Source: Planctomycetota bacterium
Lineage (GTDB): Bacteria > Planctomycetota > Planctomycetia > Pirellulales > Pirellulaceae
Direction of reading: 5' to 3'
NCBI GenBank assembly: GCA_024276655.1
Contig: JAJRWU010000135.1
Span: 1 to 37,719 of the forward strand
DNA length: 37,719 bases
Both the position numbers and the translations under genes were made by a program. The notes under the pieces were generated by a model. The model saw nothing but the letters and a program-made list of their open reading frames with translations, was not told where the DNA came from and ran no database searches. Of this stretch, positions 1 through 37,719 are shown piece after piece; within the stretch, counting starts at the first letter, position 1; the number at the start of each line of letters is the position of its first letter.

Positions 1-220
1 ATTGAATCAAAGTCCCTTGCTTTTGGCCTAAATGCGAAAAACGCAACCCAGAAATACTGCCTTTAGTCCGCTTTGTTACTCACGACTAGCGATTCACCAA
101 AACTCAACGTCACGCTGAACCAGTACATTAGGGCCAATCCAAGATCTATTCCGTGTTTTTCAGATGCCGGCAAGCCTCCGGTTTGGCGGGGATCTCATAA
201 GGCGAGCGACAGATGAAAAT

Positions 221-260
221 TTACCTAATACAAGCACGAAGCGCAAGCGAGTGAATCAGC
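221..260 (+). promoter_or_regulatory. Conserved 40-bp upstream motif TTACCTAATACAAGCACGAAGCGCAAGCGAGTGAATCAGC, copy 1, upstream of the H-NOX operon
   Basis: 36 of 41 nt are identical to the reverse complement of 37426-37467, which lies 16 bp upstream of the PepSY-TM gene ATG. In both cases the motif has the same orientation relative to the downstream gene. Confidence 0.45.
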
Positions 261-545
261 AAACGGTCATTCTCGCGTGGGTGGGAACCCAAAAAAACTC
301 ACGGACGCCCGTTGCGTGCGGGTAAGTTATTTTCCGCCGCTCGCCTGGCGGGTTCGGCTGTGCGGGCTGTAGGGGTATTGCCTTTTTTTGTGTATCGGCC
401 GGGTGTCTGCTTTTGCCGTCAAGATTTCCCGCCACGCCCGCCACTCATACGCAACCTATGTTTTCAAGCGGCATTTTGAATGCTCTTGGGCGCGAAATCG
501 AACCCAACCCACAAAAACCAACACCGAACCGCAAGGAACAGAAAC

Positions 546-1100
546 ATGAAAGGGGTCGTGTTTACCGAGTTCGTCGAGATGCTGGAGGAGACATTCTCGC
601 CGGAGTTAGTCGACGAGTTGTTCGGCGCGATCTCACTGCCCTCGAAAGGCGTCTATACTTCGGTCGGCACGTACGACCACAACGAACTGGTATCGCTGGT
701 TGTGGAATTGTCGAGACGAACCGACACCGCGGTTCCCAGCTTGATTCACGCCTTTGGCAAACACCTGGGAAAACAGTTCGTCGCCAAGTATCCGGCGTTT
801 TTCGACGCCGTTGAAGATGCGTTCGGTTTTTTCGAGCAGATCGACGGATACGTTCACGTCGAAGTTCGCAAACTGTACCCCGACGCCGAACTGCCGCGAT
901 TCCACACCAGGAGAGTCGGCGAACACGGGTTGGAAGTGGTTTACGAATCGGAGCGACCCTTCGCAGATTTGGCGCACGGCCTTATCGAGAACACGATCGA
1001 GCACTATGGCGAATCAATCGAGATCGAACGCCGGCCAACCGACAACGGCGAAGTGTTCGTACTATGGCAGAAATGCGAGACGCCGTCATGCCAGGGTTAG
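546..1100 (+). CDS. hnoX: H-NOX (haem nitric oxide/oxygen binding) sensor domain protein
   Basis: The N-terminus MKGVVFTEFVEMLEE is typical of H-NOX proteins. A Y-x-S-x-R haem-propionate motif (YESER) and a candidate proximal His (GYVHVEV) are present. ATG at 546 is preceded by AAGGA. It is coupled to a downstream histidine kinase. The ORF-track start at 480 adds 22 low-complexity residues and is less likely. Confidence 0.8.
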   Translation: MKGVVFTEFVEMLEETFSPELVDELFGAISLPSKGVYTSVGTYDHNELVSLVVELSRRTDTAVPSLIHAFGKHLGKQFVAKYPAFFDAVEDAFGFFEQIDGYVHVEVRKLYPDAELPRFHTRRVGEHGLEVVYESERPFADLAHGLIENTIEHYGESIEIERRPTDNGEVFVLWQKCETPSCQG

Positions 1101-2431
1101 ATGGCGTACTAAGCCGTTGGGAGCGGGAGCGGGAGGCTCGAAAGCAGGCCGAGCACCTCTTGGAACAGAAGAGCCGCGACCTGTATGAGAGTAAACAGCA
1201 ACTCGAAGATGCTCTCGCCAACGCTGAGTTGGCGACACGGGCGAAGAGTGAGTTTCTGGCGAACATGAGCCATGAAATTCGCACGCCAATGACCGCCATT
1301 CTCGGCTTCACCGATATTCTGCTCGGCAGTTTGGTTGAACCAGAAGACATCGCCGCCGCCCTGACCGTGAAAGAGAACGGCGAGTATCTGATCAACCTCA
1401 TCAACGACATTCTCGATTTATCCAAAATTGAAGCCGGGAAGATCGAAGTCGAACAAATCGAATGCTCCCCTCATGAAATTGCGGCCGACGTATCGTCGTT
1501 GATGAGAGTACGGGCGTCGGCCAAGGGTTTGCAGTTGAAAGTTCATTTCGACGACGCTCTTCCTGAAACGATCCAGAGCGATCCCACTCGGCTGCGGCAG
1601 ATTCTCATCAACCTCGTTGGTAATGCGATCAAGTTCACCGAAACGGGCTCGGTTCTGATTGTTGCTCACTTGCTGAACGCTCCGGGCGCGGAGCCGAAAC
1701 TGCAATTCGACGTGATCGACACCGGAATCGGGATCGCCGAGGAAAAAATCGAAAAGCTCTTCCAGCCGTTCACGCAAGCCGACAACTCAACAACTCGGCG
1801 GTTTGGCGGAACCGGCTTGGGGCTCACGATCAGCAAACGCATGGCGGAACTCCTCGGCGGCAAGGTTTCCATATCCAGTACGGTCGGCGAGGGAAGCACT
1901 TTTTCGGTCACGGTTGCCACGGGCCCGCTGGAGGACGTACGACAGATTCGCGACGCCGTTCCACCGGCTTGTAACAAAGTGGTTACAAAACATTCGTTAG
2001 ACCACGAAACCGAAACTCCGCTGCGCGATCGTCGGGTGTTGCTGGCCGAAGACGGGCCCGATAATCAACGGCTGATTGGCTTCATCTTGAAGCAGGAGGG
2101 CGCGGAGGTCACGCTGGCTGACAACGGGCAGATTGCCTTCGATCTCGCCGCCGCCGCTCGCGCGGAGGAACACCCTTTCGATGTGATCTTGATGGACATG
2201 CAAATGCCGGTGCTCGACGGCTACGCGGCCACGCGCCGATTGCGAAACGAAGGGCACTCCGGCCCGATTCTCGCCCTGACCGCTCATGCGATGGCCGGTG
2301 ATCGAGAGAAGTGCCTCAACGCCGGTTGCGATGACTTCCTCACCAAGCCGATTGACCGCCAGAAGTTGATCGCAACGGTGGCTGATTTCGCCTCGCGGCA
2401 AGAGACTCTTGCAGCGAACGATGCTCGGTAG
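1064..2431 (+). CDS. Hybrid sensor histidine kinase (HisKA + HATPase_c + C-terminal receiver), partner of H-NOX
   Basis: H-box FLANMSHEIRTPMTAILGF; N, G1 and G2 boxes (NLVGNAIKFT, DTGIGI, GGTGLGLTIS); a receiver domain with DVILMDMQMPVLDGY. It overlaps the H-NOX stop, so the two are probably translationally coupled. The start could be 1064, 1073 or 1088. Confidence 0.85.
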   Translation: MAEMRDAVMPGLDGVLSRWEREREARKQAEHLLEQKSRDLYESKQQLEDALANAELATRAKSEFLANMSHEIRTPMTAILGFTDILLGSLVEPEDIAAALTVKENGEYLINLINDILDLSKIEAGKIEVEQIECSPHEIAADVSSLMRVRASAKGLQLKVHFDDALPETIQSDPTRLRQILINLVGNAIKFTETGSVLIVAHLLNAPGAEPKLQFDVIDTGIGIAEEKIEKLFQPFTQADNSTTRRFGGTGLGLTISKRMAELLGGKVSISSTVGEGSTFSVTVATGPLEDVRQIRDAVPPACNKVVTKHSLDHETETPLRDRRVLLAEDGPDNQRLIGFILKQEGAEVTLADNGQIAFDLAAAARAEEHPFDVILMDMQMPVLDGYAATRRLRNEGHSGPILALTAHAMAGDREKCLNAGCDDFLTKPIDRQKLIATVADFASRQETLAANDAR

Positions 2432-2435
2432 CCGT

Positions 2436-3818
2436 TTAGTCGGCGGCAAATCCGTCCGGCAAGAGCGACCGAACGCGTTCGACGATCCGATCCTCGATCG
2501 GCGGTTGTACGCGTTCAGGAATTCCGTAGGAAATCGTGTTGCTCAGTGAGTTGCGAGCTTCGTAGCCGCCTTCATTCAAAACACGCTTGGAGGCGATGTA
2601 ATAAGTGATTTCATTGGTGTAGGCGTTGATCCACAATCGACTGCCGTCTAGCTCGCTTTTGATGCGCAATGCGTAATCGACGCCGGGTTCATCCGACAGA
2701 AAGACCATCGCCAGGTCATCGCCAAAAACCCACGTCGCGATTTGCACCGTTCTCGTTTTCGCCGGCTTCTGGCCACGTTCGAGTTCGGCCAGCACCCGCC
2801 CCAAGGCCCACGACTGGCCGACGCGTTTTCTTAGTTCATCGAGCGCGGGCGGTTCGTGGCAAGCGACTTCGAGTGGCCGACTACGCGCAACAAGCTCCGG
2901 TGTGATCGGCGTAAACTTGCCTTGCAACAATCGTTTCACTTCGTCGGCCATCGCCCGCCCGTGTTGCTCGCACAACTTGACCGTGCCGTGCGGGCAAGGG
3001 TCGGAATCGCCGCCGCAGCCGATGGTCACCAAGGCCACCGCGCCGGGATGATCGGCCTCAATAAACTCTTGGGCGCTGGCCGCCCAGTCGCCGTGAATTT
3101 GTTTGAAGTTGCCGCGCAGGGTCGTGTTGTGGCAGGCATAGTTCACGACCAACGCGATCAACTGATCGTTCTCGTCGACCACTCGCAACAGCGGCAGCGA
3201 GTGGTCGGCCAGTGCGCCGCCAACGCAGCCAAACCCGGTCCATCCGCCGTCCTTCAAAACTCGCCGGTTGGTGGCAAAACCGACCGTGCCTCGCGTCCAG
3301 GAAAGACGCCCCGGCCGGCGCGCCGTGATTGCGTCCAGCACCACTTTCTCTAAAAGATCGGTAAGCCGCCGCGCGTATGCTGTAATACGCTCGCTCTGGG
3401 CGGCAGTCATCGAAGCCGTGCCCGTCAGGTCGGGGCAGGAGTGGTTGTGGGAGTTGCATAACATGAACCGCTCCGGCTTCAACGGTGTTTTAGACTGCAC
3501 GCGGCGGAGGACTTCCGCTCGCAATTCGCCGGGCACATCGCCGCTATCGACGGTTAGCAGAACTGCGAGTTCTTCCCCTTTCTCGCCGCCAATCGCCAGG
3601 GCTTTCGCTTTCAAGCGGCCCGCGATCCCCTCCGATTCCGTGATTCGCGAGCCGTATCCATACATGCGCACCCGCTGTTTCGGAGTTATGTCGACCTTCG
3701 CGGCGCCCACAAGCGCGAGTTGCGCCTGTGCGGATTGCATGGCGCCGCCAGCAACAAACAGGAGCCCGGCGGCAACGCAAAAGACCCATCGAAGTTGAGA
3801 AACAAAGGTTTGGCGCAT
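2436..3818 (-). CDS. Secreted neutral/alkaline ceramidase-like hydrolase
   Basis: N-terminal signal peptide. The VDITP...GYG N-terminal block and overall length resemble the neutral ceramidase family (PF04734-like). Assigned by recall of the family rather than a search. Confidence 0.5.
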   Translation of the reverse strand: MRQTFVSQLRWVFCVAAGLLFVAGGAMQSAQAQLALVGAAKVDITPKQRVRMYGYGSRITESEGIAGRLKAKALAIGGEKGEELAVLLTVDSGDVPGELRAEVLRRVQSKTPLKPERFMLCNSHNHSCPDLTGTASMTAAQSERITAYARRLTDLLEKVVLDAITARRPGRLSWTRGTVGFATNRRVLKDGGWTGFGCVGGALADHSLPLLRVVDENDQLIALVVNYACHNTTLRGNFKQIHGDWAASAQEFIEADHPGAVALVTIGCGGDSDPCPHGTVKLCEQHGRAMADEVKRLLQGKFTPITPELVARSRPLEVACHEPPALDELRKRVGQSWALGRVLAELERGQKPAKTRTVQIATWVFGDDLAMVFLSDEPGVDYALRIKSELDGSRLWINAYTNEITYYIASKRVLNEGGYEARNSLSNTISYGIPERVQPPIEDRIVERVRSLLPDGFAAD

Positions 3819-3854
3819 GATCGACCGCTTTCTATTAGCAACCCATTGTAAAAA

Positions 3855-5228
3855 TCATTTCGGCGCGACTTCTTCCTTGGGTTCTTCCAATCGGACGAGA
3901 AGCCATTGCTGCGTTTGGCCGTCCTCGAAATGCAGCAATACGGGCGTGGTGTCTTGCGTTAGGTTCGAGATGCCCGTTTCCATGATCGGCCATTGCTTGC
4001 CGGCGACGCCCCAGGCGGAACGCTGGCTTTTCTGATCGATCATTCCCTCGATGGGCTCCGATTTTTCAGTGGCCGTGTTCTGGAACGTTCCCGCGATGAT
4101 GCCCTGTTTGTTGACGGCCAACTGCAGGAATAACGTTGGAGGCGGCCCCGATTTCTCGCCATCTTGCGTTACGGCGAACACGCCCAGCGGCATCCAGTCA
4201 ACGGCGTCGTCCACTTCGGGAGCGCTGGCGGCAATGGCCTGCGCCTGTTGGGCGTATTCGTCGGCCGAGGCGACGGCGTTCTCCCCGTAGTAAACGGTGT
4301 CGCCTTCATAATAAACGTTCTCGCCATAGCTGTAGGACACCGGCTCGCTCCAGCCCCACGGGAGCCAACCAGTCACTAGCCCCCAAGTGGCCCAGCGATA
4401 AGGACGATTCCAACGCCATCGCGCCCAGTTGGGGTGGCCTTTCCAAAAGTCATGACGTGGATGATAATTATGAAACTGGTTGCGCACTTCATCGCGACGG
4501 CCCTGGCGGCTCCCCAATCGCTCCTCGCGATTAGCGATTCGGTCGGGACGATTTCCCACCAAGTCACCCGGTCGGGGGCGAACAGGATCAATGCCAGGAC
4601 GCAGCCCTGGCCGCTGAGCGGGAAGTTGGGCGGGGCGTTGGCCGGCGTTGGGCAATTGGCCCGTCGCGGGTCGGTTTTTCAGAAATTCAGACGCCGCTCC
4701 GCCGGCGCCGGGCCGTGTTGCGGGAAGCGTTCCCGGCCTTCCTGTTGAGGGCCGGGAAGGATCCAAGAAGTTTTGCAATTGCCCTTGCGATGGCCGTCCG
4801 CCAACGCTGGGCCGTGTTCCCGCTCCGGGGCGCGTTGCGGGATTGCTGGGGCGTCCGCCAACACTGGGTCTTGTTCCCGCTCCGGGTCGCGCTACTGGGT
4901 TACTTGGCCGTCCGCCAACACTGGGTCGTGTTCCCGCGCCGGGTCGCGCCGCGGGACTGCTGGGGCGAGGACTGCTGGGGCGATGGGCCGGCCTTGCCGA
5001 GGGACGGCTAACAGACGGAGTGCGGCTAGGCGCCGAACGCGAATGGCCGCCGCCACTGAAACCACCTCCACCCCGACTGCCGCCCCCACCGCTGAAACCG
5101 CCACGGCCACCGCCTCCTCCGCCACGACCACCGCCTCCTCCGCCACGGCCGCCACGGGCTTGAACGTCGTTTGAAGATACAAAAATAACGATTGAGAATG
5201 CGATGAGAAAATATGCGAGCTTGTTCAT
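3855..5228 (-). CDS. Secreted Gly/Arg-rich, Pro/Ser-rich repeat protein with a globular C-terminal domain
   Basis: Signal peptide, then GGRGGGGGGRGG runs, three 19-aa repeats (ARPGAGTRPSVGGRPSNPV) encoded by 57-bp tandem DNA repeats, and a non-repetitive Trp-rich C-terminal domain. Confidence 0.6.
   Translation of the reverse strand: MNKLAYFLIAFSIVIFVSSNDVQARGGRGGGGGGRGGGGGGRGGFSGGGGSRGGGGFSGGGHSRSAPSRTPSVSRPSARPAHRPSSPRPSSPAARPGAGTRPSVGGRPSNPVARPGAGTRPSVGGRPSNPATRPGAGTRPSVGGRPSQGQLQNFLDPSRPSTGRPGTLPATRPGAGGAASEFLKNRPATGQLPNAGQRPAQLPAQRPGLRPGIDPVRPRPGDLVGNRPDRIANREERLGSRQGRRDEVRNQFHNYHPRHDFWKGHPNWARWRWNRPYRWATWGLVTGWLPWGWSEPVSYSYGENVYYEGDTVYYGENAVASADEYAQQAQAIAASAPEVDDAVDWMPLGVFAVTQDGEKSGPPPTLFLQLAVNKQGIIAGTFQNTATEKSEPIEGMIDQKSQRSAWGVAGKQWPIMETGISNLTQDTTPVLLHFEDGQTQQWLLVRLEEPKEEVAPK
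4796..4966. repeat. Three imperfect copies of a 57-bp tandem repeat inside the Gly/Arg-rich CDS
   Basis: Units start at 4796, 4853 and 4910, each with GTCCGCCAACRCTGGG. Confidence 0.8.
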
Positions 5229-5288
5229 GAAATGGTCCGTCTTAGCGTGATTTCGTTTTTTCGTGAGTTCGGTTGGGGTTTGTTTGAA

Positions 5289-6191
5289 TCACTCGGCGTC
5301 TGGGGCTCGAACCACGACCACTTCGTCGATATTGGGCAGGAGTCCGCCATCGACGGTGCGGCTCACCGATTGCCATTTGAATTGGTTGTCGTCAACGTAC
5401 GAGATAATGTTCACCGACGACGCGCTCCCTCCGTCGGGCAATGTTCCCGTCACGGTAACATACCAATGATTCTCTTTCTTGGTCCAACGTCCTTCGGCGA
5501 AGCCGCCGTCTGAATCGAACACCCAAGAGCGAATTTGCTTGGCTGCCGGGTCCCAGCCGATGACCTGCATGCCGGCCAAATCGATTCGGTTTTGAATCGA
5601 GACGGTAAACGACCGCGTGATGAAGTTTTTGTTTCGGGTCCACTCGCAGGTCGTCTCGATGCGGGCTTGGTCGTCGGCGTCGACCCAGTGGCCGATCATC
5701 CACTCCAATTGTTTGAGTTGCTCGTAGTGCGACGAAACAACCGGGACATCTTCTTCCGTGACGCGGTCCAAAAGCCACTGGCCATCGCGTTTGACATGAA
5801 TCGCGGTGTAGGTGCTTTCTTGCGGCTGGCCATCGGCGGTGATCAATTTGGCGACGCCGTTTTCCACCGCGACGCCGGGAGAAATGAACTGAATCGATTG
5901 CACCTCCACGGCCAACTTGGTCTCCTTCAGTTCCGAGAGAATGGCTTCGAACTCTTTCTCGATCGCTTCCCGTCCCTCGACCTGACTTCCCGTGAGCGGG
6001 TTGATATAAACCGCATCGGGCGACCACCGCGCCGCCAGCGCCTGCGCATCATGAGCGTTGAATGCGGCGGTGTACGATTCGATCGCCTTTTCAATCGCGG
6101 CCCTGTCGGCCGCTTGATCGGCGGCGGATGTAGTTCTCTCGCCGCAGATCATGGTTGCGCAAACGAGCAGGGCGCCCACAAGGTATTTCAT
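5289..6191 (-). CDS. Secreted protein with tandem NTF2-like (SnoaL/DUF4440-type) domains
   Basis: Signal peptide. Two repeats of the NTF2-like pattern (AAIEKAIESYTAAFNAHDAQALAARWSPDAVY... and ...HWVDADDQARIETTCEWTRNKNFI...). Confidence 0.5.
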   Translation of the reverse strand: MKYLVGALLVCATMICGERTTSAADQAADRAAIEKAIESYTAAFNAHDAQALAARWSPDAVYINPLTGSQVEGREAIEKEFEAILSELKETKLAVEVQSIQFISPGVAVENGVAKLITADGQPQESTYTAIHVKRDGQWLLDRVTEEDVPVVSSHYEQLKQLEWMIGHWVDADDQARIETTCEWTRNKNFITRSFTVSIQNRIDLAGMQVIGWDPAAKQIRSWVFDSDGGFAEGRWTKKENHWYVTVTGTLPDGGSASSVNIISYVDDNQFKWQSVSRTVDGGLLPNIDEVVVVRAPDAE

Positions 6192-6317
6192 CGAAGGTCT
6201 CTCTTTCTTTTGTCGAATGTTTGAATTGGTAAGGATCGTTCGAGAATTAGTTGTCCGACTTTGCTTGTACGATGGCCTTGGAAGGCCGTCGTGCAGCGGT
6301 AATTTCCCGCCCGATGT

Positions 6318-7832
6318 TTAACGGACCCGTTCAATTTCTCCCGGCTGCCAGGTTTTGTCAAACCACGACTCCAGGGGGCCGTAGAGGCGAAGAATGGTGT
6401 TCCAACCTTTGCCGGGGACGGTTTGGATCCAGTTGCTCTCCTTGCCTTTTGGCGCCTGGGGGCCGAAATAGATGTCGACCGAGGTGTCTGGGTTGATCAC
6501 GATGCCTTTCTTTTGGCTGCCAAGACTCGGGAATTGCTGGTCGGTTTGTAACATCGAGCGGGTTTGGTTGTCGTACGCCACGATCGACCAAAAATCCTTC
6601 GCGGGAATGCTGGGAGGCAAATGCAGGCGGTAAGTCTTGGCGCCGTCGAACGCGTTGTCATGGGAATCAACAAAAGCGGCGGCGTATTGTGATCCTACGC
6701 CCGCGGGCATTTTTTTGGCCATGGCCGGCGTGATGCCCGTGGCGTAAAAGAGCATGAAGGTCCGCCCATTGAGTATTCGCGCTCCGCCGTCAAGAAATTC
6801 GTGGTTGCCGCCAACGAAGGCGGTTCCCCACGCACTGTTCGGGTAGTACCGCTGGATTTTGTCCGGGTAGCGGAAGGTTAGGGCGCGCGCCGTGGCCGTG
6901 CCGACATTCGCGGCCTCCGCTAGAATTTTCCTCATGCGCGCATCTGGCGCGAACGGCTTGCCTTTTTGAATCCCGATGGAGGCCAGGGCGCCCAGGGTTT
7001 CTGGGTCCATCGCATCGGCGGGCTCATACTGGACAACCGCGTTCACTTCCTCAAAAAAGGCGTAGTCCATTGAATGCAGGGTGTTGAAGGCAATGCCCGA
7101 GGCGTTGGAGAATTTCATCTTGGGTGGATGGTTCTTACTCGCCAAAGGATACGCGCGAAACAGCTTTTTGGTCGCCGCAACCGCGGGCCGAGGGTCGCCG
7201 TCTACTTGGAACCCGCGCCAAACGACCCAGTTGCCGAAAGTGCGAGTACGAGCAACGTGGTAGCCGGCGGGAACGGCGCCATCGTAGCCGGGAGGCAAAA
7301 TGAGAAACTTGCCGCCCTGGCCCTTATCAGGACCCGCGTTGCCGAAGTCGACCACATAGTGAAACCAAGCATCGTAAATAAAACCAAGCACGTTTGGGGG
7401 CGTCTCGATGACCATCGGACCGTTTTTCACATCCAGCCACATCATGCAGTAAATGGAGTCCGTGTTAGCGGTGAGGAACAGGGCCTTGGAGTCCATCAGT
7501 TGCTCAAAGATAACCGCAGATGTGTTGTCGGGGCCGAAGGCGCGAATTCCTTCACGCATGGCATGCAGCGACGCAGCTGGAATGGAGGTCAGAACAGATT
7601 GCACGCCCCGCTGGAAATCGAGGTTGTCCAACACTTTTTTGACGGTTGCATTATCGGGGAAGCCGTCGGTGAACCTCAATGTTCCTAGGCGCGTTTCGAC
7701 GGAGTTCGGCGTCGCGACGCCCGGCGGGATGGGGGTGGTCATCTTCATTTTCGGCGCGGTCTGTGCGTGGACGGTCGCCAGAACAAAAACCAGTGAAATC
7801 GCCAATGAGCCGAATAAAGAACCGTTACGCAT
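6318..7832 (-). CDS. Secreted DUF1254/DUF1214 two-domain protein
   Basis: Signal peptide from MRNGSLFGSLAISLVFVLA. The C-terminal PAKDFWSIVAYD block is typical of DUF1214. Start chosen at the ATG at 7832; the ORF-track start at 7898 is upstream of the signal peptide. Confidence 0.55.
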   Translation of the reverse strand: MRNGSLFGSLAISLVFVLATVHAQTAPKMKMTTPIPPGVATPNSVETRLGTLRFTDGFPDNATVKKVLDNLDFQRGVQSVLTSIPAASLHAMREGIRAFGPDNTSAVIFEQLMDSKALFLTANTDSIYCMMWLDVKNGPMVIETPPNVLGFIYDAWFHYVVDFGNAGPDKGQGGKFLILPPGYDGAVPAGYHVARTRTFGNWVVWRGFQVDGDPRPAVAATKKLFRAYPLASKNHPPKMKFSNASGIAFNTLHSMDYAFFEEVNAVVQYEPADAMDPETLGALASIGIQKGKPFAPDARMRKILAEAANVGTATARALTFRYPDKIQRYYPNSAWGTAFVGGNHEFLDGGARILNGRTFMLFYATGITPAMAKKMPAGVGSQYAAAFVDSHDNAFDGAKTYRLHLPPSIPAKDFWSIVAYDNQTRSMLQTDQQFPSLGSQKKGIVINPDTSVDIYFGPQAPKGKESNWIQTVPGKGWNTILRLYGPLESWFDKTWQPGEIERVR

Positions 7833-8115
7833 GTTGTCTATTCCTTTGATGGGGTGCAATGATCGACCGCTCCACGGGCGAAGAGCTCGAACACACATGC
7901 TGGTTCCGAGGCCGTGAGCGAAAGAGACCGAGAATTGAGAATTTACCGAGTATAGCCGACCGCCTGCGTTAATAGCGCAATTTTCTATCCGGAATTCGGT
8001 AGAAGCGGTAAACCGCGAGATTTGGACGCGTTTCGCTCCATAGAGGATTTGACGGGGCGGCTTCTGAGCAGGCGGAGCCCTGCAAAAGGTGCTCGTTTAA
8101 CAGCTTGGCCCGGAG

Positions 8116-9660
8116 CTACACCCGCAACAATTCTCTTGCCTGATCGCGACCGGGCGCCGGCCAACCGTATTCGCTGGCCGACACGCGAGCCAGACCAATC
8201 AGGTGCCGCCAGCGGAACTCCTCGCGCGTGGTCGGAAATTCCTCCACGACGGTGCGGAAGTATTTTTCGGCATGCAAGGCGCCGTCTTCACTCACCGCGT
8301 AACTCCGCAGGCAATCAAAAATCGGCTTTGAAGGATGCCCGGCCGTCTCCCAACTCTTGACGACCGCCATTGCCTTGGCCTGATCTTTCGATTGAACAGC
8401 CGCGTTCAACTCCGCCATGAGGCCGGCGGCGTCTAGTTTCCGCGACTCGATTGCGGCAACGTCAAATGCAAACGGCGCGTCGGTTGTGTAGCCGGTTTGC
8501 CCGGCCGTGTGCCAAGCGCCGACAATCAAACTGCAAACCTGGTTGCGATGATTCGTAACGCGGGAGATATTTCGCCACGCATTCGCGGCGTCCGAGGCGT
8601 GAACTCCAACGCTGGCGCCGTGCACGCTGTCCTTGGGTTTTTCATCGGAGGCCCATTTCTCCAGACGGCCAGGATCATGCAACACAAGCAAGTTGCCCGC
8701 CAGCGACATCGCTTCACCGATATCTTCGGGCGAAAAACCTTCCGCCAGCGCTGCCGCCGCCGCTTCGGCGGCCTGCTCGCGGGTGGCGGCGAAGAATGTC
8801 TGCGCTAACTGTTCGATCCAAGCCGACTCAGCTTTTCGCGAGCCGATTTTCCGGCCGAGCAGTTTGTATTCATCCAACAATCGCGGCGTCAATTTACGAA
8901 GAGCCGGTTCGGGCTTTTTGCGTTTCAGACGATCTTGTTCTTTTTCAACACAATACCGCACCGACTGCCGAAGCAGGGTGTGGGCGTGTTCGTAGCCCGT
9001 GAGTTGCATCACTTCCCATGCGCGCCAGGCAAGAGTCACGCGGTGTACGTCCGGCGCATCTTGAACGATATGCTGCAAGGCGTTGAACGTGTCTGCACGA
9101 TTTCCTTGTGCGATTGCCGCGAATGTCCTTTCGGTCGACTGCATGTCGGCGGTGCTCATTTCCTTGAACAAGCGTTGGCCGGCATGGCGTTTGTCGGTAA
9201 TCTTGGCTGGCTCGACCGGGTGCAGCCGCTGGCCGCTTCCGGCCGCCTGAATCCTGGCCGTGTTGCGATACAACACCTTGAGGATCGGCAGCGGCTGCTC
9301 GCGTTTTGGCAGCTCCTTCGCAATACGCCAAGCCGGCATGAGCGCCATCATGGTGTGGAAGCCGATGTAGTCCTGCCCGCCAAAACTGCGAGCGTTGGCC
9401 AAGGCGCCGGCGGCAACGAGCGTTTTAAGACCGACGCCGCGATGGAGCTTCTCGACCAAAATCGGCTGGAGTTTCTCGACCGGCGTTTGGTGCATTAAGT
9501 CGACCAGCGGCTCCATCGACCCGAAGGTGAGCGTTTCCGTTTCCTCATTTGCCAGGGCGGTCGAAATTCCCAACTCGGCGGCAAGCGTCGAACCGATGCC
9601 GGCGACCAGCATGCCTTCTCCGACGTTGGACAAAAATCCGCGACGTGAATAATTTTCCAT
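8116..9660 (-). CDS. Tat-signal secreted protein of unknown function
   Basis: Twin-arginine motif SRRGFLSNVGEGMLVAGIG at the N-terminus. GGGAGG RBS 8 nt upstream of the ATG at 9660. No recognisable catalytic motif. Confidence 0.6.
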   Translation of the reverse strand: MENYSRRGFLSNVGEGMLVAGIGSTLAAELGISTALANEETETLTFGSMEPLVDLMHQTPVEKLQPILVEKLHRGVGLKTLVAAGALANARSFGGQDYIGFHTMMALMPAWRIAKELPKREQPLPILKVLYRNTARIQAAGSGQRLHPVEPAKITDKRHAGQRLFKEMSTADMQSTERTFAAIAQGNRADTFNALQHIVQDAPDVHRVTLAWRAWEVMQLTGYEHAHTLLRQSVRYCVEKEQDRLKRKKPEPALRKLTPRLLDEYKLLGRKIGSRKAESAWIEQLAQTFFAATREQAAEAAAAALAEGFSPEDIGEAMSLAGNLLVLHDPGRLEKWASDEKPKDSVHGASVGVHASDAANAWRNISRVTNHRNQVCSLIVGAWHTAGQTGYTTDAPFAFDVAAIESRKLDAAGLMAELNAAVQSKDQAKAMAVVKSWETAGHPSKPIFDCLRSYAVSEDGALHAEKYFRTVVEEFPTTREEFRWRHLIGLARVSASEYGWPAPGRDQARELLRV

Positions 9661-9789
9661 CTCACTTGCCTCCCGAGAAAAGGTAAAGTGATGAAGCACG
9701 GCGCAGCTGTTTCAAAACGCCGCATCCCGACCAATGCATCGTACCACTGAAACACCGCCGCACAAGCTCGTAGGGGAATTCAGAACCTC

Positions 9790-10128
9790 ATGGCCCAACC
9801 TTTTCATGAACAACTGGAACAGCTTGTCCAACGGCATTTGCCGGCAGAGGCGAATTTGGAGTGCCAGCACTTTTTTAGCGGCGCCGCGATGTACGCCGGC
9901 GGCGTCATCTGCGTTTCGCTCACGCCCGTTGGTTTGGCCTTCAAACTACCCGAAGCAATGTGTGCGAAACTCATCGCAGCGGGAGGGGCGGCGCCTTTGA
10001 AATACTTCCCGAAGGCGCCCATCAAAAAGGGGTACGCGCTCTTTGCCAACTGGGAAGAATTGACAAAAACCAAAACCACGAAGTGCTTCCAGCAAGCAGT
10101 GGCGTTTGCGACGCTGAAAAGCGACTGA
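9790..10128 (+). CDS. TfoX N-terminal-domain-like small protein
   Basis: The FFSGAAMYAGGVICVSLTPVGLAFKL segment resembles the TfoX_N core (FGG..Y..G..FA......L.K). Confidence 0.4.
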   Translation: MAQPFHEQLEQLVQRHLPAEANLECQHFFSGAAMYAGGVICVSLTPVGLAFKLPEAMCAKLIAAGGAAPLKYFPKAPIKKGYALFANWEELTKTKTTKCFQQAVAFATLKSD

Positions 10129-10130
10129 AA

Positions 10131-10886
10131 TCATTTTCCAGCCGCCGATTGAACCGGCTTGCGTTTGGTGAACGGCAACAGCATGGGCGTTGTCTGGCGG
10201 TACTGCTCATACGATTCCCCATGCTGCAAGACAAGCTCCCGTTCTTCCAAACGCACGCCAATGAAAATATAAACCGTTGTCACGGCGGCGAAGAGCAAAT
10301 GGCCGACCGTCATATTCGGCGTGGCCCAAAAGGCGATGATGAATCCCAGCATCAAAGGGTGTCGCACCAATCGATAGAGCAGCGGGGTTTGGAAGGGCGC
10401 CGTGGAGGGCTCCTTACCCAGCAGATGCAAAACGACCTGCCGCAAACCGAACAGCTCGAAATGGTCAATGAGAAAGGTGGAATAGAGCACCAAGCCGAAT
10501 CCTGCCGCGAACAACACATGGAAAACGGCGCGGATTCCAGGCGCCTCAACATTCCAAACCGTCGCGGGAATGGGCCGCCATTGCCAATACAACAACGCCA
10601 GAATGGCGGAGGTCAACAATACAAACGTGCTGCGCTCCACAACGGCGGGGATGACGCGAGTCCACCATTGTTTGAACTCGCGCCGGGCCATAATGGTGTG
10701 TTGCACGGCGAAGAGCGCCAACAAAGCCATGTTGACGGCAACCGCCATGGCGAGCGGCGTTTTCGGGCCGGAGTTAATCGTTTTGGGAACGATAAAACCG
10801 CCGAGGAATCCGATCACATACAAAAACACCGCTAGGAAAAACACGTACGCAAAAAGTCCATAAGCAAATGCAGCCAGTCGATTCAT
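10131..10886 (-). CDS. Membrane methyltransferase of the ICMT/PEMT/NnrU family
   Basis: Multi-TM protein with the C-terminal hallmark RHPLMLGFIIAFWATP...GVRLEERELVLQHGESYEQY. ATG at 10886 with a perfect GAGGAG RBS; the ORF-track start at 10979 is upstream of the first TM. Confidence 0.7.
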   Translation of the reverse strand: MNRLAAFAYGLFAYVFFLAVFLYVIGFLGGFIVPKTINSGPKTPLAMAVAVNMALLALFAVQHTIMARREFKQWWTRVIPAVVERSTFVLLTSAILALLYWQWRPIPATVWNVEAPGIRAVFHVLFAAGFGLVLYSTFLIDHFELFGLRQVVLHLLGKEPSTAPFQTPLLYRLVRHPLMLGFIIAFWATPNMTVGHLLFAAVTTVYIFIGVRLEERELVLQHGESYEQYRQTTPMLLPFTKRKPVQSAAGK

Positions 10887-10983
10887 CGCAAACTCCTCAG
10901 GGCATGATCCCTCTGCTCTGTTGTTTATACACAAATGCCCAGAGGCAATGCACGATGGCATTGGAAGGCCATCGTACAATTTA

Positions 10984-11014
10984 GAAGCCCGGCTTTTTGA
11001 AAAAGCCGGGCTTC
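10984..11014. terminator. Palindromic hairpin terminator, family copy 1
   Basis: GAAGCCCGGCTTTTTGAAAAAGCCGGGCTTC is a perfect palindrome, downstream of the minus-strand gene 11069..11572. Confidence 0.6.
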
Positions 11015-11068
11015 TCGCGCGGCCAATTCAGGGTTCAATCGATCCACGCTCTCCACGGCCAAGAATAA

Positions 11069-11572
11069 CTATTGCTCCGATTTGCTCTGTGCGGGCGGCG
11101 GCTTCTTCTCTTCCGTGGACGATTTCTTTTTGGTTTCGGGTTTCGCGGCCGGCCAACGCAGGAATTGCCATCCGGATGACGGAATGAGTCGGGAATCGAT
11201 CGGTATCAAACGCCCGTCGTTGTTCTGGTCGTAGGCCATGATGCCCGAAAGCCGAACGTCCGCGTCGTGTCCGAGAACGAGAACTTTTTGATCTTTTTTG
11301 CGAACCAGCAAGATAGCACCGCCGCCATCGCCCGACTGGAGCGTCACGGCCCGCTTGCCGTCGCTATCGAATAGCTCCAAAATGCCGCCCCCGACCATGC
11401 TTTCACCCAGCACGAACCGGGGTTTTTCAAACGGCGTCTGCACGACCAATTCCCGACAAACAACGCGTTGGAACGTCGACTGACCGTTGGCGGCGTCCCA
11501 TTTGGTTTTGATTCCCAGGGAAAGCGAAAAAAACAATAGCGGATATAATATCCAACGCTCACGATCCGACAT
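11069..11572 (-). CDS. Hypothetical signal-anchored protein
   Basis: ORF with an N-terminal hydrophobic segment and a Lys/Pro-rich C-terminus. No known motifs. Confidence 0.45.
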   Translation of the reverse strand: MSDRERWILYPLLFFSLSLGIKTKWDAANGQSTFQRVVCRELVVQTPFEKPRFVLGESMVGGGILELFDSDGKRAVTLQSGDGGGAILLVRKKDQKVLVLGHDADVRLSGIMAYDQNNDGRLIPIDSRLIPSSGWQFLRWPAAKPETKKKSSTEEKKPPPAQSKSEQ

Positions 11573-11861
11573 AACGCTAACACTCCCAGGCTGTTTCCAC
11601 CGCCGTGTATGATTTCACCAGATACAAACGCCAACAAAACTGGTTTCCGAGCGAGATGACGTTCCCGCTTCCGTGTTCGTTATATCTGCCTCCAGCGTTG
11701 CTATGCGAGCCCTGGCTTGAGGATTTTGGTTCGGAAACCGGCCGCGCCGCCGAAATATGGGAATAGAGCACGGCTGAGGCCAATACTCTCGACCCCAGCA
11801 CGAAGTGTTGCACAGACAAGCCCAACAGCCTGGCCCGAATTCGCCCTCATCGCAAAAAACA

Positions 11862-12533
11862 ATGGAAGACCACATCCCCCGTCTGGGCGAACCCGAGCCA
11901 TTGCCTGAACGCCGCAGATGGCGGTGGCGTTTCAGCTTACGCACGCTCTTCGCGATGGCTTTGATTGCGGGCGCGGCGCTCGGCTGGTTGGGCGTTCGCT
12001 ACGAGCGCGCTCGGCGCACCTCACAGTTGGTTGAAGAGCTAACGCGGCTCGGCGCCACGGTCAGATTCGGCGACGGCGAAGTGGTGCAAGTATCGTTTTC
12101 GGGAACGGGATATCGAGCCGACGCCCTGGCGAAACTCGCTGCGTTTCCCCGCCTCAAAAGGTTGGTCTTCCTCGACACCGCACTCGACGACAAAGCGTTC
12201 GCACAGGTGGCCGCCTGCACGCAACTCGAAGAACTTTTAGTCATGGACGCAAACCTCTCCGACAACGCAGCGGTGCTTCTCCGCCGCCTCAACAACCTCA
12301 CCGTACTCTGGCTCAACGCGACCAACATCTCGGACGCCGGCCTGCAAAATCTGCAAGGCTTGAAAAAATTGCGGCGTCTGGATCTCATCGACGCGCACAT
12401 CACCGATGCGGGCTTGCCGGCGTTGGCTGAGTTGCCTCTTTTGGAAAAGCTCTATTTGCGGGGTTCTCAAGTGACGGCCGAAGGCGTCAACACGCTGCAG
12501 CAGGCCAATCCCGAATTGAAAATCGATTGGTGA
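11862..12533 (+). CDS. Membrane-anchored leucine-rich-repeat protein
   Basis: Arg-rich N-terminus, then a TM segment (RRRWRWRFSLRTLFAMALIAGAALGWL), then LRR units (L..L.L..T.ITDAGL). Start at the ATG at 11862. Confidence 0.65.
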   Translation: MEDHIPRLGEPEPLPERRRWRWRFSLRTLFAMALIAGAALGWLGVRYERARRTSQLVEELTRLGATVRFGDGEVVQVSFSGTGYRADALAKLAAFPRLKRLVFLDTALDDKAFAQVAACTQLEELLVMDANLSDNAAVLLRRLNNLTVLWLNATNISDAGLQNLQGLKKLRRLDLIDAHITDAGLPALAELPLLEKLYLRGSQVTAEGVNTLQQANPELKIDW

Positions 12534-12743
12534 GCCGCGCCGCAAAGGATCTTCCCGCCGCTTGTCCAACACGCCGCCGCCCGCGGCTTGCCGTCAAACG
12601 AGCCATCGGCAACGAATGCATATCGCCGCGCCGCCAACTATTATGAAGTTTTAATGAAGAATTCCGCTGTTGGCCTCTTTCGACTGGGAAGCAAGCACAC
12701 TTCGAGTGATAATTGGGAGCTATCCTTATATAAACGGCGTTAC

Positions 12744-12866
12744 CTAAGCATCGAGCGGAAAGTTAGTGTCGTGGCCATGCTCGCCAGAGATATGGTTCAC
12801 CGCTCACCCACCGTCTGGCGACGATGGCTACACAAATGCGACAGTTATTTATCGAGCGGTGCTAAG
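12744..12866 (+). mobile_element. ~125-bp hairpin repeat element, copy 1, in the 5' leader of the alkaline phosphatase gene
   Basis: Near-identical to 22687-22812 and to the reverse complement of 14641-14767. Subterminal direct repeats ATCGAGCGG, a long central imperfect hairpin (GTGGCCATGCTCGCCAGAG...GTCTGGCGACGATGGCTAC), and 5-bp CTAAG direct repeats on both flanks. Confidence 0.7.
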
Positions 12867-12920
12867 GTTTCGCCCGTTTGTTTTCTCACCGCTTCCCTAT
12901 CATCCAACTTCGAAAGCACA

Positions 12921-14630
12921 ATGCATCGATCTCTCCACGCCGCCTGCTGCATGGCGATTCTCGTCGGTTCGTTGTTTTCCCCGTCTTCGGTTTTGGCGGG
13001 CGAGCCGGATCGCATCCGCGAGATTCAAACCGCCGCCGTGTTGCAAGGCGTCAGCCCGATCGCGCATTGGGGCGCCGACCCGGCGAAGTACACGGCTTGG
13101 GGTTCGCATTCGAATCGTTTGATTCCCGTTTATACCTTCGGCACGCGGGGCGGCGGCGGCGGTGTGGATTTGAAAAGTTACCTGGGCCGAAACAGCGCGT
13201 ACCGCAGCCAAAAGGCACTGGAAAAAATCTATGGCAAGCTTCCTTCGCATACGCTGAATCCTGAAGCCGACTACGGCGATCAAACCAATCTGGCCGACTT
13301 GCAACGGGCCGCCGTGGCGGCGGGCAAAAAGCACGTTTTTCTGGTCGTGTTCGATGGGATGGATTGGCAAACCACGCGCGCCGCGGCGATCTACGCAACG
13401 GGCCGCATCGGCTACCACGCGGGTCGCGGCGTCGGTTTGCACATCCAGAATTACAGCGCCGATGGAACCTCGCAATTCGGTTTTGTCGTTACCTCGCCGC
13501 AGTTGAGCGGCGTTAAATCCGACCCCGACAAACAAGTGTTGCTCAACCCCGGCAGCGGCGCCCCAGGCGGTTACAACGCTAAAAAAGCCGGCCCCAATCC
13601 CTGGACGCCCGGCAACGACGTCTACTACTTGATCGGCCGAAATGCGGAAAATACCCAACCGGGCGAGCATGTGTATGCCGACTCGGCGGGCACGGCCACT
13701 GCGTTGTGTACGGGCGTAAAAACGTACAACGGTGCGATTTGCGTGGCGGCCAACGGAGAGAAAACACCGGCCATTGCTCATGGCTTACAAAGCCAGGGTT
13801 GGGCGGTCGGCGCCATTTCCAGCGTGCCGATCAGTCATGCGACGCCAGCCGCTTCCTACGCACAGGACGTCAGCCGACACGACTACCAAGACCTCACCCG
13901 CGACATGCTCGGCTTGGCTTCGGCTTCCCACCCGGAGCATCCGCTGCCGGGGCTCGACGTGCTCATTGGCGGCGGCTGGGGCGTCGACAAGAAAACCGAT
14001 CCTGGCCAGGGCGGCAACTTTATTCCCGGCAATCGTTACATAACCCAGGTCGATTCGCGGGCGGTCGATGCACGGGTCGGCGGAAAGTACGTGGTGGTGC
14101 AGCGCGAGCCAGAGCGAAATGGCGCCAACGCGCTCGCCAACGCGACCGCGCGAGCCGTGAAATCGGACAGCCGACTCTTGGGCGTCTTTGGCGTGGCCGC
14201 GTATGGGGGGCATCTTCCTTTTCAAACAGCCAACGGCGATTACCAACCGGCGCCGGGGCGGAGCAAAAAAGCCGAAGAGTATTCGCCCGCCGATATCGCG
14301 GAAAACCCCACGTTGGCTCAAATGACGACCGCCGCAATTACTGTTTTGAACCACCGAGCGAAGCAGCGGAAATCGAATAAGTTCTGGTTGATGGTCGAAG
14401 CCGGCGATGTCGATTGGGCCAATCACGACAACAACCTCGACAACTCCATCGGCGCCGTGCTCAGCGGCGACGCCGCCGTGCGCGTGATCACGGACTGGGT
14501 GGAAGCGAATAGCAATTGGCATGACTCACTGCTCATCGTCACGGCCGATCATGGTCATTTCCTCCATCTTCTCGACCCCGCCGCGCTGGCCACCGCCTCG
14601 CCCGAAGCCAAAAAAACCGCGGCAAAGTAG
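12921..14630 (+). CDS. phoA: Secreted alkaline phosphatase (PhoA family)
   Basis: Signal peptide from the ATG at 12921. Motifs FLVVFDGMDW, DSAGTATAL (active-site Ser) and TADHGH. The ORF-track start at 12588 runs through the repeat element and is unlikely. Confidence 0.8.
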   Translation: MHRSLHAACCMAILVGSLFSPSSVLAGEPDRIREIQTAAVLQGVSPIAHWGADPAKYTAWGSHSNRLIPVYTFGTRGGGGGVDLKSYLGRNSAYRSQKALEKIYGKLPSHTLNPEADYGDQTNLADLQRAAVAAGKKHVFLVVFDGMDWQTTRAAAIYATGRIGYHAGRGVGLHIQNYSADGTSQFGFVVTSPQLSGVKSDPDKQVLLNPGSGAPGGYNAKKAGPNPWTPGNDVYYLIGRNAENTQPGEHVYADSAGTATALCTGVKTYNGAICVAANGEKTPAIAHGLQSQGWAVGAISSVPISHATPAASYAQDVSRHDYQDLTRDMLGLASASHPEHPLPGLDVLIGGGWGVDKKTDPGQGGNFIPGNRYITQVDSRAVDARVGGKYVVVQREPERNGANALANATARAVKSDSRLLGVFGVAAYGGHLPFQTANGDYQPAPGRSKKAEEYSPADIAENPTLAQMTTAAITVLNHRAKQRKSNKFWLMVEAGDVDWANHDNNLDNSIGAVLSGDAAVRVITDWVEANSNWHDSLLIVTADHGHFLHLLDPAALATASPEAKKTAAK

Positions 14631-14640
14631 TCCTGACCCG

Positions 14641-14767
14641 CTAAGTACCGCTCGATAAATAACGGTCGCATTTGTGTAGCCATCGTCGCCAGACGGTGGG
14701 TGAGCGGTGAACCATCCCACGCTCTGGCGAGCATGGCTACGACACTTATTTTCCGCTCGATGCTAAG
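14641..14767 (-). mobile_element. ~125-bp hairpin repeat element, copy 2, inverted, 10 bp downstream of the phoA stop
   Basis: Reverse complement matches copies 1 and 3. Flanked by CTTAG on both sides. Confidence 0.7.
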
Positions 14768-14895
14768 AGTCTATCCGGAAATTGGTCTGGCGGTAAATCG
14801 TTGATTTCACGAGACTTGGCGTTGTTTGTCCTCTGCGCCCGCAAAGGAATGCGTGATATCCGGATCCCGTCCGTCTCGAAAAATGTACTACCGAT

Positions 14896-15228
14896 TTGAC
14901 CGAACAGCAGTGGTCGTTGATTCAGGCCTTGTTGCCCTCGCCAAAGAATCGCCAAGGAGGACGGCCCCGCACCGTTGCGATGCGGGAAGTCGTCAACGCA
15001 ATCATGTATCTCAATCGCACAGGCTGCCAGTGGGACATGCCGCCTCACGATTTGCGCCCTAAAATAAAAGTACTGTCTACGATTACTTCGCACAGTGTGG
15101 CGCGACGACGGAACCAGGACCGCCATTGTCACGGCGCTTCGCGAGCAGATTCGCGTTCAGGAAGGTCGCCTATCGACCCCCAGCGCCGCCTGCATCGACA
15201 GCCAATCCATCAAGACCACCGGCTAATG
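14896..15228 (+). pseudogene. IS5-family (DUF4096 N-terminal type) transposase remnant, frameshifted and truncated
   Basis: MTEQQWSLIQALLPSPKNRQGGRPRTVAMREVVNAIMYLNRTGCQWDMPPHDL matches the IS5/IS4-family transposase N-terminus. Two frameshifts are needed to read TVYDYF and WRDDGT...SAACIDSQSIKTTG. The DDE domain is absent. It ends abutting a copy of the TIR-type repeat. Confidence 0.7.
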
Positions 15229-15253
15229 GCTGGCAAGCCTCCGGCTTGGCGGG
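15214..15253 (+). repeat. Family-2 repeat end (GACCACCGGCTAATGGCTGGCAAGCCTCCGGCTTGGCGGG) at the transposase remnant
   Basis: Homologous to the inverted ends of the element at 33233-33435, to 20085-20151 (reverse complement) and to 166-191. The homology continues about 45 bp further, shared with rc 20030-20084. Confidence 0.6.
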
Positions 15254-15285
15254 AATTTCAACACACCATTGCACGGAATATCTCT

Positions 15286-15341
15286 TGGACAGCGCCTAAC
15301 TGGACAGCTCCTAACTGGACAGCTCCTAACTGGACAGCGCC
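15286..15341. repeat. 15-bp tandem repeat TGGACAGCKCCTAAC, about 3.7 copies
   Basis: Seen directly. Encodes the NWTAPNWTAPNWTAP run in a spurious ORF. Confidence 0.8.
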
Positions 15342-15429
15342 AGGTTCTCCGTTTTTCAGATATGTTGTGGTCCAGTTTGACGTGCTATCACAACATGCTG
15401 TGGTTTTTCTGGAAGATGGCGCTGTTCAG

Positions 15430-15699
15430 CTAAGCCGCCAGCCGCACCGGCTTTTGTTCCTCGAACAAATTCACGGTGCGCAACATGGCGCCGTCTTCGT
15501 CGTAGAATTGCAGCAGGCCGACGTCGATCATCCACATGGCCATGAAATCGCCGCAGCGGTAGGAATGAGCGCGAACCTTGCCGCTATCGACCAGGAATGT
15601 CTCGGCGACGCCGCCGGGCATTGCCACATCGGCGCCCAATTCGAGAAAGGTGCGGGCGACAATCAGTTTCACTTCGTGAGAAAAAGGGGCGACTCTCAT
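15430..15699 (-). CDS. Hypothetical small protein (89 aa)
   Basis: ORF with an ATG start. A small palindrome GCAATATCCTTATTGC overlaps the start region. No known motif. Confidence 0.35.
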   Translation of the reverse strand: MRVAPFSHEVKLIVARTFLELGADVAMPGGVAETFLVDSGKVRAHSYRCGDFMAMWMIDVGLLQFYDEDGAMLRTVNLFEEQKPVRLAA

Positions 15700-16140
15700 T
15701 TCGCAATATCCTTATTGCATAATGGCTGGCGGCGTCCTGCCGCGAATAGCCTGGTAGTGTAGCAACAAGGCGTTTCCACACCTAGAACAGTTGTGCATCG
15801 CCTACGAGTGTTATCGTCGGTGCAACGGTCGGTCATCGCGAGAATGCGTTTGCCCGTCTCAAAACGGAGAATTGATCCATTTTCCGCGCTAAGACGGCTG
15901 AAAACCGTGTTGAACGCGAAGGATACGCAAAACAGGAGCAACAGGAAGGATTTGCGGAATTCAAAAGATAGTGCAGTTGAAGAGGATTGCCGGCCGTGCG
16001 GCATCTGTTCGGCGCGTCGCTGAAGCAGGCCGATGGCGGGATGCCGCCTCAGGCGTTATGATGTTGGCGTACCTCCGAAAGGAAGGCCGGCCAGGGTAGG
16101 CCGGCCTCTATCCCGCTCCCCCTCGAATCTCAACAGAATC

Positions 16141-16449
16141 ATGGCGCGTAAAGTCGTAAATCGAAAGGCCCTTAGGGAAGAAGCCGAAGCCGCCGAACGC
16201 GCTGAAAAAGAGGAGGGCGGCGTCAAGAAAAAGAAGAAAAAAAAGGCCAAACGAAAAAGTCGCGCCAAGGCGGCGGCGGAAGTGCGGCTCAAACTCTTCT
16301 GGGGGGTGTACAATCAGTCGCTCAAACGGGTGGCGATGTTTGAGTTTGATCAAAAAAAAGAAGCCGAAAAGAAGGCGGAAGTGCTGGGTAAATCCGGCAA
16401 GTCGCCCCACTTTGTGCAACGCGTGAAAGAAGTGATTGTGGAAGAGTAG
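16141..16449 (+). CDS. Small Lys/Glu-rich protein of unknown function
   Basis: ATG at 16141. Poly-Lys tract KKKKKKKAKRK, then a conserved-looking C-terminal domain. Followed by a terminator hairpin. Confidence 0.4.
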   Translation: MARKVVNRKALREEAEAAERAEKEEGGVKKKKKKKAKRKSRAKAAAEVRLKLFWGVYNQSLKRVAMFEFDQKKEAEKKAEVLGKSGKSPHFVQRVKEVIVEE

Positions 16450-16461
16450 CCGGGTTTGCTT

Positions 16462-16562
16462 AGAAAGTGTGGAACCATTAAATCCTGAATGGACGTTCGA
16501 GAAGCCCGGCTTTTTCAAAAAGTCGGGGTTCTGAACCGGGAAGTAGTTTTTCCACACTTTCT
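16462..16562. repeat. ~100-bp element bounded by 13-bp perfect inverted repeats (AGAAAGTGTGGAA / TTCCACACTTTCT), enclosing terminator copy 2
   Basis: Inverted repeats at 16462-16474 and 16550-16562. Hairpin GAAGCCCGGCTTTTTCAAAAAGTCGGGGTTC at 16501-16531. Confidence 0.5.
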
Positions 16563-16641
16563 TACTTGGCCAATTGGCGCGTCAATAAATAAGTCAACTT
16601 GATCGAGTGCTTGGAAGCACCTGCCATGGAAACTTGCGGCC

Positions 16642-19600
16642 ATGGAAACTCAGACGCTGCTCGAGTACCTCGATTCGTTTGCACGGGCTAAGCCCTGGCT
16701 TCAGTCTTTGGGCGTGGCCGATCTTGAGCGGGCGCACGCGAACCTCGTTTCATTCAGCCGCAGCGGCCTGACGACCGACCTTGCCGCCGTGTTGGCCGAC
16801 CAATTGGCCGAGCATTTGCCGGGCGTCAGCGATCCCGACATGGCGCTCAACAACCTGGACCGCTACCTCGCCGCGGCCCGCAATCCGCTCTCGGTGGGAG
16901 CGTTGTTTGAGCGCGACGCGGAAGCCCTGCCCACGCTGCTGCAAATTCTTTCGTCGAGCCAGTATCTGGCGGACGTTTTAGTGCGCGACCCCGCCGGCTT
17001 TGAACTGGTGCGTCTGACCGATGGCGCGCCGCTGGCCAAGCCCGTTCTGGTTGACGAACTATGCGCCGAAGTGATCATGCTCGACGACGAAGCGGCGGCG
17101 TTGTTGGCGTTGCGGCGGTTCAAACATCGGGAAACCATGCGCATCGCCTTCGGCGATATTGTCCGCCGGCAAAACATCGAAACCGTCACGCGTCAAATCT
17201 CTTATTTGGCCGAAGCGATTTGCGAGGCCGCATTGCGGTTTGTCTATAAAAAACTGGCCGCCAAGCGGGGCCAGCCTCGTTCGGACGACGGTTCTCCGGC
17301 TCGATTTGTGGTCCTCGCGTTGGGCAAGTTGGGCGGCCGTGAATTGAACTATTCCAGTGACATTGATCTGATTTTTCTCTGTGAGGAAGCCGGTTCGACC
17401 GACGGCGCGCGCCCGGTTGCCAATTCGGAGTTTTTTGAACGTTTGGCTCGCGGACTGATCAAATTGCTGTCCGAGTCGACCGAGCTTGGCGCGGCCTACC
17501 GCACCGATATGCGGCTTCGGCCCGATGGCCGCCAAGGCCCGATTGTCATCGATTGGAAAGCCGCCTTGCGGTATTACGATGTCAAGGGCCGCACCTGGGA
17601 ACGGCAGGCGTTTGTCAAGGCTCGGCCCATCGCCGGAGATTTGGAACTGGGTGAAATGTTCCTTTCGCAGTTGGAGCCCTGGGTTTATCGGCGTTATCTG
17701 AACCGGGCCGATATCACTGGAATCAAAGCGCTGAAACGCCGCATTGAAAAACGAAATCTGACCGAAGGCGGCGAGTTCACTGACGTCAAAACCGGCCAAG
17801 GCGGCATCCGAGATATCGAATTCGCGATCCAATTTCTCTTGCTGCTCAACGGCGGCGATTTACAAAAGATCCGCACCGGCAATACGCTGGAGGCCATCGA
17901 GCGTTTGGAGCAGGCCGGTTGCCTGACCATGCAAGAGCGCACGCTGCTAACGCGGAATTACGAGTTCTTGCGGCGTGTTGAACATCGTTTGCAAATCATG
18001 TTCGACCTACAAACGCACTCGCTGCCCAGCCACGCCGATGAGCTGCGCAAGATCGCCTTGCGGCTGGGAGGCGTCGATACGGAGCACACAACGGCGCTCG
18101 AGGCCTTTCAGGAAGAGTATCGTACGAAGACGGCCGAGAACCGAAAAATTCTTGATCATCTTCTGCACGACGCCTTCGGCGGAGAAGAAAAAATCGCGCA
18201 AGAGGTCGACCTAGTGCTCGACCCCGACCCGCCAGAACACATCATCCAGAAAGTGCTCGCGCCGTACGGATTCTCCGACGTGCCAGCCGCCTATGTCAAT
18301 TTGATGGCCTTGGCCGATGAGAAAATCCCCTTCCTCTCGACGCGCAGGTGCCGGCATTTCCTGGCTTCCATAGCGCCGCAGTTGCTCGAAGCGATTTCGG
18401 CTTCGCCCGATCCTGATTCCGCGCTGCTCAATCTTAGCGCCGTAAGCGATTCGGTGGGCGGCAAGGGCGTGTTGTGGGAGCTGTTCAGTTTCAACGCGCC
18501 GTCGCTGTTGCTGTACGTGCAACTCTGTGCGACCAGCCCTTATTTGTCGCACATTCTGACCAGCAACCCCGGCATGATCGACGAACTCATGGACTCGCTC
18601 GTCTTGGCGAAGTTGCCTTCCCGCGAAGCCTTGGAACGAAATTTGGCGGAGTTGTGCCAAGGCGCCGAAGATATCGAACCCATACTGCATAGCTTCAAAA
18701 GTTCTCAGCACTTGCGCGTCGGCGTGCGAGATATTCTCGGCAAGGACGATGTACAAACGGCGCATCAAACGTTGTCCGATATCGCCCAAGTCTGTTTGGC
18801 GCAAGTCGCGCGTATCGAATACGAGAAACTCACAACTCGGTTCGGGCGCCCCATGCTCGAAGGCGGCCACGATCCCTGCGAGTTGATCATTCTCGCCATG
18901 GGGAAGCTGGGCGGACGCGAACCCAATTATCATAGCGATCTGGATGTTGTCTTTCTGTACGAGGCGGAAGGACAAACGCAACCGCTCGGCGCCCAACGCG
19001 CCGACCGTATCACCACCAACCAGCATTTCTTCAGCCAACTGGCTCAGAAAATCACCAAGGTGATTACCAAACGCGGGCCCTATGGACGCCTCTACGAACT
19101 CGACGCACGGCTACGCCCGACCGGAAAAAGCGGCGCCTTGGCGGTTTCGTTACCCGAATTCTCCCGCTATTTTTCCGATCGCCGCGGACAACTCTGGGAG
19201 CGGCAGGCGCTTTGCAAGGCGCGCGTGGTTTATGGCTCGGCGAACGTGCAAGCGATCACCATGCAAGCGGTGCGGCAGGCCATCACCACGCAACCCTGGA
19301 CCGACGCCTGTCGCCAAAAAATCCACGACATGCGCATGCGGTTGGAGGAAACCGCCGCGCGGGGAAACTTGAAACGCGGCCGGGGCGGAACGGTCGATAT
19401 CGAATTCATCGTGCAAATGCTGCAACTCAAGTACGCTCGGCAATCGCCGGAGGTGCTCCAACCGGGAACGCTCGCGGCGCTCGACCAACTGCTGAAGGCG
19501 AACCATATTAGCGCCGATGATCACGAATACCTCCGCAAGGCGTATCGGTTTTTGCGGAGTGTTGAAGCGCGGCTGCGTTTGATGGACACCTCCGCCCGGC

Positions 19601-19743
19601 ACGACCTGCCGCACGACGAACTGGAGTTGCGTAAACTTGCCTACCTCCTAGGCTACGCCAACGCCCAAGACCTGCTCACCGGCTGCGGTGCCTATTTAGA
19701 AGAGAACCGCCGCCGCTTCGAGCGATTTTTTGGAACAGCGTGA
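16642..19743 (+). CDS. glnE: Bifunctional glutamine synthetase adenylyltransferase / adenylyl-removing enzyme
   Basis: Two nucleotidyltransferase domains with LGKLGGRELNYSSDIDLIFL and MGKLGGREPNYHSDLDVVFLY. Size (1033 aa) and architecture fit GlnE. Confidence 0.85.
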   Translation: METQTLLEYLDSFARAKPWLQSLGVADLERAHANLVSFSRSGLTTDLAAVLADQLAEHLPGVSDPDMALNNLDRYLAAARNPLSVGALFERDAEALPTLLQILSSSQYLADVLVRDPAGFELVRLTDGAPLAKPVLVDELCAEVIMLDDEAAALLALRRFKHRETMRIAFGDIVRRQNIETVTRQISYLAEAICEAALRFVYKKLAAKRGQPRSDDGSPARFVVLALGKLGGRELNYSSDIDLIFLCEEAGSTDGARPVANSEFFERLARGLIKLLSESTELGAAYRTDMRLRPDGRQGPIVIDWKAALRYYDVKGRTWERQAFVKARPIAGDLELGEMFLSQLEPWVYRRYLNRADITGIKALKRRIEKRNLTEGGEFTDVKTGQGGIRDIEFAIQFLLLLNGGDLQKIRTGNTLEAIERLEQAGCLTMQERTLLTRNYEFLRRVEHRLQIMFDLQTHSLPSHADELRKIALRLGGVDTEHTTALEAFQEEYRTKTAENRKILDHLLHDAFGGEEKIAQEVDLVLDPDPPEHIIQKVLAPYGFSDVPAAYVNLMALADEKIPFLSTRRCRHFLASIAPQLLEAISASPDPDSALLNLSAVSDSVGGKGVLWELFSFNAPSLLLYVQLCATSPYLSHILTSNPGMIDELMDSLVLAKLPSREALERNLAELCQGAEDIEPILHSFKSSQHLRVGVRDILGKDDVQTAHQTLSDIAQVCLAQVARIEYEKLTTRFGRPMLEGGHDPCELIILAMGKLGGREPNYHSDLDVVFLYEAEGQTQPLGAQRADRITTNQHFFSQLAQKITKVITKRGPYGRLYELDARLRPTGKSGALAVSLPEFSRYFSDRRGQLWERQALCKARVVYGSANVQAITMQAVRQAITTQPWTDACRQKIHDMRMRLEETAARGNLKRGRGGTVDIEFIVQMLQLKYARQSPEVLQPGTLAALDQLLKANHISADDHEYLRKAYRFLRSVEARLRLMDTSARHDLPHDELELRKLAYLLGYANAQDLLTGCGAYLEENRRRFERFFGTA

Positions 19744-20084
19744 GAGAGCCGCCGCAAAGTGGCTTAGCCCACTCGCCGCCCGATAAAGCCGCGACGGCGA
19801 TCATGCCTTTCTCGTCGTTCACCGAAATCCGCGCCACGTACACGAGTGTGGGAACATTCCGTAAGACACCCTACCGCAGTGAACTGACCGATGCGAGAAT
19901 CCGCTCGCCATTCATGCATACAATCGGCTTGATACCCTTCGGCATCGCATGGCTCGCGTTCTCTCCGCTGGTGTTGTTGCTTCAAATGTTGCCGCAGCGC
20001 AACTCGAAAACGCATGTGGCTGATTAGCAAGGCAAGACGCCTGCCCAGGATCTGTTCCGTGCAACGGTGTTAGGAGATCTCCGC

Positions 20085-20200
20085 CAAGCCGGAGGCTTTG
20101 ACAGCCATGAGCCGGTGGTCGAGCACGGCGAACACCACCGGTAGGCCAACGCAACGAACGATGCATCCCGGCGGGGATGTCAGTGCCCTTGGAATAAGAA
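20085..20200 (-). repeat. Family-2 repeat, partial copy (one end plus the internal CCGGTGGT...ACCACCGG hairpin)
   Basis: The reverse complement aligns to 15214-15300. The internal part aligns to 33238-33350 (CATGAGCCGGTGGTCGAGCACGGCGAACACCACCGG ... CATCCCGGCGGGGATG). Confidence 0.55.
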
Positions 20201-20500
20201 AAGGGCTGTTTTCCGGGGCCGCCGACAGCGCACCGTCCTTCCCGCGTGGTCCTCTATCTCGACGTTCTTCAGTTCGAGGCTCACGCGTTGGGAGTCGGAG
20301 AACAAAACGGCAACCGTTCACGGCGCTGCGAGAAATTGCGATAACGATCTATCCCACCGATCAAACACCCATGCCAATTGCAAACCGCACCGCAAGGTTC
20401 GCTCGCTCTTTCGGCAGCGTGGTAGTCGGTATTGTGGGCGGCGGCGGCGGCGGTTACTATCTCCGCCGAAGTGTTAAGCATCATTTCCCCTGAGGCCGCC

Positions 20501-21436
20501 ATGTTTCAGCAAACCATTCCCGACGAGCACGTTCTGGGGCAGTACATTCCGTTGCACTACCATTACAACATGCTGCTGGATCAGGCTCGGATGTCGAGTT
20601 TTCGCGATGCGATCGAGTATCTGACGCCGCCGGGCGCCAAAGTCTTGGATTTGGGCGGCGGAACGGGCGTGTTATCGCACTTTGCAGCCAGCAAGGCGGG
20701 CCATGTTTGGTGCGTGGAACGAAACCCCGAGTTGGTTCGGACCGCCCGCCGGCTGATGCGGCACAATCCGTTTGGGCATCGGGTTGAGGTCATCCAGGCT
20801 GACGCAATGGAGTATCTTCCGCCCGAGCCGGTCGATGTTGTCATTTGTGAAATGTTGCACACCGGACTGATGCGCGAAAAGCAAATTCAGGTAATCGGCT
20901 CATTTCAAGAGCGTTATCTGGCGCACTTCGGCGGTCCGTTGCCGCGTTTCGTTCCAGAGGCTTCGTTGCTTGCGGTGCAGCCGGTGGAGCAGCCGTTTGA
21001 ATTTTCGGGGTTTTCGGCGCCCATTCCATTTTTTCAAGACTCGGGCGGCAACCATGAGCAAACGCGAGGGCTCTGCCAACCGCTCGTATACGCCGCGGTT
21101 GAATACGATCGTGCGTTGCCCGAGCGGTTCGAGGGTCGGACCAAGTTCTCCATGGAACGCAGCGGCCAATTGAACGCTTTACGGTTTATTACCAAGAACC
21201 TGCTGGCCTTTCAGGAGTCGGAAGGCTCGGCCATTGAGTGGTCGAACCAGTACCTAGTGGTTCCTCTCCGGCAAACGTTCGACGTTGCCGCGGGCGCCGA
21301 GATTGTGGTCGAATTCTCTTACGGCGCTGGCTGCCAGTTGGAAGAGTTGCTGGATTCAGCCCAAGTGATTCCGCTTTCGCAATGGGGAGCGATTCCCTCA
21401 GACCGCCACACCGCCGCCGAGCGCCGGGCAGCGTAA
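20501..21436 (+). CDS. Protein arginine N-methyltransferase (PRMT)-like class I SAM-dependent methyltransferase
   Basis: PRMT pre-motif I signature YIPLHYHYNMLLDQARMSSFRDAI (YF..Y..H..ML.D..R...Y..AI). Motif I VLDLGGGTGVLS. Double-E loop region VVICEMLHTGLMRE. ATG at 20501. Confidence 0.65.
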   Translation: MFQQTIPDEHVLGQYIPLHYHYNMLLDQARMSSFRDAIEYLTPPGAKVLDLGGGTGVLSHFAASKAGHVWCVERNPELVRTARRLMRHNPFGHRVEVIQADAMEYLPPEPVDVVICEMLHTGLMREKQIQVIGSFQERYLAHFGGPLPRFVPEASLLAVQPVEQPFEFSGFSAPIPFFQDSGGNHEQTRGLCQPLVYAAVEYDRALPERFEGRTKFSMERSGQLNALRFITKNLLAFQESEGSAIEWSNQYLVVPLRQTFDVAAGAEIVVEFSYGAGCQLEELLDSAQVIPLSQWGAIPSDRHTAAERRAA

Positions 21437-21483
21437 AAAGCCGTGGAGTAATGGTTACCGATTATGATGCGGAAAAGCCCGGC

Positions 21484-21512
21484 ATTTTCAAAATGCCGGG
21501 CTCATGATTCGA
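21484..21512. terminator. Palindromic hairpin terminator, family copy 3, shared by the convergent PRMT-like and csrA genes
   Basis: AAAAGCCCGGCATTTTCAAAATGCCGGGCT. Confidence 0.6.
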
Positions 21513-21539
21513 CCAATAAATTTCGCTCGGTACCTACTA

Positions 21540-21719
21540 TTACGAATCGGCTTGCTCCAACCGCCTGATGGCTTCGTAGATTTCGTGGCGATGCACCGGG
21601 ATATCTTTCGGCGCCTCAATGCCGAGGCGCACGTTGTCTCCTCGAATCTCAACAATCGTGATCACGATCTGATCGCCGATCATGATCTTTTGATCGAGTT
21701 TTCGGGAAAGCACCAACAC
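21540..21719 (-). CDS. csrA: Carbon storage regulator CsrA (59 aa, GTG start)
   Basis: The translation VLVLSRKLDQKIMIGDQIVITIVEIRGDNVRLGIEAPKDIPVHRHEIYEAIRRLEQADS aligns along its full length to E. coli CsrA ([48 protein letters not shown]). AGGAGA RBS 8 nt upstream of GTG. Missed by the ORF track because it is under 60 aa with a non-ATG start; the annotated + ORF 21504..21821 is its antisense artefact. Confidence 0.8.
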   Translation of the reverse strand: MLVLSRKLDQKIMIGDQIVITIVEIRGDNVRLGIEAPKDIPVHRHEIYEAIRRLEQADS

Positions 21720-22110
21720 GGGTTGAATCTCCTGGTTATTTCTCTCGTCGCTCAGAAAACAGACGGCTTCGTCTCATTTTTCGGTAGGAGTCGCGGCGGG
21801 GAAACCGCTCTGGTGGAGTGAGCCGGCGTAGCGGCGGGCGTGTAGTCTGGCGTTGAGACGCCATGGCTCCACAAAGCCTTTGCTAGGCGTATGTTACGGC
21901 GTAAGCGAGGATCCGCCCCAGACCGAGTTCCCCCTAGAATTCGCCGCTAAAATGTGCTGAAAACCGATTTTTGCGGCAAGACAGTTTGGCCGGGCGTCGC
22001 TATTTGCATGTTTGTTTCCGAGTATGTGGCCCATTTCACAGTGTGGCGCGGCGAACTTCGGCTAGAACGGGAGGGTGACGTCTCGCTCCGATTGCTGAAA
22101 GAAATCAGAC

Positions 22111-22686
22111 ATGCTTACATCGCTGGTGAAGATCTCGATCGGGCTGTTCGCCTGGATGGGCGGCATTTATGGCGTTCTACAGATCGGAAATCTGCACACC
22201 CGTTGGGATCATGTCGCTTGCGGTCCCTGGGGCTGCGGGCCCACGGTTCCCGCAATGACAGCCTACCATCTCTTCTGGTTGATGCTGCTTCTTCCGCCGG
22301 CGGCAATGGTGGCTCGTGTTCTGCCGGAAGGGCTTCGCGACAAGGCGGGCTGGGTTTTGATGGCCCTGGGCGCGGGAATCGCCTTGGCGGTGGTGGCCTG
22401 GCAAGCTGTGTATTGGTTGCCAATCGGCGGCGAGAACGCGGCCTCCTATTTTGTGCAACGCTGCTTGTTTTCGATGGCCACGCTGATCGATGTCCCGATG
22501 GCGCAGATCTTCCTGGCCGGAATGCTGTTTTGGGCTTGGCCTTCACCGAAATGCGCAAAGTCGCCGTTTGTCGACACTGCGGCAACTGATTCTGCGGCAA
22601 CAGAAGCCCAGCCAGATGTTTCCGAAGAGGCGCCGGGCGTATCCAATCCCACGCCACGCGACTCTGGATCCCACGCCCTCTATTAA
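22111..22686 (+). CDS. Hypothetical integral membrane protein
   Basis: Several hydrophobic segments and a Trp/Cys-rich loop (WDHVACGPWGCGP). No known motif. A repeat element copy sits at its stop. Confidence 0.45.
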   Translation: MLTSLVKISIGLFAWMGGIYGVLQIGNLHTRWDHVACGPWGCGPTVPAMTAYHLFWLMLLLPPAAMVARVLPEGLRDKAGWVLMALGAGIALAVVAWQAVYWLPIGGENAASYFVQRCLFSMATLIDVPMAQIFLAGMLFWAWPSPKCAKSPFVDTAATDSAATEAQPDVSEEAPGVSNPTPRDSGSHALY

Positions 22687-22812
22687 CTAAGCATCGAGCG
22701 GAATATTAGTGTCGTAGCCATGCTCGCCAGAGCGTGGGATGGTTCACCGCTCACCCACCGTCTGGCGACGATGGCTACACAAATGCGACCGTTATTTATC
22801 GAACGGTGCTAA
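22687..22812 (+). mobile_element. ~125-bp hairpin repeat element, copy 3
   Basis: Near-identical to copy 1 and to the reverse complement of copy 2. Flanked by CTAAG and CTAAC. Confidence 0.7.
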
Positions 22813-22829
22813 CCGAACGCCGGATCCGC

Positions 22830-23264
22830 CTACGACAGGTTGCGTATCAGGCTGTGGGTCAGGGCGCTAAAAACGGGTTCGATATCATCGAATTCGCGGT
22901 CTTCGGCCTGGAAAAAGATAGCAAAGGTGCGCTGGCCGGCGGTGAAAGCCCGCACGCCAGCGCGGACGAGAAAATCGAGGCAATAAAAATGCATATCGAA
23001 GCCGGAAGCGTCGAATTGGTCGTATCGCTCGGTTGCGGGTGAAATTTCGACGTCGTCGTATTCTTCCTGGAGGGCTGAAGCAACCTCCTCGGCGACTGCG
23101 TCTTCCTGCATCGGCTGTGGGTAAATATGCACCGCCCAGAGGCCGCCCTGCGGGCTCTGCACCGTGACCGACTTCGGCCAATCCTCCTTCTCTTCCTCGT
23201 GCAATCGCCAGTTCTCGGGGAACTGAAAACGAATGCCTAAATCGTAGTAGGTCGCGGTGGTCAT
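22830..23264 (-). CDS. Hypothetical acidic cytoplasmic protein
   Basis: 144-aa ORF with an ATG start. No known motif. Confidence 0.4.
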   Translation of the reverse strand: MTTATYYDLGIRFQFPENWRLHEEEKEDWPKSVTVQSPQGGLWAVHIYPQPMQEDAVAEEVASALQEEYDDVEISPATERYDQFDASGFDMHFYCLDFLVRAGVRAFTAGQRTFAIFFQAEDREFDDIEPVFSALTHSLIRNLS

Positions 23265-23505
23265 GCACTTCTTCTCTTTTTCGGGAAAACGGGCGTGTCA
23301 TCTTACTCCAGGATGGCAAGCTGGGGGAAGTGGTGCGAACCGCGTTGTTTTTTCAGGCCCAATTTGCTATGGTTCGCCGTCATTTCTCAACTCGGCGGAA
23401 TCGCTCTGACGATACATCCTCCGCATGGACTCCGCACCACCCAGAACGAACGAAGCTCCGCTCGCCCGCCGCCAACGGCTGCGCGTTGGAGTTTGTTCCC
23501 GGTGG

Positions 23506-24405
23506 ATGTCCTTGGGGCGTCTCTGTTTGGGGCGTTTGTCTTGTTTGTGTTTGCTGATATCGGCCAGCGGCTGTATGTCGCTTCCGTGGCGCGCGGCGCC
23601 CGATGATGTACTAGCCTCGCGTCGGCTGGCCAATGAGGGCATCGGTGCGGGCCAGGCGGGCGACTGGGCGGCCGCCGAAACTTTTTTCCAAAAGGCGGTC
23701 ACGGTCTGTCCGGACGATGTCCGGGCGCACGAGCATTATGCCGAATCGTTGTGGCGGCGCGGCGAGCAGCAGGCCGCGATGGCCGAGCTTGAAGAGGCGA
23801 TTTCGCTTTCCAATGGCGATTCCAAGCAAATGGTCCGATTGGGTGAAATGCATTTAGCCCAAGGGCAGATGGAACTCGCCAAGCAGCGCGCCGAGGAAGC
23901 GATCGCGCTGCAGCCACAACTCGCGCCGGCTTGGGCGTTGCGAGGCGACGCATTGCAAGCGATGGGCGAATCGCGTTTGGCGTTGGCGAGTTATCATCGC
24001 GCCTTGAGCTACCAGCCCCTGTTCCCGCAAGTACAGGTGCGCATTGCGGAAGTTTACCTAGCGCAAGGACGCCCGCAACGCGCGCTCTCGACGCTCGATG
24101 CCTTGGCGGCGCAACTTCCCGATGGGCAGGCGTCGTCCCAACTTTGGTTCACGCGAGGACTCGCCCTCAAACGCATGGAACGCTACAACGACGCCATCGA
24201 AAGTCTGCTGGCGGCCCGCGTTCGTAGTGCGGAATCGGTCGATTTACTCTATGAATTGGGTGACGCCATGCTCCTGGCCGGCGATATCGCCGGCGCGCGA
24301 TCGGTCTTGAAAGACGCCCAGACTTTCGACGCCCAGCACCCCGCAAGCCATCAGCTTGCGGCGCAATTCTCCCAGCACGCCGCCGTCCGTCAAACACTGC
24401 GGTGA
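23506..24405 (+). CDS. TPR-repeat lipoprotein
   Basis: Signal peptide with lipobox-like LISASGC. Several TPR units (AHEHYAESLWRRGEQQAAMAELEEAI...). Start at the ATG at 23506. Confidence 0.6.
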   Translation: MSLGRLCLGRLSCLCLLISASGCMSLPWRAAPDDVLASRRLANEGIGAGQAGDWAAAETFFQKAVTVCPDDVRAHEHYAESLWRRGEQQAAMAELEEAISLSNGDSKQMVRLGEMHLAQGQMELAKQRAEEAIALQPQLAPAWALRGDALQAMGESRLALASYHRALSYQPLFPQVQVRIAEVYLAQGRPQRALSTLDALAAQLPDGQASSQLWFTRGLALKRMERYNDAIESLLAARVRSAESVDLLYELGDAMLLAGDIAGARSVLKDAQTFDAQHPASHQLAAQFSQHAAVRQTLR

Positions 24406-24424
24406 AATAATTCGGTAGGATTCC

Positions 24425-24988
24425 ATGGGTGATATATCGGCCCCCAAGCCCGTTCTGTTGGTATTGCCGGCGTTCAGCGCCTCGCGGGCGACGTTGCAAT
24501 GGGCCTTGCAGCGGGCGACGGAAAAATGGGGGCCCCCCGTTCTGGAAAGCGAGTACTTTTCGTTTGACCAAACCAGTTACTACGAGCGGGAAATGGGGCC
24601 TGAACTCAAGAAAGTGATTTGGGCTTTTCCGCAGTTGGTCGATCCCTCGGAACTCGCGTCTATCAAACGCCTTACCAACGATTGGGAGCAGCAGGCCGCC
24701 AGCCGGGGAAGGGCCGTCGGTCAGCAAGAAGAGGCCGCTGTCGCGCGGCCGCTGAACCTCGATCCTGGATTGCTTAGCGAGGCAAAATTGGTTTTGGCCA
24801 CAACAAAGGACCGCGACCATCGTATCTATTTAGGACAAGGCATTTTCGCCGAAGTCACTTTGTATTATCGCAAGGGCGCCTGGCGCTCGCGCGATTGGAC
24901 CTACGCCGATTACCAACGCCTGGAGTATCATCAATTCTTCATGCGCTGCCGCGATTACCTCCGGCAGGTCGGCCGCTCGAAGCGTTGA
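24425..24988 (+). CDS. Conserved hypothetical protein (possibly DUF4416-like)
   Basis: 187-aa ORF lying between the TPR lipoprotein and the WecA-like gene. The family assignment is from memory only. Confidence 0.4.
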   Translation: MGDISAPKPVLLVLPAFSASRATLQWALQRATEKWGPPVLESEYFSFDQTSYYEREMGPELKKVIWAFPQLVDPSELASIKRLTNDWEQQAASRGRAVGQQEEAAVARPLNLDPGLLSEAKLVLATTKDRDHRIYLGQGIFAEVTLYYRKGAWRSRDWTYADYQRLEYHQFFMRCRDYLRQVGRSKR

Positions 24989-25155
24989 AACGGCTGGAAA
25001 AACAGAAAAAGAATTTGATAAGAATGCATACAACCACCGCTCATGCAGTTGAAGATTGTATATTTCCAGTTCATGGAGTTCATCGCCACAATTGCTGACG
25101 GGCCCGCTGCGGCGCGTCGTTTTTTCCCCGGCTCATTTTCCCTCGTTCTTCTTCC

Positions 25156-26307
25156 ATGACTTCATCTGTTCCGCTGTTGTTCGTTCTTGGCTGCTTGGCG
25201 CCTGGAATGCTGATCGCCTGGTTGGCGGGGTTTGTCGTGCGCCGCTTCGCGCCGAAGTGGGGGCTGGTCGACCAACCGGGAAAACGCAAGGTGCATCAAA
25301 CGCCCACGCCCATGGGCGGCGGGCTGGCCATTTGGCTGGGCGTGATGACCGCCTTCGCCGCTGGGCAGTTCGTTCTTTGGGCGGCCGCCACCGAGAGCGG
25401 ACAGGCGAGTTTTGGCTTTGTCGGCGAGATGCTCCCCGACTTTGCACGTCCTCATTTGAGTGGCGCCTGGCAGCAGACGCCGAAATTGTGGGGCCTCTTG
25501 GCGGCGGGCACGGCCATGATGTTTCTGGGCTTGGCCGACGACCGCCTGGGGCTGCACTGGAGCATTCGCCTGGGAGTGCAATTCGGCGTGGCGGCGGCCT
25601 GTGTGTTCTTCCAAGGTTGGCGCCTGACCGCCTTCATTTCGTCGCCCTGGCTGACCGGCGCCATGTCGGTTGTTTGGATCGTGGCGTTCGTCAATTCCTT
25701 CAACATGCTCGACAACATGGACGGCCTCTCCGGCGGCGTGGCCGTGATTGCCGCCTCCTTGTTCGCCACCATGCTGCTCACGGCGCCGATCGAAGCCGGC
25801 GGGCAACCTCAACTATTCGTGGGCGGATTCCTGCTGGTGTTGGTCGGCGCGATCTTCGGATTTTTGTGGCACAACCGAACGCCGGCGAAACTTTTCATGG
25901 GCGACGCCGGCAGCTACTTCATCGGGTTTTCCCTGGCAGCCGCAACGCTCTTGGGAACCTTCACCACCTTCGATTCCGATCGGCCGTACTCCGTGTTCGC
26001 GCCGCTGTGCGTGATGGCCGCGCCCATGTACGATATGATTTCCGTGCTCTGGATTCGTGTTCGTGAAGGACGCAGCCCCTTTGAAGGCGACAAAAGCCAT
26101 TTTTCGCATCGGTTGGTCGACTTGGGCATGTCTAAAAGCAACGCGGTCTGGACCGTCTACCTGACCACCGCCGCCTGCGGATTTGGCGCGTTATTGCTGT
26201 ATCAGGCCAGTCTCGCCGGCGCGATGATCATTCTTCTACAAATCGTTTGCCTGCTGGCGATCATTGCTATTTTGGAATCGACGGCGAGGCGCCACATCAG
26301 GCGATAA
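25156..26307 (+). CDS. Polyprenyl-phosphate N-acetylhexosamine-1-phosphate transferase (GT4 WecA/MraY family)
   Basis: Motifs VHQTPTPMGGG and NSFNMLDNMDGLSGG (the N..D.MDGL signature of the family), in a multi-TM protein. Confidence 0.75.
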   Translation: MTSSVPLLFVLGCLAPGMLIAWLAGFVVRRFAPKWGLVDQPGKRKVHQTPTPMGGGLAIWLGVMTAFAAGQFVLWAAATESGQASFGFVGEMLPDFARPHLSGAWQQTPKLWGLLAAGTAMMFLGLADDRLGLHWSIRLGVQFGVAAACVFFQGWRLTAFISSPWLTGAMSVVWIVAFVNSFNMLDNMDGLSGGVAVIAASLFATMLLTAPIEAGGQPQLFVGGFLLVLVGAIFGFLWHNRTPAKLFMGDAGSYFIGFSLAAATLLGTFTTFDSDRPYSVFAPLCVMAAPMYDMISVLWIRVREGRSPFEGDKSHFSHRLVDLGMSKSNAVWTVYLTTAACGFGALLLYQASLAGAMIILLQIVCLLAIIAILESTARRHIRR

Positions 26308-26309
26308 GC

Positions 26310-28595
26310 ATGGCTCGCCGAAAATCTGAAACCAAACGCGAAAAATCCGCAGCGGTGAATCCGCCGCGAAAACGGCAAACCGCCGCGACGCTCCTCCTGG
26401 CGGCTCTCGTGGCGTTGTTTGTGGCGACGCCTCTGGTTGCCAGCGAAACGGCCTCTGAAAATGGCCACGGCCTGCTCGTGATCATGCTCTGGATGTTACT
26501 CCTTCTGGGCTGGCTGTTGCATGGCGTATTGCAAGGAGGGCTGCGATTACGTTTCGGCCCAACGGAGTGGATGGTTTTGCTGTTCGTGGCCTGGATGGCC
26601 GCCAGCACTCTCGTGATGGACGGCCAAGGAAACGCCCGCGCCGCGATCAACGGATTTTGGCGTTGGGCGAGTTTGGCGTTGGCGTTTTTTCTCACTCGGC
26701 AACTTGTTCGGTCGGCCGAGGCGGTGCGCGCCGTGAGCCTAGTGATGACCGCCTTGGCGGTCGGCCTCTCGATTTATGCGTTTTACCAGTTTTTTGTCAC
26801 GGTTCCGGCCACGCAGCGAATGTTCGCCGACGATCCGGCCGGCGCGATGCGCGCCGCCGGCTTCGATCCTCAAGACGAAGTCGCGCGTCGGATGCTGATC
26901 GATCGGGTCATGAGCCACGAACCGACGGCCACCTTCGCGCTGACAAACTCACTGGCCGGGTTTCTCGCCGCCTGGCTGACTTTTCTTATCGGCCGCACCA
27001 TGTGGAAACCCGAGCGGCGGCGCGGCTGGCTGGCCCTGGGCGCCGCGATCGGTTGCATCTTGATTCTTGGCGGATGTTTGTTGTTGACCAAGAGCCGCAC
27101 CGGCATGATTGCGTCGGCCGCCGGAGTTGTACTGTATGGGCTACTTTGGTTGCGCTCGCTGGGTGATCGGGAAATTTCCTGGCGAGGGCTGGGAGCGAGC
27201 GCCGCGGCGATTATCGTGGTCTGCGTTTTAGGCGTTGGCTTGGCGGTGGCGGTGGGCGGCATCGATCCTTTGGTGATCAGCGAAGCGCCGAAAACGCTGC
27301 AATATCGGCTTGAGTATTGGCGGGCGACCGCCGCCATGATCGCCGAACATCCACTGTTCGGCTGCGGTCCTGGAAACTTTCAAGATTATTACATTTCGCA
27401 TCAGCTTCCGCAGGCCAGCGAATCGGTTGCCGATCCTCATAATTTGTTCTTCGAGGTATGGGCCACCGGCGGCTCGCCGGCGTTCTTTTTTTTCCTGGGA
27501 TTTTTGGTATGCATGGGGCGGCGTTGGCGTTCGCTGGGCGGCGTCGCCGAGGGAGAGCAAGGGAATGAAAACAATGGCGTTCCGGTTGCCGGCCATGAGT
27601 GGGCCGTTTATGGAGGCGCCGGCGCGGGGGTGTTGTTGAGCTACCCGTTGGGTTTGATGGTCGGCTTGGCGCCCGAGGCGTTTTTCTTTTTGGCGAGCTT
27701 TCCGCTGGGAATAGGCGCCGTCGTGTTGTTGCGCACCCAGCCTCTGAACGCGACGGTGCTTGAAACGGTGCTTGAAACGTCGCTGGCGGTGGCGTTTGTG
27801 GTGTTGTCGATCAACTTACTGGCCGCCGGCGGGATTTCATTTCCCGGCGTGGCCGGAAGTTGGTGGCTGTTGGCGGCGCTCTGGCTCAACCTGACCGATC
27901 CGCCCCAGACCGAGTTCGATCTGACGCCCCGCCGCGTGTTGCTAGGGTTGGCGATGGCGACGGTGGGCATGCTGATTTTTTATCGAACTGCTTTCATGCC
28001 CGCGCTCACCGCGCCGGCGATACTCAGCGACGCTCAAGTCGCCGAGCGATTGGGCCAGCCGCAAAACGCCCACAAAGCGTACCAGCAAGCCTGCTTGATC
28101 GACCCTTGGAGCGCGGTTTATCCGGCCCGCTTGGCGAATTTTGCCTTCCGGCAATGGCGGCGCACGCATGCCGACCAAGATTGGGCGGAATTCGAACGGG
28201 CGGCCGATCTCGCGTTATCTCGCAATGCGCGCTCGCGGAGTCTGCGGAAATCGGTTGCGGAAACCTACTTGCAGGCTTACGCTTTGAGTGGCGAAGAGGT
28301 CCGACTGCAACAGGCATTGCAACAATATCGGGTTTTGGCGGAATTGGCGCCCAACAGCAGTTATTCCCACGCCCAATTGGCCTGGGTGCTGCATCTTGCC
28401 GGAAAAAAACGCCAAGCGGCGGACGAAGCCGCTGAAGCACTGCGGCTCGACGCGCTGAATCCGCACGCCGACAAAAAACTCTCCATTTATTCAGCGCCTA
28501 ACTCGCCTCAGCCCAATCCCCAACAGCCCCGTCCTCAAAAGGGGGGCGAAACTCTCGAACAAGTGATGCAAAGATTGCGTAGTACAATACACTAG
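26310..28595 (+). CDS. Wzy_C (O-antigen ligase / O-oligosaccharyltransferase-like) membrane protein with C-terminal TPR region
   Basis: Polytopic membrane protein with LTKSRTGMIASAAGVVLYGLLW and the periplasmic-loop motif DPHNLFFEVWATGG typical of the O-antigen ligase / Wzy / PglL family. C-terminal TPR-like helices. Start 3 bp after the WecA-like stop. Confidence 0.6.
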   Translation: MARRKSETKREKSAAVNPPRKRQTAATLLLAALVALFVATPLVASETASENGHGLLVIMLWMLLLLGWLLHGVLQGGLRLRFGPTEWMVLLFVAWMAASTLVMDGQGNARAAINGFWRWASLALAFFLTRQLVRSAEAVRAVSLVMTALAVGLSIYAFYQFFVTVPATQRMFADDPAGAMRAAGFDPQDEVARRMLIDRVMSHEPTATFALTNSLAGFLAAWLTFLIGRTMWKPERRRGWLALGAAIGCILILGGCLLLTKSRTGMIASAAGVVLYGLLWLRSLGDREISWRGLGASAAAIIVVCVLGVGLAVAVGGIDPLVISEAPKTLQYRLEYWRATAAMIAEHPLFGCGPGNFQDYYISHQLPQASESVADPHNLFFEVWATGGSPAFFFFLGFLVCMGRRWRSLGGVAEGEQGNENNGVPVAGHEWAVYGGAGAGVLLSYPLGLMVGLAPEAFFFLASFPLGIGAVVLLRTQPLNATVLETVLETSLAVAFVVLSINLLAAGGISFPGVAGSWWLLAALWLNLTDPPQTEFDLTPRRVLLGLAMATVGMLIFYRTAFMPALTAPAILSDAQVAERLGQPQNAHKAYQQACLIDPWSAVYPARLANFAFRQWRRTHADQDWAEFERAADLALSRNARSRSLRKSVAETYLQAYALSGEEVRLQQALQQYRVLAELAPNSSYSHAQLAWVLHLAGKKRQAADEAAEALRLDALNPHADKKLSIYSAPNSPQPNPQQPRPQKGGETLEQVMQRLRSTIH

Positions 28596-28624
28596 GATCT
28601 ATTCGAGAGCATGTTTGCCGAGTT

Positions 28625-28658
28625 AAAAGCCCGGCATTTTCAAAATGCCGGGCTTTTT
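28625..28658. terminator. Palindromic hairpin terminator, family copy 4
   Basis: AAAAGCCCGGCATTTTCAAAATGCCGGGCTTTTT. Confidence 0.6.
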
Positions 28659-28695
28659 CAGTTAATAATCCGGTTTACTTTGAAGAAGGTTTACG

Positions 28696-29883
28696 ATGAA
28701 AGTTTGGACGCTCCTCCTGGTTGCCCTTTTGGCGGGCAGCGCCATGGGCTACGGACAAGCGCGGCTGGAATTCGACGGACTTGCAAACAACAGTCTCCCA
28801 GGAGATGCCTGGAACACCGGCGCCAAAAAAACGGACTCCGGCGAAATACATAGTTCGGGGCACGTGATCGTTTTAGAGGGAGACCACTACGATTTCGGTT
28901 CGATGCAGCGAGGCGCCACTCTGAGCCACGTATTCGTACTCAAGAATGTTGGTTCGATGCCGGTCGGCTTGAAAAAAGGCAAAACCACTTGCAAATGCAC
29001 GTTCAGCGCCTTGGATAAAGACACCTTGATGCCGGGCGAAACCTGTGAAGTGGAAGTGGAGTGGACGCCCAAGTCGTACTCCGATGAATTCCTGCAAACC
29101 GCCGAGATCAAAATAACCGAAGCCCTCGCCCAGGAATCTATTCAGTTGAAAGTTGGCGGACGCGTCATTCAGGTCGTCCGACCGGTGCCCCACGAATTAA
29201 CGTTCCATAATATTTCCTCCAACGGAGATTCGTCGGCGCTGCTGCGAATTTTCAACTTTACCGGCCAGGCATTCAAAATTCTGGGAACCGAGTCGGTCGA
29301 GCAGGCGACCGCCGACCGCTTTGTTTACACGATTGAGCCGCTTTCGGAACAAGAATTGGCGATGGAGGGAGAAGCGCTTTCAGGAATCGGGATTCGAGTC
29401 ACGATCAAGCCGGGCCTGCCTTTGGGGCCGATTAAGCAAGTGGTCCGCGTGCTGACGAGTATTAAAGAAGGCAAGGAGATTTTAGTCCCCATCAGGGGCA
29501 CGGTCGTGAGTGATATTTCCGTGATGGGCGGCTCAAATTTTCACAAAGACCTGGGCCTGCTTAATTTGGGAATCATCGACCGTTCCGAGGGCGGCAAGGC
29601 GACGCTGCACCTGTTGGTGAAAGGGCCTTATCGACACGACGTTCGCATGAAAGTGGCCTCGACCGACCCAGCCGACATTGTCAAAGCGCATATTGGCGAG
29701 CCCAAGGAGATCAACAACGGCTTGGTCATTATGTACCCGCTCGAAATTGAAATTCCCGCGGGAAGCCCGGCGGCAAACCACTTTGGCTCACAGCAGGGCG
29801 AATTCGCAAAAATTTCGATCCAGACCACGCATCCCACCGCGAAGTCGGTTCCTTTGTATCTGAAATTCCTCATCAGCCGCTGA
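28696..29883 (+). CDS. Secreted DUF1573-domain protein
   Basis: Signal peptide. N-terminal YDFGSMQRGATLSHVFVLKNVGSMPVGL matches the DUF1573 core (DFG.V..G......F...N.G...L). Confidence 0.6.
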   Translation: MKVWTLLLVALLAGSAMGYGQARLEFDGLANNSLPGDAWNTGAKKTDSGEIHSSGHVIVLEGDHYDFGSMQRGATLSHVFVLKNVGSMPVGLKKGKTTCKCTFSALDKDTLMPGETCEVEVEWTPKSYSDEFLQTAEIKITEALAQESIQLKVGGRVIQVVRPVPHELTFHNISSNGDSSALLRIFNFTGQAFKILGTESVEQATADRFVYTIEPLSEQELAMEGEALSGIGIRVTIKPGLPLGPIKQVVRVLTSIKEGKEILVPIRGTVVSDISVMGGSNFHKDLGLLNLGIIDRSEGGKATLHLLVKGPYRHDVRMKVASTDPADIVKAHIGEPKEINNGLVIMYPLEIEIPAGSPAANHFGSQQGEFAKISIQTTHPTAKSVPLYLKFLISR

Positions 29884-29919
29884 GGCGAGCGCCAGATAAA
29901 AATAATTCACCAACGGTTC

Positions 29920-31200
29920 CTAACGGCCGCCGACCCGATGAATCGTTCGTAAAATTTCGGGGTTGCGCTCGGTGTTGGCCAACTCCCGGATGCGTCGCAG
30001 CAGTTGCGGGTCGGTGCTGGTGGCCATGAGCGAGATGGCGGCCGCTCTTACCGGGGCGCTTTCATCCAGCGAAAGCCATAGCAGCCAGGGTCGAACATCA
30101 ACGCCGGTCATGCTTGGCAGTGCGTTGGCGAAACCGAGGCGGTCTTTTTGGTCGAGCGCTGTGAGCCGTCTGGCCAGCCCGAGTTGGTTCTGGCTGAAAC
30201 CGCGCCGGCGCAATTCCGACGCGGCGCGCGTGGCCACGGCGTCGTCGGGATCGTGCAACAGCCGCATCATTTCCAACTCCCCGAGGTCGGTTAGGAGTTG
30301 CGCCGCGGCGATGGTTGTGGTTTGGCTGGCTGCTTTATCGGTTGAAGCGCGCGCCGCCCGCAAACGTTTCATAAACAGTGGCGGGTCGAGTCTTGCTGGA
30401 GGAGGGTTCAAGGGTTGCGGCTGTTTCTCGCCCAACTCCAATTGCAGCGGCTCCGATTCGTCGACCGGCGCCTGTTTGCGACGCAACGGCCGCGGCCTCC
30501 TTGCCACGGGCGCGGGCATTGCGGGTAACGCGACTACTTCCAGTGGTAATTCGCCGCCCGGCGCTGCGAGCATTGCGGCGGCGGGGTCGAGCAAGGGGGC
30601 GTCGGGAAGCGTTCTCGACGTTGGGTTTTCTGGTGCGGTGTTATCGTTTTTCGCGTTTGCCCGCGACGCTACCGCGATGGGCGCGACGTCGGTCAGTTGG
30701 AGCAAGCGTTCGCAATTCGCCACCAGGGCGCCGACGTCGATACTGTTTTGATCGACACTGTTTTGATCGACCGGCCAAAGCAGAACCTGCGTGGCCAGAT
30801 TCGCCGCGTCTTGCCGGGCTTGGGGGTCAAAGTTTTGGTGCGACTTGTTCAGCGCCGCGATCAAGTGTTCGATTCGGCGGCTCGACTCCGCCGGCTTGAG
30901 CAACCGCCAGCGGTCGAGCGTTTCAAAGATGGCTGTCCGCGCCGCCGACGACACGCGCGGCCGCTGGTCGGCCAGCATCGCCACGACTTTGCCAACTCCT
31001 GGTTCTCCGGCGCTGGCCAAGGCGCGCATGTGGGGCAGCGTTTGCTGTTGGTCGGCTTGTTCAATCTCGCGAACAAGTTCGGCCACGAGAAGGTCGGTGG
31101 GCCGCCAGCCGGGCGAGCGCAGAATGCCCACGCCCAAGGCAATCATGCCGCAAGCCAGGAGCAAGCCGCCGACAATGCCGCCTTTCAAATTGAATGCCAC
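29920..31200 (-). CDS. Membrane-anchored HEAT/ARM-like repeat protein
   Basis: N-terminal TM segment and an Ala/Leu-rich helical repeat region. GTG start at 31200. Contains two copies of a 15-bp tandem repeat (VDQNSVDQNS). Probably co-transcribed with the GT39 gene 45 bp upstream. Confidence 0.45.
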   Translation of the reverse strand: MAFNLKGGIVGGLLLACGMIALGVGILRSPGWRPTDLLVAELVREIEQADQQQTLPHMRALASAGEPGVGKVVAMLADQRPRVSSAARTAIFETLDRWRLLKPAESSRRIEHLIAALNKSHQNFDPQARQDAANLATQVLLWPVDQNSVDQNSIDVGALVANCERLLQLTDVAPIAVASRANAKNDNTAPENPTSRTLPDAPLLDPAAAMLAAPGGELPLEVVALPAMPAPVARRPRPLRRKQAPVDESEPLQLELGEKQPQPLNPPPARLDPPLFMKRLRAARASTDKAASQTTTIAAAQLLTDLGELEMMRLLHDPDDAVATRAASELRRRGFSQNQLGLARRLTALDQKDRLGFANALPSMTGVDVRPWLLWLSLDESAPVRAAAISLMATSTDPQLLRRIRELANTERNPEILRTIHRVGGR

Positions 31201-31245
31201 GATGTTTCTCGCTATAACCGTTTTCTCACCATCAGAGGCGCAACC

Positions 31246-33138
31246 TCAGCGCGTGCTGGTCGTGGATACTTTGCTGGCCGACATTCGTTCGGCGCGGCCA
31301 ATCAATACCAGCGAGCGGTTTTTCATAAAGTACGGCGCCTCCGCCAGCACTTCGGAGTCGACCGGCAGGTACGGCTTCAAGGTTCGCCAATCGTTGGCCG
31401 GCGCGATAATAAATGCATCGGGATACTGCTCGAAGAACGCCGCAGCCGCCTGCGGCTCCTGGCCCGAGAACTCTTGCACCGGACGGCCTAGATAAAAGAC
31501 CCAACTCGGCTCCAAGACGCCGAACGCCGCCACGTGCGGTTGCTCGGAACGGCGGCCGACTTCCTCCAACAAGACGTGGCTCTGTTGATGCGAATCGACG
31601 CGCGCCGCCGCTATTGCGAAAACCGACGTCGTGAGGCAAACAGCCGAACCCGCGAACCAAAGCACGGCCTGTTCGCGAAGGTTGTGTTTGACCAAATACA
31701 AGCACCCCACGCCGGTCGCGAGTGGAATCAAGCCGATCAGCCCCAGCCATTCCTCGCCGGGCAAAAACTGACGCGCGGCCAGCGGAAGGCCGATCAAAAA
31801 CACCAGCCCGACCAAAACGAGCGACGCCAGCGAAAGTCGAGGCCAAAACTGGGCCACGTATTCCGTATGCTCGCGCCAGTGGTGCAGAAAGCAACCCACC
31901 AACAGCGCCAAGGCGGGAAAGCAGGGTGTTACGTAACTGGGAAGTTTGGTTTGCGCGAACGAAAAAAGGCCCACGTACACGCCAACCCAACAGGTCAGGA
32001 AAATATAGGCTGGGTCGGGCTGCGCCGATTTTCGCATTCTTGTGATCAGGTCGAGCAGCACCGGGCCGGCGAACACCGACCAGGGAAAGAAGCCGGCCAG
32101 AATTGCCACGGGATAATAAAATAGCGAGCCGGCGTGTCCTTCCATCGACGACGTCGCGCGTGCGATGTTGTGGGTCCAGAAAAATTCGGTCAGCCATTGG
32201 CCATCCGTTCGCAGCCCAACCCACACGTACCAAGGCGCCGCAATCAGGGCGACGGTCGCCAAGGCGGTCAGCGGACGCATTTTCCAACAGGTGCGGATAA
32301 AATGACGAGCATGGAACGGACGCAGCAGCGCCCAGAGCCGCGCCGCCAGCGTGGTCGGAGCTTGCGTTTGCTTCGGTAACGACACAATCAGTAAAAACAT
32401 GCCGAGCACCGCCGTGGGCAACACCAGCCCCACGGGCCCCTTGGCCAGCACGGCCAAACCCATTATGGCGTAAACCGCCACGGCTCTGGGAAAACTTCGG
32501 AGGAAGTAACGATCGGTTGGTTCGGTGGTTGGCGTGTCGCCGCCTTGTGCGGCGTTTGCCGAATTTTCTTTTTTGGGAAAGACGCCCAGCGCATAGACGG
32601 TCAGGGCCATTGAACTGAGGAAAATCAGCAGGTAATCGGGAGTGGCGGCGCGCGAGGCGACGTCGAACATGAACGTCGTCGCCAAAATCAGGCCGGCCAA
32701 CAGCCCCACGCGAGGATGGAACAGTCGTCGTCCCAGATGATAGACGGCAAGCACGCCGCCGGCGCCCAACAGAGCCGACCAAAACCGGGCCGCGAACTCA
32801 TTGACCCCGAACAGGCCGTACGACGTCATCATCAGCCAATATTGAAGAATCGGTTTGTGCGTGCGGTATTCGCCATTGAAGAGCGGCGTCACCCAATCGT
32901 GGGCGGCCAGCATTTCGACCGTGCAGCCGGCGTTGCGAGGTTCGTCGCGGTCCCACAAGCGAGGACCGCCCAGATTACTGAACAGCGAGAGCCCCGCCAC
33001 AAGCAGCAAGATCAAATGATGCCGAACCGATTGCGACACGCCACACCTCCCTGGGAAAACACAGCCGCCAATGCCTTGAGGCAAGACCGGCGAAGTGTAA
33101 GACGCCCCCGCCGAGATCACAATATCAGTCTGTTGCAC
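31246..33138 (-). CDS. GT39-family glycosyltransferase (ArnT / PMT_2-like)
   Basis: Multi-TM protein with the N-terminal loop RLWDRDEPRNAGCTVEML..DWVTPLFNGEYRTHKPILQYWL typical of ArnT/PMT-type transferases. The start is uncertain (GTG at 33138). Confidence 0.65.
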   Translation of the reverse strand: MQQTDIVISAGASYTSPVLPQGIGGCVFPGRCGVSQSVRHHLILLLVAGLSLFSNLGGPRLWDRDEPRNAGCTVEMLAAHDWVTPLFNGEYRTHKPILQYWLMMTSYGLFGVNEFAARFWSALLGAGGVLAVYHLGRRLFHPRVGLLAGLILATTFMFDVASRAATPDYLLIFLSSMALTVYALGVFPKKENSANAAQGGDTPTTEPTDRYFLRSFPRAVAVYAIMGLAVLAKGPVGLVLPTAVLGMFLLIVSLPKQTQAPTTLAARLWALLRPFHARHFIRTCWKMRPLTALATVALIAAPWYVWVGLRTDGQWLTEFFWTHNIARATSSMEGHAGSLFYYPVAILAGFFPWSVFAGPVLLDLITRMRKSAQPDPAYIFLTCWVGVYVGLFSFAQTKLPSYVTPCFPALALLVGCFLHHWREHTEYVAQFWPRLSLASLVLVGLVFLIGLPLAARQFLPGEEWLGLIGLIPLATGVGCLYLVKHNLREQAVLWFAGSAVCLTTSVFAIAAARVDSHQQSHVLLEEVGRRSEQPHVAAFGVLEPSWVFYLGRPVQEFSGQEPQAAAAFFEQYPDAFIIAPANDWRTLKPYLPVDSEVLAEAPYFMKNRSLVLIGRAERMSASKVSTTSTR

Positions 33139-33232
33139 CCCTGGTGACTTGGTGACTGGTGAAAAACGTCTGCTAGCGGCGGCGGGAGCCCAGCCCGGCG
33201 GCGTTCGCCTGAAAATCTATCCCGGGAGGGAT

Positions 33233-33435
33233 TCAAGCCATTAGCCGGTGGTCGAGCGCAGCGAACACCACCGGAGGATCGAAACGCCCGGCGTCGGCAA
33301 TGTGGCGCCGCCGATGGCCGCCGTTCCGACCGCTGCATCCTCGCATCCCGCCGGGATGCGGGAGTGATTGCGCGGCCGATACCGGCGGTGGCGCTGCGCT
33401 GACCGCCGGCTAATGGCTGTCAAACCGCCGGCTTG
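33233..33435. mobile_element. ~200-bp MITE-like element with ~33-bp terminal inverted repeats (CAAGCCGGNGGYTTGACAGCCATTAGCCGGYGG), 95 bp upstream of the GT39 gene
   Basis: Right end CCGCCGGCTAATGGCTGTCAAACCGCCGGCTTG. The left end is the inverted copy with an internal 15-bp deletion (CAAGCC|ATTAGCCGGTGG). Internal hairpin CCGGTGGT..ACCACCGG. No ORF. Confidence 0.6.
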
Positions 33436-33952
33436 TAACGAACTCTTGTCTGCAACGAACGCCTTCTTGCTTCAATCGGCGGCGCGAATCTGGCGTCCTG
33501 GTGAAAAAAATCTGGCGGGTTGTTGAATGACTTAGGGGAAGTCCCGAAATAAGATCCCTGAGCCGATGAGCGCTAGCTCACGGTTTACAGCATTCTCGGA
33601 GAACCGGACGCTAACGTGTTCCGGCTGATCTGCGCGGCGTGTTTGGCAAGAATAACCCGGATTATCACCCCGCTCAGTCCGAGACGAAAATACGGAAGGC
33701 TGCGCGTCGTTTCCAGAAATAAATTTTGATGGCTTTTTGACCGAATTCCGCTAGAATCACCCCTGCGCCACCCTTCCTTCGGGTGGGGCCATCTGGCCAA
33801 GGACAATAACGGGCTTTTTTTTACGAATAGCCTCTTGAATAGTTAGCAAACGGGTCCACATTTCTGTTGACGCCTTGCCGCGACACAATCTTCTGACGTT
33901 GAAGATTTTGGCTCGTTGCGGCCAGCGCGGTCAAACCATTAAGGAGGATGCC

Positions 33953-34567
33953 ATGGGTTGGGTTTTTTTGGTGTGCGGAACCGTCGGCGGAACATTTTTG
34001 GTGTTCCAGTTCGTCATGGCCATGATTGGCGTCGGAGGCGATGAACTCGATTTCGATGGCGGTGGAGATATTCCCGACGATTTTTCCGGAGAAGCATTCA
34101 GCGAAACCGGCGATGTGATTGACCACGGGTCAACGCTGGCGTTTCAGGTTCTATCGTTTAAGTCGATTGTGGCGGCGCTTACTTTTTTTGGACTCGCGGG
34201 CATTGCGGCGACGCAGTCCGAACTTGAGCCTCTCCTGACGCTCGCTATAGCGATATTCAGCGGCGCTGTGGCCATGTATGTCGTGGCGCTATTGATGAAT
34301 TCGCTCCATAAATTAAACCACGATGGCACGGTGCATATCCAAAACGCCATTGGGCGAACCGGCGCCGTCTATATTCCGATTCCGGGAGAGAGGTCTGGAG
34401 CTGGCAAAATCCAAATAAAGGTCCAGAACCGTCTCGTGGAATTTGCAGCCGTGACCGCCGAGCCGACCAAACTCTCCACGGGTGCTAGAGTTGTGGTGGT
34501 CGACGTCGTCGACTCCAACACATTGGAAGTTGAACTGGTCAACGAGGCCGTTGCCAGCGGCGGTTAG
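33953..34567 (+). CDS. NfeD-family membrane protein (flotillin partner)
   Basis: AAGGAGGA RBS before the ATG at 33953. N-terminal TM segments and a C-terminal OB-fold-like region. Immediately upstream of an SPFH/flotillin gene. Confidence 0.6.
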   Translation: MGWVFLVCGTVGGTFLVFQFVMAMIGVGGDELDFDGGGDIPDDFSGEAFSETGDVIDHGSTLAFQVLSFKSIVAALTFFGLAGIAATQSELEPLLTLAIAIFSGAVAMYVVALLMNSLHKLNHDGTVHIQNAIGRTGAVYIPIPGERSGAGKIQIKVQNRLVEFAAVTAEPTKLSTGARVVVVDVVDSNTLEVELVNEAVASGG

Positions 34568-34642
34568 TGCTGGGAGTCGTATCAGTCAGGCTGTTGGTCA
34601 GTGTCCGGTAATACGCGGTTAACCCTTACAGGAAATGCAGCA

Positions 34643-36307
34643 ATGAACATAGGTCTTCTCTTGGGACAAATTCCCCCCGGTAATGCGATGATAACCATCG
34701 CCGTGATAACGGTCCTCGTTCTCATGGCCATAATGACCGGCTTCGTATTAGTGGCAAAGCGTTACAAACGCTGCCCTAGCAATCGTGTACTGGTGGTTTA
34801 CGGTAAGACCGGCAAAGGCCAAGCCGCTAAGTGCATTCAGGGCGGCGCCGTTTTTGTTTGGCCGCTGATTCAAGACTACGCCTACCTCGGCTTGGAGCCG
34901 ATTCAAATTGAAGTTCCGCTCCGCGGCGCGTTGTCGATCGAGAACATTCGCGTGAATGTGCCCAGTGTGTTCACCGTGGCCATTGATACGAAGCCGGAAG
35001 TGATGCAAAACGCGGCGATTCGCCTGCTGGGAATGCACACCGACGAAATCCGCAAGCAGGCGGAGGAAATCATTTTTGGTCAGTTGCGCCAAGTGATTGC
35101 CTCTATGGGCATTGAGGAAATCAATCGTGATCGAGATATGTTCTTGGAACATGTCACACGATCGTTGGAGCCGGAATTGAACAAAGTCGGGTTGTCGCTG
35201 ATCAACGTCAACATTACCGACATTACCGACGAATCGGGCTACATTGACGCCATCGGCCAGAAAGCTGCTTCGTTGGCGATCCAACTCGCTCGGGGCGATG
35301 TGGCCGATAACCAAAAGATGGGTGAAATCCGCGTGGCTTCCGCTTCGCGAGATCAAGCGGTGCAAGTGGCCGAAGCACAACGCGATCAAACCATCGGCAC
35401 GCGGTCTGCGGAGCGGGAGCGAGCGGTGCAAGTGGCCATTCTGGAGAAAGAGCAGGCCATTGGCGAACGAACGGCCGTCTTCCGGCAGCAGGCGGAAGTC
35501 AAGGAGCAAGAACGCGAAATGCGTATTTCAGTGGCCGACGCCGACGCCACCGCCATTGACGGCGAAAACATCGCGCAGGCCAAGATCGCGGCTTCGCAAG
35601 CGGAATTGGCGGTCCGGCGGGCGGAAGCCTACCAGTTGGGTGAAGGCCGCAAGCGTGAAGCCGAAGCAGCGGTGTTGGAAGTTCAAAATAACGCCATGGC
35701 CAAGGCCGCCATCGCGGAAGCCGGCCGCGTGGAAGCCGAAAAACGAGCCGAACTGGAAGCTCCCGCCAAGGCCCAAAAAGCCCGCGTGATTGTCAACGCC
35801 GAAGCGGAAGCCGAACGCAAACGCATCGACGCCATGGCCGAAGCCGACGCCATCTTCGCCAAACTCGACGCCGAAGCCCGCGGCCAATTTGAAATCCTGG
35901 CCAAAAAGGGGCAAGGCCTGAAGGAAATCGTGTCGGCCTGCGGCGGCGCCAAGGAAGCCTTCCAAATGCTCATGCTCGAACACATGGACAACCTCGCCGA
36001 AGCCTCGGCCAAGGCGATCTCGAATATCAAGTTCGATAAGATCGTGGTCTGGGAAAATGGCGCCGGCGGCGATGGTCGCTCCAGCACCGCCGACTTCCTC
36101 AGCGGCATGGCCAAAACGTTGCCGCCGATGCTGCAAGTCATGAAAGACATCGGCGGTGTCGAATTGCCGGAAGCGCTGATCAAACTGACCGGCGAAGATA
36201 CGCCCGAAACGATGTCGGTCTCGCGTAATGGCGGCGTTCCGAAAACGGCTGCCGTGGCCGATGATGCTGCTCCCTCCGACGGCGCGCCGTCAGACGACGA
36301 AGCATAA
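34643..36307 (+). CDS. Flotillin-like SPFH (band 7) domain protein with a long Ala/Glu-rich coiled-coil tail
   Basis: N-terminal TM segment, then an SPFH domain (VVYGKTGKGQ...GGAVFVWPLIQDY...) and an EA-repeat coiled coil. ATG at 34643 with an AGGAAA RBS; the ORF-track start at 34601 is GTG. Confidence 0.7.
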   Translation: MNIGLLLGQIPPGNAMITIAVITVLVLMAIMTGFVLVAKRYKRCPSNRVLVVYGKTGKGQAAKCIQGGAVFVWPLIQDYAYLGLEPIQIEVPLRGALSIENIRVNVPSVFTVAIDTKPEVMQNAAIRLLGMHTDEIRKQAEEIIFGQLRQVIASMGIEEINRDRDMFLEHVTRSLEPELNKVGLSLINVNITDITDESGYIDAIGQKAASLAIQLARGDVADNQKMGEIRVASASRDQAVQVAEAQRDQTIGTRSAERERAVQVAILEKEQAIGERTAVFRQQAEVKEQEREMRISVADADATAIDGENIAQAKIAASQAELAVRRAEAYQLGEGRKREAEAAVLEVQNNAMAKAAIAEAGRVEAEKRAELEAPAKAQKARVIVNAEAEAERKRIDAMAEADAIFAKLDAEARGQFEILAKKGQGLKEIVSACGGAKEAFQMLMLEHMDNLAEASAKAISNIKFDKIVVWENGAGGDGRSSTADFLSGMAKTLPPMLQVMKDIGGVELPEALIKLTGEDTPETMSVSRNGGVPKTAAVADDAAPSDGAPSDDEA

Positions 36308-36352
36308 CGGCGACGAAGCATAGTCCGCCGCTCGAAAGTTATCCGACGCACC

Positions 36353-36385
36353 AAAAGCCCGGCATTTCCAAAATGCCGGGCTTTT
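36353..36385. terminator. Palindromic hairpin terminator, family copy 5
   Basis: AAAAGCCCGGCATTTCCAAAATGCCGGGCTTTT. Confidence 0.6.
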
Positions 36386-36530
36386 CCGCGCGACCCTCCC
36401 AACTCCACCCGACGCTGCTGCAATATGAGGAGATAACGGCCCCATGCAGCGCGCTGAAAAGTTGCCTCGGACCAGCGCCCCAATAAGCTAGAATTGAGTA
36501 AGCACTTCTCGTTTCTAGGAGCAACACATC

Positions 36531-36713
36531 TTGGATACCAGCCTCAGTTTTAATGCTCGCAAGGCGCTTTCAGTTCAATTGGGCGACGCCGCCGGTGAAG
36601 AGATCGCAGATCTTATCCGGCAAATGGCGCGTCGGATCGAGGAACTGGAGCGCAGCAAAGTCAACGTGACGCCTGTAGCGCCAGACAACAGCCCTGTCAT
36701 TTCACTCGGCTAG
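36531..36713 (+). CDS. Hypothetical small protein (60 aa)
   Basis: ORF only; weak support. Confidence 0.25.
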   Translation: MDTSLSFNARKALSVQLGDAAGEEIADLIRQMARRIEELERSKVNVTPVAPDNSPVISLG

Positions 36714-36786
36714 GATTGCACGCCGTCAGCGGAAGTCCTGACATTGCTCGGCGGTTTTTGGGCGGACATTTCAATCATTTCAAAAC

Positions 36787-37410
36787 CTACCAACAAAGAA
36801 GCACCACCAAAACCGCGAACAGGCCGCAACCCGCGGCAAAACAGACGCCGCCGGAAACCCAACGGCGTTTCAATCGGGCCCAAAGATAAATGCCCGAAAT
36901 CACCCACAGCGCGAGCGACAGCACGACAAAATCAACCACCGCCGCCCAGCCCAGGTAGGCGCCAACCGGTTGCTTGTAGCCGTGTCGGAAATGAAGGAAA
37001 TGCACCAGGCGAATCATTGAGAAAGGCTCTTGCCGCTCCACCACCACCTGGTTTTCCTGCTTCCGCCAAGTCACGCGATCGTGGCCCGAACCACGTATGC
37101 GAATGATGACCATCTGATTCGGGTTCGGCTTCCCCTGGATGCGGTGCGCCCCTTCAAGGTTGACCTTCGCCAACAGTCTTTGCGCCTGCTCCTTGGGCTC
37201 CGACGGAAAGGAGTCGTTGGGCGTGAAATCAATGCGTTCGACTTCCCGCCAAGTGGGCGGCGCGGCGCCCATCAGCTTTGCCAATTCGGGGTGGTTCAGC
37301 AGCAGGGCGCTGGCAGCATAGATCAACATCCAGGGAATCAGGAAGAGCCCGGTCCAGAGATGGAGCTGTCGCATCAATGTGTCGAGACGCGCCCATATGC
37401 TCTTGGGCAT
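36787..37410 (-). CDS. PepSY-associated TM helix family membrane protein
   Basis: N-terminal LMRQLHLWTGLFLIPWMLIYAASALLL matches the PepSY_TM helix pattern (R..H.W.GL......L..TG). Second TM segment at the C-terminus. AAAGGAG RBS. Confidence 0.55.
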   Translation of the reverse strand: MPKSIWARLDTLMRQLHLWTGLFLIPWMLIYAASALLLNHPELAKLMGAAPPTWREVERIDFTPNDSFPSEPKEQAQRLLAKVNLEGAHRIQGKPNPNQMVIIRIRGSGHDRVTWRKQENQVVVERQEPFSMIRLVHFLHFRHGYKQPVGAYLGWAAVVDFVVLSLALWVISGIYLWARLKRRWVSGGVCFAAGCGLFAVLVVLLCW

Positions 37411-37425
37411 GGGAAAGCTCCTTTT

Positions 37426-37467
37426 GGTGATTCACTCGCTAACGCTTCGTGCTTGTATATAGGTAAG
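37426..37467 (-). promoter_or_regulatory. Conserved 40-bp upstream motif, copy 2, 16 bp upstream of the PepSY-TM start
   Basis: The reverse complement CTTACCTATATACAAGCACGAAGCGTTAGCGAGTGAATCACC matches 221-260. Confidence 0.45.
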
Positions 37468-37620
37468 TTGTACACGTTCACGGGTTTGGAACCGCCGGAC
37501 AGATTGCTATCGCAACTCCACGCGCCTTGGGCGGAAATCCAGACGTCGCTCGGAGGTTTCTGGGCGGACATTTCAACGGTCGAGTAGAGGAGGAGCGTCA
37601 ATGACGCCCCTCCCCCCTCA

Positions 37621-37655
<35 letters not shown>

Positions 37656-37719
37656 ACCAAAGGCATTTCGTCGGTCGGCACACGCAGACTCAGAGGTCGC
37701 CACGGAGCTTCTTTAGTCC

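Follow-up and report, generated by a model that had tools for sequence, protein, structure and literature searches.

A predicted nitric-oxide sensing module of an H-NOX protein and a sensor-less hybrid histidine kinase in a Planctomycetaceae bacterium

We consider it highly probable that bases 546–2431 of the analysed DNA, from a Planctomycetaceae bacterium, hold two co-transcribed genes that together form a nitric-oxide sensing module, the role in NO sensing being predicted by analogy to characterised systems. This gas-sensing module consists of an H-NOX haem protein and an adjoining hybrid histidine kinase that lacks a sensor and is most likely controlled by the H-NOX protein. Both genes were located on the forward strand as originally predicted, and the four Pfam domains proposed as a check (HNOB, HisKA, HATPase_c and Response_reg) were all matched (Table 1). 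The module is genuine but ordinary, adding a new host lineage to a mechanism that is already known. It extends a well-characterised NO module, H-NOX plus sensor-less hybrid kinase, to the Planctomycetota. Annotation will benefit, as will the choice of a tractable planctomycete system; no new question of mechanism arises from it. A literature search found no study on H-NOX in Planctomycetes, though a c-di-GMP review mentions both H-NOX and ‘Planctomycet’; this fits the earlier remark that such pairs are little studied in the lineage.

Table 1. Features of the module and its surroundings, in window coordinates.
Feature	Position	Strand	Evidence and remarks
Conserved non-coding leader, presumed promoter and 5'UTR of hnoX	318–545	+	95.6% identity block with SZUA-33
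hnoX, stand-alone H-NOX haem sensor, 184 aa	546–1100	+	Pfam HNOB, PDB phmmer, alignment, AF2/Foldseek
Codons for the H-NOX C-terminal Cys177-x4-Cys182 tail	1074–1091	+	Clade-specific
Overlap of kinase start (ATG 1088) with hnoX end (TAG 1098–1100), 13 nt, ATG-N7-TAG	1088–1100	+	Direct reading
Hybrid histidine kinase, 447 aa, soluble	1088–2431	+	Pfam, alignment A1
HisKA domain of kinase	about 1241–1438	+	Pfam E 4e-18; phospho-His62 at 1271–1273
HATPase_c domain of kinase	about 1580–1915	+	Pfam E 5e-29
Receiver (Response_reg) domain of kinase	about 2036–2380	+	Pfam E 1e-27; phospho-Asp370 at 2195–2197

The hnoX product matches the Pfam HNOB profile (PF07700) across positions 1–162 of 163, with E 7e-36 and a score of 124 bits where the cut-off is 25.5. 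Its best solved relatives in a phmmer search of the PDB are all H-NOX proteins (6ocv, E 7e-42; 6bde, E 8e-36). In MAFFT alignments, it is 39% identical to the H-NOX of Shewanella woodyi (Sw), 35% to that of Kordia algicida (Ka) and just 23% to that of S. oneidensis (So). An AF2 model of the protein (pLDDT 86.9, pTM 0.84) is predicted to adopt the H-NOX fold, with a helical distal and an alpha/beta proximal subdomain. Foldseek superimposed this model on the Ka (6bde), So, Sw and Tt structures with TM-scores of 0.87, 0.86, 0.82 and 0.78 respectively, and each of the best 45 PDB matches was an H-NOX protein or sGC beta. No transmembrane segment was predicted in the protein. The closest solved relatives, Ka (6bdd/6bde) and Sw (6ocv), have the same haem ligands as the window protein, with Gly71 at the hinge; they differ in lacking its C-terminal Cys-x4-Cys tail. 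The partner of Sw H-NOX is a diguanylate cyclase/phosphodiesterase, not a kinase.

Judged from its sequence, the protein has all the residues needed for holding haem b. The proximal ligand His104 (855–857) aligns with Tt H102, So H103 and Sw H104; Pro117 aligns with Tt P115; and Tyr133 (942–944), Ser135 (948–950) and Arg137 (954–956) align with Tt Y131, S133 and R135. All five columns are invariant in alignments of 15 and 43 sequences, for which the Tt and So reference sequences were checked against the PDB. Misalignment of the Y-x-S-x-R motif or proximal histidine with the Tt positions had been named as grounds for abandoning the pair, and no such misalignment was found. The distal pocket is of a different kind from that of Tt H-NOX. 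The Trp9/Asn74/Tyr140 network that defines the O2-binding, Tt-type subclass is absent, the aligned residues being F9, L74 and L142, none of which offers a hydrogen-bond donor. Such an apolar pocket predicts selectivity for NO rather than O2 binding, and the protein is filed accordingly as a predicted NO-selective type. Of the proposed NO/O2 sensing, therefore, the NO part stands and the O2 part is disfavoured.

The kinase begins with a charged coiled coil of about 50 residues, followed only by the HisKA, HATPase_c and Response_reg domains in the Pfam search, which detected no input domain and no Hpt within it. The receiver domain bears out its description as a hybrid kinase. Its catalytic residues are all intact: alignment A1 shows no variation in the phospho-His box (SHEIRTP, with H62), in the ATP-binding motifs (N, G1, F, G2) or in the receiver residues E/D, D370, T398 and K420. 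A scan in which a membrane protein served as positive control revealed no hydrophobic or transmembrane segment. The enzyme is thus classed from its sequence as cytosolic and without a sensory domain of its own, as in the HqsK, HahK and SiliHK type. It scores below all NCBIfam equivalog cut-offs (BarA, TorS, LuxQ, NahK and others) and no NCBIfam model matches the H-NOX protein, so that no named orthology can be claimed for either. Assignment as a NosP-associated hybrid kinase (NahK/ErcS; NF041832 and NF041831) was rejected on scores of 167 bits against 400 and 118.5 against 1500, the likeness being generic to hybrid kinases.

The kinase gene adjoins hnoX in the same orientation, and the arrangement is kept in relatives, which upholds the operon. 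The overlap of stop and start is likewise real, though it spans 13 nt and is not of the 4-nt ATGA type. This overlap implies co-transcription of the two genes and makes coupled translation probable. Gene calls give this 13-nt overlap in L001, L007, L033, L034, L035 and L036, and its ATG-N7-TAG geometry is aligned in L033, L034 and L035/L036; the overlap is kept across diverged loci. Gene callers agree on the start at 1088, from whose Met homologous kinases align. The first in-frame start, ATG 1064, would give a 455-residue kinase and was rejected, as it reads ACG in the 97%-identical SZUA-33; the protein collection holds the 447-residue sequence and not the longer one. ATG 1073 may be an alternative start, giving a 28-nt overlap.

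The window, at 37,719 bp, is the entire contig, so no additional upstream or flanking context is visible. Its host belongs to a Planctomycetaceae MAG lineage with 97% amino-acid identity to SZUA-33. Across the block 318–2437, identity to SZUA-33 is 95.6%; homology ends abruptly to the left of 318. The module flanks are unlike in these two 96%-identical strains, and the gene upstream of the module in SZUA-33 encodes no regulator but a multi-pass membrane protein. Both open reading frames are intact in the two strains, and dN/dS values of 0.20 for hnoX and 0.19 for the kinase indicate that both genes are under purifying selection. A terminator-like hairpin at 307–323 lies just before the conserved leader, and an AGGAA motif is found 9 nt 5' of the hnoX ATG. 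No sigma-70 promoter consensus was detected in a scan of 1–2700. No Rfam family matched within 1–600 at E values up to 1, and the leader is thus without a known riboswitch. A convergent gene lies 4 nt past the end of the kinase. An NnrU-family gene 7.7 kb away was considered as a link to NO and judged too weak as context.

As the original prediction held, the window contains no output regulator. Pfam scans of 32 of its larger ORFs revealed none, and a six-frame HMM scan of 438 ORFs of at least 50 residues across the 37.7-kb contig found neither an Hpt domain nor a receiver besides that of the kinase. From this we infer a phosphorelay to an unlinked partner, a reading supported by sister loci. 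Of 22 genome loci drawn from several phyla, 19 have, directly after the H-NOX of this clade, a gene that aligns with the window kinase through the receiver (seven of the 19 were Pfam-checked). The clade is paired with hybrid kinases in Planctomycetota, Bacteroidota, Chloroflexota, Bacillota and Pseudomonadota. In the three loci L008–L010, whose H-NOX is 65% identical to that of the window, a kinase with receiver and fused Hpt (HK-REC-Hpt) is followed by a receiver-HD-GYP gene, whose product in L009 has 409 residues; L034, with an H-NOX 68% identical, also encodes HK-REC-Hpt. A receiver-HD-GYP gene lies upstream in L015, the sole Paenibacillus locus Pfam-checked. Fused Hpt domains with adjacent receiver-HD-GYP genes suggest a c-di-GMP output. 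Neighbouring outputs of the clade nonetheless vary between HD-GYP, a single receiver and a receiver-nucleotide cyclase (L019), so HD-GYP is simply the commonest neighbour. Possession of an Hpt domain, and likewise of an output regulator, differs from locus to locus in this clade; L002, L004, L012, L017 and L035 have no linked partner either and so offer no clue to the output.

The original prediction called the pair a HnoX-HnoK type. The pairing of H-NOX and kinase holds, yet the S. oneidensis prototype is less apt than the hybrid variants. In the S. oneidensis system, which Plate and Marletta are said to have described in 2012, hnoX and the kinase gene are reportedly adjacent and NO-bound H-NOX inhibits autophosphorylation. 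The kinase, HnoK, is said not to be hybrid and to phosphorylate its response regulators directly; among these, reportedly, is a protein of the HD-GYP type that controls c-di-GMP. The H-NOX proteins of Vibrio fall into one group with that of S. oneidensis, to which the window protein is less similar (23% identity) than to the Ka and Sw proteins (35–39%). Of the characterised systems, SiliH-NOX/SiliHK, HnoX/HqsK and HnoX/HahK come closest to the window pair.

In Silicibacter sp. TrichCH4B, NO-bound SiliH-NOX inhibits the hybrid kinase SiliHK, which signals through the unlinked SiliHpt to SiliDGC (Rao, Smith and Marletta 2015, PMC4436077). As in the window, a stand-alone H-NOX is found beside a hybrid kinase made up of a kinase core and a receiver Asp (D386, against D370 in the window); SiliH-NOX is NO-selective, as is predicted for the window protein. 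Its reported Soret bands are at 426 nm for Fe(II) and 399 nm for Fe(II)-NO, the latter a 5-coordinate nitrosyl. The Silicibacter Hpt gene lies at a distance from the pair and the output enzyme belongs to c-di-GMP metabolism, as would hold for the window under the predicted relay. Silicibacter differs in being an alphaproteobacterium and in using a diguanylate cyclase rather than HD-GYP, and is likened to the window by architecture, not sequence. In Vibrio, NO-bound H-NOX inhibits HqsK, a cytosolic and sensor-less kinase whose signal passes through the unlinked Hpt LuxU (PMC6769237, PMC6759604). The V. harveyi and V. parahaemolyticus enzymes resemble the window kinase as cytosolic hybrids without their own sensory domain, but their LuxU/LuxO quorum-sensing output is unexpected in planctomycetes. 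In the V. fischeri hnoX-hahK operon, HnoX restrains HahK, H222 and D506 are both required, and the Hpt is borrowed from SypF and LuxU (PMC12369376). This two-gene operon also shares a conserved kinase His and receiver Asp with the window. Compared with H62 and D370 of the window, H222 and D506 are displaced by about 140–160 residues towards the C-terminus, so the N-terminal part of HahK must be longer, and its output is syp biofilm formation and luminescence.

By analogy with these three systems, the H-NOX protein would act as the missing input domain of the kinase. Binding of NO to the ferrous haem would change the conformation of H-NOX and inhibit autophosphorylation of the kinase at His62. 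Inhibition by the NO-bound form was measured for SiliH-NOX/SiliHK and HnoX/HqsK; the restraint exerted by HnoX on HahK is genetic. As a result, phosphoryl flow would fall along the path from His62 to Asp370 and from there, by way of an Hpt protein whose gene lies elsewhere, to a response regulator. The sister loci suggest that the likeliest terminal output is a receiver-HD-GYP c-di-GMP phosphodiesterase, in which case NO would shift c-di-GMP and with it the balance between attachment and motility.

Two other accounts of the downstream side were weighed. The receiver might serve not as a relay but as a phosphate sink or autoinhibitory domain, with His62 signalling directly to an unlinked response regulator, or with no downstream partner at all, and Hpt uninvolved. 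The lack of Hpt in kinase and contig would suit this, as would the recurrence in independent lineages of Hpt-less HK-REC kinases with no linked partner (L002, L004, L012, L017 and L035). Paenibacillus and Microvirga relatives, moreover, carry two tandem receivers without Hpt, which suggests regulatory roles for receivers. We nevertheless regard this account as unlikely: all characterised H-NOX hybrid kinases need the receiver Asp and signal through an Hpt (SiliHK D386 with SiliHpt, PMC4436077; HahK D506 with SypF-Hpt/LuxU, PMC12369376), the closest longer kinases have Hpt fused right behind the same receiver, and in L030 a stand-alone Hpt ORF directly follows the kinase. The pair could also be a decaying, non-functional remnant of an ancestral operon of hnoX, HK-REC-Hpt and REC-HD-GYP from which the Hpt and regulator were deleted. 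Hpt and HD-GYP genes are indeed present in the closest long-context relatives, the kinase ends only 4 nt from the convergent gene and the flanks differ between the two strains. Against this stand the intact frames in both strains with dN/dS about 0.2, the conservation of all catalytic residues and the stability of the short architecture in distant lineages, which together make decay extremely improbable.

The signal itself may be considered together with the cysteine tail, Cys177 and Cys182 being the only cysteines in the H-NOX protein. In a survey of the 120 best matches and five cluster members, a Cys-x4-Cys tail was confined to the nearest relatives (P0002, P0003, P0004, P0121 and P0125), P0076 having a variant of it; in the alignment it is absent from Tt and So H-NOX as well as from Sw and Ka. 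One rather improbable scenario is that, in this small planctomycete clade, the tail gives H-NOX a second, thiol- or metal-based input, and that the Hpt-less kinase without linked HD-GYP feeds an unlinked relay that couples NO or redox state to the sessile-versus-swimmer life cycle of Planctomycetaceae. In dimorphic Caulobacter, cell-cycle progression and c-di-GMP are affected by H-NOX (PMC10746521). A related proposal replaces NO altogether, with O2 as the signal or with oxidants sensed through the two cysteines in a thiol-based, haem-independent manner. Redox sensing of this kind has reportedly been described for Vibrio cholerae (Vc) H-NOX, and some H-NOX proteins, such as Tt (1u55), do bind O2; the conservation of these sole cysteines among the nearest relatives alone also counts in favour of the proposal. 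So and Vc H-NOX carry a four-ligand zinc site, for which two cysteines are too few. The residues that hold O2 in Tt are replaced in the window protein by F9, L74 and L142, and SiliH-NOX, likewise the partner of a hybrid kinase, has no measurable O2 affinity (PMC4436077). A signal other than NO is hence judged very unlikely. The tail is also of low confidence and disordered in the AF2 model (pLDDT about 45), and its codons overlap or directly precede the kinase start, so that conservation of the cysteines may reflect translation signals.

Pfam scores far beyond chance confirm that an H-NOX protein and a hybrid histidine kinase are encoded at 546-2431, as the original prediction had proposed. 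The HNOB profile is matched over its whole length by the 184-aa protein (124 bits, threshold 25.5; E 7e-36). From N- to C-terminus the kinase contains HisKA (E 4e-18), HATPase_c (E 5e-29) and Response_reg (E 1e-27), and the Pfam scan detected no further domain and no phosphotransfer (Hpt) domain in it. Its H-box (His62), N, G1, F and G2 boxes, the receiver E/D pair, Asp370, Thr398 and Lys420 are invariant among homologs. In NCBIfam, the kinase falls under every equivalog cut-off, including that of the NosP-associated NahK family.

Features of the window and their coordinates
Feature	Position	Strand	Details
hnoX, 184-aa H-NOX	546-1100	+	ORF; Pfam HNOB
Cys-x4-Cys tail (QKCETPSCQG), codons	1074-1091		H-NOX residues 177-182
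Hybrid histidine kinase, 447 aa	1088-2431	+	Frame differs from hnoX; Pfam
Pre-HisKA coiled coil of kinase	1088-1240		
Ceramidase-like gene	2436-3818	-	In indel region 2438-3853
457-aa protein	3855-5228	-	No Pfam match
DUF1214/DUF1254 gene	6318-7898	-	In indel region 6207-8115
NnrU-family membrane protein	10131-10979	-	Pfam, 30.3 bits vs cut-off 24.7
IS4/IS5-type transposase fragment (DUF4096)	14896-15762	+	
Palindromic intergenic repeat, three copies	21453-21511, 28618-28658, 36353-36385		Matches in both orientations
Match to group II intron model	37579-37657	-	Rfam RF00029, full-length, 52.7 bits vs gathering score 40; 62 nt short of right contig end

The haem pocket was analyzed by aligning the window protein with the Tt, S. 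oneidensis, Shewanella woodyi and Kordia algicida H-NOX proteins and ten homologs; the Tt (1u4h) and S. oneidensis (2kii) references are exact copies of the PDB entries. The proximal ligand (Tt H102) corresponds to H104, the conserved proline (P115), which in Tt H-NOX is tied to haem distortion, to P117, and the propionate-binding residues Y131/S133/R135 to Y133/S135/R137. All five columns are invariant, as they are in a 43-sequence homolog alignment. The AlphaFold2 model derived from the latter is confident (pLDDT 86.9, pTM 0.84), and its best 45 Foldseek matches in the PDB are H-NOX domains without exception (TM 0.87 for K. algicida, 0.86 for S. oneidensis, 0.78 for Tt). The alignment of the YxSxR motif and proximal histidine with Tt H-NOX had been set beforehand as the refutation test, and the invariant residues, model and structural matches thus uphold the assignment. 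The distal hydrogen-bond network of Tt (W9/N74/Y140) is replaced by F9/L74/L142. Oxygen binding in H-NOX proteins is linked to the Tt-type network, and apolar pockets of this kind accompany NO selectivity. One example is SiliH-NOX, for which O2 affinity was not measurable (PMC4436077).

The predicted overlap of stop and start holds, at 13 nt, between the kinase ATG at 1088 and the hnoX TAG at 1098-1100. This length and that of the kinase follow from the choice of ATG 1088, which is the start selected by gene callers and the methionine from which homologous kinases align; the first in-frame ATG, at 1064, is replaced by ACG in strain SZUA-33, which is 97% identical. ATG 1073 is a conceivable alternative. 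With the start at 1088, the ATG-N7-TAG geometry recurs in four more diverged loci (L033, L034, L035/L036). The overlap is a conserved trait of this clade and suggests that the two genes are co-transcribed and their translation coupled. The N-terminal ~50 residues of the kinase form a charged coiled coil, and no hydrophobic segment was found in the protein, with a membrane protein from the window as positive control. This coiled coil is 18 residues shorter than in planctomycete homologs (L002, L004); as this is no whole number of heptads, helix register and signal sign could change. The tail cysteines are the only ones in the H-NOX protein, and their codons lie where hnoX overlaps or immediately precedes the kinase start. 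The tail is disordered in the AlphaFold2 model, kept in only a handful of nearest relatives, and missing from all solved H-NOX proteins.

The module belongs to a planctomycete lineage. A genome scan recovered it in 'MAG: Planctomycetaceae bacterium isolate SZUA-33', where the amino-acid identity is 97%, with further relatives in Planctomycetota MAGs on contigs carrying typical planctomycete families, among them PSCyt/PSD1, DUF1501 and a PF07638 ECF sigma factor. Block 318-2437 of the window shares 95.6% identity with SZUA-33, positions 1-317 are unrelated, and a 1.4-kb window gene to the right is absent from SZUA-33. The dN/dS values of 0.20 (hnoX) and 0.19 (kinase) indicate that selection maintains both genes.

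The original prediction labelled the pair HnoX-HnoK-type. The S. oneidensis HnoK prototype is not known to be hybrid, and 'HqsK/SiliHK-type' is therefore more exact. The pair has the same arrangement as hybrid H-NOX kinases that have already been characterised, namely SiliHK, HqsK and HahK. SiliHK, like the window kinase, adjoins its H-NOX; its receiver aspartate is D386 (Asp370 here), it signals to SiliDGC via the unlinked SiliHpt, and its autophosphorylation is inhibited by NO-bound SiliH-NOX (PMC4436077). HqsK is cytosolic, signals through LuxU and has no sensory domain (PMC6769237), and the window kinase likewise lacks other domains or hydrophobic segments. HahK is encoded in an hnoX-hahK operon; it depends on both H222 and D506, and its Hpt is supplied by SypF or LuxU (PMC12369376).

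The absence of a cognate output regulator from the window is borne out. Pfam revealed none in 32 of the larger ORFs. Hpt and receiver HMMs built from related loci, run in six frames against every ORF of at least 50 aa (438 in total), recovered their positive controls but found no Hpt and no receiver besides the kinase's own. The gene upstream of hnoX in SZUA-33 encodes a membrane protein rather than a regulator. No cognate regulator is therefore linked on the contig, all of which the window spans.

In 19 of 22 genome loci of the H-NOX clade, a kinase aligning with the window kinase through the receiver lies directly downstream of H-NOX. The HK-REC form of the window (kinase core and receiver) recurs in L002, L004, L012, L017 and L035. 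An Hpt is appended in L008-L010, L013, L026-L028, L031 and L034, and L030 has a stand-alone Hpt ORF immediately 3' of the kinase. In L008-L010, the nearest relatives that have extended flanking sequence (65% identity in H-NOX), a receiver-HD-GYP gene comes next; in L005 one lies downstream beyond a receiver-SpoIIE gene, and in L015 (Paenibacillus) upstream. By analogy, our best inference is a His-Asp-His-Asp relay, in which phosphate would pass from the kinase histidine to its receiver aspartate, then to the histidine of an unlinked Hpt and the aspartate of a c-di-GMP-degrading regulator.

The pair is real and the original interpretation is right, but what it describes is one more ordinary representative of a class of systems that is well understood, here in a phylum new as its host. 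In the literature collection searched, no paper mentions both H-NOX and Planctomycetes; one c-di-GMP review mentions H-NOX and 'Planctomycet'. Three locus-specific traits, namely the conserved overlap, the Cys-x4-Cys tail and, unlike sister loci, no Hpt or HD-GYP genes, leave this basic reading unchanged.

According to Pfam, HK-REC-REC kinases occur in L015 and L019 (Microvirga), the latter beside a protein with HisKA, receiver and nucleotide cyclase domains. By Pfam, L015 is a four-gene cluster of receiver-HD-GYP, stand-alone H-NOX of the window clade, HK-REC-REC and single receiver. By BLAST only, other Paenibacillus loci (L018, L020-L023, L025) share this layout, with kinases of similar length and a receiver-containing ORF of ~350 aa at the receiver-HD-GYP position. 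The Firmicutes H-NOX domains studied to date are known as fusions with chemotaxis receptors, which would make this layout unusual in that phylum.

Two gene-sized indels separate the window from the SZUA-33 locus (L007). The 457-aa protein carries tandem RPGAGTRPSVGGRPSNP-like repeats and is rich in Gly and Arg over a stretch at its N-terminus. It shows only 88% DNA identity to SZUA-33, where a much shorter gene is called. The NnrU-family gene, 7.7 kb from the kinase, is conserved in SZUA-33; the family is named after a gene required for NO and nitrite reductase expression, and a tie to the H-NOX module is hypothetical. Within the transposase fragment, 79 nt (15216-15294) match L007 1423-1501 inverted at 82% identity. 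In SZUA-33 that sequence immediately precedes the conserved block with hnoX, which hints at insertion-sequence activity beside the module in SZUA-33. The palindromic repeat recurs at L007 3671-3711, in the spacer immediately after the kinase gene, and may be a REP-like element or bidirectional terminator.

Follow-up and report, generated by a model that had tools for sequence, protein, structure and literature searches.

In the 37,719-nt stretch of planctomycete DNA analyzed here (the window), the alkaline phosphatase gene phoA lies between two inverted copies of a short repeat, a third copy of which occurs some distance away. This arrangement raises the question of whether the repeats and phoA form one mobile or switchable unit, or whether the repeats are mobile in their own right and have come to lie beside a resident gene. 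The sequence-only reading of this DNA had described three near-identical elements of ~125 bp, and both independent repeat detection and alignment recover all three. Repeat detection pairs 14639-14767 with 22687-22815 as 129-nt arms that are 95% complementary, and matches 12792-12865 to 22739-22812 (97% identical) and 12740-12789 to 22683-22732 (92% identical). Sharp common boundaries are seen in a three-way alignment of the window copies and in a seven-way alignment that adds four copies from the MAG Planctomycetaceae SZUA-33, a related genome.

Copy 1 (12748-12862, forward strand, 115 bp), placed by alignment and independent repeat detection, lies 58 nt 5' of the phoA ATG, and copy 2 (14645-14763, reverse strand, 119 bp) lies 14 nt 3' of the phoA stop codon. 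The inverted arrangement of these two copies around phoA is thus as originally described; the gaps become 54 nt (counted from 12866) and 10 nt (counted to 14641) if spans that include the flanking CTNAG are used. Copy 3 (22691-22809, forward strand, 119 bp) is located between convergent open reading frames, starting 4 nt past the stop of ORF 22111-22686 and ending 20 nt before the stop of the reverse-strand ORF 22830-23264. All three copies, of 115-119 bp and with pairwise identities of 91-97%, are intergenic. The element is non-coding and shorter than 300 bp, and the only ORFs that cross it are frame-open artefacts.

The flanks had been interpreted as a 5-bp CTAAG/CTTAG target-site duplication on both sides of each copy. 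A short repeated flank is indeed present, but it is the 3-bp sequence TWA rather than a pentamer. The inner G on the left and the inner C on the right are invariant over the seven copies, while the outer C and G vary, and the element is therefore defined as G...C with a 3-bp TWA flank. The TAA flanks of copy 1, putative target-site duplications placed from the sequence and the seven-copy alignment, are at 12745-12747 and 12863-12865. Those of copy 3 are at 22688-22690 and 22810-22812, the latter followed by C and not G, so that this right flank reads CTAAC and not CTAAG. For copy 2, the TAA on the phoA side is at 14642-14644, and comparison with the relative shows that the pentamer here is CTAAG in the window and CCAAG in the relative; since the relative already has CCAAG at this place, the pentamer derives from the target. 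The TAA at the other end of copy 2 (14764-14766) is common to the element and the left end of an IS remnant, and that adjoining remnant starts with the final G of the CTAAG at 14763-14767. A 5-bp CTNAG duplication was rejected, the invariant inner G and C being accompanied by a 5-bp match in just 3 of 6 copies; a TA duplication of the IS630/mariner type was also rejected, as the element boundaries would have to shift to accommodate it. TAA or TTA adjoins all 13 observed ends of the copies of this family (family A), and the sites fit a loose C-TWA-G insertion preference. The central flank base differs among near-identical copies and is the same on the left and right in 5 of the 6 complete copies, where ~50% agreement is expected by chance (p ~0.11); a true 3-bp TWA target-site duplication is thereby weakly supported.

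Between its TWA flanks the element comprises, in order, a 23-nt left end (GCATCGAGCGGAAAATTAGTGTC), a REP hairpin, a 17-nt spacer, an inverted REP, and a 31-nt right end that finishes ...CGACCGTTATTTATCGAGCGGTGC. Expressed as a motif, the termini are TWA-GCATCGAGCGG... on the left and ...CGAGCGGTGC-TWA on the right. Two GTAG-tagged REP hairpins of the form GTAG-CCAYSSTC-GCCA-GASSGTGG make up the core as an inverted doublet, in which the left REP reads GTAG-CCATGCTC-GCCA-GAGCGTGG on the top strand and the right, inverted REP reads CCACCGTC-TGGC-GACGATGG-CTAC. The units lie at 14676-14699 (forward) and 14717-14740 (reverse) in copy 2, and at 22714-22737 (forward) and 22755-22778 (reverse) in copy 3. 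In copy 1 the right unit is at 12808-12831 (reverse), and the left unit, at about 12771-12790, has decayed through a 4-nt deletion and substitutions. Each unit consists of an unpaired 5' GTAG, an 8-bp stem and a 4-nt loop, with a predicted energy of -6.3 to -6.8 kcal/mol for the single-unit hairpin. The two REPs are arranged head-to-head across the spacer, with 16 of 20 inter-REP positions paired. Folding predictions confirm the long imperfect central hairpin noticed earlier, with energies of -50.6, -54.9 and -55.9 kcal/mol for the element strand of the three copies as RNA (z -3.9 to -5.6 against shuffles) and -28.4 kcal/mol as DNA (z -4.3). The subterminal direct repeats are likewise genuine: the window contains 6 occurrences of ATCGAGCGG where 0.77 would be expected, 5 of them within elements. 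The right-hand subterminal repeat of copy 3 is ATCGAACGG.

To place the copies in an evolutionary context we used SZUA-33 (QIKY01), the closest available relative, which was reached via homologs of the window phoA protein, an exact look-up of that protein having returned no record, and whose flanking sequences are ~91-97% identical to the window. This genome has the same phoA and glnE neighborhoods and none of the three window copies. Its contig L011 is syntenic with window positions 318-14646 at ~88-96% identity, with both phoA-flanking sites devoid of a copy, and its homology to the window stops at 14646, the edge of copy 2; contig L018 is syntenic with 15430-22664, and copy 3 is absent. The unoccupied sites carry indels of their own (a 19-bp tandem duplication and an insert of ~100 nt), such that the absence of the element is clear and the single-copy target is illegible. 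SZUA-33 instead carries four copies at loci that are not syntenic, one of which is truncated by a contig end. The identity of these four is 94-97% with window copies 2 and 3 and 89-93% with the decayed copy 1. Because the matching sites of the relative are empty and four copies lie at other loci, the element is a recently mobile, non-autonomous one. The three repeats are thus copies of a small, non-coding, non-autonomous mobile element that has moved recently, as the sequence-only reading had proposed. A metagenome scan with an element-specific 20-mer returned two unrelated chance matches and no additional copies, a blastn search of plasmids gave no match to the element, and a search of viral contigs by the REP pattern found none.

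The same comparison bears directly on phoA (12921-14630, forward strand), which encodes a 569-aa protein with a signal peptide and an alkaline phosphatase domain (Pfam PF00245, Alk_phosphatase, 5.3e-40). A 680-aa ORF at 12588-14630 overruns the real start of the gene upstream; the ortholog start lies downstream of the element site. The enclosure of exactly one gene by two inverted copies with 1.8 kb between them had suggested a single unit, either a composite transposon importing phoA or an invertible expression switch. We consider this very improbable. The ortholog in the relative (P0001, on L011; 93% amino acid identity) has the same synteny, lying behind the same LRR gene in unchanged orientation, and the element is absent on both sides. 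The gene is therefore ancestral at this locus, a resident rather than cargo, and there is no composite cassette; since phoA is syntenic in a relative that has neither element, copies 1 and 2 are independent later insertions. The copies also differ in age: copy 1 is visibly older, with its decayed REP and its 89-93% identity to other copies, and copy 2 is younger, matching copy 3 and the MAG copies at 95-97%. This age difference itself indicates separate insertion events, and the two copies are enclosed by separate pairs of TWA flanks. The 119-bp inverted repeats could physically undergo homologous recombination; the transposon version of the unit is contradicted by the syntenic phoA of the relative. 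The copies are a known kind of bacterial genome parasite and inserted beside phoA rather than importing it, leaving existing knowledge of phoA function unchanged.

The strong hairpin predicted on the element strand might instead mark a cis-regulatory or structured RNA element of the host, such as a terminator, mRNA stabilizer or leader, that is conserved for its function. The placement of copies 2 and 3 right after stop codons and of copy 1 in a 5' region would suit such a role, as would the G-T pairs in the REP stems, which favor one strand. However, an Rfam search of the element gave no relevant match at either gathering or permissive thresholds, and scans for sigma-70 promoter consensus and for intrinsic terminators with a T-tract found none inside the element. 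Presence/absence polymorphism at all three sites relative to a close relative, the occurrence of both orientations with respect to the neighboring transcribed strand, and the decay of one copy also speak against conservation for function. Both strands fold, which disfavors the dedicated structured ncRNA that had been offered as an alternative. We therefore regard a host regulatory or RNA element as improbable. If the 5'-leader hairpin of copy 1 or the 3' hairpin of copy 2 had any effect on phoA, that effect would be incidental to insertion and not the cause of the placement.

As to how a non-autonomous mobile element of this kind is moved, the ends are informative. Together they make up an imperfect inverted repeat of 24 nt in which the left end and the reverse complement of the right agree at 16 of 24 positions in register, a match equaled by none of 5000 shuffles; the terminal 9-mers (ATCGAGCGG) are direct repeats and not strictly inverted. 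Termini of the same type, with TWA outside, are found on unrelated cores at L003 (890-1007) and at window positions 6233-6317 on the forward strand. The latter, TAA-GGATCGTTCGAGAATTAG ... CCCGCCCGATGT-TTA, is a probable distant family member of ~85 bp with a different core hairpin and less certain boundaries. Single ends of the same type are present at L003 (1333), L018 (103) and L011 (453).

The IS remnant beside copy 2 (14767-15226, forward strand) bears on the source of the activity. It begins at G14767, directly past the copy 2 TAA, with the left inverted repeat GAGTCTATCCGGAAATTGG; it encodes a frameshifted DUF4096/DDE transposase (Pfam DUF4096, 2.7e-17) and is truncated after ...DSQSIKTTG. 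Homologous ISs (L014-L016) have the inverted repeats GAGKYTATCCGGAAA and carry PF13340 and PF01609 as orfA/orfB; that at L014 is intact, with 19-bp perfect inverted repeats ~990 bp apart and a TTA/TTA duplication, while that at L016 is flanked by TAA/TGA. We assign the remnant to the IS5 family as IS1031-like, using the definition of the IS1031 group in PMC12016507: a DUF4096 N-terminus with DDE_Tnp_1, two overlapping frames, a length of ~0.85-1 kb, inverted repeats starting with GA and a 3-bp TNA duplication. These features are found for the remnant through its homologs, the window copy itself being truncated and frameshifted. The group is documented to target TNA and to generate a 3-bp repeat on insertion (PMC12016507). 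The left inverted repeat of the remnant matches the left end of the element at 15 of 24 positions in register (shuffle p ~6e-4) and the right end at 10 of 24. The remnant is a candidate relative of the mobilizing transposase. It was the sole IS at hand, and no autonomous element with exactly the termini of the repeat was found among the sequences examined.

We lean towards the view that the repeat is a MITE of ~119 bp mobilized in trans, the probable agent being an IS5-family transposase that duplicates TNA. An IS1031-like DDE transposase of that family would act on the ends, inserting the element at TNA and duplicating 3 bp. With G as its first base and C as its last, the element would restore C-TWA-G at both junctions on insertion into C-TWA-G, and this would explain why an IS1031-like IS adjoins copy 2 at a shared TAA. 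On this view the REP doublet would be cargo or a captured module, and the source of the long hairpin of the element.

The main rival to this view is an origin as a REPIN/BIME-type element, copied by a tyrosine HUH transposase (RAYT or TIRYT) that works on hairpins of single-stranded DNA, with TWA representing a target motif on one side and the element's own cleavage motif on the other and no true duplication taking place. In its favor, the core has the textbook form of a GTAG-tagged REP that folds alone, in a head-to-head dimer, and is better conserved than the ends; compensatory CG<->GC changes occur between units at two stem positions, and the direct subterminal repeats are as expected for single-strand recognition. 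REPs of this type are widespread in the phylum, and an identical 24-mer is present, without the MITE ends, in several other Planctomycetota genomes, where inverted doublets (L001, L007 and L010) and tandem units (L002 and L004) are found. Mismatched flanks, one TAA and one TTA, occur in 3 of 8 elements (the copy at L009, that at L003 890-1007 and that at window positions 6233-6317), which would be consistent with two distinct motifs. For the planctomycete Rhodopirellula baltica and for Pseudomonas, PMC3733652 reports GTAG REPs, numerous tyrosine transposase genes and repeats that are REP/stem-loop chimeras. Set against these points, conservation and the common boundaries extend 23 and 31 nt past the REPs up to TWA, implying that the REP doublet alone is not the mobile unit, and the right-hand W is independent of element subfamily. 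In ~91 kb of the window's lineage all 13 REP units are inside element copies, with no solo REP or bare REPIN. Since elements with the same ends and no REP exist (L003 890-1007 and window 6233-6317), it is the ends and not the REPs that are the common denominator. Finally, no Y1 transposase (PF01797, RAYT-type) was found in the window or beside the REPs at six other loci, a small sample in which the neighbors are ordinary genes. We judge a REPIN-type origin rather unlikely on this evidence.

The pattern of conservation within the element is nevertheless the reverse of that in a classical MITE, in which the transposase-bound ends are best conserved. With the decayed copy 1 excluded, variation is confined to 1 of 65 columns in the REP core and reaches 10 of 54 in the modules at the ends (p = 0.002). 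This excess conservation of the core points to selection on the REPs or a recognition role for them. REP doublets are normally tied to a domesticated tyrosine transposase. A tentative variant, which we hold to be possible, is that the element is a chimera in which a REP doublet has been captured between MITE ends of the DDE type, with their terminal inverted repeats and target-site duplication, and spreads only as the passenger of the MITE. The family would on this account be a modular planctomycete one, with the same asymmetric ends and interchangeable hairpin cores, and conservation of the REP core would result from a hairpin function at the level of the host or of transposition and not from drift.

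Viewed as a MITE, the element resembles other bacterial MITEs (ERIC/IRU of ~127 bp, Correia/NEMIS, RUP and Nezha) in being ~120 bp long and non-coding, with imperfect terminal inverted repeats and a long hairpin, and in being multi-copy, intergenic near gene ends, flanked by short A/T-rich repeats and polymorphic for presence between close relatives. It differs from these MITEs in having no sequence similarity, a 3-bp TWA flank in place of TA, a planctomycete host, an interior REP doublet that is better conserved than the ends, and terminal 9-mers that are direct repeats. With RAYT-associated REPINs/BIME-1 it shares two inverted head-to-head GTAG REPs, a short spacer, conserved outer motifs, an overall length of ~100-145 bp and an intergenic location. 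Unlike them, its mobile unit extends to TWA-bounded inverted-repeat ends that also occur on REP-less elements, its REPs are found in the lineage (~91 kb) only inside the element, and no RAYT was seen in the window or at six other loci. The IS1031 group has in common with it a TNA target, a duplication of 3 bp that is putative in the element, and G as the first base of the ends, and such an IS adjoins copy 2; the element, in contrast, lacks a transposase and resembles the IS only distantly at its ends, and no full-length parent was found in the sequences examined. The super-family of GTAG-tagged REPs described by Di Nocera et al. 2013 (PMC3733652) includes GTAG-20 and GTAG-21 of R. baltica. Its units resemble ours in their 5' GTAG, 8-bp G+C-rich stem, short loop and G-T pairs, in the complementary variants of their stems and in forming head-to-head dimers with 20-100 bp between units. 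GTAGCCAYSSTCGCCAGASSGTGG looks like a family other than the R. baltica REPs, because the peptides encoded by those REPs do not correspond; this comparison covers the peptides listed for R. baltica REPs that lie within ORFs.

For annotation of this genome, the findings explain three intergenic repeats and correct both the over-reading of a phoA cassette and the frame-open artefact 5' of phoA. Several families of hairpin mini-elements are active in this lineage. A REP doublet inside a TWA-flanked inverted-repeat element also provides a test case for the spread of REPs without a tyrosine transposase of their own and for the exchange of cores between MITEs. Mini-elements mark the synteny breakpoint at 14646-15430 and, in the MAG, coincide with some contig ends (L005 and L018).

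We are close to certain that the repeat present three times in the window (12748-12862(+), 14645-14763(-) and 22691-22809(+)) is a mobile, non-autonomous element. Mechanical repeat finding in the window recovered the three near-identical repeats where the sequence-only reading had placed them: 14639-14767 and 22687-22815 are 95% complementary over 129 nt, and 12792-12865 and 12740-12789 are 97% and 92% identical to 22739-22812 and 22683-22732, respectively. Similarity begins and ends abruptly at common columns in all three copies when these are aligned. The direct repeat ATCGAGCGG described in that reading is likewise real, occurring 6 times in the window against 0.77 expected, with 5 of the 6 occurrences inside elements.

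The proposal that this is a small non-autonomous mobile element is borne out by the nearest available relative, the MAG Planctomycetaceae bacterium SZUA-33 (phoA 93% and GlnE 98% identical in protein searches), in which all three sites are empty and whose own copies sit elsewhere. Window 318-14646 aligns collinearly with the MAG's phoA contig (L011) at ~88-96% identity, and this contig is without the element at both phoA-flanking sites; the alignment block 11069-12737 resumes as 12898-14646 (window coordinates), the upstream block being followed directly by GTTTCGCCCGTTTG..., which in the window lies right of copy 1. The glnE contig (L018), which starts within a related element, is collinear with window 15430-22664 and is without copy 3. 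Conversely, a scan of genome contigs with an exact 20-mer from the element yielded, among the matches listed, at least four full copies in the MAG (loci L003, L005, L008 and L009, that in L005 cut off by the contig end) and, outside the window, full copies in this MAG only. These four loci have no counterpart in the window, and their copies share 94-97% identity with copies 2 and 3 of the window and 89-93% with the decayed copy 1. Since filled and empty sites differ in both directions, the sequences indicate that the element has transposed in both lineages after their split and that the insertions are independent events.

Alignment of the seven copies (three from the window and four from the MAG) defines a unit of 115-119 bp running from an invariant first G to an invariant last C. 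TAA or TTA (TWA) abuts each end, and the bases beyond these triplets vary (C, C, C, T, C and G on the left; G, G, C, A, G, C and C on the right). When the left end GCATCGAGCGGAAAATTAGTGTCG is compared in register with the reverse-complemented right end GCACCGCTCGATAAATAACGGTCG, 16 of 24 positions agree. Predicted RNA folds of the element strand reach -50.6 to -55.9 kcal/mol (z -3.9 to -5.6; none of 200 shuffles as good), and the DNA fold -28.4 kcal/mol (z -4.3). The long central hairpin noted earlier is real but is made of two 24-nt REP units, placed 17 nt apart with their GTAG ends outward: the top strand carries GTAG-CCATGCTC-GCCA-GAGCGTGG, the bottom strand GTAG-CCATCGTC-GCCA-GACGGTGG. Each is predicted to fold into an 8-bp stem closed by a 4-nt loop, its 5' GTAG staying unpaired; GC/CG swaps on both stem sides distinguish the two units, so that the small hairpins stay intact and the long hairpin gains two internal loops. 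By the definitions in PMC3733652, the core bears the hallmarks of a GTAG-tagged REP in a head-to-head dimeric arrangement. Copy 1 is older than copy 2: one of its REPs has decayed, and it shows 89-93% identity to the other copies, as against 95-97% identity of copy 2 to copy 3 and the MAG copies.

The other six matches listed in the scan come from Pirellulaceae and other Pirellulales MAGs, a second Planctomycetaceae MAG and Aeoliella straminimaris, and hold the REP alone, often as the exact 24-mer, in intergenic positions without the end modules of the element. Inverted doublets with 20-48-nt spacers (L001, L007, L010) and tandem units (L002, L004) are both found. The 24-mer, GTAGCCA(C/T)CGTCGCCAGACGGTGG, is identical or 1-2 bases off across several Planctomycetota families (L001, L002, L004, L006, L007, L010); such conservation is remarkable for a REP, with the ascertainment, among the matches listed, biased by the requirement for an exact 20-mer. 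GTAG REPs are reported from a planctomycete (PMC3733652), and, as far as its text describes them, the R. baltica REP families show no correspondence with the element's REP. All 13 REP units in ~91 kb of the window lineage lie inside element copies.

An IS remnant (14767-15226(+)) adjoins copy 2. Directly after the TAA flank of that copy comes GAGTCTATCCGGAAATTGG and then a frameshifted transposase, which matches DUF4096 (2.7e-17), continues to ...DSQSIKTTG and is then truncated. Homologs 62-73% identical to it carry PF13340 and PF01609 in two frames, and inverted repeats GAGKYTATCCGGAAA are present at the corresponding position in all three homologous IS loci inspected, of which the intact L014 IS is ~990 bp long, has perfect repeats of 19 bp and is flanked by TTA at both ends. 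Such features characterise the IS1031 group (IS5 family), whose members insert at TNA and generate a 3-bp repeat (PMC12016507). In register, the left end of the remnant is identical to the element's left end at 15 of 24 positions (shuffle p ~6e-4) and to the element's right end at 10 of 24. We lean, with some reserve, towards the reading as a whole that the element is a MITE which an IS5-family DDE transposase, of a kind that duplicates TNA, mobilises in trans; which enzyme this is, is the step that we infer. The IS and the element share a first G, and C is the last base of the element, so that insertion into C-TWA-G rebuilds C-TWA-G at the junctions and makes adjacent insertions likely.

In the main rival, which we regard as unlikely, a tyrosine transposase of RAYT or TIRYT type copies the repeat as a REPIN/BIME-like element; PMC3733652 describes enzymes of this sort, and also chimeric REP/stem-loop repeats, in R. 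baltica and Pseudomonas. With decayed copy 1 left out, 1 of 65 columns varies in the REP core, against 10 of 54 in the end modules (p = 0.002), a pattern that speaks for this rival and is the reverse of that in a classical MITE. However, the common boundaries lie 23-31 nt beyond the REPs, and bare REPs are absent from the ~91 kb of this lineage. The flanks lend the rival some weight: left and right triplets match in 5 of 6 copies, which is not significant as only TAA and TTA occur, 3 of 8 elements (relatives included) are flanked by unlike triplets, TAA and TTA, and the empty sites in the relative (L011, L018) are too diverged for the target to be read. The right-hand W is nevertheless independent of element subfamily in the seven-copy alignment. 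An autonomous parent of the element was not found in the sequences at hand, which also leaves room for the rival, but the same ends recur on REP-less elements. A relaxed terminal-motif search requiring TWA outside the motif revealed small elements with like ends and unrelated interiors, at L003 890-1007 (no REP) and at window 6233-6317 (~85 bp, TAA/TTA flanks), whose different core hairpin ACGATGGCCTTGGAAGGCCGTCGT recurs inverted at 10949-10979; single related ends lie at L003 1333, L018 103 and L011 453. The two end variants, GSACCGYTCG and CATCGRGCGG, are found one of each on the studied element and on the 6233-6317 element. Common ends with differing cores are expected if the transposase recognises the ends. 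The right-hand TTA of the 6233-6317 element is the stop codon of an ORF (6318-7898(-)).

Rfam and a plasmid collection gave no match to the element, nor a viral-contig collection to the REP pattern. MITEs, REPs/REPINs and IS1031-type ISs are individually well known; a REP doublet within TWA-flanked inverted-repeat ends common to REP-less elements is modestly novel.

Copies 1 and 2 do bracket an alkaline phosphatase gene (PF00245, 5e-40; ATG 12921 to stop 14630). A longer ORF from 12588 through copy 1 was rejected as an artefact of an open frame, since the gene called in the ortholog begins downstream of the element site. Judged from the relative, phoA was in place before the element insertions, and the suggested composite transposon carrying phoA is contradicted by the synteny. 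The conserved upstream block ends ...TTATATAAACGG, and copy 1, lying between it and the phoA ATG, could be in the 5' leader; 3' hairpins could arise from copies 2 and 3. Consensus scans found no promoter or terminator consensus in the element, and any regulatory effect of the copies is hypothetical. Copy 2 and the IS remnant lie exactly at a synteny breakpoint with the MAG (window 14646-15430), so the IS may have taken part in a rearrangement there. In the MAG an MFS transporter gene follows phoA (L011) and a DHQ-synthase-like gene precedes the glnE block (L018). Besides copy 2 and the IS1031-like remnant, the breakpoint holds a piece of another repeat family and tandem CTAACTGGACAGC(G/T)C (three units, ~15297-15340).

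A ~262-nt segment (19895-20155) is absent from the relative (L018 ~6691-6699) and has 9-bp direct-repeat flanks, GA(C/A)CGATGC, and so looks like another insertion. Pieces of a second repeat family lie within it and at 166-197, 15214-15292, 33236-33274 and 33401-33435. A 33-nt perfect or near-perfect palindrome, AAAAGCCCGGCATTTTCAAAATGCCGGGCTTTT, which resembles a bidirectional terminator, occurs five times in gaps between predicted ORFs (10983-11015, 16500-16532, 21473-21505, 28625-28657 and 36353-36385); some copies are alike over up to 62 nt, and one adjoins the element copy in L009. Long palindromic inserts of the relative (L018 6830-6952 and 8119-8286; L003 ~1400-1600), one holding GTGCTTCGTGCTCTTCGCGTCCTTCGTGGTGAAC and its reverse complement, are missing from the orthologous window sites, which points to presence/absence polymorphism of further hairpin mini-element families in the lineage. 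At the window edge a group II intron match (RF00029, 37579-37657(-), 52.7 bits against a gathering score of 40) lies just beside the end of a 54-nt direct repeat (36721-36774 and 37523-37576, 83% identical). Three tandem 57-nt units, 79-89% identical (4791-4967), lie within ORF 3855-5228(-) and would encode a 19-residue protein repeat.

What the first reader, a model, noticed from the sequence alone, without database searches (positions are those of the whole stretch)
20501..21719. PRMT-like arginine methyltransferase convergent with an unannotated csrA
A eukaryote-type protein arginine methyltransferase signature (YF..Y..H..ML.D..R, motif I, double-E-loop region) is rare in bacteria. Immediately downstream and convergent is a 59-codon GTG-start csrA, which the ORF track missed and instead reported as an antisense 105-aa ORF. 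The two genes share a bidirectional palindromic terminator. CsrA is a global post-transcriptional regulator that in many bacteria is paired with FliW, and no fliW is nearby.
Basis: partly seen in the sequence, partly recalled or inferred. Interest (0 to 1): 0.55.

Follow-up and report, generated by a model that had tools for sequence, protein, structure and literature searches.

The report
PRMT-fold methyltransferase beside ordinary csrA
Both genes are real, a bacterial enzyme built like eukaryotic protein arginine methyltransferases and a textbook 59-codon csrA, but the enzyme family is widespread in bacteria and the two genes are neighbours only by chance in this one planctomycete lineage.

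Summary
The sequence observation holds. 20501-21436(+) encodes a 311-aa SAM methyltransferase. 21540-21719(-) encodes a canonical 59-aa GTG-start CsrA. A strong GC-rich palindrome (21477-21501) lies between them.

The family is not rare. It has 2878 protein clusters and occurs in at least 581 species genomes across several phyla, and JGI already labels members PRMT1-like. The csrA adjacency is seen only in the 97%-identical sister MAG among 80 loci. No neighbour is conserved across lineages. Four related csrA loci lack both FliW and this enzyme.

csrA was missed only because it is one codon below a 60-aa ORF cutoff. The hairpin has a U-tract only on the csrA side.

Verdict: two unrelated ordinary genes, and an uncharacterised but database-recognised bacterial PRMT-fold family. 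Low to moderate interest.

The parts
20501..21436 (+). CDS of a 311-aa SAM-dependent methyltransferase with the two-domain PRMT architecture: Rossmann domain (~1-150) plus all-beta C-terminal domain (~154-291), then a disordered tail ending in RRAA.
21477..21501 (.). GC-rich palindromic hairpin between the two convergent stop codons. It is a likely intrinsic terminator for csrA (UUUUCC follows it on the - strand) and at best a weaker stop for the methyltransferase transcript (no U-run on the + strand).
   Evidence: Folding of 21437-21539 on both strands: -36.0 and -33.2 kcal/mol, z -3.6 and -3.1. Sequence read. The 7-bp GC core GCCCGGC/GCCGGGC and the flanking GGAAAA are kept in the sister MAG, while the AT-rich extension of the stem is not. 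Not called by the consensus terminator scan.
21540..21719 (-). csrA: 59-aa GTG-start carbon storage regulator / translational repressor.
   Evidence: Pfam PF02599 91.1 bits over model positions 1-52 of 53; NCBIfam NF002469 84.8 bits (cutoff 73) and TIGR00202 79.2 bits (cutoff 70.1). Gapless alignment to E. coli CsrA 1y00 residues 1-53, E 6e-15. 1247 homolog clusters. 4 synonymous and 0 nonsynonymous differences against L002.
21729..21733 (-). Shine-Dalgarno AGGAG of csrA, 9 nt upstream of the GTG. It contains a GGA, the core of a CsrA binding site, so autoregulation is possible but untested.
   Evidence: Sequence read directly; conserved in L002.
21504..21821 (+). Spurious 105-aa ORF antisense to csrA. 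It is not a gene and is listed only because the finding mentions it.
   Evidence: Listed. Frameshifted into several stops in the sister MAG, while the csrA frame shows only synonymous changes.

Best explanation
Two functionally unrelated, independently transcribed genes of a Planctomycetaceae chromosome happen to converge here.

(1) The 311-aa protein belongs to a widespread, highly conserved bacterial family that has the full catalytic-core architecture of eukaryotic protein arginine methyltransferases: an N-terminal helix that closes over SAM, a Rossmann domain with motif I, post-I acid and motif II, a double-E loop, and a C-terminal beta-barrel. Inferred mechanism: it binds SAM through GGGTG, E73 and R30, and uses the two invariant glutamates E117 and E126 to hold a guanidinium (or similar cationic nitrogen) for N-methylation, most likely of an arginine in a conserved protein substrate. 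The THW-loop histidine is replaced by Asp, Glu or Gln, so the fine chemistry and product type may differ from type I PRMTs.

(2) csrA encodes a canonical short CsrA that should bind GGA motifs in mRNA leaders. In this clade it is a stand-alone gene without a linked FliW.

(3) The shared palindrome terminates csrA (hairpin plus U-tract) and may also slow or stop the methyltransferase transcript.

Shown: gene reality, family and fold assignment, motif conservation, lack of conserved synteny. Inferred: the substrate (arginine), terminator function, CsrA activity.

For: Not rare, and already labelled: 2878 clusters, with JGI names 'type I protein arginine methyltransferase' and 'protein arginine N-methyltransferase 1'. 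At least 581 species genomes carry it, including Planctomycetaceae, Massilia, Janthinobacterium, Nitrosomonas, Methylobacter, Gallionella and Nitrospinota.

No linkage: csrA is adjacent only in L002 (97% identical enzyme) and lies ~5 kb away in L046, out of 80 genome loci. No neighbour family is shared across lineages. Four csrA relatives have neither this enzyme nor FliW nearby.

csrA. Hairpin. No FliW or flagellar genes in the window.
Against: No curated PRMT model is passed: Pfam PRMT5 scores 20.1 against a 22.9 cutoff, and no PRMT C-terminal model matched at E<=1. The THW histidine, described as important for catalysis and substrate binding in PRMTs (PMC12153873), is absent: the loop is [IV][DEQ]W in 102 of the 107 homologs in which the pattern was located, and VHW in 1. 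The ~30-residue segment where PRMTs carry a helical dimerisation arm is predicted non-helical. No member of this bacterial family was found to be biochemically characterised in the searchable literature, so arginine as substrate is inference from fold and motifs only. The structure is a prediction. Terminator function is untested, and the consensus scan did not call it.
Confidence: 0.75

Rival explanations
1. The enzyme has the PRMT fold but does not methylate protein arginine. It would methylate a small cationic metabolite (free arginine or another guanidino compound, or a polyamine) or another macromolecule, using the double-E pocket simply as a cation-binding site.
For: The THW histidine is replaced in almost all members. 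No helical dimerisation arm is predicted. Identity between phyla is very high (52-58% between Planctomycetaceae and Proteobacteria), which fits a universal small-molecule or highly conserved substrate. No partner or substrate gene is conserved next to it. JGI labels are split between 'PRMT' and 'predicted RNA methylase'.
Confidence: 0.3
2. The methyltransferase and csrA form a functional pair. For example, the enzyme methylates CsrA, whose RNA binding depends on arginines, or the convergent arrangement couples their expression by transcriptional interference.
For: The two genes are only 103 nt apart, convergent, and share one hairpin. Eukaryotic PRMTs typically target RNA-binding proteins (general knowledge).
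Against: The adjacency is found in only 1 of 80 genome loci, and that one is the same lineage at 97% identity. Nine other Planctomycetaceae loci lack it. Four csrA relatives lack the enzyme nearby. In the sister MAG a 167-bp inverted-repeat element sits between the two genes without disturbing either, which argues against a constrained shared regulatory spacer.
Confidence: 0.04
3. The enzyme is just a generic class I methyltransferase or a PrmA-type ribosomal protein L11 methyltransferase, and the PRMT resemblance is superficial.
For: The best Pfam hits are generic (Methyltransf_25 45.5 bits, Methyltransf_31 41.7 bits). Pfam PrmA scores 26.7 bits, above its cutoff of 22.
Confidence: 0.03

Closest known systems
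Eukaryotic type I-III protein arginine methyltransferase catalytic cores (PRMT2, PRMT6, PRMT3, CARM1, PRMT7)
   Different: Only ~17-23% identity. The T and H of the THW loop are replaced ([IV][DEQ]W). The YFxxY motif is only approximate. The segment equivalent to the dimerisation arm is predicted non-helical. There are no N-terminal accessory domains. Planctomycete members carry a clade-specific C-terminal RRAA tail. No curated PRMT HMM is passed, and activity is untested.
PrmA (ribosomal protein L11 methyltransferase)
   Same: A class I Rossmann SAM-binding domain, with a weak Pfam PrmA hit (26.7 bits).
CsrA/RsmA/RsmE family (E. coli CsrA 1y00; P. fluorescens RsmE 2jpp)
   Same: Gapless alignment over residues 1-53. 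By direct reading, L2, L4, R6, V42, R44 and I47 are identical to E. coli CsrA, with conservative changes R7K and V40I. Its short length (59 aa) resembles the gammaproteobacterial proteins.
   Different: It is from a planctomycete and starts with GTG. No CsrB/RsmZ-like GGA-rich RNA is in the window and no FliW is nearby, so its antagonist is unknown.
FliW-CsrA partner-switching module (Bacillus, Campylobacter and others)
   Same: The CsrA component.
   Different: There is no fliW or flagellar gene within the 37.7-kb window, or within +/-6 kb of four related csrA genes. The rest of the genome could not be searched.

Membership tests
PRMT (protein arginine methyltransferase) | Motif I, VLD/VGxGxG (motif list from PMC12925635) | tested here: met
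   VLDLGGGTG at residues 48-56. G52-G56 are invariant in A1, and LGGGTG is present in 111 of 120 homologs.
PRMT (protein arginine methyltransferase) | Post-I motif, V/I-x-G/A-x-D/E | tested here: inconclusive
   V69-W-C71-V-E73. The acidic E73 is invariant and aligns with the PRMT post-I acid, but position 3 is an invariant Cys rather than Gly or Ala.
PRMT (protein arginine methyltransferase) | Motif II, E/K/VDII | tested here: met
   V111-D-V-V-I115, nearly invariant. It aligns with VDVII in AtPRMT4.2 and PRMT3.
PRMT (protein arginine methyltransferase) | Double-E loop, SExMGxxLxxExM, with two glutamates 8 residues apart | tested here: met
   C116-E117-M-L-H-T-G-L-M-R-E126-K-Q. Both Glu are invariant with the same spacing, and they align with the double-E glutamates of TbPRMT7, AtPRMT4.2 and PRMT3. 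The pattern CEM.H.{5}E is present in 119 of 120 homologs. The flanking S, M and G positions differ.
PRMT (protein arginine methyltransferase) | Motif III, LK/xxGxxxP | tested here: met
   L140-A-H-F-G144-G-P-L-P148. G144 is nearly invariant and P148 invariant.
PRMT (protein arginine methyltransferase) | THW loop, THWxQ | tested here: not met
   The loop is I-E-W247-S-N-Q here. Only the Trp is invariant. Across the homologs the loop is IDW 42, IEW 17, VDW 15, VEW 11, VQW 11 and VHW 1. W247 aligns with the W of THW in AtPRMT4.2 (second stretch).
PRMT (protein arginine methyltransferase) | N-terminal YFxxY motif (type I) and the SAM-closing helix | tested here: inconclusive
   The helix motif H21..M24 L25.D27..R30 is invariant and aligns with PRMTs. 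YFxxY is only approximated, as Y15-I-P-L-H19 here and F-I-P-L-H in the family consensus.
PRMT (protein arginine methyltransferase) | C-terminal beta-barrel domain packed against the Rossmann domain | tested here: met
PRMT (protein arginine methyltransferase) | Helical dimerisation arm inserted in the beta-barrel, and a homodimeric active form | tested here: inconclusive
   An insertion of similar length (residues ~164-194) is present but is predicted without helices. The oligomeric state was not modelled.
PRMT (protein arginine methyltransferase) | Passing a curated PRMT sequence model | tested here: not met
   Pfam PRMT5 (PF05185) scores 20.1 bits against a 22.9 cutoff. No other PRMT-specific model was listed at E<=1, and NCBIfam gave no PRMT model.
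PRMT (protein arginine methyltransferase) | SAM-dependent methylation of protein arginine guanidino nitrogen | not testable with these tools
   This needs biochemistry or mass spectrometry. No characterised bacterial member was found in six literature searches.
CsrA / RsmA (PF02599) | Passing the curated family models | tested here: met
   Pfam 91.1 bits (cutoff 27). NCBIfam NF002469 84.8 bits (cutoff 73) and TIGR00202 79.2 bits (cutoff 70.1).
CsrA / RsmA (PF02599) | Conserved N-terminal and beta5 residues that contact RNA in E. coli CsrA (L2, L4, R6, R7, V40, V42, R44, I47; residue list from my own knowledge of published alanine scanning) | tested here: met
   The gapless alignment to 1y00 shows L2, L4, R6, V42, R44 and I47 identical, with R7K and V40I as conservative changes.
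CsrA / RsmA (PF02599) | Reading frame conserved in relatives | tested here: met
   4 synonymous and 0 nonsynonymous differences against L002, where the antisense ORF is broken. There are 1247 homolog clusters at up to 81% identity.
CsrA / RsmA (PF02599) | Binding of GGA motifs and translational repression | not testable with these tools
   Inferred from family membership only.
FliW-CsrA module | fliW (PF02623) adjacent to csrA, usually within flagellar genes | tested here: not met
   No FliW or flagellar family appears among the 30 main ORFs of the window or among the called genes within +/-6 kb of four related csrA genes. The rest of the genome was not searchable.
PrmA (L11 methyltransferase) | Passing the NCBIfam PrmA equivalog models | tested here: not met
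Rho-independent (intrinsic) terminator | GC-rich hairpin immediately followed by a U-tract | tested here: inconclusive
   The hairpin is strong on both strands. On the - strand UUUUCC follows it, giving only 4 U. The + strand has no U-run. The consensus scan requires at least 5 T in 8 and did not call it.

The most novel reading that the evidence does not exclude
The conserved bacterial family to which this gene belongs may be a bona fide prokaryotic protein arginine methyltransferase, a modification writer generally treated as eukaryotic. On this reading it would have its own variant active-site loop ([IV][DEQ]W in place of THW). In Planctomycetaceae its conserved, disordered C-terminal ...RRAA tail would act as a built-in pseudo-substrate or automethylation site, or else as a degron, that regulates the enzyme.
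Probability: 0.2. Interest if true: 0.6.

Novelty: new member of a known kind. Interest (0 to 1): 0.25.

Why it matters
As it stands, this is a correction. The PRMT-like gene is one of thousands of bacterial homologs that annotation pipelines already flag. csrA is canonical, and the juxtaposition carries no functional signal.

The residual value lies in the family, not this locus. It is a highly conserved PRMT-fold enzyme (52-58% identity across phyla), present in cultivable genera such as Massilia, Janthinobacterium and Nitrosomonas, and I could find no biochemical characterisation of it. If it methylates protein arginine, it would give bacteria a dedicated arginine-methylation writer and a tractable system for studying the origin of eukaryotic PRMTs. 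The planctomycete-specific RRAA tail would then be a simple handle on its regulation.

Tried and rejected
1. Conserved gene neighbourhood of the methyltransferase. ORFs within +/-4 kb in 80 genome loci were clustered by all-against-all BLASTP. Only lineage-restricted neighbours appeared (at most 19 loci), so there is no substrate or partner clue.

2. csrA linkage. tblastn of csrA, glnE and the other window neighbours against the 81 loci found them only in the sister MAG, apart from one csrA ~5 kb away in L046.

3. CsrB/RsmZ-like decoy RNA. The Rfam gathering scan of the whole window returned only a group II intron domain. GGA and A(N)GGA density in 200-nt windows never exceeded the shuffled controls. 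The csrA leader at 21720-22110 has about the expected number of GGA by eye.

4. Literature on prokaryotic PRMT homologs, or on a PRMT-like polyamine methyltransferase I vaguely recalled from Geobacter: six searches and one paper checked for relevant passages. Nothing relevant was found, so I make no claim about such an enzyme. Two further reviews supplied only the PRMT motif definitions.

5. The AFDB50 fold search, which would have given UniProt names and taxa, was not available on the machine.

6. The exact protein is on record only on a 1.3-kb contig, so its own genome context beyond the window could not be extended.

7. The MITE-like insert of the sister MAG was searched for in the window. 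Only a 41-nt partial match at 88% identity appeared at 33600-33640, with no inverted repeat there. Dropped.

8. PrmA, CpaM and other NCBIfam equivalogs were considered and rejected on their cutoffs.

Full report
**What is in the sequence**

The window (37.7 kb, 58% GC) comes from a Planctomycetaceae genome. The closest public DNA is contig QIKY01000166.1 of the MAG 'Planctomycetaceae bacterium SZUA-33' (locus L002). It encodes the same glnE, methyltransferase, csrA and downstream membrane-protein genes at 88-98% amino-acid identity.

The finding's two ORFs both exist as described.
- 20501-21436(+) is a 311-aa ATG-start ORF.
- 21540-21719(-) is a 59-aa GTG-start ORF. An AGGAG sits 9 nt upstream of its start.
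- Between the two stop codons lie 103 nt, containing the palindrome GCCCGGCATTTT-C-AAAATGCCGGGC at 21477-21501.

**csrA**

The 59-aa protein passes every curated CsrA threshold.
- Pfam PF02599 scores 91.1 bits against a cutoff of 27.
- NCBIfam NF002469 scores 84.8 bits against 73, and TIGR00202 scores 79.2 against 70.1.
- It aligns without gaps to E. coli CsrA residues 1-53. The positions I know to matter for RNA binding are identical or conservatively replaced: L2, L4, R6, K7 (R in E. coli), I40 (V in E. coli), V42, R44, I47.

Against the sister MAG the csrA frame shows 4 synonymous and 0 nonsynonymous differences. The 105-aa antisense ORF (21504-21821, +) is broken there by a 1-bp indel.

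The gene was 'missed' only because 59 aa is one residue below the usual 60-aa ORF-listing threshold. JGI called it in the sister MAG (P0121, 58 aa, starting one codon later).

**The methyltransferase**

In Pfam and NCBIfam the protein matches only generic class I SAM-methyltransferase models, and only over residues ~18-136.
- Pfam: Methyltransf_25 45.5 bits, PrmA 26.7 bits, and PRMT5 20.1 bits, which is below its 22.9 cutoff.
- NCBIfam: the best hit, CpaM, scores 46.8 bits against a cutoff of 180. The PrmA models score 23-24 bits against cutoffs of 183-269.

That test is uninformative, however, because the generic models cover only the Rossmann half.

Against all PDB sequences, 59 of the best 60 matches are eukaryotic PRMTs (E 1.9e-12 and weaker). 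The first non-PRMT, CbiT, is at E 5.9e-5. With a 30-sequence family profile, all 60 listed hits are PRMTs (E down to 1.2e-20).

An AlphaFold2 model built on that alignment is confident (pLDDT 87.7, pTM 0.83). It shows a Rossmann domain followed by an all-beta domain at residues 154-291.
- Foldseek against the PDB returns only PRMT catalytic cores in its top 50, with TM 0.60-0.72 over ~300-350 alignment columns.

The protein therefore has the PRMT architecture, not the PrmA or generic one.

**Motif-by-motif membership**

I used the six PRMT motifs as listed in PMC12925635.

| Motif | State in this family |
|---|---|
| Motif I | Present: VLDLGGGTG |
| Post-I | Acid present and invariant (E73), but position 3 is Cys |
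| Motif II | Present: VDVVI |
| Double-E loop | Both glutamates (E117, E126) invariant with the canonical spacing |
| Motif III | Present: L140...G144...P148 |
| THW loop | Only the Trp (W247) retained |

In the 120 listed homologs the THW-equivalent loop is [IV][DEQ]W, with a single VHW. [quoted passage not shown]

The YFxxY motif is only approximated. The SAM-closing helix motif H..ML.D..R is invariant. The ~30-residue segment where PRMTs carry a helical dimerisation arm is predicted without helices.

The honest statement is that the protein works like, and is folded like, a PRMT. It fails one defining sequence motif and passes no curated PRMT model, and its substrate is untested.

**Is it rare?**

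No. The homolog search returned 2878 clusters at E<=1e-3, and the 120 best are all at 52-97% identity over 82-100% of the query. JGI names several of them 'type I protein arginine methyltransferase', 'protein arginine N-methyltransferase 1' or 'predicted RNA methylase'. NCBI names them 'methyltransferase domain-containing protein'.

They span Planctomycetaceae, Massilia, Janthinobacterium, Pseudoduganella, Nitrosomonas, Methylobacter, Methyloversatilis, Gallionella, Sulfuricella, Chromatiaceae, Nitrospinota, Thermodesulfovibrionia and Elusimicrobia. Cross-phylum identity of 52-58% indicates strong constraint, horizontal spread, or both.

I found no paper characterising a bacterial member. The searchable library excludes many subscription-journal papers, so this absence is not proof.

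**Is the pairing with csrA meaningful?**

No.
- Among 80 genome loci carrying the methyltransferase with up to 6 kb of flank, csrA is adjacent only in L002, the same lineage. It lies ~5 kb away in one other Planctomycetaceae locus (L046) and is absent from the rest.
- Clustering all neighbouring ORFs found no family shared across lineages.
- Conversely, four close csrA relatives on long contigs have neither this enzyme nor FliW within 6 kb. These include Polystyrenella longa Pla110. Two lie beside an HU gene, and one lies inside a phage-like block.
- In the sister MAG a 167-bp element has inserted between the methyltransferase stop and the hairpin. It has perfect 12-nt terminal inverted repeats and an internal 24-nt palindrome. 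The spacer is evidently not under tight joint constraint.

**FliW and decoy RNAs**

None of the 30 main ORFs in the window matches FliW or any flagellar family. The neighbours are GlnE, a TPR protein, DUF4416, glycosyltransferases, an O-antigen-ligase-like protein and others.

Rfam finds only a group II intron domain at 37579-37657(-). No 200-nt stretch is enriched for GGA or A(N)GGA beyond the shuffled controls. The antagonist of this CsrA remains unknown, and the rest of the genome could not be searched.

**The hairpin**

The spacer folds strongly on both strands: -36.0 and -33.2 kcal/mol, z -3.6 and -3.1. Only the minus (csrA) strand has a U-run (UUUUCC) after the stem. The plus strand continues UCAUGAUU. 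The consensus terminator scan called neither strand.

The 7-bp GC core and the flanking GGAAAA are kept in the sister MAG, while the AT part of the stem is not. I read this as an intrinsic terminator for csrA that may also impede the convergent transcript. 'Bidirectional' is plausible but only half supported.

**Mechanism, and how sure**

Most likely (0.75) these are two independent genes. The enzyme binds SAM through motif I, E73 and R30 under the N-terminal helix, and positions a guanidinium between E117 and E126 for N-methylation. Protein arginine is the most probable acceptor given the retained beta-barrel.

The altered THW loop and the absence of a predicted helical arm leave about a 0.3 chance that the true acceptor is something else. 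A functional methyltransferase-CsrA pair (0.04) and a PrmA or generic identity (0.03) are effectively excluded.

**Verdict**

csrA is already known biology. The methyltransferase is a new member of a database-recognised but apparently uncharacterised bacterial PRMT-fold family. Interest is low to moderate (0.25).

The one feature worth following is family-level: whether these are true bacterial arginine methyltransferases. A related question is what the Planctomycetaceae-specific C-terminal RR[AST]A tail does. It is present in 9 of 10 planctomycete loci against 3 of 71 others, one of which is L001, the short contig carrying the window's own protein.

Noticed in passing
window 21398-21436 (C-terminus of the methyltransferase); L002, L004, L006, L007, L016, L037, L045, L046, L056: The enzyme ends in a disordered linker followed by ...RRAA. 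An RR[AST]A C-terminus is present in 9 of 10 Planctomycetaceae loci. It occurs in only 3 of 71 other loci, one of which (L001) is the short contig carrying the window's own protein. 30 of the 120 top homologs end exactly in RRAA. A conserved Arg-Arg at the very end of an arginine-methyltransferase-like enzyme could be a pseudo-substrate or automethylation site, or a degron. The AF2 tail has pLDDT below 50, so no structural hint is available.
   Followed up: partly
L002 6958-7124 (corresponds to an insertion at about window 21457): The sister MAG carries a 167-bp insertion between the methyltransferase stop and the hairpin. It has perfect 12-nt terminal inverted repeats (CCGGATTATTCA / TGAATAATCCGG) and an internal perfect 24-nt palindrome, so it is MITE-like. 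The window has only a 41-nt partial match at 88% identity, at 33600-33640.
   Followed up: partly
L085 (JGI metagenome contig Ga0672857_0000058), csrA at 6001-6198: A close csrA homolog (P0177, 72% identity) sits in a co-directional block of small genes with RusA, a DnaB-like helicase and an N6/N4 DNA methyltransferase. This looks like a phage- or prophage-borne CsrA.
   Followed up: no
L082 5368-6204 and L083 6001-6542: In two planctomycete-type csrA loci, including Polystyrenella longa, csrA lies directly next to an HU-family (Bac_DNA_binding) gene. This may be a recurrent pairing. It is not present in the window.
   Followed up: no
window 37579-37657 (-): An Rfam group II catalytic intron domain hit (RF00029, 52.7 bits against a gathering score of 40) lies at the very end of the window. 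Any intron-encoded protein would lie outside or at the window edge.
   Followed up: no
window 480-2431 (+): An H-NOX (haem-NO-binding) gene overlaps the start of a hybrid histidine kinase with a receiver domain. This is a typical NO-sensing two-gene module.
   Followed up: no
window 14896-15762 (+): An ORF has an IS4/IS5-family transposase N-terminal domain (DUF4096, 63 bits) but no recognisable catalytic domain hit. It may be a degraded insertion sequence just upstream of glnE.
   Followed up: no
window 19744-20500: A ~750-nt stretch lies between glnE and the methyltransferase, and its ORFs (19740-20027, 20098-20493) hit no family. The glycine-rich ORF segment just upstream of the methyltransferase start is in a different frame in the sister MAG, so it is probably non-coding leader or promoter DNA.
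   Followed up: partly
window 21950-22110: The distal part of the divergent intergenic region between csrA and the membrane-protein ORF at 22111-22686 is almost invariant between the window and the sister MAG. The proximal csrA leader (21830-21950) is more variable. With only two sequences at this distance, nothing can be concluded.
   Followed up: no

Follow-up and report, generated by a model that had tools for sequence, protein, structure and literature searches.

Do the genes between positions 23506 and 33138 of this planctomycete DNA form a general system for O-linked protein glycosylation, and which of them belong together? An earlier note on the window (the whole stretch of DNA analysed, 37,719 nucleotides) had proposed a seven-gene module of this kind. 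All seven ORFs were found on the strands it gave, with the domains it named, and the features are as follows.

23506..24405, + strand: TPR lipoprotein (many TPR Pfam families, E down to 1e-23; lipobox)
24425..24988, + strand: DUF4416 protein, 187 aa (E 3.9e-55)
25156..26307, + strand: WecA-like polyprenyl-phosphate HexNAc-1-phosphate transferase, GT4/MraY superfamily, 383 aa (PF00953, E 1e-30)
26310..28595, + strand: WaaL-fold Wzy_C ligase, 761 aa (PF04932, 90.5 bits, cut-off 31.7; weak TPR matches)
28629..28653, no strand: perfect palindromic hairpin followed by a T-run, terminator-like, between the ligase and DUF1573 genes
28696..29883, + strand: DUF1573 protein, 395 aa (PF07610, E 1.7e-16; NCBIfam OS_HP2 (seleno)protein, E 1.7e-11)
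29920..31200, − strand: membrane-anchored protein, weakly matching HEAT_2 (22.6 bits; cut-off 27.7)
31246..33039, − strand: ArnT-like GT-C glycosyltransferase (PMT_2/PMT), 597 aa (PF13231, 59 bits; PF02366, 45 bits)

Within this run, the genes for DUF4416, the WecA-like GT4 transferase, the Wzy_C-TPR membrane enzyme and DUF1573 make up an uncharacterized four-gene set. The core of our finding is a two-part envelope glycan-transfer cassette across Pirellulales-type planctomycetes, as opposed to the proposed seven-gene module. The cassette is likely a polyprenyl-PP-glycan ligase module and, judged from its sequences, its probable task is to attach a glycan carried on a lipid to an acceptor in the periplasm, either protein or lipopolysaccharide.

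The ligase gene had been described as a 782-aa frame starting just after the WecA stop. Its closeness to WecA holds, as an ATG at 26310 lies 2 nt past the WecA TAA, but the 782-aa ORF begins at a TTG inside the WecA gene, and the ATG yields 761 aa, the length of the orthologues. For the "GT39" gene, the full ORF spans 31246–33138 and the start was placed at ~33039 because this protein of the window is 597 aa long in its database entry.

Conservation of the locus in Planctomycetota

The comparison covered 83 related loci, each of another species. All of them are from Planctomycetota, and those with a finer classification belong to Pirellulales lineages; only DUF4416, the WecA-like GT4, the Wzy_C-TPR enzyme and DUF1573 are conserved as a unit. 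The pairing of an initiating transferase with a Wzy_C-TPR protein, central to the original proposal, is real: counting one locus per species genome, the WecA gene immediately precedes that of the ligase in 49 of 66 loci, with 50–64% identity, and DUF4416 lies upstream in 46/66. The DUF1573 gene directly follows the ligase in 69 of 77 loci, the downstream half alone is retained in 16/58, and some relatives have no DUF1573 beside the ligase yet keep its TPR tail. Most relatives (67 of 72 loci) have a fifth gene, encoding a tetrahaem cytochrome of the UshA-like (seleno)protein family, which is not present in the window or in the near-identical MAG L004; this gene had not figured in the earlier note.

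Housekeeping genes and various hydrolases make up the flanking genes identified around the cassette (ProRS, RNase R, YebC, IF-2, RbfA, HrpA, peptidases, a sulfatase). LPS-core, flippase and glycosyltransferase genes do not recur among the identified flanks, and neither three called-gene neighbourhoods nor the recurrent flank families checked across the 83 loci contain LPS-core, O-antigen, Wzx or Wzz genes. The reported lack of a polymerase or flippase cluster was borne out for the entire 37.7-kb window, which likewise holds no further glycosyltransferase gene beyond those listed.

The TPR lipoprotein, HEAT-like and ArnT-like genes are not part of the conserved cassette. That all seven genes, GT39 and HEAT-like included, form one general protein O-glycosylation module is scarcely credible: they are physically adjacent in the window and in L004, but these three are missing from the neighbourhood in 82 of the 83 related loci. 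The TPR lipoprotein, with a lipobox in its N-terminus MSLGRLCLGRLSCLCLLISASGC, lies 19 bp upstream of DUF4416 and was found beside the cassette only in L004 (tblastn, 83 loci). The HEAT-like gene, present as described but named for a match below its cut-off, also adjoins the cassette only in L004; it is convergent with DUF1573 and, like the GT39 gene, lies on the strand opposite to the cassette. No ArnT-like gene was found within 10 kb of the ligase in 82/83 loci. Of the two families originally named for the GT39 protein, both PMT-type domains match, but the protein is closest to ArnT (PDB 5ezm, 6e-23; NCBIfam ArnT, 109 bits, below cut-off) and is ArnT-like rather than PMT-like. Its orthologues, 45–55% identical, are conserved in their own right in Planctomycetota, and neither of the two orthologue contexts examined is related to the cassette: an OmpR-type two-component system follows one and a PAP2 phosphatase adjoins the other. 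The argument drawn from actinobacterial O-mannosylation by GT39 enzymes therefore falls.

The WecA-like transferase and DUF4416

The motifs ADD, NMLDNMDGL and LFMGDAGS were read directly in the transferase, the second as previously described. It shares with WecA the GT4 domain, the DD motif, NxxDxxDG and MGDAGS, and its best curated match is wecA (TIGR02380), although it scores 130.6 bits where the equivalog cut-off is 326; mraY reaches 53.8 bits, and MraY and GPT are its PDB relatives (~1e-9). DUF4416 is cytoplasmic and has an HPPK-like alpha/beta fold. As conserved upstream partner it is tied by synteny to the WecA-like gene, a linkage not known for enterobacterial wecA. According to PMC12673574, Pirellulales are devoid of most mur genes, ftsW and ftsI but "conserve MraY"; the WecA-like gene may be a candidate for the "MraY" counted in such surveys.

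A Wzy_C enzyme with a periplasmic TPR domain

The ligase has ~15 TM helices, its N-terminus inside and its TPR tail outside, with the periplasmic C-terminal TPR domain spanning residues ~584–716. Positive-inside statistics over 40 ligase sequences support this topology (K+R of 0–0.1 in short outside loops and 0.6–5.7 inside), and the AF2 model is good (pLDDT 85.6, pTM 0.88). The sole membrane-protein PDB match of the family profile is WaaL (E 3e-8), a result that is biased because WaaL is the only superfamily member recovered from the structure libraries. The motifs TKSR (R263), YRLxYW (R333) and DPHN (H377) align to those of WaaL, with the WaaL pattern H[NSQ]x9G matched, and all three catalytic-type residues are invariant in 40/40 and 28/28 sequences. 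E. coli WaaL and Neisseria PglL reportedly have the corresponding residues in common (PMC3643930). In the comparison of PglL against WaaL, suggested as a check, the invariant Arg/Arg/His set is common to both, the PglL-specific Pfam model PglL_A (PF15864) has no match in the ligase, where the corresponding region is not conserved, and WaaL is the only structural or sequence relative.

Is the enzyme then a divergent WaaL that serves the order as lipid A-core ligase and loads LPS with either an O-chain primed by WecA or one GlcNAc-initiated unit, with the TPR tail and DUF1573 as accessories that touch, for example, Lpt or chain-length machinery? We regard this as rather unlikely. WaaL as top structural and only sequence relative, the conserved catalytic set, weak matches of the RfaL model in 6/40 family members and the ArnT-like lipid-modifying enzyme nearby, in this window only, all point to it, and WecA classically starts the synthesis of O-antigen and ECA. 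Planctomycetes also make LPS and their lipid A genes are essential (PMC10632474), so that one would expect the genome to encode a WaaL. However, identity to WaaL (Cupriavidus metallidurans, PDB 7TPG/7TPJ; E. coli RfaL) is only 18%, and at 761 aa against ~400 aa the protein is nearly twice the typical WaaL size, with three extra TM helices and the TPR domain. It lies outside any LPS locus, next to a conserved bitopic Ig-like protein and apart from the LPS-core, O-antigen, Wzx and Wzz genes sought above, and its ArnT-like neighbour is not conserved. The ligase itself is conserved 1:1 across the order in housekeeping synteny, unlike the waaL and O-antigen loci of model bacteria, which are variable.

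PglL, WsfB/WsaB, TfpO/PilO, PglS and TfpM have the same Wzy_C core and three catalytic residues as the ligase. These O-oligosaccharyltransferases are likewise encoded outside LPS loci beside a periplasmic protein gene, such as that of a pilin or ComP target, although here the neighbour is an Ig-like CxC protein. WsfB and PglL are described as having a C-terminal TPR like the ligase, and wsaB has a separate TPR gene, wsaA, upstream of it (PMC2943079). The ligase TPR tail is most similar to that of OGT, and in OGT, TMTC and TfpW, a GT-C pilin arabinosyl-oligosaccharyltransferase of Pseudomonas aeruginosa with a periplasmic TPR domain, the glycan-transferring part is also fused to a TPR domain. 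In TfpW and TMTC this domain is on the same side of the membrane as the acceptor, and that of TfpW is thought to engage the protein substrate; both are, however, GT-C enzymes of the ArnT/PMT type, which have a DDX motif, use sugars linked to a monophosphate and lack the WaaL fold, and OGT, eukaryotic like TMTC, is soluble. Against a protein acceptor, TPR domains also serve polysaccharide-export scaffolds, on which PMC2943079 lists work.

No curated family's cut-off is reached by the ligase. Weak NCBIfam matches among the 40 family members are scattered, all far below cut-offs: IctB in 32, TfpM in 18 (best E 2.9e-5), the exosortase-associated ligase in 13, RfaL in 6 and TuaE in 3.

The DUF1573 partner and its possible roles

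From the N-terminus, the DUF1573 protein consists of a TM helix with GxxxG (73/75 orthologues), a variable linker of 27–49 aa, an Ig-like DUF1573 domain with the redox-type motif CxC (74/75) and a further conserved region without a domain match, which we take to be additional Ig-like domains. Ser, Thr, Pro, Ala and Gly make up 44% of the linker and 36% of the remaining protein. The protein, earlier called secreted, is more likely membrane-anchored. The CxC, a motif not remarked on previously, is at the position of selenocysteine in OS_HP2 selenoproteins; selenocysteine (UGC) forms of the DUF1573/OS_HP2 family are listed in PMC9312934 and PMC13188914. As the UshA-like tetrahaem cytochrome with its PCGC motif follows it in most relatives, DUF1573 may be one half of a redox pair in the periplasm and have no part in glycan transfer.

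Taken further, the ligase-like protein could itself have an IctB-like role tied to this redox pair, the WecA link being secondary, which we consider highly improbable. IctB (TIGR00947, cyanobacteria), likewise a single, phylum-conserved Wzy_C protein without an assigned role, is the closest curated family (best E 2.9e-15), selenocysteine forms at the Cys motifs are known for both downstream families, and the linkage to DUF1573 and the cytochrome is tighter than that to WecA, with 16/58 loci retaining the downstream half by itself. Yet the IctB matches reach ~37 bits against a cut-off of 366, and the Und-PP-binding and catalytic ligase residues are invariant. DPHN also differs from the NPNL that marks the cyanobacterial IctB-containing group (compared as patterns, not by position), only the ligase family is linked to TPR, WecA and DUF1573, and the cytochrome gene is absent from the window and L004. 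To our knowledge, IctB itself has no established function.

A different polymer, neither LPS nor protein-linked, would be another product, with GlcNAc-based wall or holdfast glycans as candidates; here the enzyme and bitopic DUF1573 would polymerize or attach it in the manner of SEDS polymerases and bitopic class B PBPs. The conserved GxxxG helix of the partner, the weak matches to the teichuronic-acid polymerase TuaE (best E 1.3e-9), the lack of most mur genes, ftsW and ftsI alongside a conserved MraY reported for Pirellulales and a window GT4 gene that is WecA-like rather than MraY-like are in line with this reading. We nevertheless judge it improbable: the invariant His of DPHN is ligase-type, Wzx- and Wzz-type genes were not found nearby, and only DUF1573/Ig-like matches, with no transpeptidase or other enzyme domain, were obtained for DUF1573. 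The comparison to RodA-PBP2 is an analogy only, the ligase having ligase-type and not SEDS-type motifs.

Proposed mechanism and acceptor

Going by family membership, the WecA-like GT4 would move HexNAc-1-phosphate, probably GlcNAc-1-P, onto polyprenyl phosphate at the cytoplasmic face, where DUF4416 may have a nucleotide or pyrophosphate as ligand. Genes elsewhere in the genome would have to provide for any lengthening of the glycan and for flipping it into the periplasm. The WaaL-fold enzyme would then take the glycan off its polyprenyl-diphosphate carrier and transfer it en bloc to the periplasmic acceptor, with Arg263, Arg333 and His377 as its predicted catalytic residues. Selecting or presenting the acceptor may fall to the three additional TM helices, the TPR domain in the periplasm and DUF1573, docked through its GxxxG helix.

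A protein acceptor is a tentative assignment, favoured over LPS because of the housekeeping, non-LPS context, the TPR precedent among O-oligosaccharyltransferases and the conserved adjacent periplasmic Ig-like protein; genes of such enzymes commonly lie beside the target gene (21/31 cases). Equally tentative is the whole proposal of an O-oligosaccharyltransferase-like system with a protein acceptor and DUF1573 as adaptor or first substrate. The original preference for protein glycosylation over LPS is upheld by the context and TPR precedent and weakened by the unmatched PglL_A and by WaaL as sole solved relative. The scattered NCBIfam matches, the possible redox partnership of DUF1573 and its absence beside the ligase in some relatives also run counter to a protein acceptor, as does the strong terminator-like hairpin separating the ligase and DUF1573 genes in the window. 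The full hairpin is absent in all 85 fetched loci, and L004 retains one arm only. Its RNA fold has −23 kcal/mol (z −6.2), and the element recurs in the window, with three copies at 21477, 28629 and 36357 where none is expected by chance.

Gene content and conservation of the locus

All seven open reading frames that the earlier note had assembled into a protein O-glycosylation module were found, on the strands it had given them, and its domain assignments were upheld. No other glycan-related gene was found across the 37.7-kb window.

Genes of the locus in the window
23506–24405 (+): TPR protein with a lipobox N-terminus
24425–24988 (+): DUF4416 protein (E 3.9e-55)
25156–26307 (+): GT4 (WecA/MraY-superfamily) transferase with the motif NMLDNMDGL
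26310–28595 (+): ligase, with a Wzy_C domain and weak C-terminal TPR matches
28696–29883 (+): DUF1573 protein
Strand opposite to the cassette: HEAT_2 protein, match sub-threshold
31246–33039 (−): PMT_2/PMT protein (ArnT-like), 597 aa in the database copy

The ligase probably starts with the ATG at 26310, two bases past the WecA stop; the resulting protein of 761 aa is as long as its orthologues, and a 782-aa form begins at an upstream TTG. A family search with the ligase returned 344 matches at E ≤ 1e-5, and among the matches listed all those with a named organism belong to Planctomycetota. Scanning one genome per species gave 438 ligase loci. Among the best 80 of these, 79 carry a lineage in the record, all of them Planctomycetota and mostly Pirellulales-type (Pirellulaceae, Thermoguttaceae, Bremerella, Blastopirellula and Ca. 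Anammoximicrobium). One near-identical locus, L004 from the MAG Planctomycetaceae bacterium SZUA-33, shares 94–99% identity with the window over this region.

Synteny was counted by searching 83 loci with the window proteins (tblastn), the loci that have enough flank serving as denominators; these counts replace an ORF clustering that put WecA adjacency at 39/67, too low because of overlapping shadow ORFs. The WecA-like gene lies directly 5′ of the ligase gene in 49/66 loci, with DUF4416 5′ of WecA in 46/66. The gene directly 3′ of the ligase encodes DUF1573 in 69 of 77 loci and is followed by a UshA-like tetrahaem cytochrome of ~590 aa in 67 of 72. The complete five-gene order is present in 33/58 loci and the downstream half alone in 16/58. 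The pairing of a WecA-type priming enzyme with a Wzy_C ligase is thereby borne out as conserved, and the catalytic residues of the WaaL-fold partner are intact. Three members (TPR lipoprotein, HEAT-like protein and ArnT-like transferase) drop out of the proposed module, since among relatives they stand beside the cassette solely in L004; what was observed at the locus holds, and its interpretation is supported in part, the unit being smaller than and different from the one proposed. In relatives the cassette is flanked by housekeeping genes and genes for various hydrolases (ProRS, RNase R, YebC, IF-2, RbfA, HrpA, peptidases and a sulfatase), and these flanks hold no recurrent gene for a flippase, a glycosyltransferase or LPS-core synthesis.

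Fold, active site and family of the ligase

The ligase belongs to the Wzy_C superfamily, with all three of the defining features tested present. Its Wzy_C domain (PF04932) scores 90.5 bits against a cut-off of 31.7, over residues 271–417 of the 782-aa ORF, and it has a WaaL-type membrane fold in which a large periplasmic loop bears the catalytic His. An AlphaFold2 model built from 40 homologues is confident (pLDDT 85.6, pTM 0.88). Single-sequence phmmer against the PDB gave TPR matches and nothing else; a family profile restricted to the membrane part was needed, and across the whole PDB its sole match was WaaL (Cupriavidus metallidurans, 7TPG/7TPJ; E 3e-8). The alignment of ligase and WaaL pairs TKSR with LNGTR, YRLxYW with VRLKIW, GCGPGNF with GVGVGQF, and DPHN with HAHN. 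Residues R263, R333 and H377, invariant in 40/40 and 28/28 family sequences, align to the WaaL motifs and are the counterparts of the Arg/Arg/His set common to Escherichia coli WaaL (R215/R288/H338) and Neisseria PglL (R224/R298/H349) (Schulz et al., PMC3643930). Hydropathy, model helices and positive-inside statistics over 40 sequences agree on ~15 TM helices, a cytoplasmic N-terminus, a periplasmic catalytic loop (317–379) and a periplasmic TPR domain (~584–716). Taken together, the model, the WaaL profile match, the invariant R/R/H and the topology mark the protein out as a predicted enzyme of the ligase type that has, in addition, three further helices and a domain for protein interactions in the periplasm. 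A pairing of Cys352 (in GCGPG) with the CxC of the DUF1573 partner was considered and dropped, as Val occupies this position in 8/40 and 6/28 sequences.

Matches to curated subfamilies (IctB, TfpM, RfaL, exosortase-associated ligase and TuaE) are weak and inconsistent across 40 members, and on these profile scores the ligase falls outside every one of them. We therefore place it in a separate, uncharacterised subfamily, set apart by its architecture and its gene partners and known so far from Planctomycetota only. The TfpM O-linking oligosaccharyltransferase model (NF058641) gives 16.8 bits with the window ligase against a cut-off of 600, and 18/40 members match it weakly. An IctB-like role is quite improbable: the window ligase scores 37 bits on TIGR00947, for which the cut-off is 366, and the best match among the 40 members reaches E 2.9e-15. 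That the enzyme acts on some other polymer is also improbable, if a little less so.

Partner proteins of the cassette

The GT4 protein matches PF00953 (107 bits) and retains the catalytic motifs. With the wecA model TIGR02380 it reaches 130.6 bits, under the cut-off of 326 and far above its score on the MraY model TIGR00445 (53.8 bits, where the cut-off of 192 is not reached). Reviews report that most mur genes, ftsW and ftsI are missing from Pirellulales and 'MraY' is conserved (PMC12673574), and elsewhere that all PVC genomes probably have MraY. Because the wecA model outscores mraY here, surveys of Pirellulales genes that count an 'MraY' may in fact be counting the WecA-like gene of the cassette.

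The DUF4416 protein has no signal peptide. Its structure model is confident (pLDDT 92) and offers an HPPK-like fold as a lead, a relation that was unconfirmed by any sequence method tried. Our literature search found no paper on DUF4416 and none linking DUF1573 to ligases, the DUF1573 papers being irrelevant or list-only.

DUF1573, the near-constant neighbour of the ligase, is a bitopic protein with a periplasmic Ig-like domain. Its N-terminal hydrophobic helix carries GxxxG in 73/75 orthologues and is followed by a variable linker of 27–49 residues, somewhat rich in Ser/Thr/Pro/Ala/Gly; the Ig-like domain has a CxC motif in 74/75. No match was found among PDB sequences. The protein matches the OS_HP2 (seleno)protein model, and DUF1573 proteins with a UGC selenocysteine form appear in published lists (PMC9312934, PMC13188914), for which reasons the CxC motif is probably redox-active. 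DUF1573 adjoins the ligase gene, as the target of an oligosaccharyltransferase would, but may be a redox protein or a subunit.

The cytochrome gene is missing from the window and from L004. In three other related loci it was located as follows.

UshA-like cytochrome genes
L001: 13653–15326
L002: 13848–15677
L003: 13600–15603

Its product scores 190–220 bits on the NCBIfam 'UshA-like (seleno)protein' model (cut-off 275) and combines a PCGC motif, four CxxCH haem sites and a degenerate UshA/SoxB-like phosphoesterase domain; the N-terminus is lipoprotein-like in some relatives. Together with the CxC Ig-like DUF1573 it forms a pair that resembles the logic of SoxB/SoxYZ/cytochrome systems.

The ArnT-like gene

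The GT39 protein had been counted as support for protein O-glycosylation, a role it loses, as the gene is unlinked to the cassette and its nearest characterised relative is ArnT (PDB 5ezm, 6e-23). It exceeds the cut-offs of PMT_2 (59 bits) and PMT (45 bits) and reaches 109 bits on the ArnT equivalog model, under the cut-off of 567. Looking up the window's GT39 protein by exact match gave no record. Orthologues share 45–55% identity and, where the organism is named, come mostly from Planctomycetota. Neither of the two gene contexts examined (L084, L085) is related to the cassette: in one relative an OmpR-type response regulator and a histidine kinase come next, and in the other the gene adjoins a PAP2 phosphatase. 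These contexts bring lipid modification to mind more than protein mannosylation, and both hint at regulated modification of a lipid, perhaps lipid A.

Acceptor of the transferred glycan

From the chemistry of these families, the WecA-like enzyme would make polyprenyl-PP-HexNAc, other genes would lengthen and flip it, and the ligase would move the glycan en bloc onto a periplasmic acceptor. In the comparison with PglL and WaaL that the earlier note had suggested, the PglL_A motif (PF15864), which separates PglL from WaaL, gave no match in the ligase at E ≤ 0.01, positions 429–430 are variable in the family, and WaaL is the only solved relative. The missing motif does not exclude oligosaccharyltransferase activity, since PilO/TfpO likewise lack it (PMC3643930).

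We tentatively favour a protein acceptor. The cassette lies outside any LPS locus, a C-terminal TPR has been described for WsfB and PglL (wsaB has a separate upstream TPR gene; PMC2943079), TfpW follows the same logic in a different fold, and oligosaccharyltransferase genes usually adjoin the gene of their target (PMC3643930), all of which argue for this reading. Against it count the absence of PglL_A, the fact that the sole solved relative is a WaaL, the production of LPS by planctomycetes (PMC10632474), and the possibility that DUF1573 belongs functionally with the downstream redox pair and not with the ligase. An anammox glycoproteomics preprint does not name a transferase.

That the enzyme is instead an LPS ligase seems to us doubtful, if a serious contender. 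The same WaaL relationship and planctomycete LPS fit it, but neither the neighbourhood nor the profile expected of such an enzyme was found: LPS core (waa) or O-antigen genes are absent near the ligase in the three called-gene neighbourhoods and in the recurrent flank families checked over 83 loci, and the WaaL/RfaL model gave no match with the window ligase and only weak ones, below the cut-off, in 6/40 family members (best E 3e-6).

A long shot is that the cassette supplies some of the envelope-glycan machinery missing from Pirellulales, with the WecA-like gene as the retained 'MraY'. DUF4416 would then be an HPPK-like (pyro)phosphotransferase with the lipid carrier or sugar donor as its substrate, and the WaaL/SEDS-related ligase with its bitopic Ig-like CxC partner would make or anchor a non-canonical wall component that contains GlcNAc; the UshA-like tetrahaem cytochrome would take part in most species, and glycan transfer could be coupled to periplasmic thiol redox chemistry.

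The composition of the planctomycete envelope has long been disputed, with a proteinaceous wall, late detection of peptidoglycan and LPS all part of the debate. An order-wide WecA-plus-ligase unit with a periplasmic TPR, a dedicated Ig-like partner and housekeeping surroundings makes the cassette a concrete, testable candidate for the decoration of planctomycete surface proteins or LPS, and would give DUF4416 and DUF1573 their first functional context in annotation. If the acceptor is protein, the ligase would represent a new O-oligosaccharyltransferase subfamily of possible use in glycoengineering; if LPS, it would be just an unusual WaaL and the finding ordinary. Interest would be considerably higher should the cassette encode the surface-protein glycosylation enzyme of planctomycetes or belong to a non-canonical wall pathway.

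Hairpin elements and other features of the window

A perfect hairpin, GCCCGGCATTT(T/C)CAAAATGCCGGGC, with an A-run on one side and a T-run on the other, was spotted through tandem-repeat output at 21477–21501, 28629–28653 and 36357–36381, each copy just 3′ of a + strand gene (methyltransferase, ligase and flotillin, respectively). None would be expected by chance against the three observed, and the two that were folded have z about −6; the ligase–DUF1573 intergenic hairpin with its T-run reaches −23 kcal/mol (z −6.2). The full hairpin is absent from the 85 fetched loci, including L004 (94% identical), which has one arm. It is a recent element, seemingly a recurrent bidirectional terminator that may be mobile. 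A scan for consensus promoters and terminators performed no better than on shuffled sequence and missed this real hairpin.

At the ligase stop codon L004 carries ~119 bp of inserted DNA (L004:5584–5710, against window 28583–28595), flanked by the direct repeat ACAATACACTAG and holding the long inverted repeat CAGCCGCAGGGCGCTAGCCCACGG...CCGTGGGCTAGCGCCCTGCGGCTG, which looks like a MITE-like insertion. An IS4/IS5-type transposase remnant with the DUF4096 N-terminus only (14896–15762) is probably a decayed insertion sequence; after it comes a 15-bp tandem repeat (15286–15341) that encodes NWTAP ~3.7 times. On the − strand at the contig end, a match to Rfam RF00029 (37579–37657; 52.7 bits, E 1e-7) suggests a group II intron cut off at the assembly break.

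Immediately downstream of the ArnT-like gene, 33875–36307 holds an unannotated membrane protein gene and then a flotillin/SPFH gene. The membrane protein has no Pfam match, is NfeD-like by eye, and shares 61% identity with its L004 counterpart against 94–99% for the cassette. At 480–2431 lie an H-NOX (haem-NO-binding) gene and the hybrid histidine kinase/receiver gene whose start it overlaps, likely a pair that senses NO or O2. A secreted protein without a Pfam match (3855–5228, −) has a Gly/Arg-rich N-terminal stretch and three 57-bp (19-aa) repeats of the RPGAGTRPSVGGRPSNP type, visible as a tandem repeat at 4795–4967.

Follow-up and report, generated by a model that had tools for sequence, protein, structure and literature searches.

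A convergent pair of three-hairpin REP-type units on a Planctomycetota contig, probably a REPIN/BIME-like relative of repeats that bracket Y1 transposase genes

The stretch of DNA analysed here (the window; 37,719 nt, which is an entire NCBI contig) carries, upstream of a gene for a GT39 (PMT_2) protein, a repetitive element that the first-pass annotation described as a complete MITE-like copy of about 200 bp with 33-bp terminal inverted repeats (TIRs). The GT39 gene is read from the reverse strand; its database call of 597 aa places the start at GTG 33039, assuming the stop and frame of the longest ORF, which has 630 aa and begins at GTG 33138. The element was placed 95 bp upstream of this gene, yet the distance is ~157 nt when counted from GTG 33039 and ~57 nt from the alternative GTG 33138. 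The statement that the element contains no ORF holds in the sense that none longer than 73 aa overlaps 33233–33435 and that the ORFs found there have no evident family. A tRNA scan of the element gave no tRNA, and Rfam gave no match in it at the gathering threshold; in the permissive search the best E-value was 3.7 and no family was obtained even at E ≤ 10.

The inverted repeat that had been noticed is present, with arms at 33236–33275 and 33379–33418 that match over 18 nt (94%) and 28 nt (93%), and the internal hairpin corresponds to a central palindrome at 33342–33360. Similarity to other copies spans, however, from ~33196 to ~33534, beyond the reported 33233–33435, and the supposed MITE is a convergent pair of ~100-nt units, each of three hairpins (hp1, hp2 and hp3), with the central hp3 in common. 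The parts of this doublet are listed below; R1 is a covariance model of the unit, made from other genomes only and applied to the window without filters, and numbers preceded by L designate loci of other genomes.

33196–33218, forward strand: sub-family B 5′ extension of the left unit (...CGGCGGCGTTCGCCTGAAAATCT), 91% identical to L071 over 33196–33287
33217–33299, forward strand: left unit, R1 match of 55.9 bits covering hp1, core and hp2, with the common 33342–33360 as its hp3
33219–33232, forward strand: hp1 of the left unit, ATCCC-GGGA-GGGAT, read from the sequence and aligned to the hp1 positions of R1
33236–33274, forward strand: core of the left unit, AGCCA and the TTAG tag (33241–33244), then hp2 (33245–33274), from the sequence and R1
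33342–33360, no strand assigned: hp3 palindrome CGCATCCC-GCC-GGGATGCG, common to both inverted units, from the sequence and R1
33338–33436, reverse strand: complete right unit, inverted, R1 match of 75.5 bits (E 5e-16) over the full model length
33342–33360, 33382–33409, 33402–33418 and 33421–33435, reverse strand: hp3, hp2, core with TTAG, and hp1 of the right unit
33437–33534, reverse strand: sub-family C 5′ extension of the right unit, 88% identical to L074 over 33401–33534 (134 nt)

The stretches outside the units define sub-families that we name A, B and C, so that the window doublet is of B/C type. The B extension of the left unit is also 87.5% identical to L112, while left of ~33196 the likeness to copies from a sister genome fades, and the C extension of the right unit aligns also to L112 and L033. 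Since the sister-genome copies remain similar for 20–100 nt farther out, the 33-bp arms are not ends of the element: they exist and are inverted, but what was taken for termini are internal hairpin modules. The 15-bp deletion that had been read into the left arm is a misalignment, because the left unit owns a separate hp1 (33219–33232) and the match to CAAGCC is coincidental; the two arms carry different, covarying hp1 stems, that of the right unit being CAAACC-GCC-GGCTTG (33421–33435). No target-site duplication is visible at 33196/33534 or at 33233/33435. As single-stranded DNA the doublet folds with −76.9 kcal/mol (z = −7.1), and a lone unit folds no better than its shuffles (nearest-neighbour DNA parameters, z = −1.0).

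From 5′ to 3′, the unit consists of hp1, the core (N)CAGCCATTAG, hp2, 20–30 variable nt, hp3 and CAGC. The first hairpin has a stem of 5–6 bp and a three-base loop, the third a stem of 6–7 bp and a loop of three or four bases, and each of these two is followed by CAG(C). In the second one, the stem CCGGTGGT/ACCACCGG contains an internal loop and ends in a GC-GNA-GC (GCGNAGC) tip; in the left window unit this hairpin reads CCGGTGGT...ACCACCGG with the tip GC-GCA-GC. Across 44 aligned sequences, taken from many taxa, 96% of the cells were paired and 11 of 23 pairs changed on both sides, values of pairing and covariation that none of 500 shuffles reached; when the 3′ partners were slid as a control, pairing fell to 28–51%. 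Covariation involves 5 of the 6 stem pairs in hp1 and 4 of 7 in hp3, where the shape is kept and the sequence varies, while in hp2, paired to 99.7% across the 44 sequences, it is the sequence that is kept, and a T-to-C variant there is offset by A-to-G. The G-N-A loops are closed by C-G and lie on the same strand throughout, and G·T pairs occur on that strand only. It is known that d(C-GNA-G) and d(GCGAAGC) form unusually stable DNA mini-hairpins. From the strand-specific GNA loops and the one-strand G·T pairs we infer that single-stranded DNA is the likely working form of the unit.

The same features may be read in another way, namely that the unit serves chiefly as a structured RNA or as an element acting in cis on transcripts, such as an mRNA 3′-end stabiliser or an attenuator, and that its link to a transposase (see below) is secondary. 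The strong covariation of stems and the wobble pairs confined to one strand would fit such a role, as would the position of a single unit at 20084, just 3′ of glnE and ahead of a terminator-like hairpin; in Escherichia coli REPs do affect mRNA stability. Against it stand the lack of any Rfam match, the fact that units take both orientations, forming convergent pairs and lying on opposite strands around a transposase gene, and the loops themselves, since C-G-closed GNA triloops and GCGNAGC are classic for DNA mini-hairpins and atypical of RNA. Moreover, no promoter-like or terminator-like sites were found in 33000–33900. We therefore consider the RNA reading improbable, and the promoter reshaping supposed in the first-pass annotation is a conjecture, as is any effect on the neighbouring GT39 gene.

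Further copies had been reported from the window as end fragments, and a part of these are indeed related to the doublet. The 15-mer GCCATTAGCCGGYGG occurs four times in the window against 0.26 expected; a search with the arm sequence returned related pieces only at 15214–15249 and 20097–20141, and apart from the matches given here all R1 matches in the window had E ≥ 0.16. The copies outside the doublet, and the gene relic that adjoins one of them, are the following.

20040–20083, forward strand: sub-family A 5′ extension (CCGTGCAAYGGTGTTAKGARATCYCCGCC) of a single unit, 42 nt, 88–90% identity, E 3e-10
20084–20185, forward strand: complete single unit, R1 match of 72.6 bits (E 2.5e-15; full unit), with hp1 at 20085–20100, core at 20103–20119 (TGAG variant of the tag), hp2 at 20112–20141 and hp3 at ~20163–20180
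15214–15292, reverse strand: truncated unit with A extension, hp1 at 15234–15248 and the 17-nt core at 15215–15231
15144–15249, reverse strand: R1 match of 28.3 bits to that truncated unit, real in its hp1 and core only
169–200, reverse strand: fragment with part of the A extension and hp1, no core, 32 nt, 93.8% identity, E 4e-9
14896–15226, forward strand: N-terminal relic of an IS5-family transposase (DUF4096; PF13340, E 7e-18)

The window thus holds three full units, one truncated unit and one fragment in 37.7 kb, all of them intergenic. What was called an inverted end fragment at 20085–20200 is the complete single unit at 20084–20185 and has the orientation of the left arm, whereas the piece at 169–200 comprises extension and hp1 only and is not matched by the R1 unit model. 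The copy at 15214 does abut the end of the IS5-type (DUF4096) frame ...IDSQSIKTTG*, as had been observed; the unit is cut there inside hp2, and the IS5 relic, which is frameshifted and truncated at the repeat, shares with it no sequence longer than ~9 nt. The relic belongs to the context and lies outside the repeat family, its contact with the unit being a truncation junction. This same region (14896–15430), made up of the IS5 relic, the truncated unit and about three 15-nt tandem repeats (CTGGACAGCTCCTAA, ~15293–15340), is a synteny breakpoint with the sister genome discussed next, in which homology begins only at 15430 and other genes lie upstream.

Orthologous loci were compared with one genome, SZUA-33 (GCA_003233175.1), ~96% identical in the flanking genes; GT39 homologues elsewhere are ≤55% identical, too distant for comparing orthologous loci more widely. 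SZUA-33 is without the 33196–33534 element: upstream of GT39, window positions 33132–33697, element included, give way to 141 nt of unrelated sequence, in which a different palindromic repeat lies (alignment read by eye, the global MAFFT alignment being misleading here). Downstream of glnE, SZUA-33 lacks 261 nt (19896–20156), which comprise 144 nt of non-repeat DNA and then the A extension, hp1, core, hp2 and spacer, and it keeps at the 20084 site only the hp3 end, GAACGATGC-hp3-CAG. A 9-nt direct repeat, GA(A/C)CGATGC, stands at both edges of this indel and encloses more than the unit alone. The indel looks like a microhomology deletion in SZUA-33; on that reading the 20084 unit seems older than the split of the two genomes. 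Copies are therefore variable between close relatives, but the junctions are not clean: of the two sites compared, one is a replacement and one an indel, and neither offers a clean empty site. The suggestion of a recently active family fares less well, since the window copies differ from one another by ~8–15% and the 20084 copy seems to predate the divergence from a sister that is still ~96% identical. In the SZUA-33 loci selected by pattern there are about 20 units, among them five clear convergent doublets of the window topology and one with a weak arm, and L112 presents a collapsed, "double-foot" version of the B/C pair. Three of these loci (L071, L074 and L112) also have an inverted outer motif, CCTGTTGTTTATACATAAG, outside the unit extensions and often directly after hp3-CAGC; the window copy is without it.

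Several other repeats share this contig. The sites 36746–36774 and 37548–37576 had been listed as degenerate members of the family, yet both the unit model and the extension query miss them; their kinship was considered and rejected, as only a block of 13/15 nt resembles the A extension, for which we estimate ~0.07 chance matches in the window. They form a direct repeat pair of their own (27 of 29 nt identical) flanking a PepSY_TM gene, and the copy at 37548–37576 abuts the 3′ end of a group II intron (domains V/VI; RF00029, 52.7 bits) at the contig edge, 37579–37657 on the reverse strand, so it may be a homing site. SZUA-33 has nothing of what lies beyond ~37469 at the intron locus, and FBPase there directly adjoins the PepSY gene; in addition, that genome has ~73 nt of unrelated sequence in place of 36718–36786. 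Another family of repeats (...AAGGCGAGCGNCAGATGAAAATTTACCTAATACAAGCACGAAGCG...GAGTGAATCAGC) is found at window positions 198–287 and 37420–37469 (inverted), at L095 4130–4220 and at L201 3866–3925; it is 94.5% identical to a sister-genome copy and adjoins unit fragments in both genomes. A palindromic family (in SZUA-33 with, e.g., the sequence GAATCCCGGCATTTT-C-AAAATGCCGGGATTC) occupies 10979–11032, 16463–16570, 21460–21510, 28616–28657 and 36353–36388 and recurs in SZUA-33 (L199 1122–1159), where one copy lies within the stretch that replaces the window element upstream of GT39. Finally, at the equivalent of window ~20290, SZUA-33 carries an extra element of ~124 nt that is absent from the window (L200 6830–6952); with its ~35-nt perfect inverted arms (CGTGCTTCGTGCTCTTCGCGTCCTTCGTGGTGAAC...) and possibly a GGGAG duplicated at the edges, it looks like a true MITE of the TIR type.

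The three-hairpin unit is widespread beyond this contig. The 17-mer AGCCATKAGCCGGYGGT was scanned against 185,579 species genomes (596 Gb) and found at no fewer than 118 loci, where by our own arithmetic a few hundred matches would be expected by chance, but at least 79 of the matches are distinct true units, all with a much longer common architecture. Among the matches listed, the units come from MAGs labelled as Planctomycetota, Verrucomicrobiota, Kiritimatiellia, Victivallales, Syntrophobacteraceae, Hydrogenedentota, Sumerlaeota, Acidobacteria and Methylococcaceae, while matches of the type …CATGAGCC… within genes of unrelated taxa look like chance hits. The first-pass annotation had itself asked whether the similarities might be restricted to the window as products of local duplication, and chance matches within the contig belong to the same kind of explanation. 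What could be cited for it is that the window has only four copies and that, of the six sites listed earlier, two fall outside the family. The family was, however, recovered at >90 loci in other organisms and at 77 of the 80 loci collected through a transposase gene (see below), and a model made without window sequences scores the window copies with E from 1e-11 to 1e-16, which leaves this explanation a negligible probability. Two syntenic Verrucomicrobiales MAG loci with the same doublet (L017 ~606–990 and L050 7234–7442) differ in that L017 has roughly 200 bp inserted inside hp2 directly after AGCCATTAGCCGGTGGTT, an indication that units may serve as targets for insertion.

When ORFs near units were clustered, one recurrent small protein emerged, Y1_Tnp (PF01797), and no other recurrent neighbour, the histidine-kinase and response-regulator clusters being generic. 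Genes for it adjoin units in L031, L036 and L061: in L036 the gene stands between a forward and an inverted unit, with hp3-CAGC toward the gene on both sides, and the other two show parts of this layout. The proteins have 148 aa and the motifs DHVH, WQ and YIANQEEHH; they pass the NF033573 model of IS200/IS605 transposases (59–68 bits, cutoff 55) and stay below the NF047646 model of REP-associated tyrosine transposases (~20 bits, cutoff 80). For an independent test, metagenome contigs were scanned by Y1 protein alignment alone, which gave 80 loci of 48–88% identity, and R1 was then run on these, with counts restricted to loci that have enough flank. A forward unit precedes the gene at 54 of 70 loci (median gap ~10 nt to the start codon), an inverted unit follows it at 63 of 76 (median gap ~9 nt after the stop), and both are present at 45 of 66. 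The hp1 loops of the units at the Y1 loci are GGA (67) and GAA (31), those of hp3 are more mixed (GGA 36, GGCA 23, GAA 11), and the tetranucleotide 5′ of hp2 in the units flanking the gene is TTAG in 48 cases, GTAG in 20, CTAG in 4 and ATAG in 3. The two units around one gene are often of different sub-types and differ in sequence. A Y1 gene with inverted units on its flanks was met in other organisms, including L106, which is labelled Planctomycetota and is bracketed likewise, and not on this contig; none was found here or in ~118 kb of sister-genome DNA (for L199–L201, among called genes and Pfam hits), so the cognate enzyme in this organism is putative.

These observations bear directly on the model of the first-pass annotation, which takes the element for a classical MITE, bounded by 33-bp TIRs and moved by a DDE transposase such as that of the adjacent IS5 family. 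Its general part holds, as the element is a dispersed, non-coding inverted repeat of a mobile family, and small inverted elements of this kind, one copy of which touches an IS5 relic, are what the model foresees. But the proposed TIR arises from a misalignment, copy likeness runs 20–100 nt past the termini, no target-site duplication was seen at 33233/33435, single units are common, and the junction cuts the IS5 relic, which has no more than ~9 nt in common with the unit. To look for an autonomous partner and to compare orthologous loci, as had been proposed, were well-chosen tests; what units bracket at related loci, however, is a Y1 gene (45 of 66 loci), and no DDE parent was found. Because the gene found between units is Y1_Tnp, this is not a MITE family of the DDE type, and we regard the classical model as very unlikely. 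Integron attC sites, CRISPR, omega-RNA (the TnpB/IscB guide RNA) and a group II intron fragment were also considered as identities of the element and dropped in view of the (G/T)TAG-tagged hairpin and of the units that bracket Y1 genes.

The reading that we favour, and in which we have considerable confidence, is that the window element is a REPIN/BIME-like doublet, i.e., two inverted REP-type units of ~100 nt, the full form of which brackets a Y1 HUH gene. As far as can be judged from sequence, the window doublet looks like the gene-bracketing arrangement minus the gene, with the same convergent topology. The resemblance to the E. coli "REPtron" (REP/BIME with TnpA-REP, a RAYT) includes the imperfect hairpin tagged with a GTAG-type tetranucleotide, the Y1 HUH gene flanked by inverted units, and, as in BIMEs with their Y and Z REPs, inverted pairing with alternating sub-types and mosaic accessory motifs. 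E. coli REPs, on the other hand, have one hairpin in 20–40 nt where the present unit has three in ~100 nt; TnpA-REP belongs to class 2 (Y---NP) and the partner here to class 1, subclass 1.2 (Y---Q--HH); and classic REPs are species-specific, whereas this core sequence is conserved across phyla. With the REPIN-RAYT system of Pseudomonas (Bertels and Rainey) the element has in common that the doublet is inverted and non-autonomous, folds as a single long hairpin and has the topology of the repeats flanking the transposase gene, although the REPIN concept implies vertical inheritance and single-copy RAYTs of groups 2/3, and the cross-phylum spread seen here argues for horizontal transfer. IS200/IS608 (IS200/IS605 family) likewise has a Y1 HUH transposase (PF01797/NF033573) and hairpin ends with a 5′ guide-like tetranucleotide, and ssDNA chemistry is expected for both. 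Its left and right hairpins, however, are dissimilar and lie on one strand, with no inverted ends, while here the ends are inverted copies of one unit and therefore their active strands are opposite. Since the protein lacks the RAYT-clade feature (class 2, Y---NP; NF047646) and the units are not the non-inverted, one-strand ends of IS200, the family is placed beside the RAYT and IS200 families and inside neither.

A different weight may be given to the same evidence, and forward unit, Y1 gene and inverted unit may together be taken as an autonomous IS, a horizontally moving relative of IS200 with inverted ~100-nt ends, of which the window doublet would be an internal-deletion derivative, hence a MITE in the broad sense; it would then stand outside any domesticated, single-copy RAYT/REPIN partnership. 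In favour are the assignment of the protein to the IS200 type by NCBIfam, the tight bracketing with its stereotyped layout, the near-identical unit cores in distant phyla, which suggest horizontal spread, and the resemblance of both the double-foot copy in L112 and the window doublet to deletion derivatives. A simple model of an IS plus deletion predicts, however, neither the many single units nor the mixed A/B/C mosaics, the two units around one gene often differ in sub-type and sequence, and the functional strands of the two ends are opposite, unlike in IS200/IS608. The published subclass, too, has a low copy number and 36% identity between copies within a genome (PMC6006769). We find this alternative clearly the less probable one.

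The Y1 proteins fit the signature published for TnpA-Y1 subclass 1.2, DH[IV]H, WQ and YIxNQxEHH, and its length of 148 aa (Quentin, Siguier, Chandler and Fichant, 2018; PMC6006769). That survey described the subclass mainly from Cyanobacteria and Bacteroidetes and reported no associated REPs or IS200-type ends, whereas the genes described here come from the PVC group and other phyla and are tightly bracketed by inverted REP-like units. REP/Y1 systems are already known, some of them in the PVC group: GTAG-type REPs and repeat-flanked tyrosine-transposase genes, as well as dimers and clusters, were described from O. terrae, R. baltica and Planctomyces (Di Nocera et al., 2013; PMC3733652). The REP-encoded peptides of the R. 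baltica and O. terrae families in that work do not correspond to the present unit, and the TIRYT proteins of its TIRtrons are longer and have HTH tails, unlike the Y1 proteins here. A literature search with the core string returned nothing relevant, and searches on the Y1 subclass or on REPs of the PVC group returned nothing beyond these two papers; the three-hairpin unit, its conservation across phyla and its tie to subclass 1.2 thus look new in the searchable literature. The chances seem to us evenly balanced that the unit is the missing DNA partner of this "orphan" subclass, that together they make a horizontally spreading REPtron across phyla (PVC group, Syntrophobacteraceae, Acidobacteria and others), and that the near-invariant AGCCATTAG-CCGGTGGT hairpin is the recognition site.

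Y1 HUH (IS200-like) enzymes act on hairpins in single-stranded DNA. By analogy with IS608 TnpA and E. coli TnpA-REP, the Y1 transposase would bind hp2 with its 5′ tag on ssDNA, e.g., at replication forks, and would cut and rejoin near hp2; units and doublets without a gene might then be mobilised or amplified in trans, and mosaics could arise through recombination and deletion between units. The present reading corrects a likely mis-annotation, relevant also for gene prediction as the units spawn spurious small ORFs, and it assigns a common repeat of the PVC group to the world of REPs and Y1 transposases. Because units mark sites at which the window differs from SZUA-33 (upstream of GT39, downstream of glnE and at the synteny breakpoint), they are useful as markers of genome plasticity. 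If the association is true genome-wide, subclass 1.2 Y1 transposases would gain a defined substrate of ~40 nt (TTAG and hp2), and REP-type repeats would turn out to be conserved and exchanged across phyla and not only within species.
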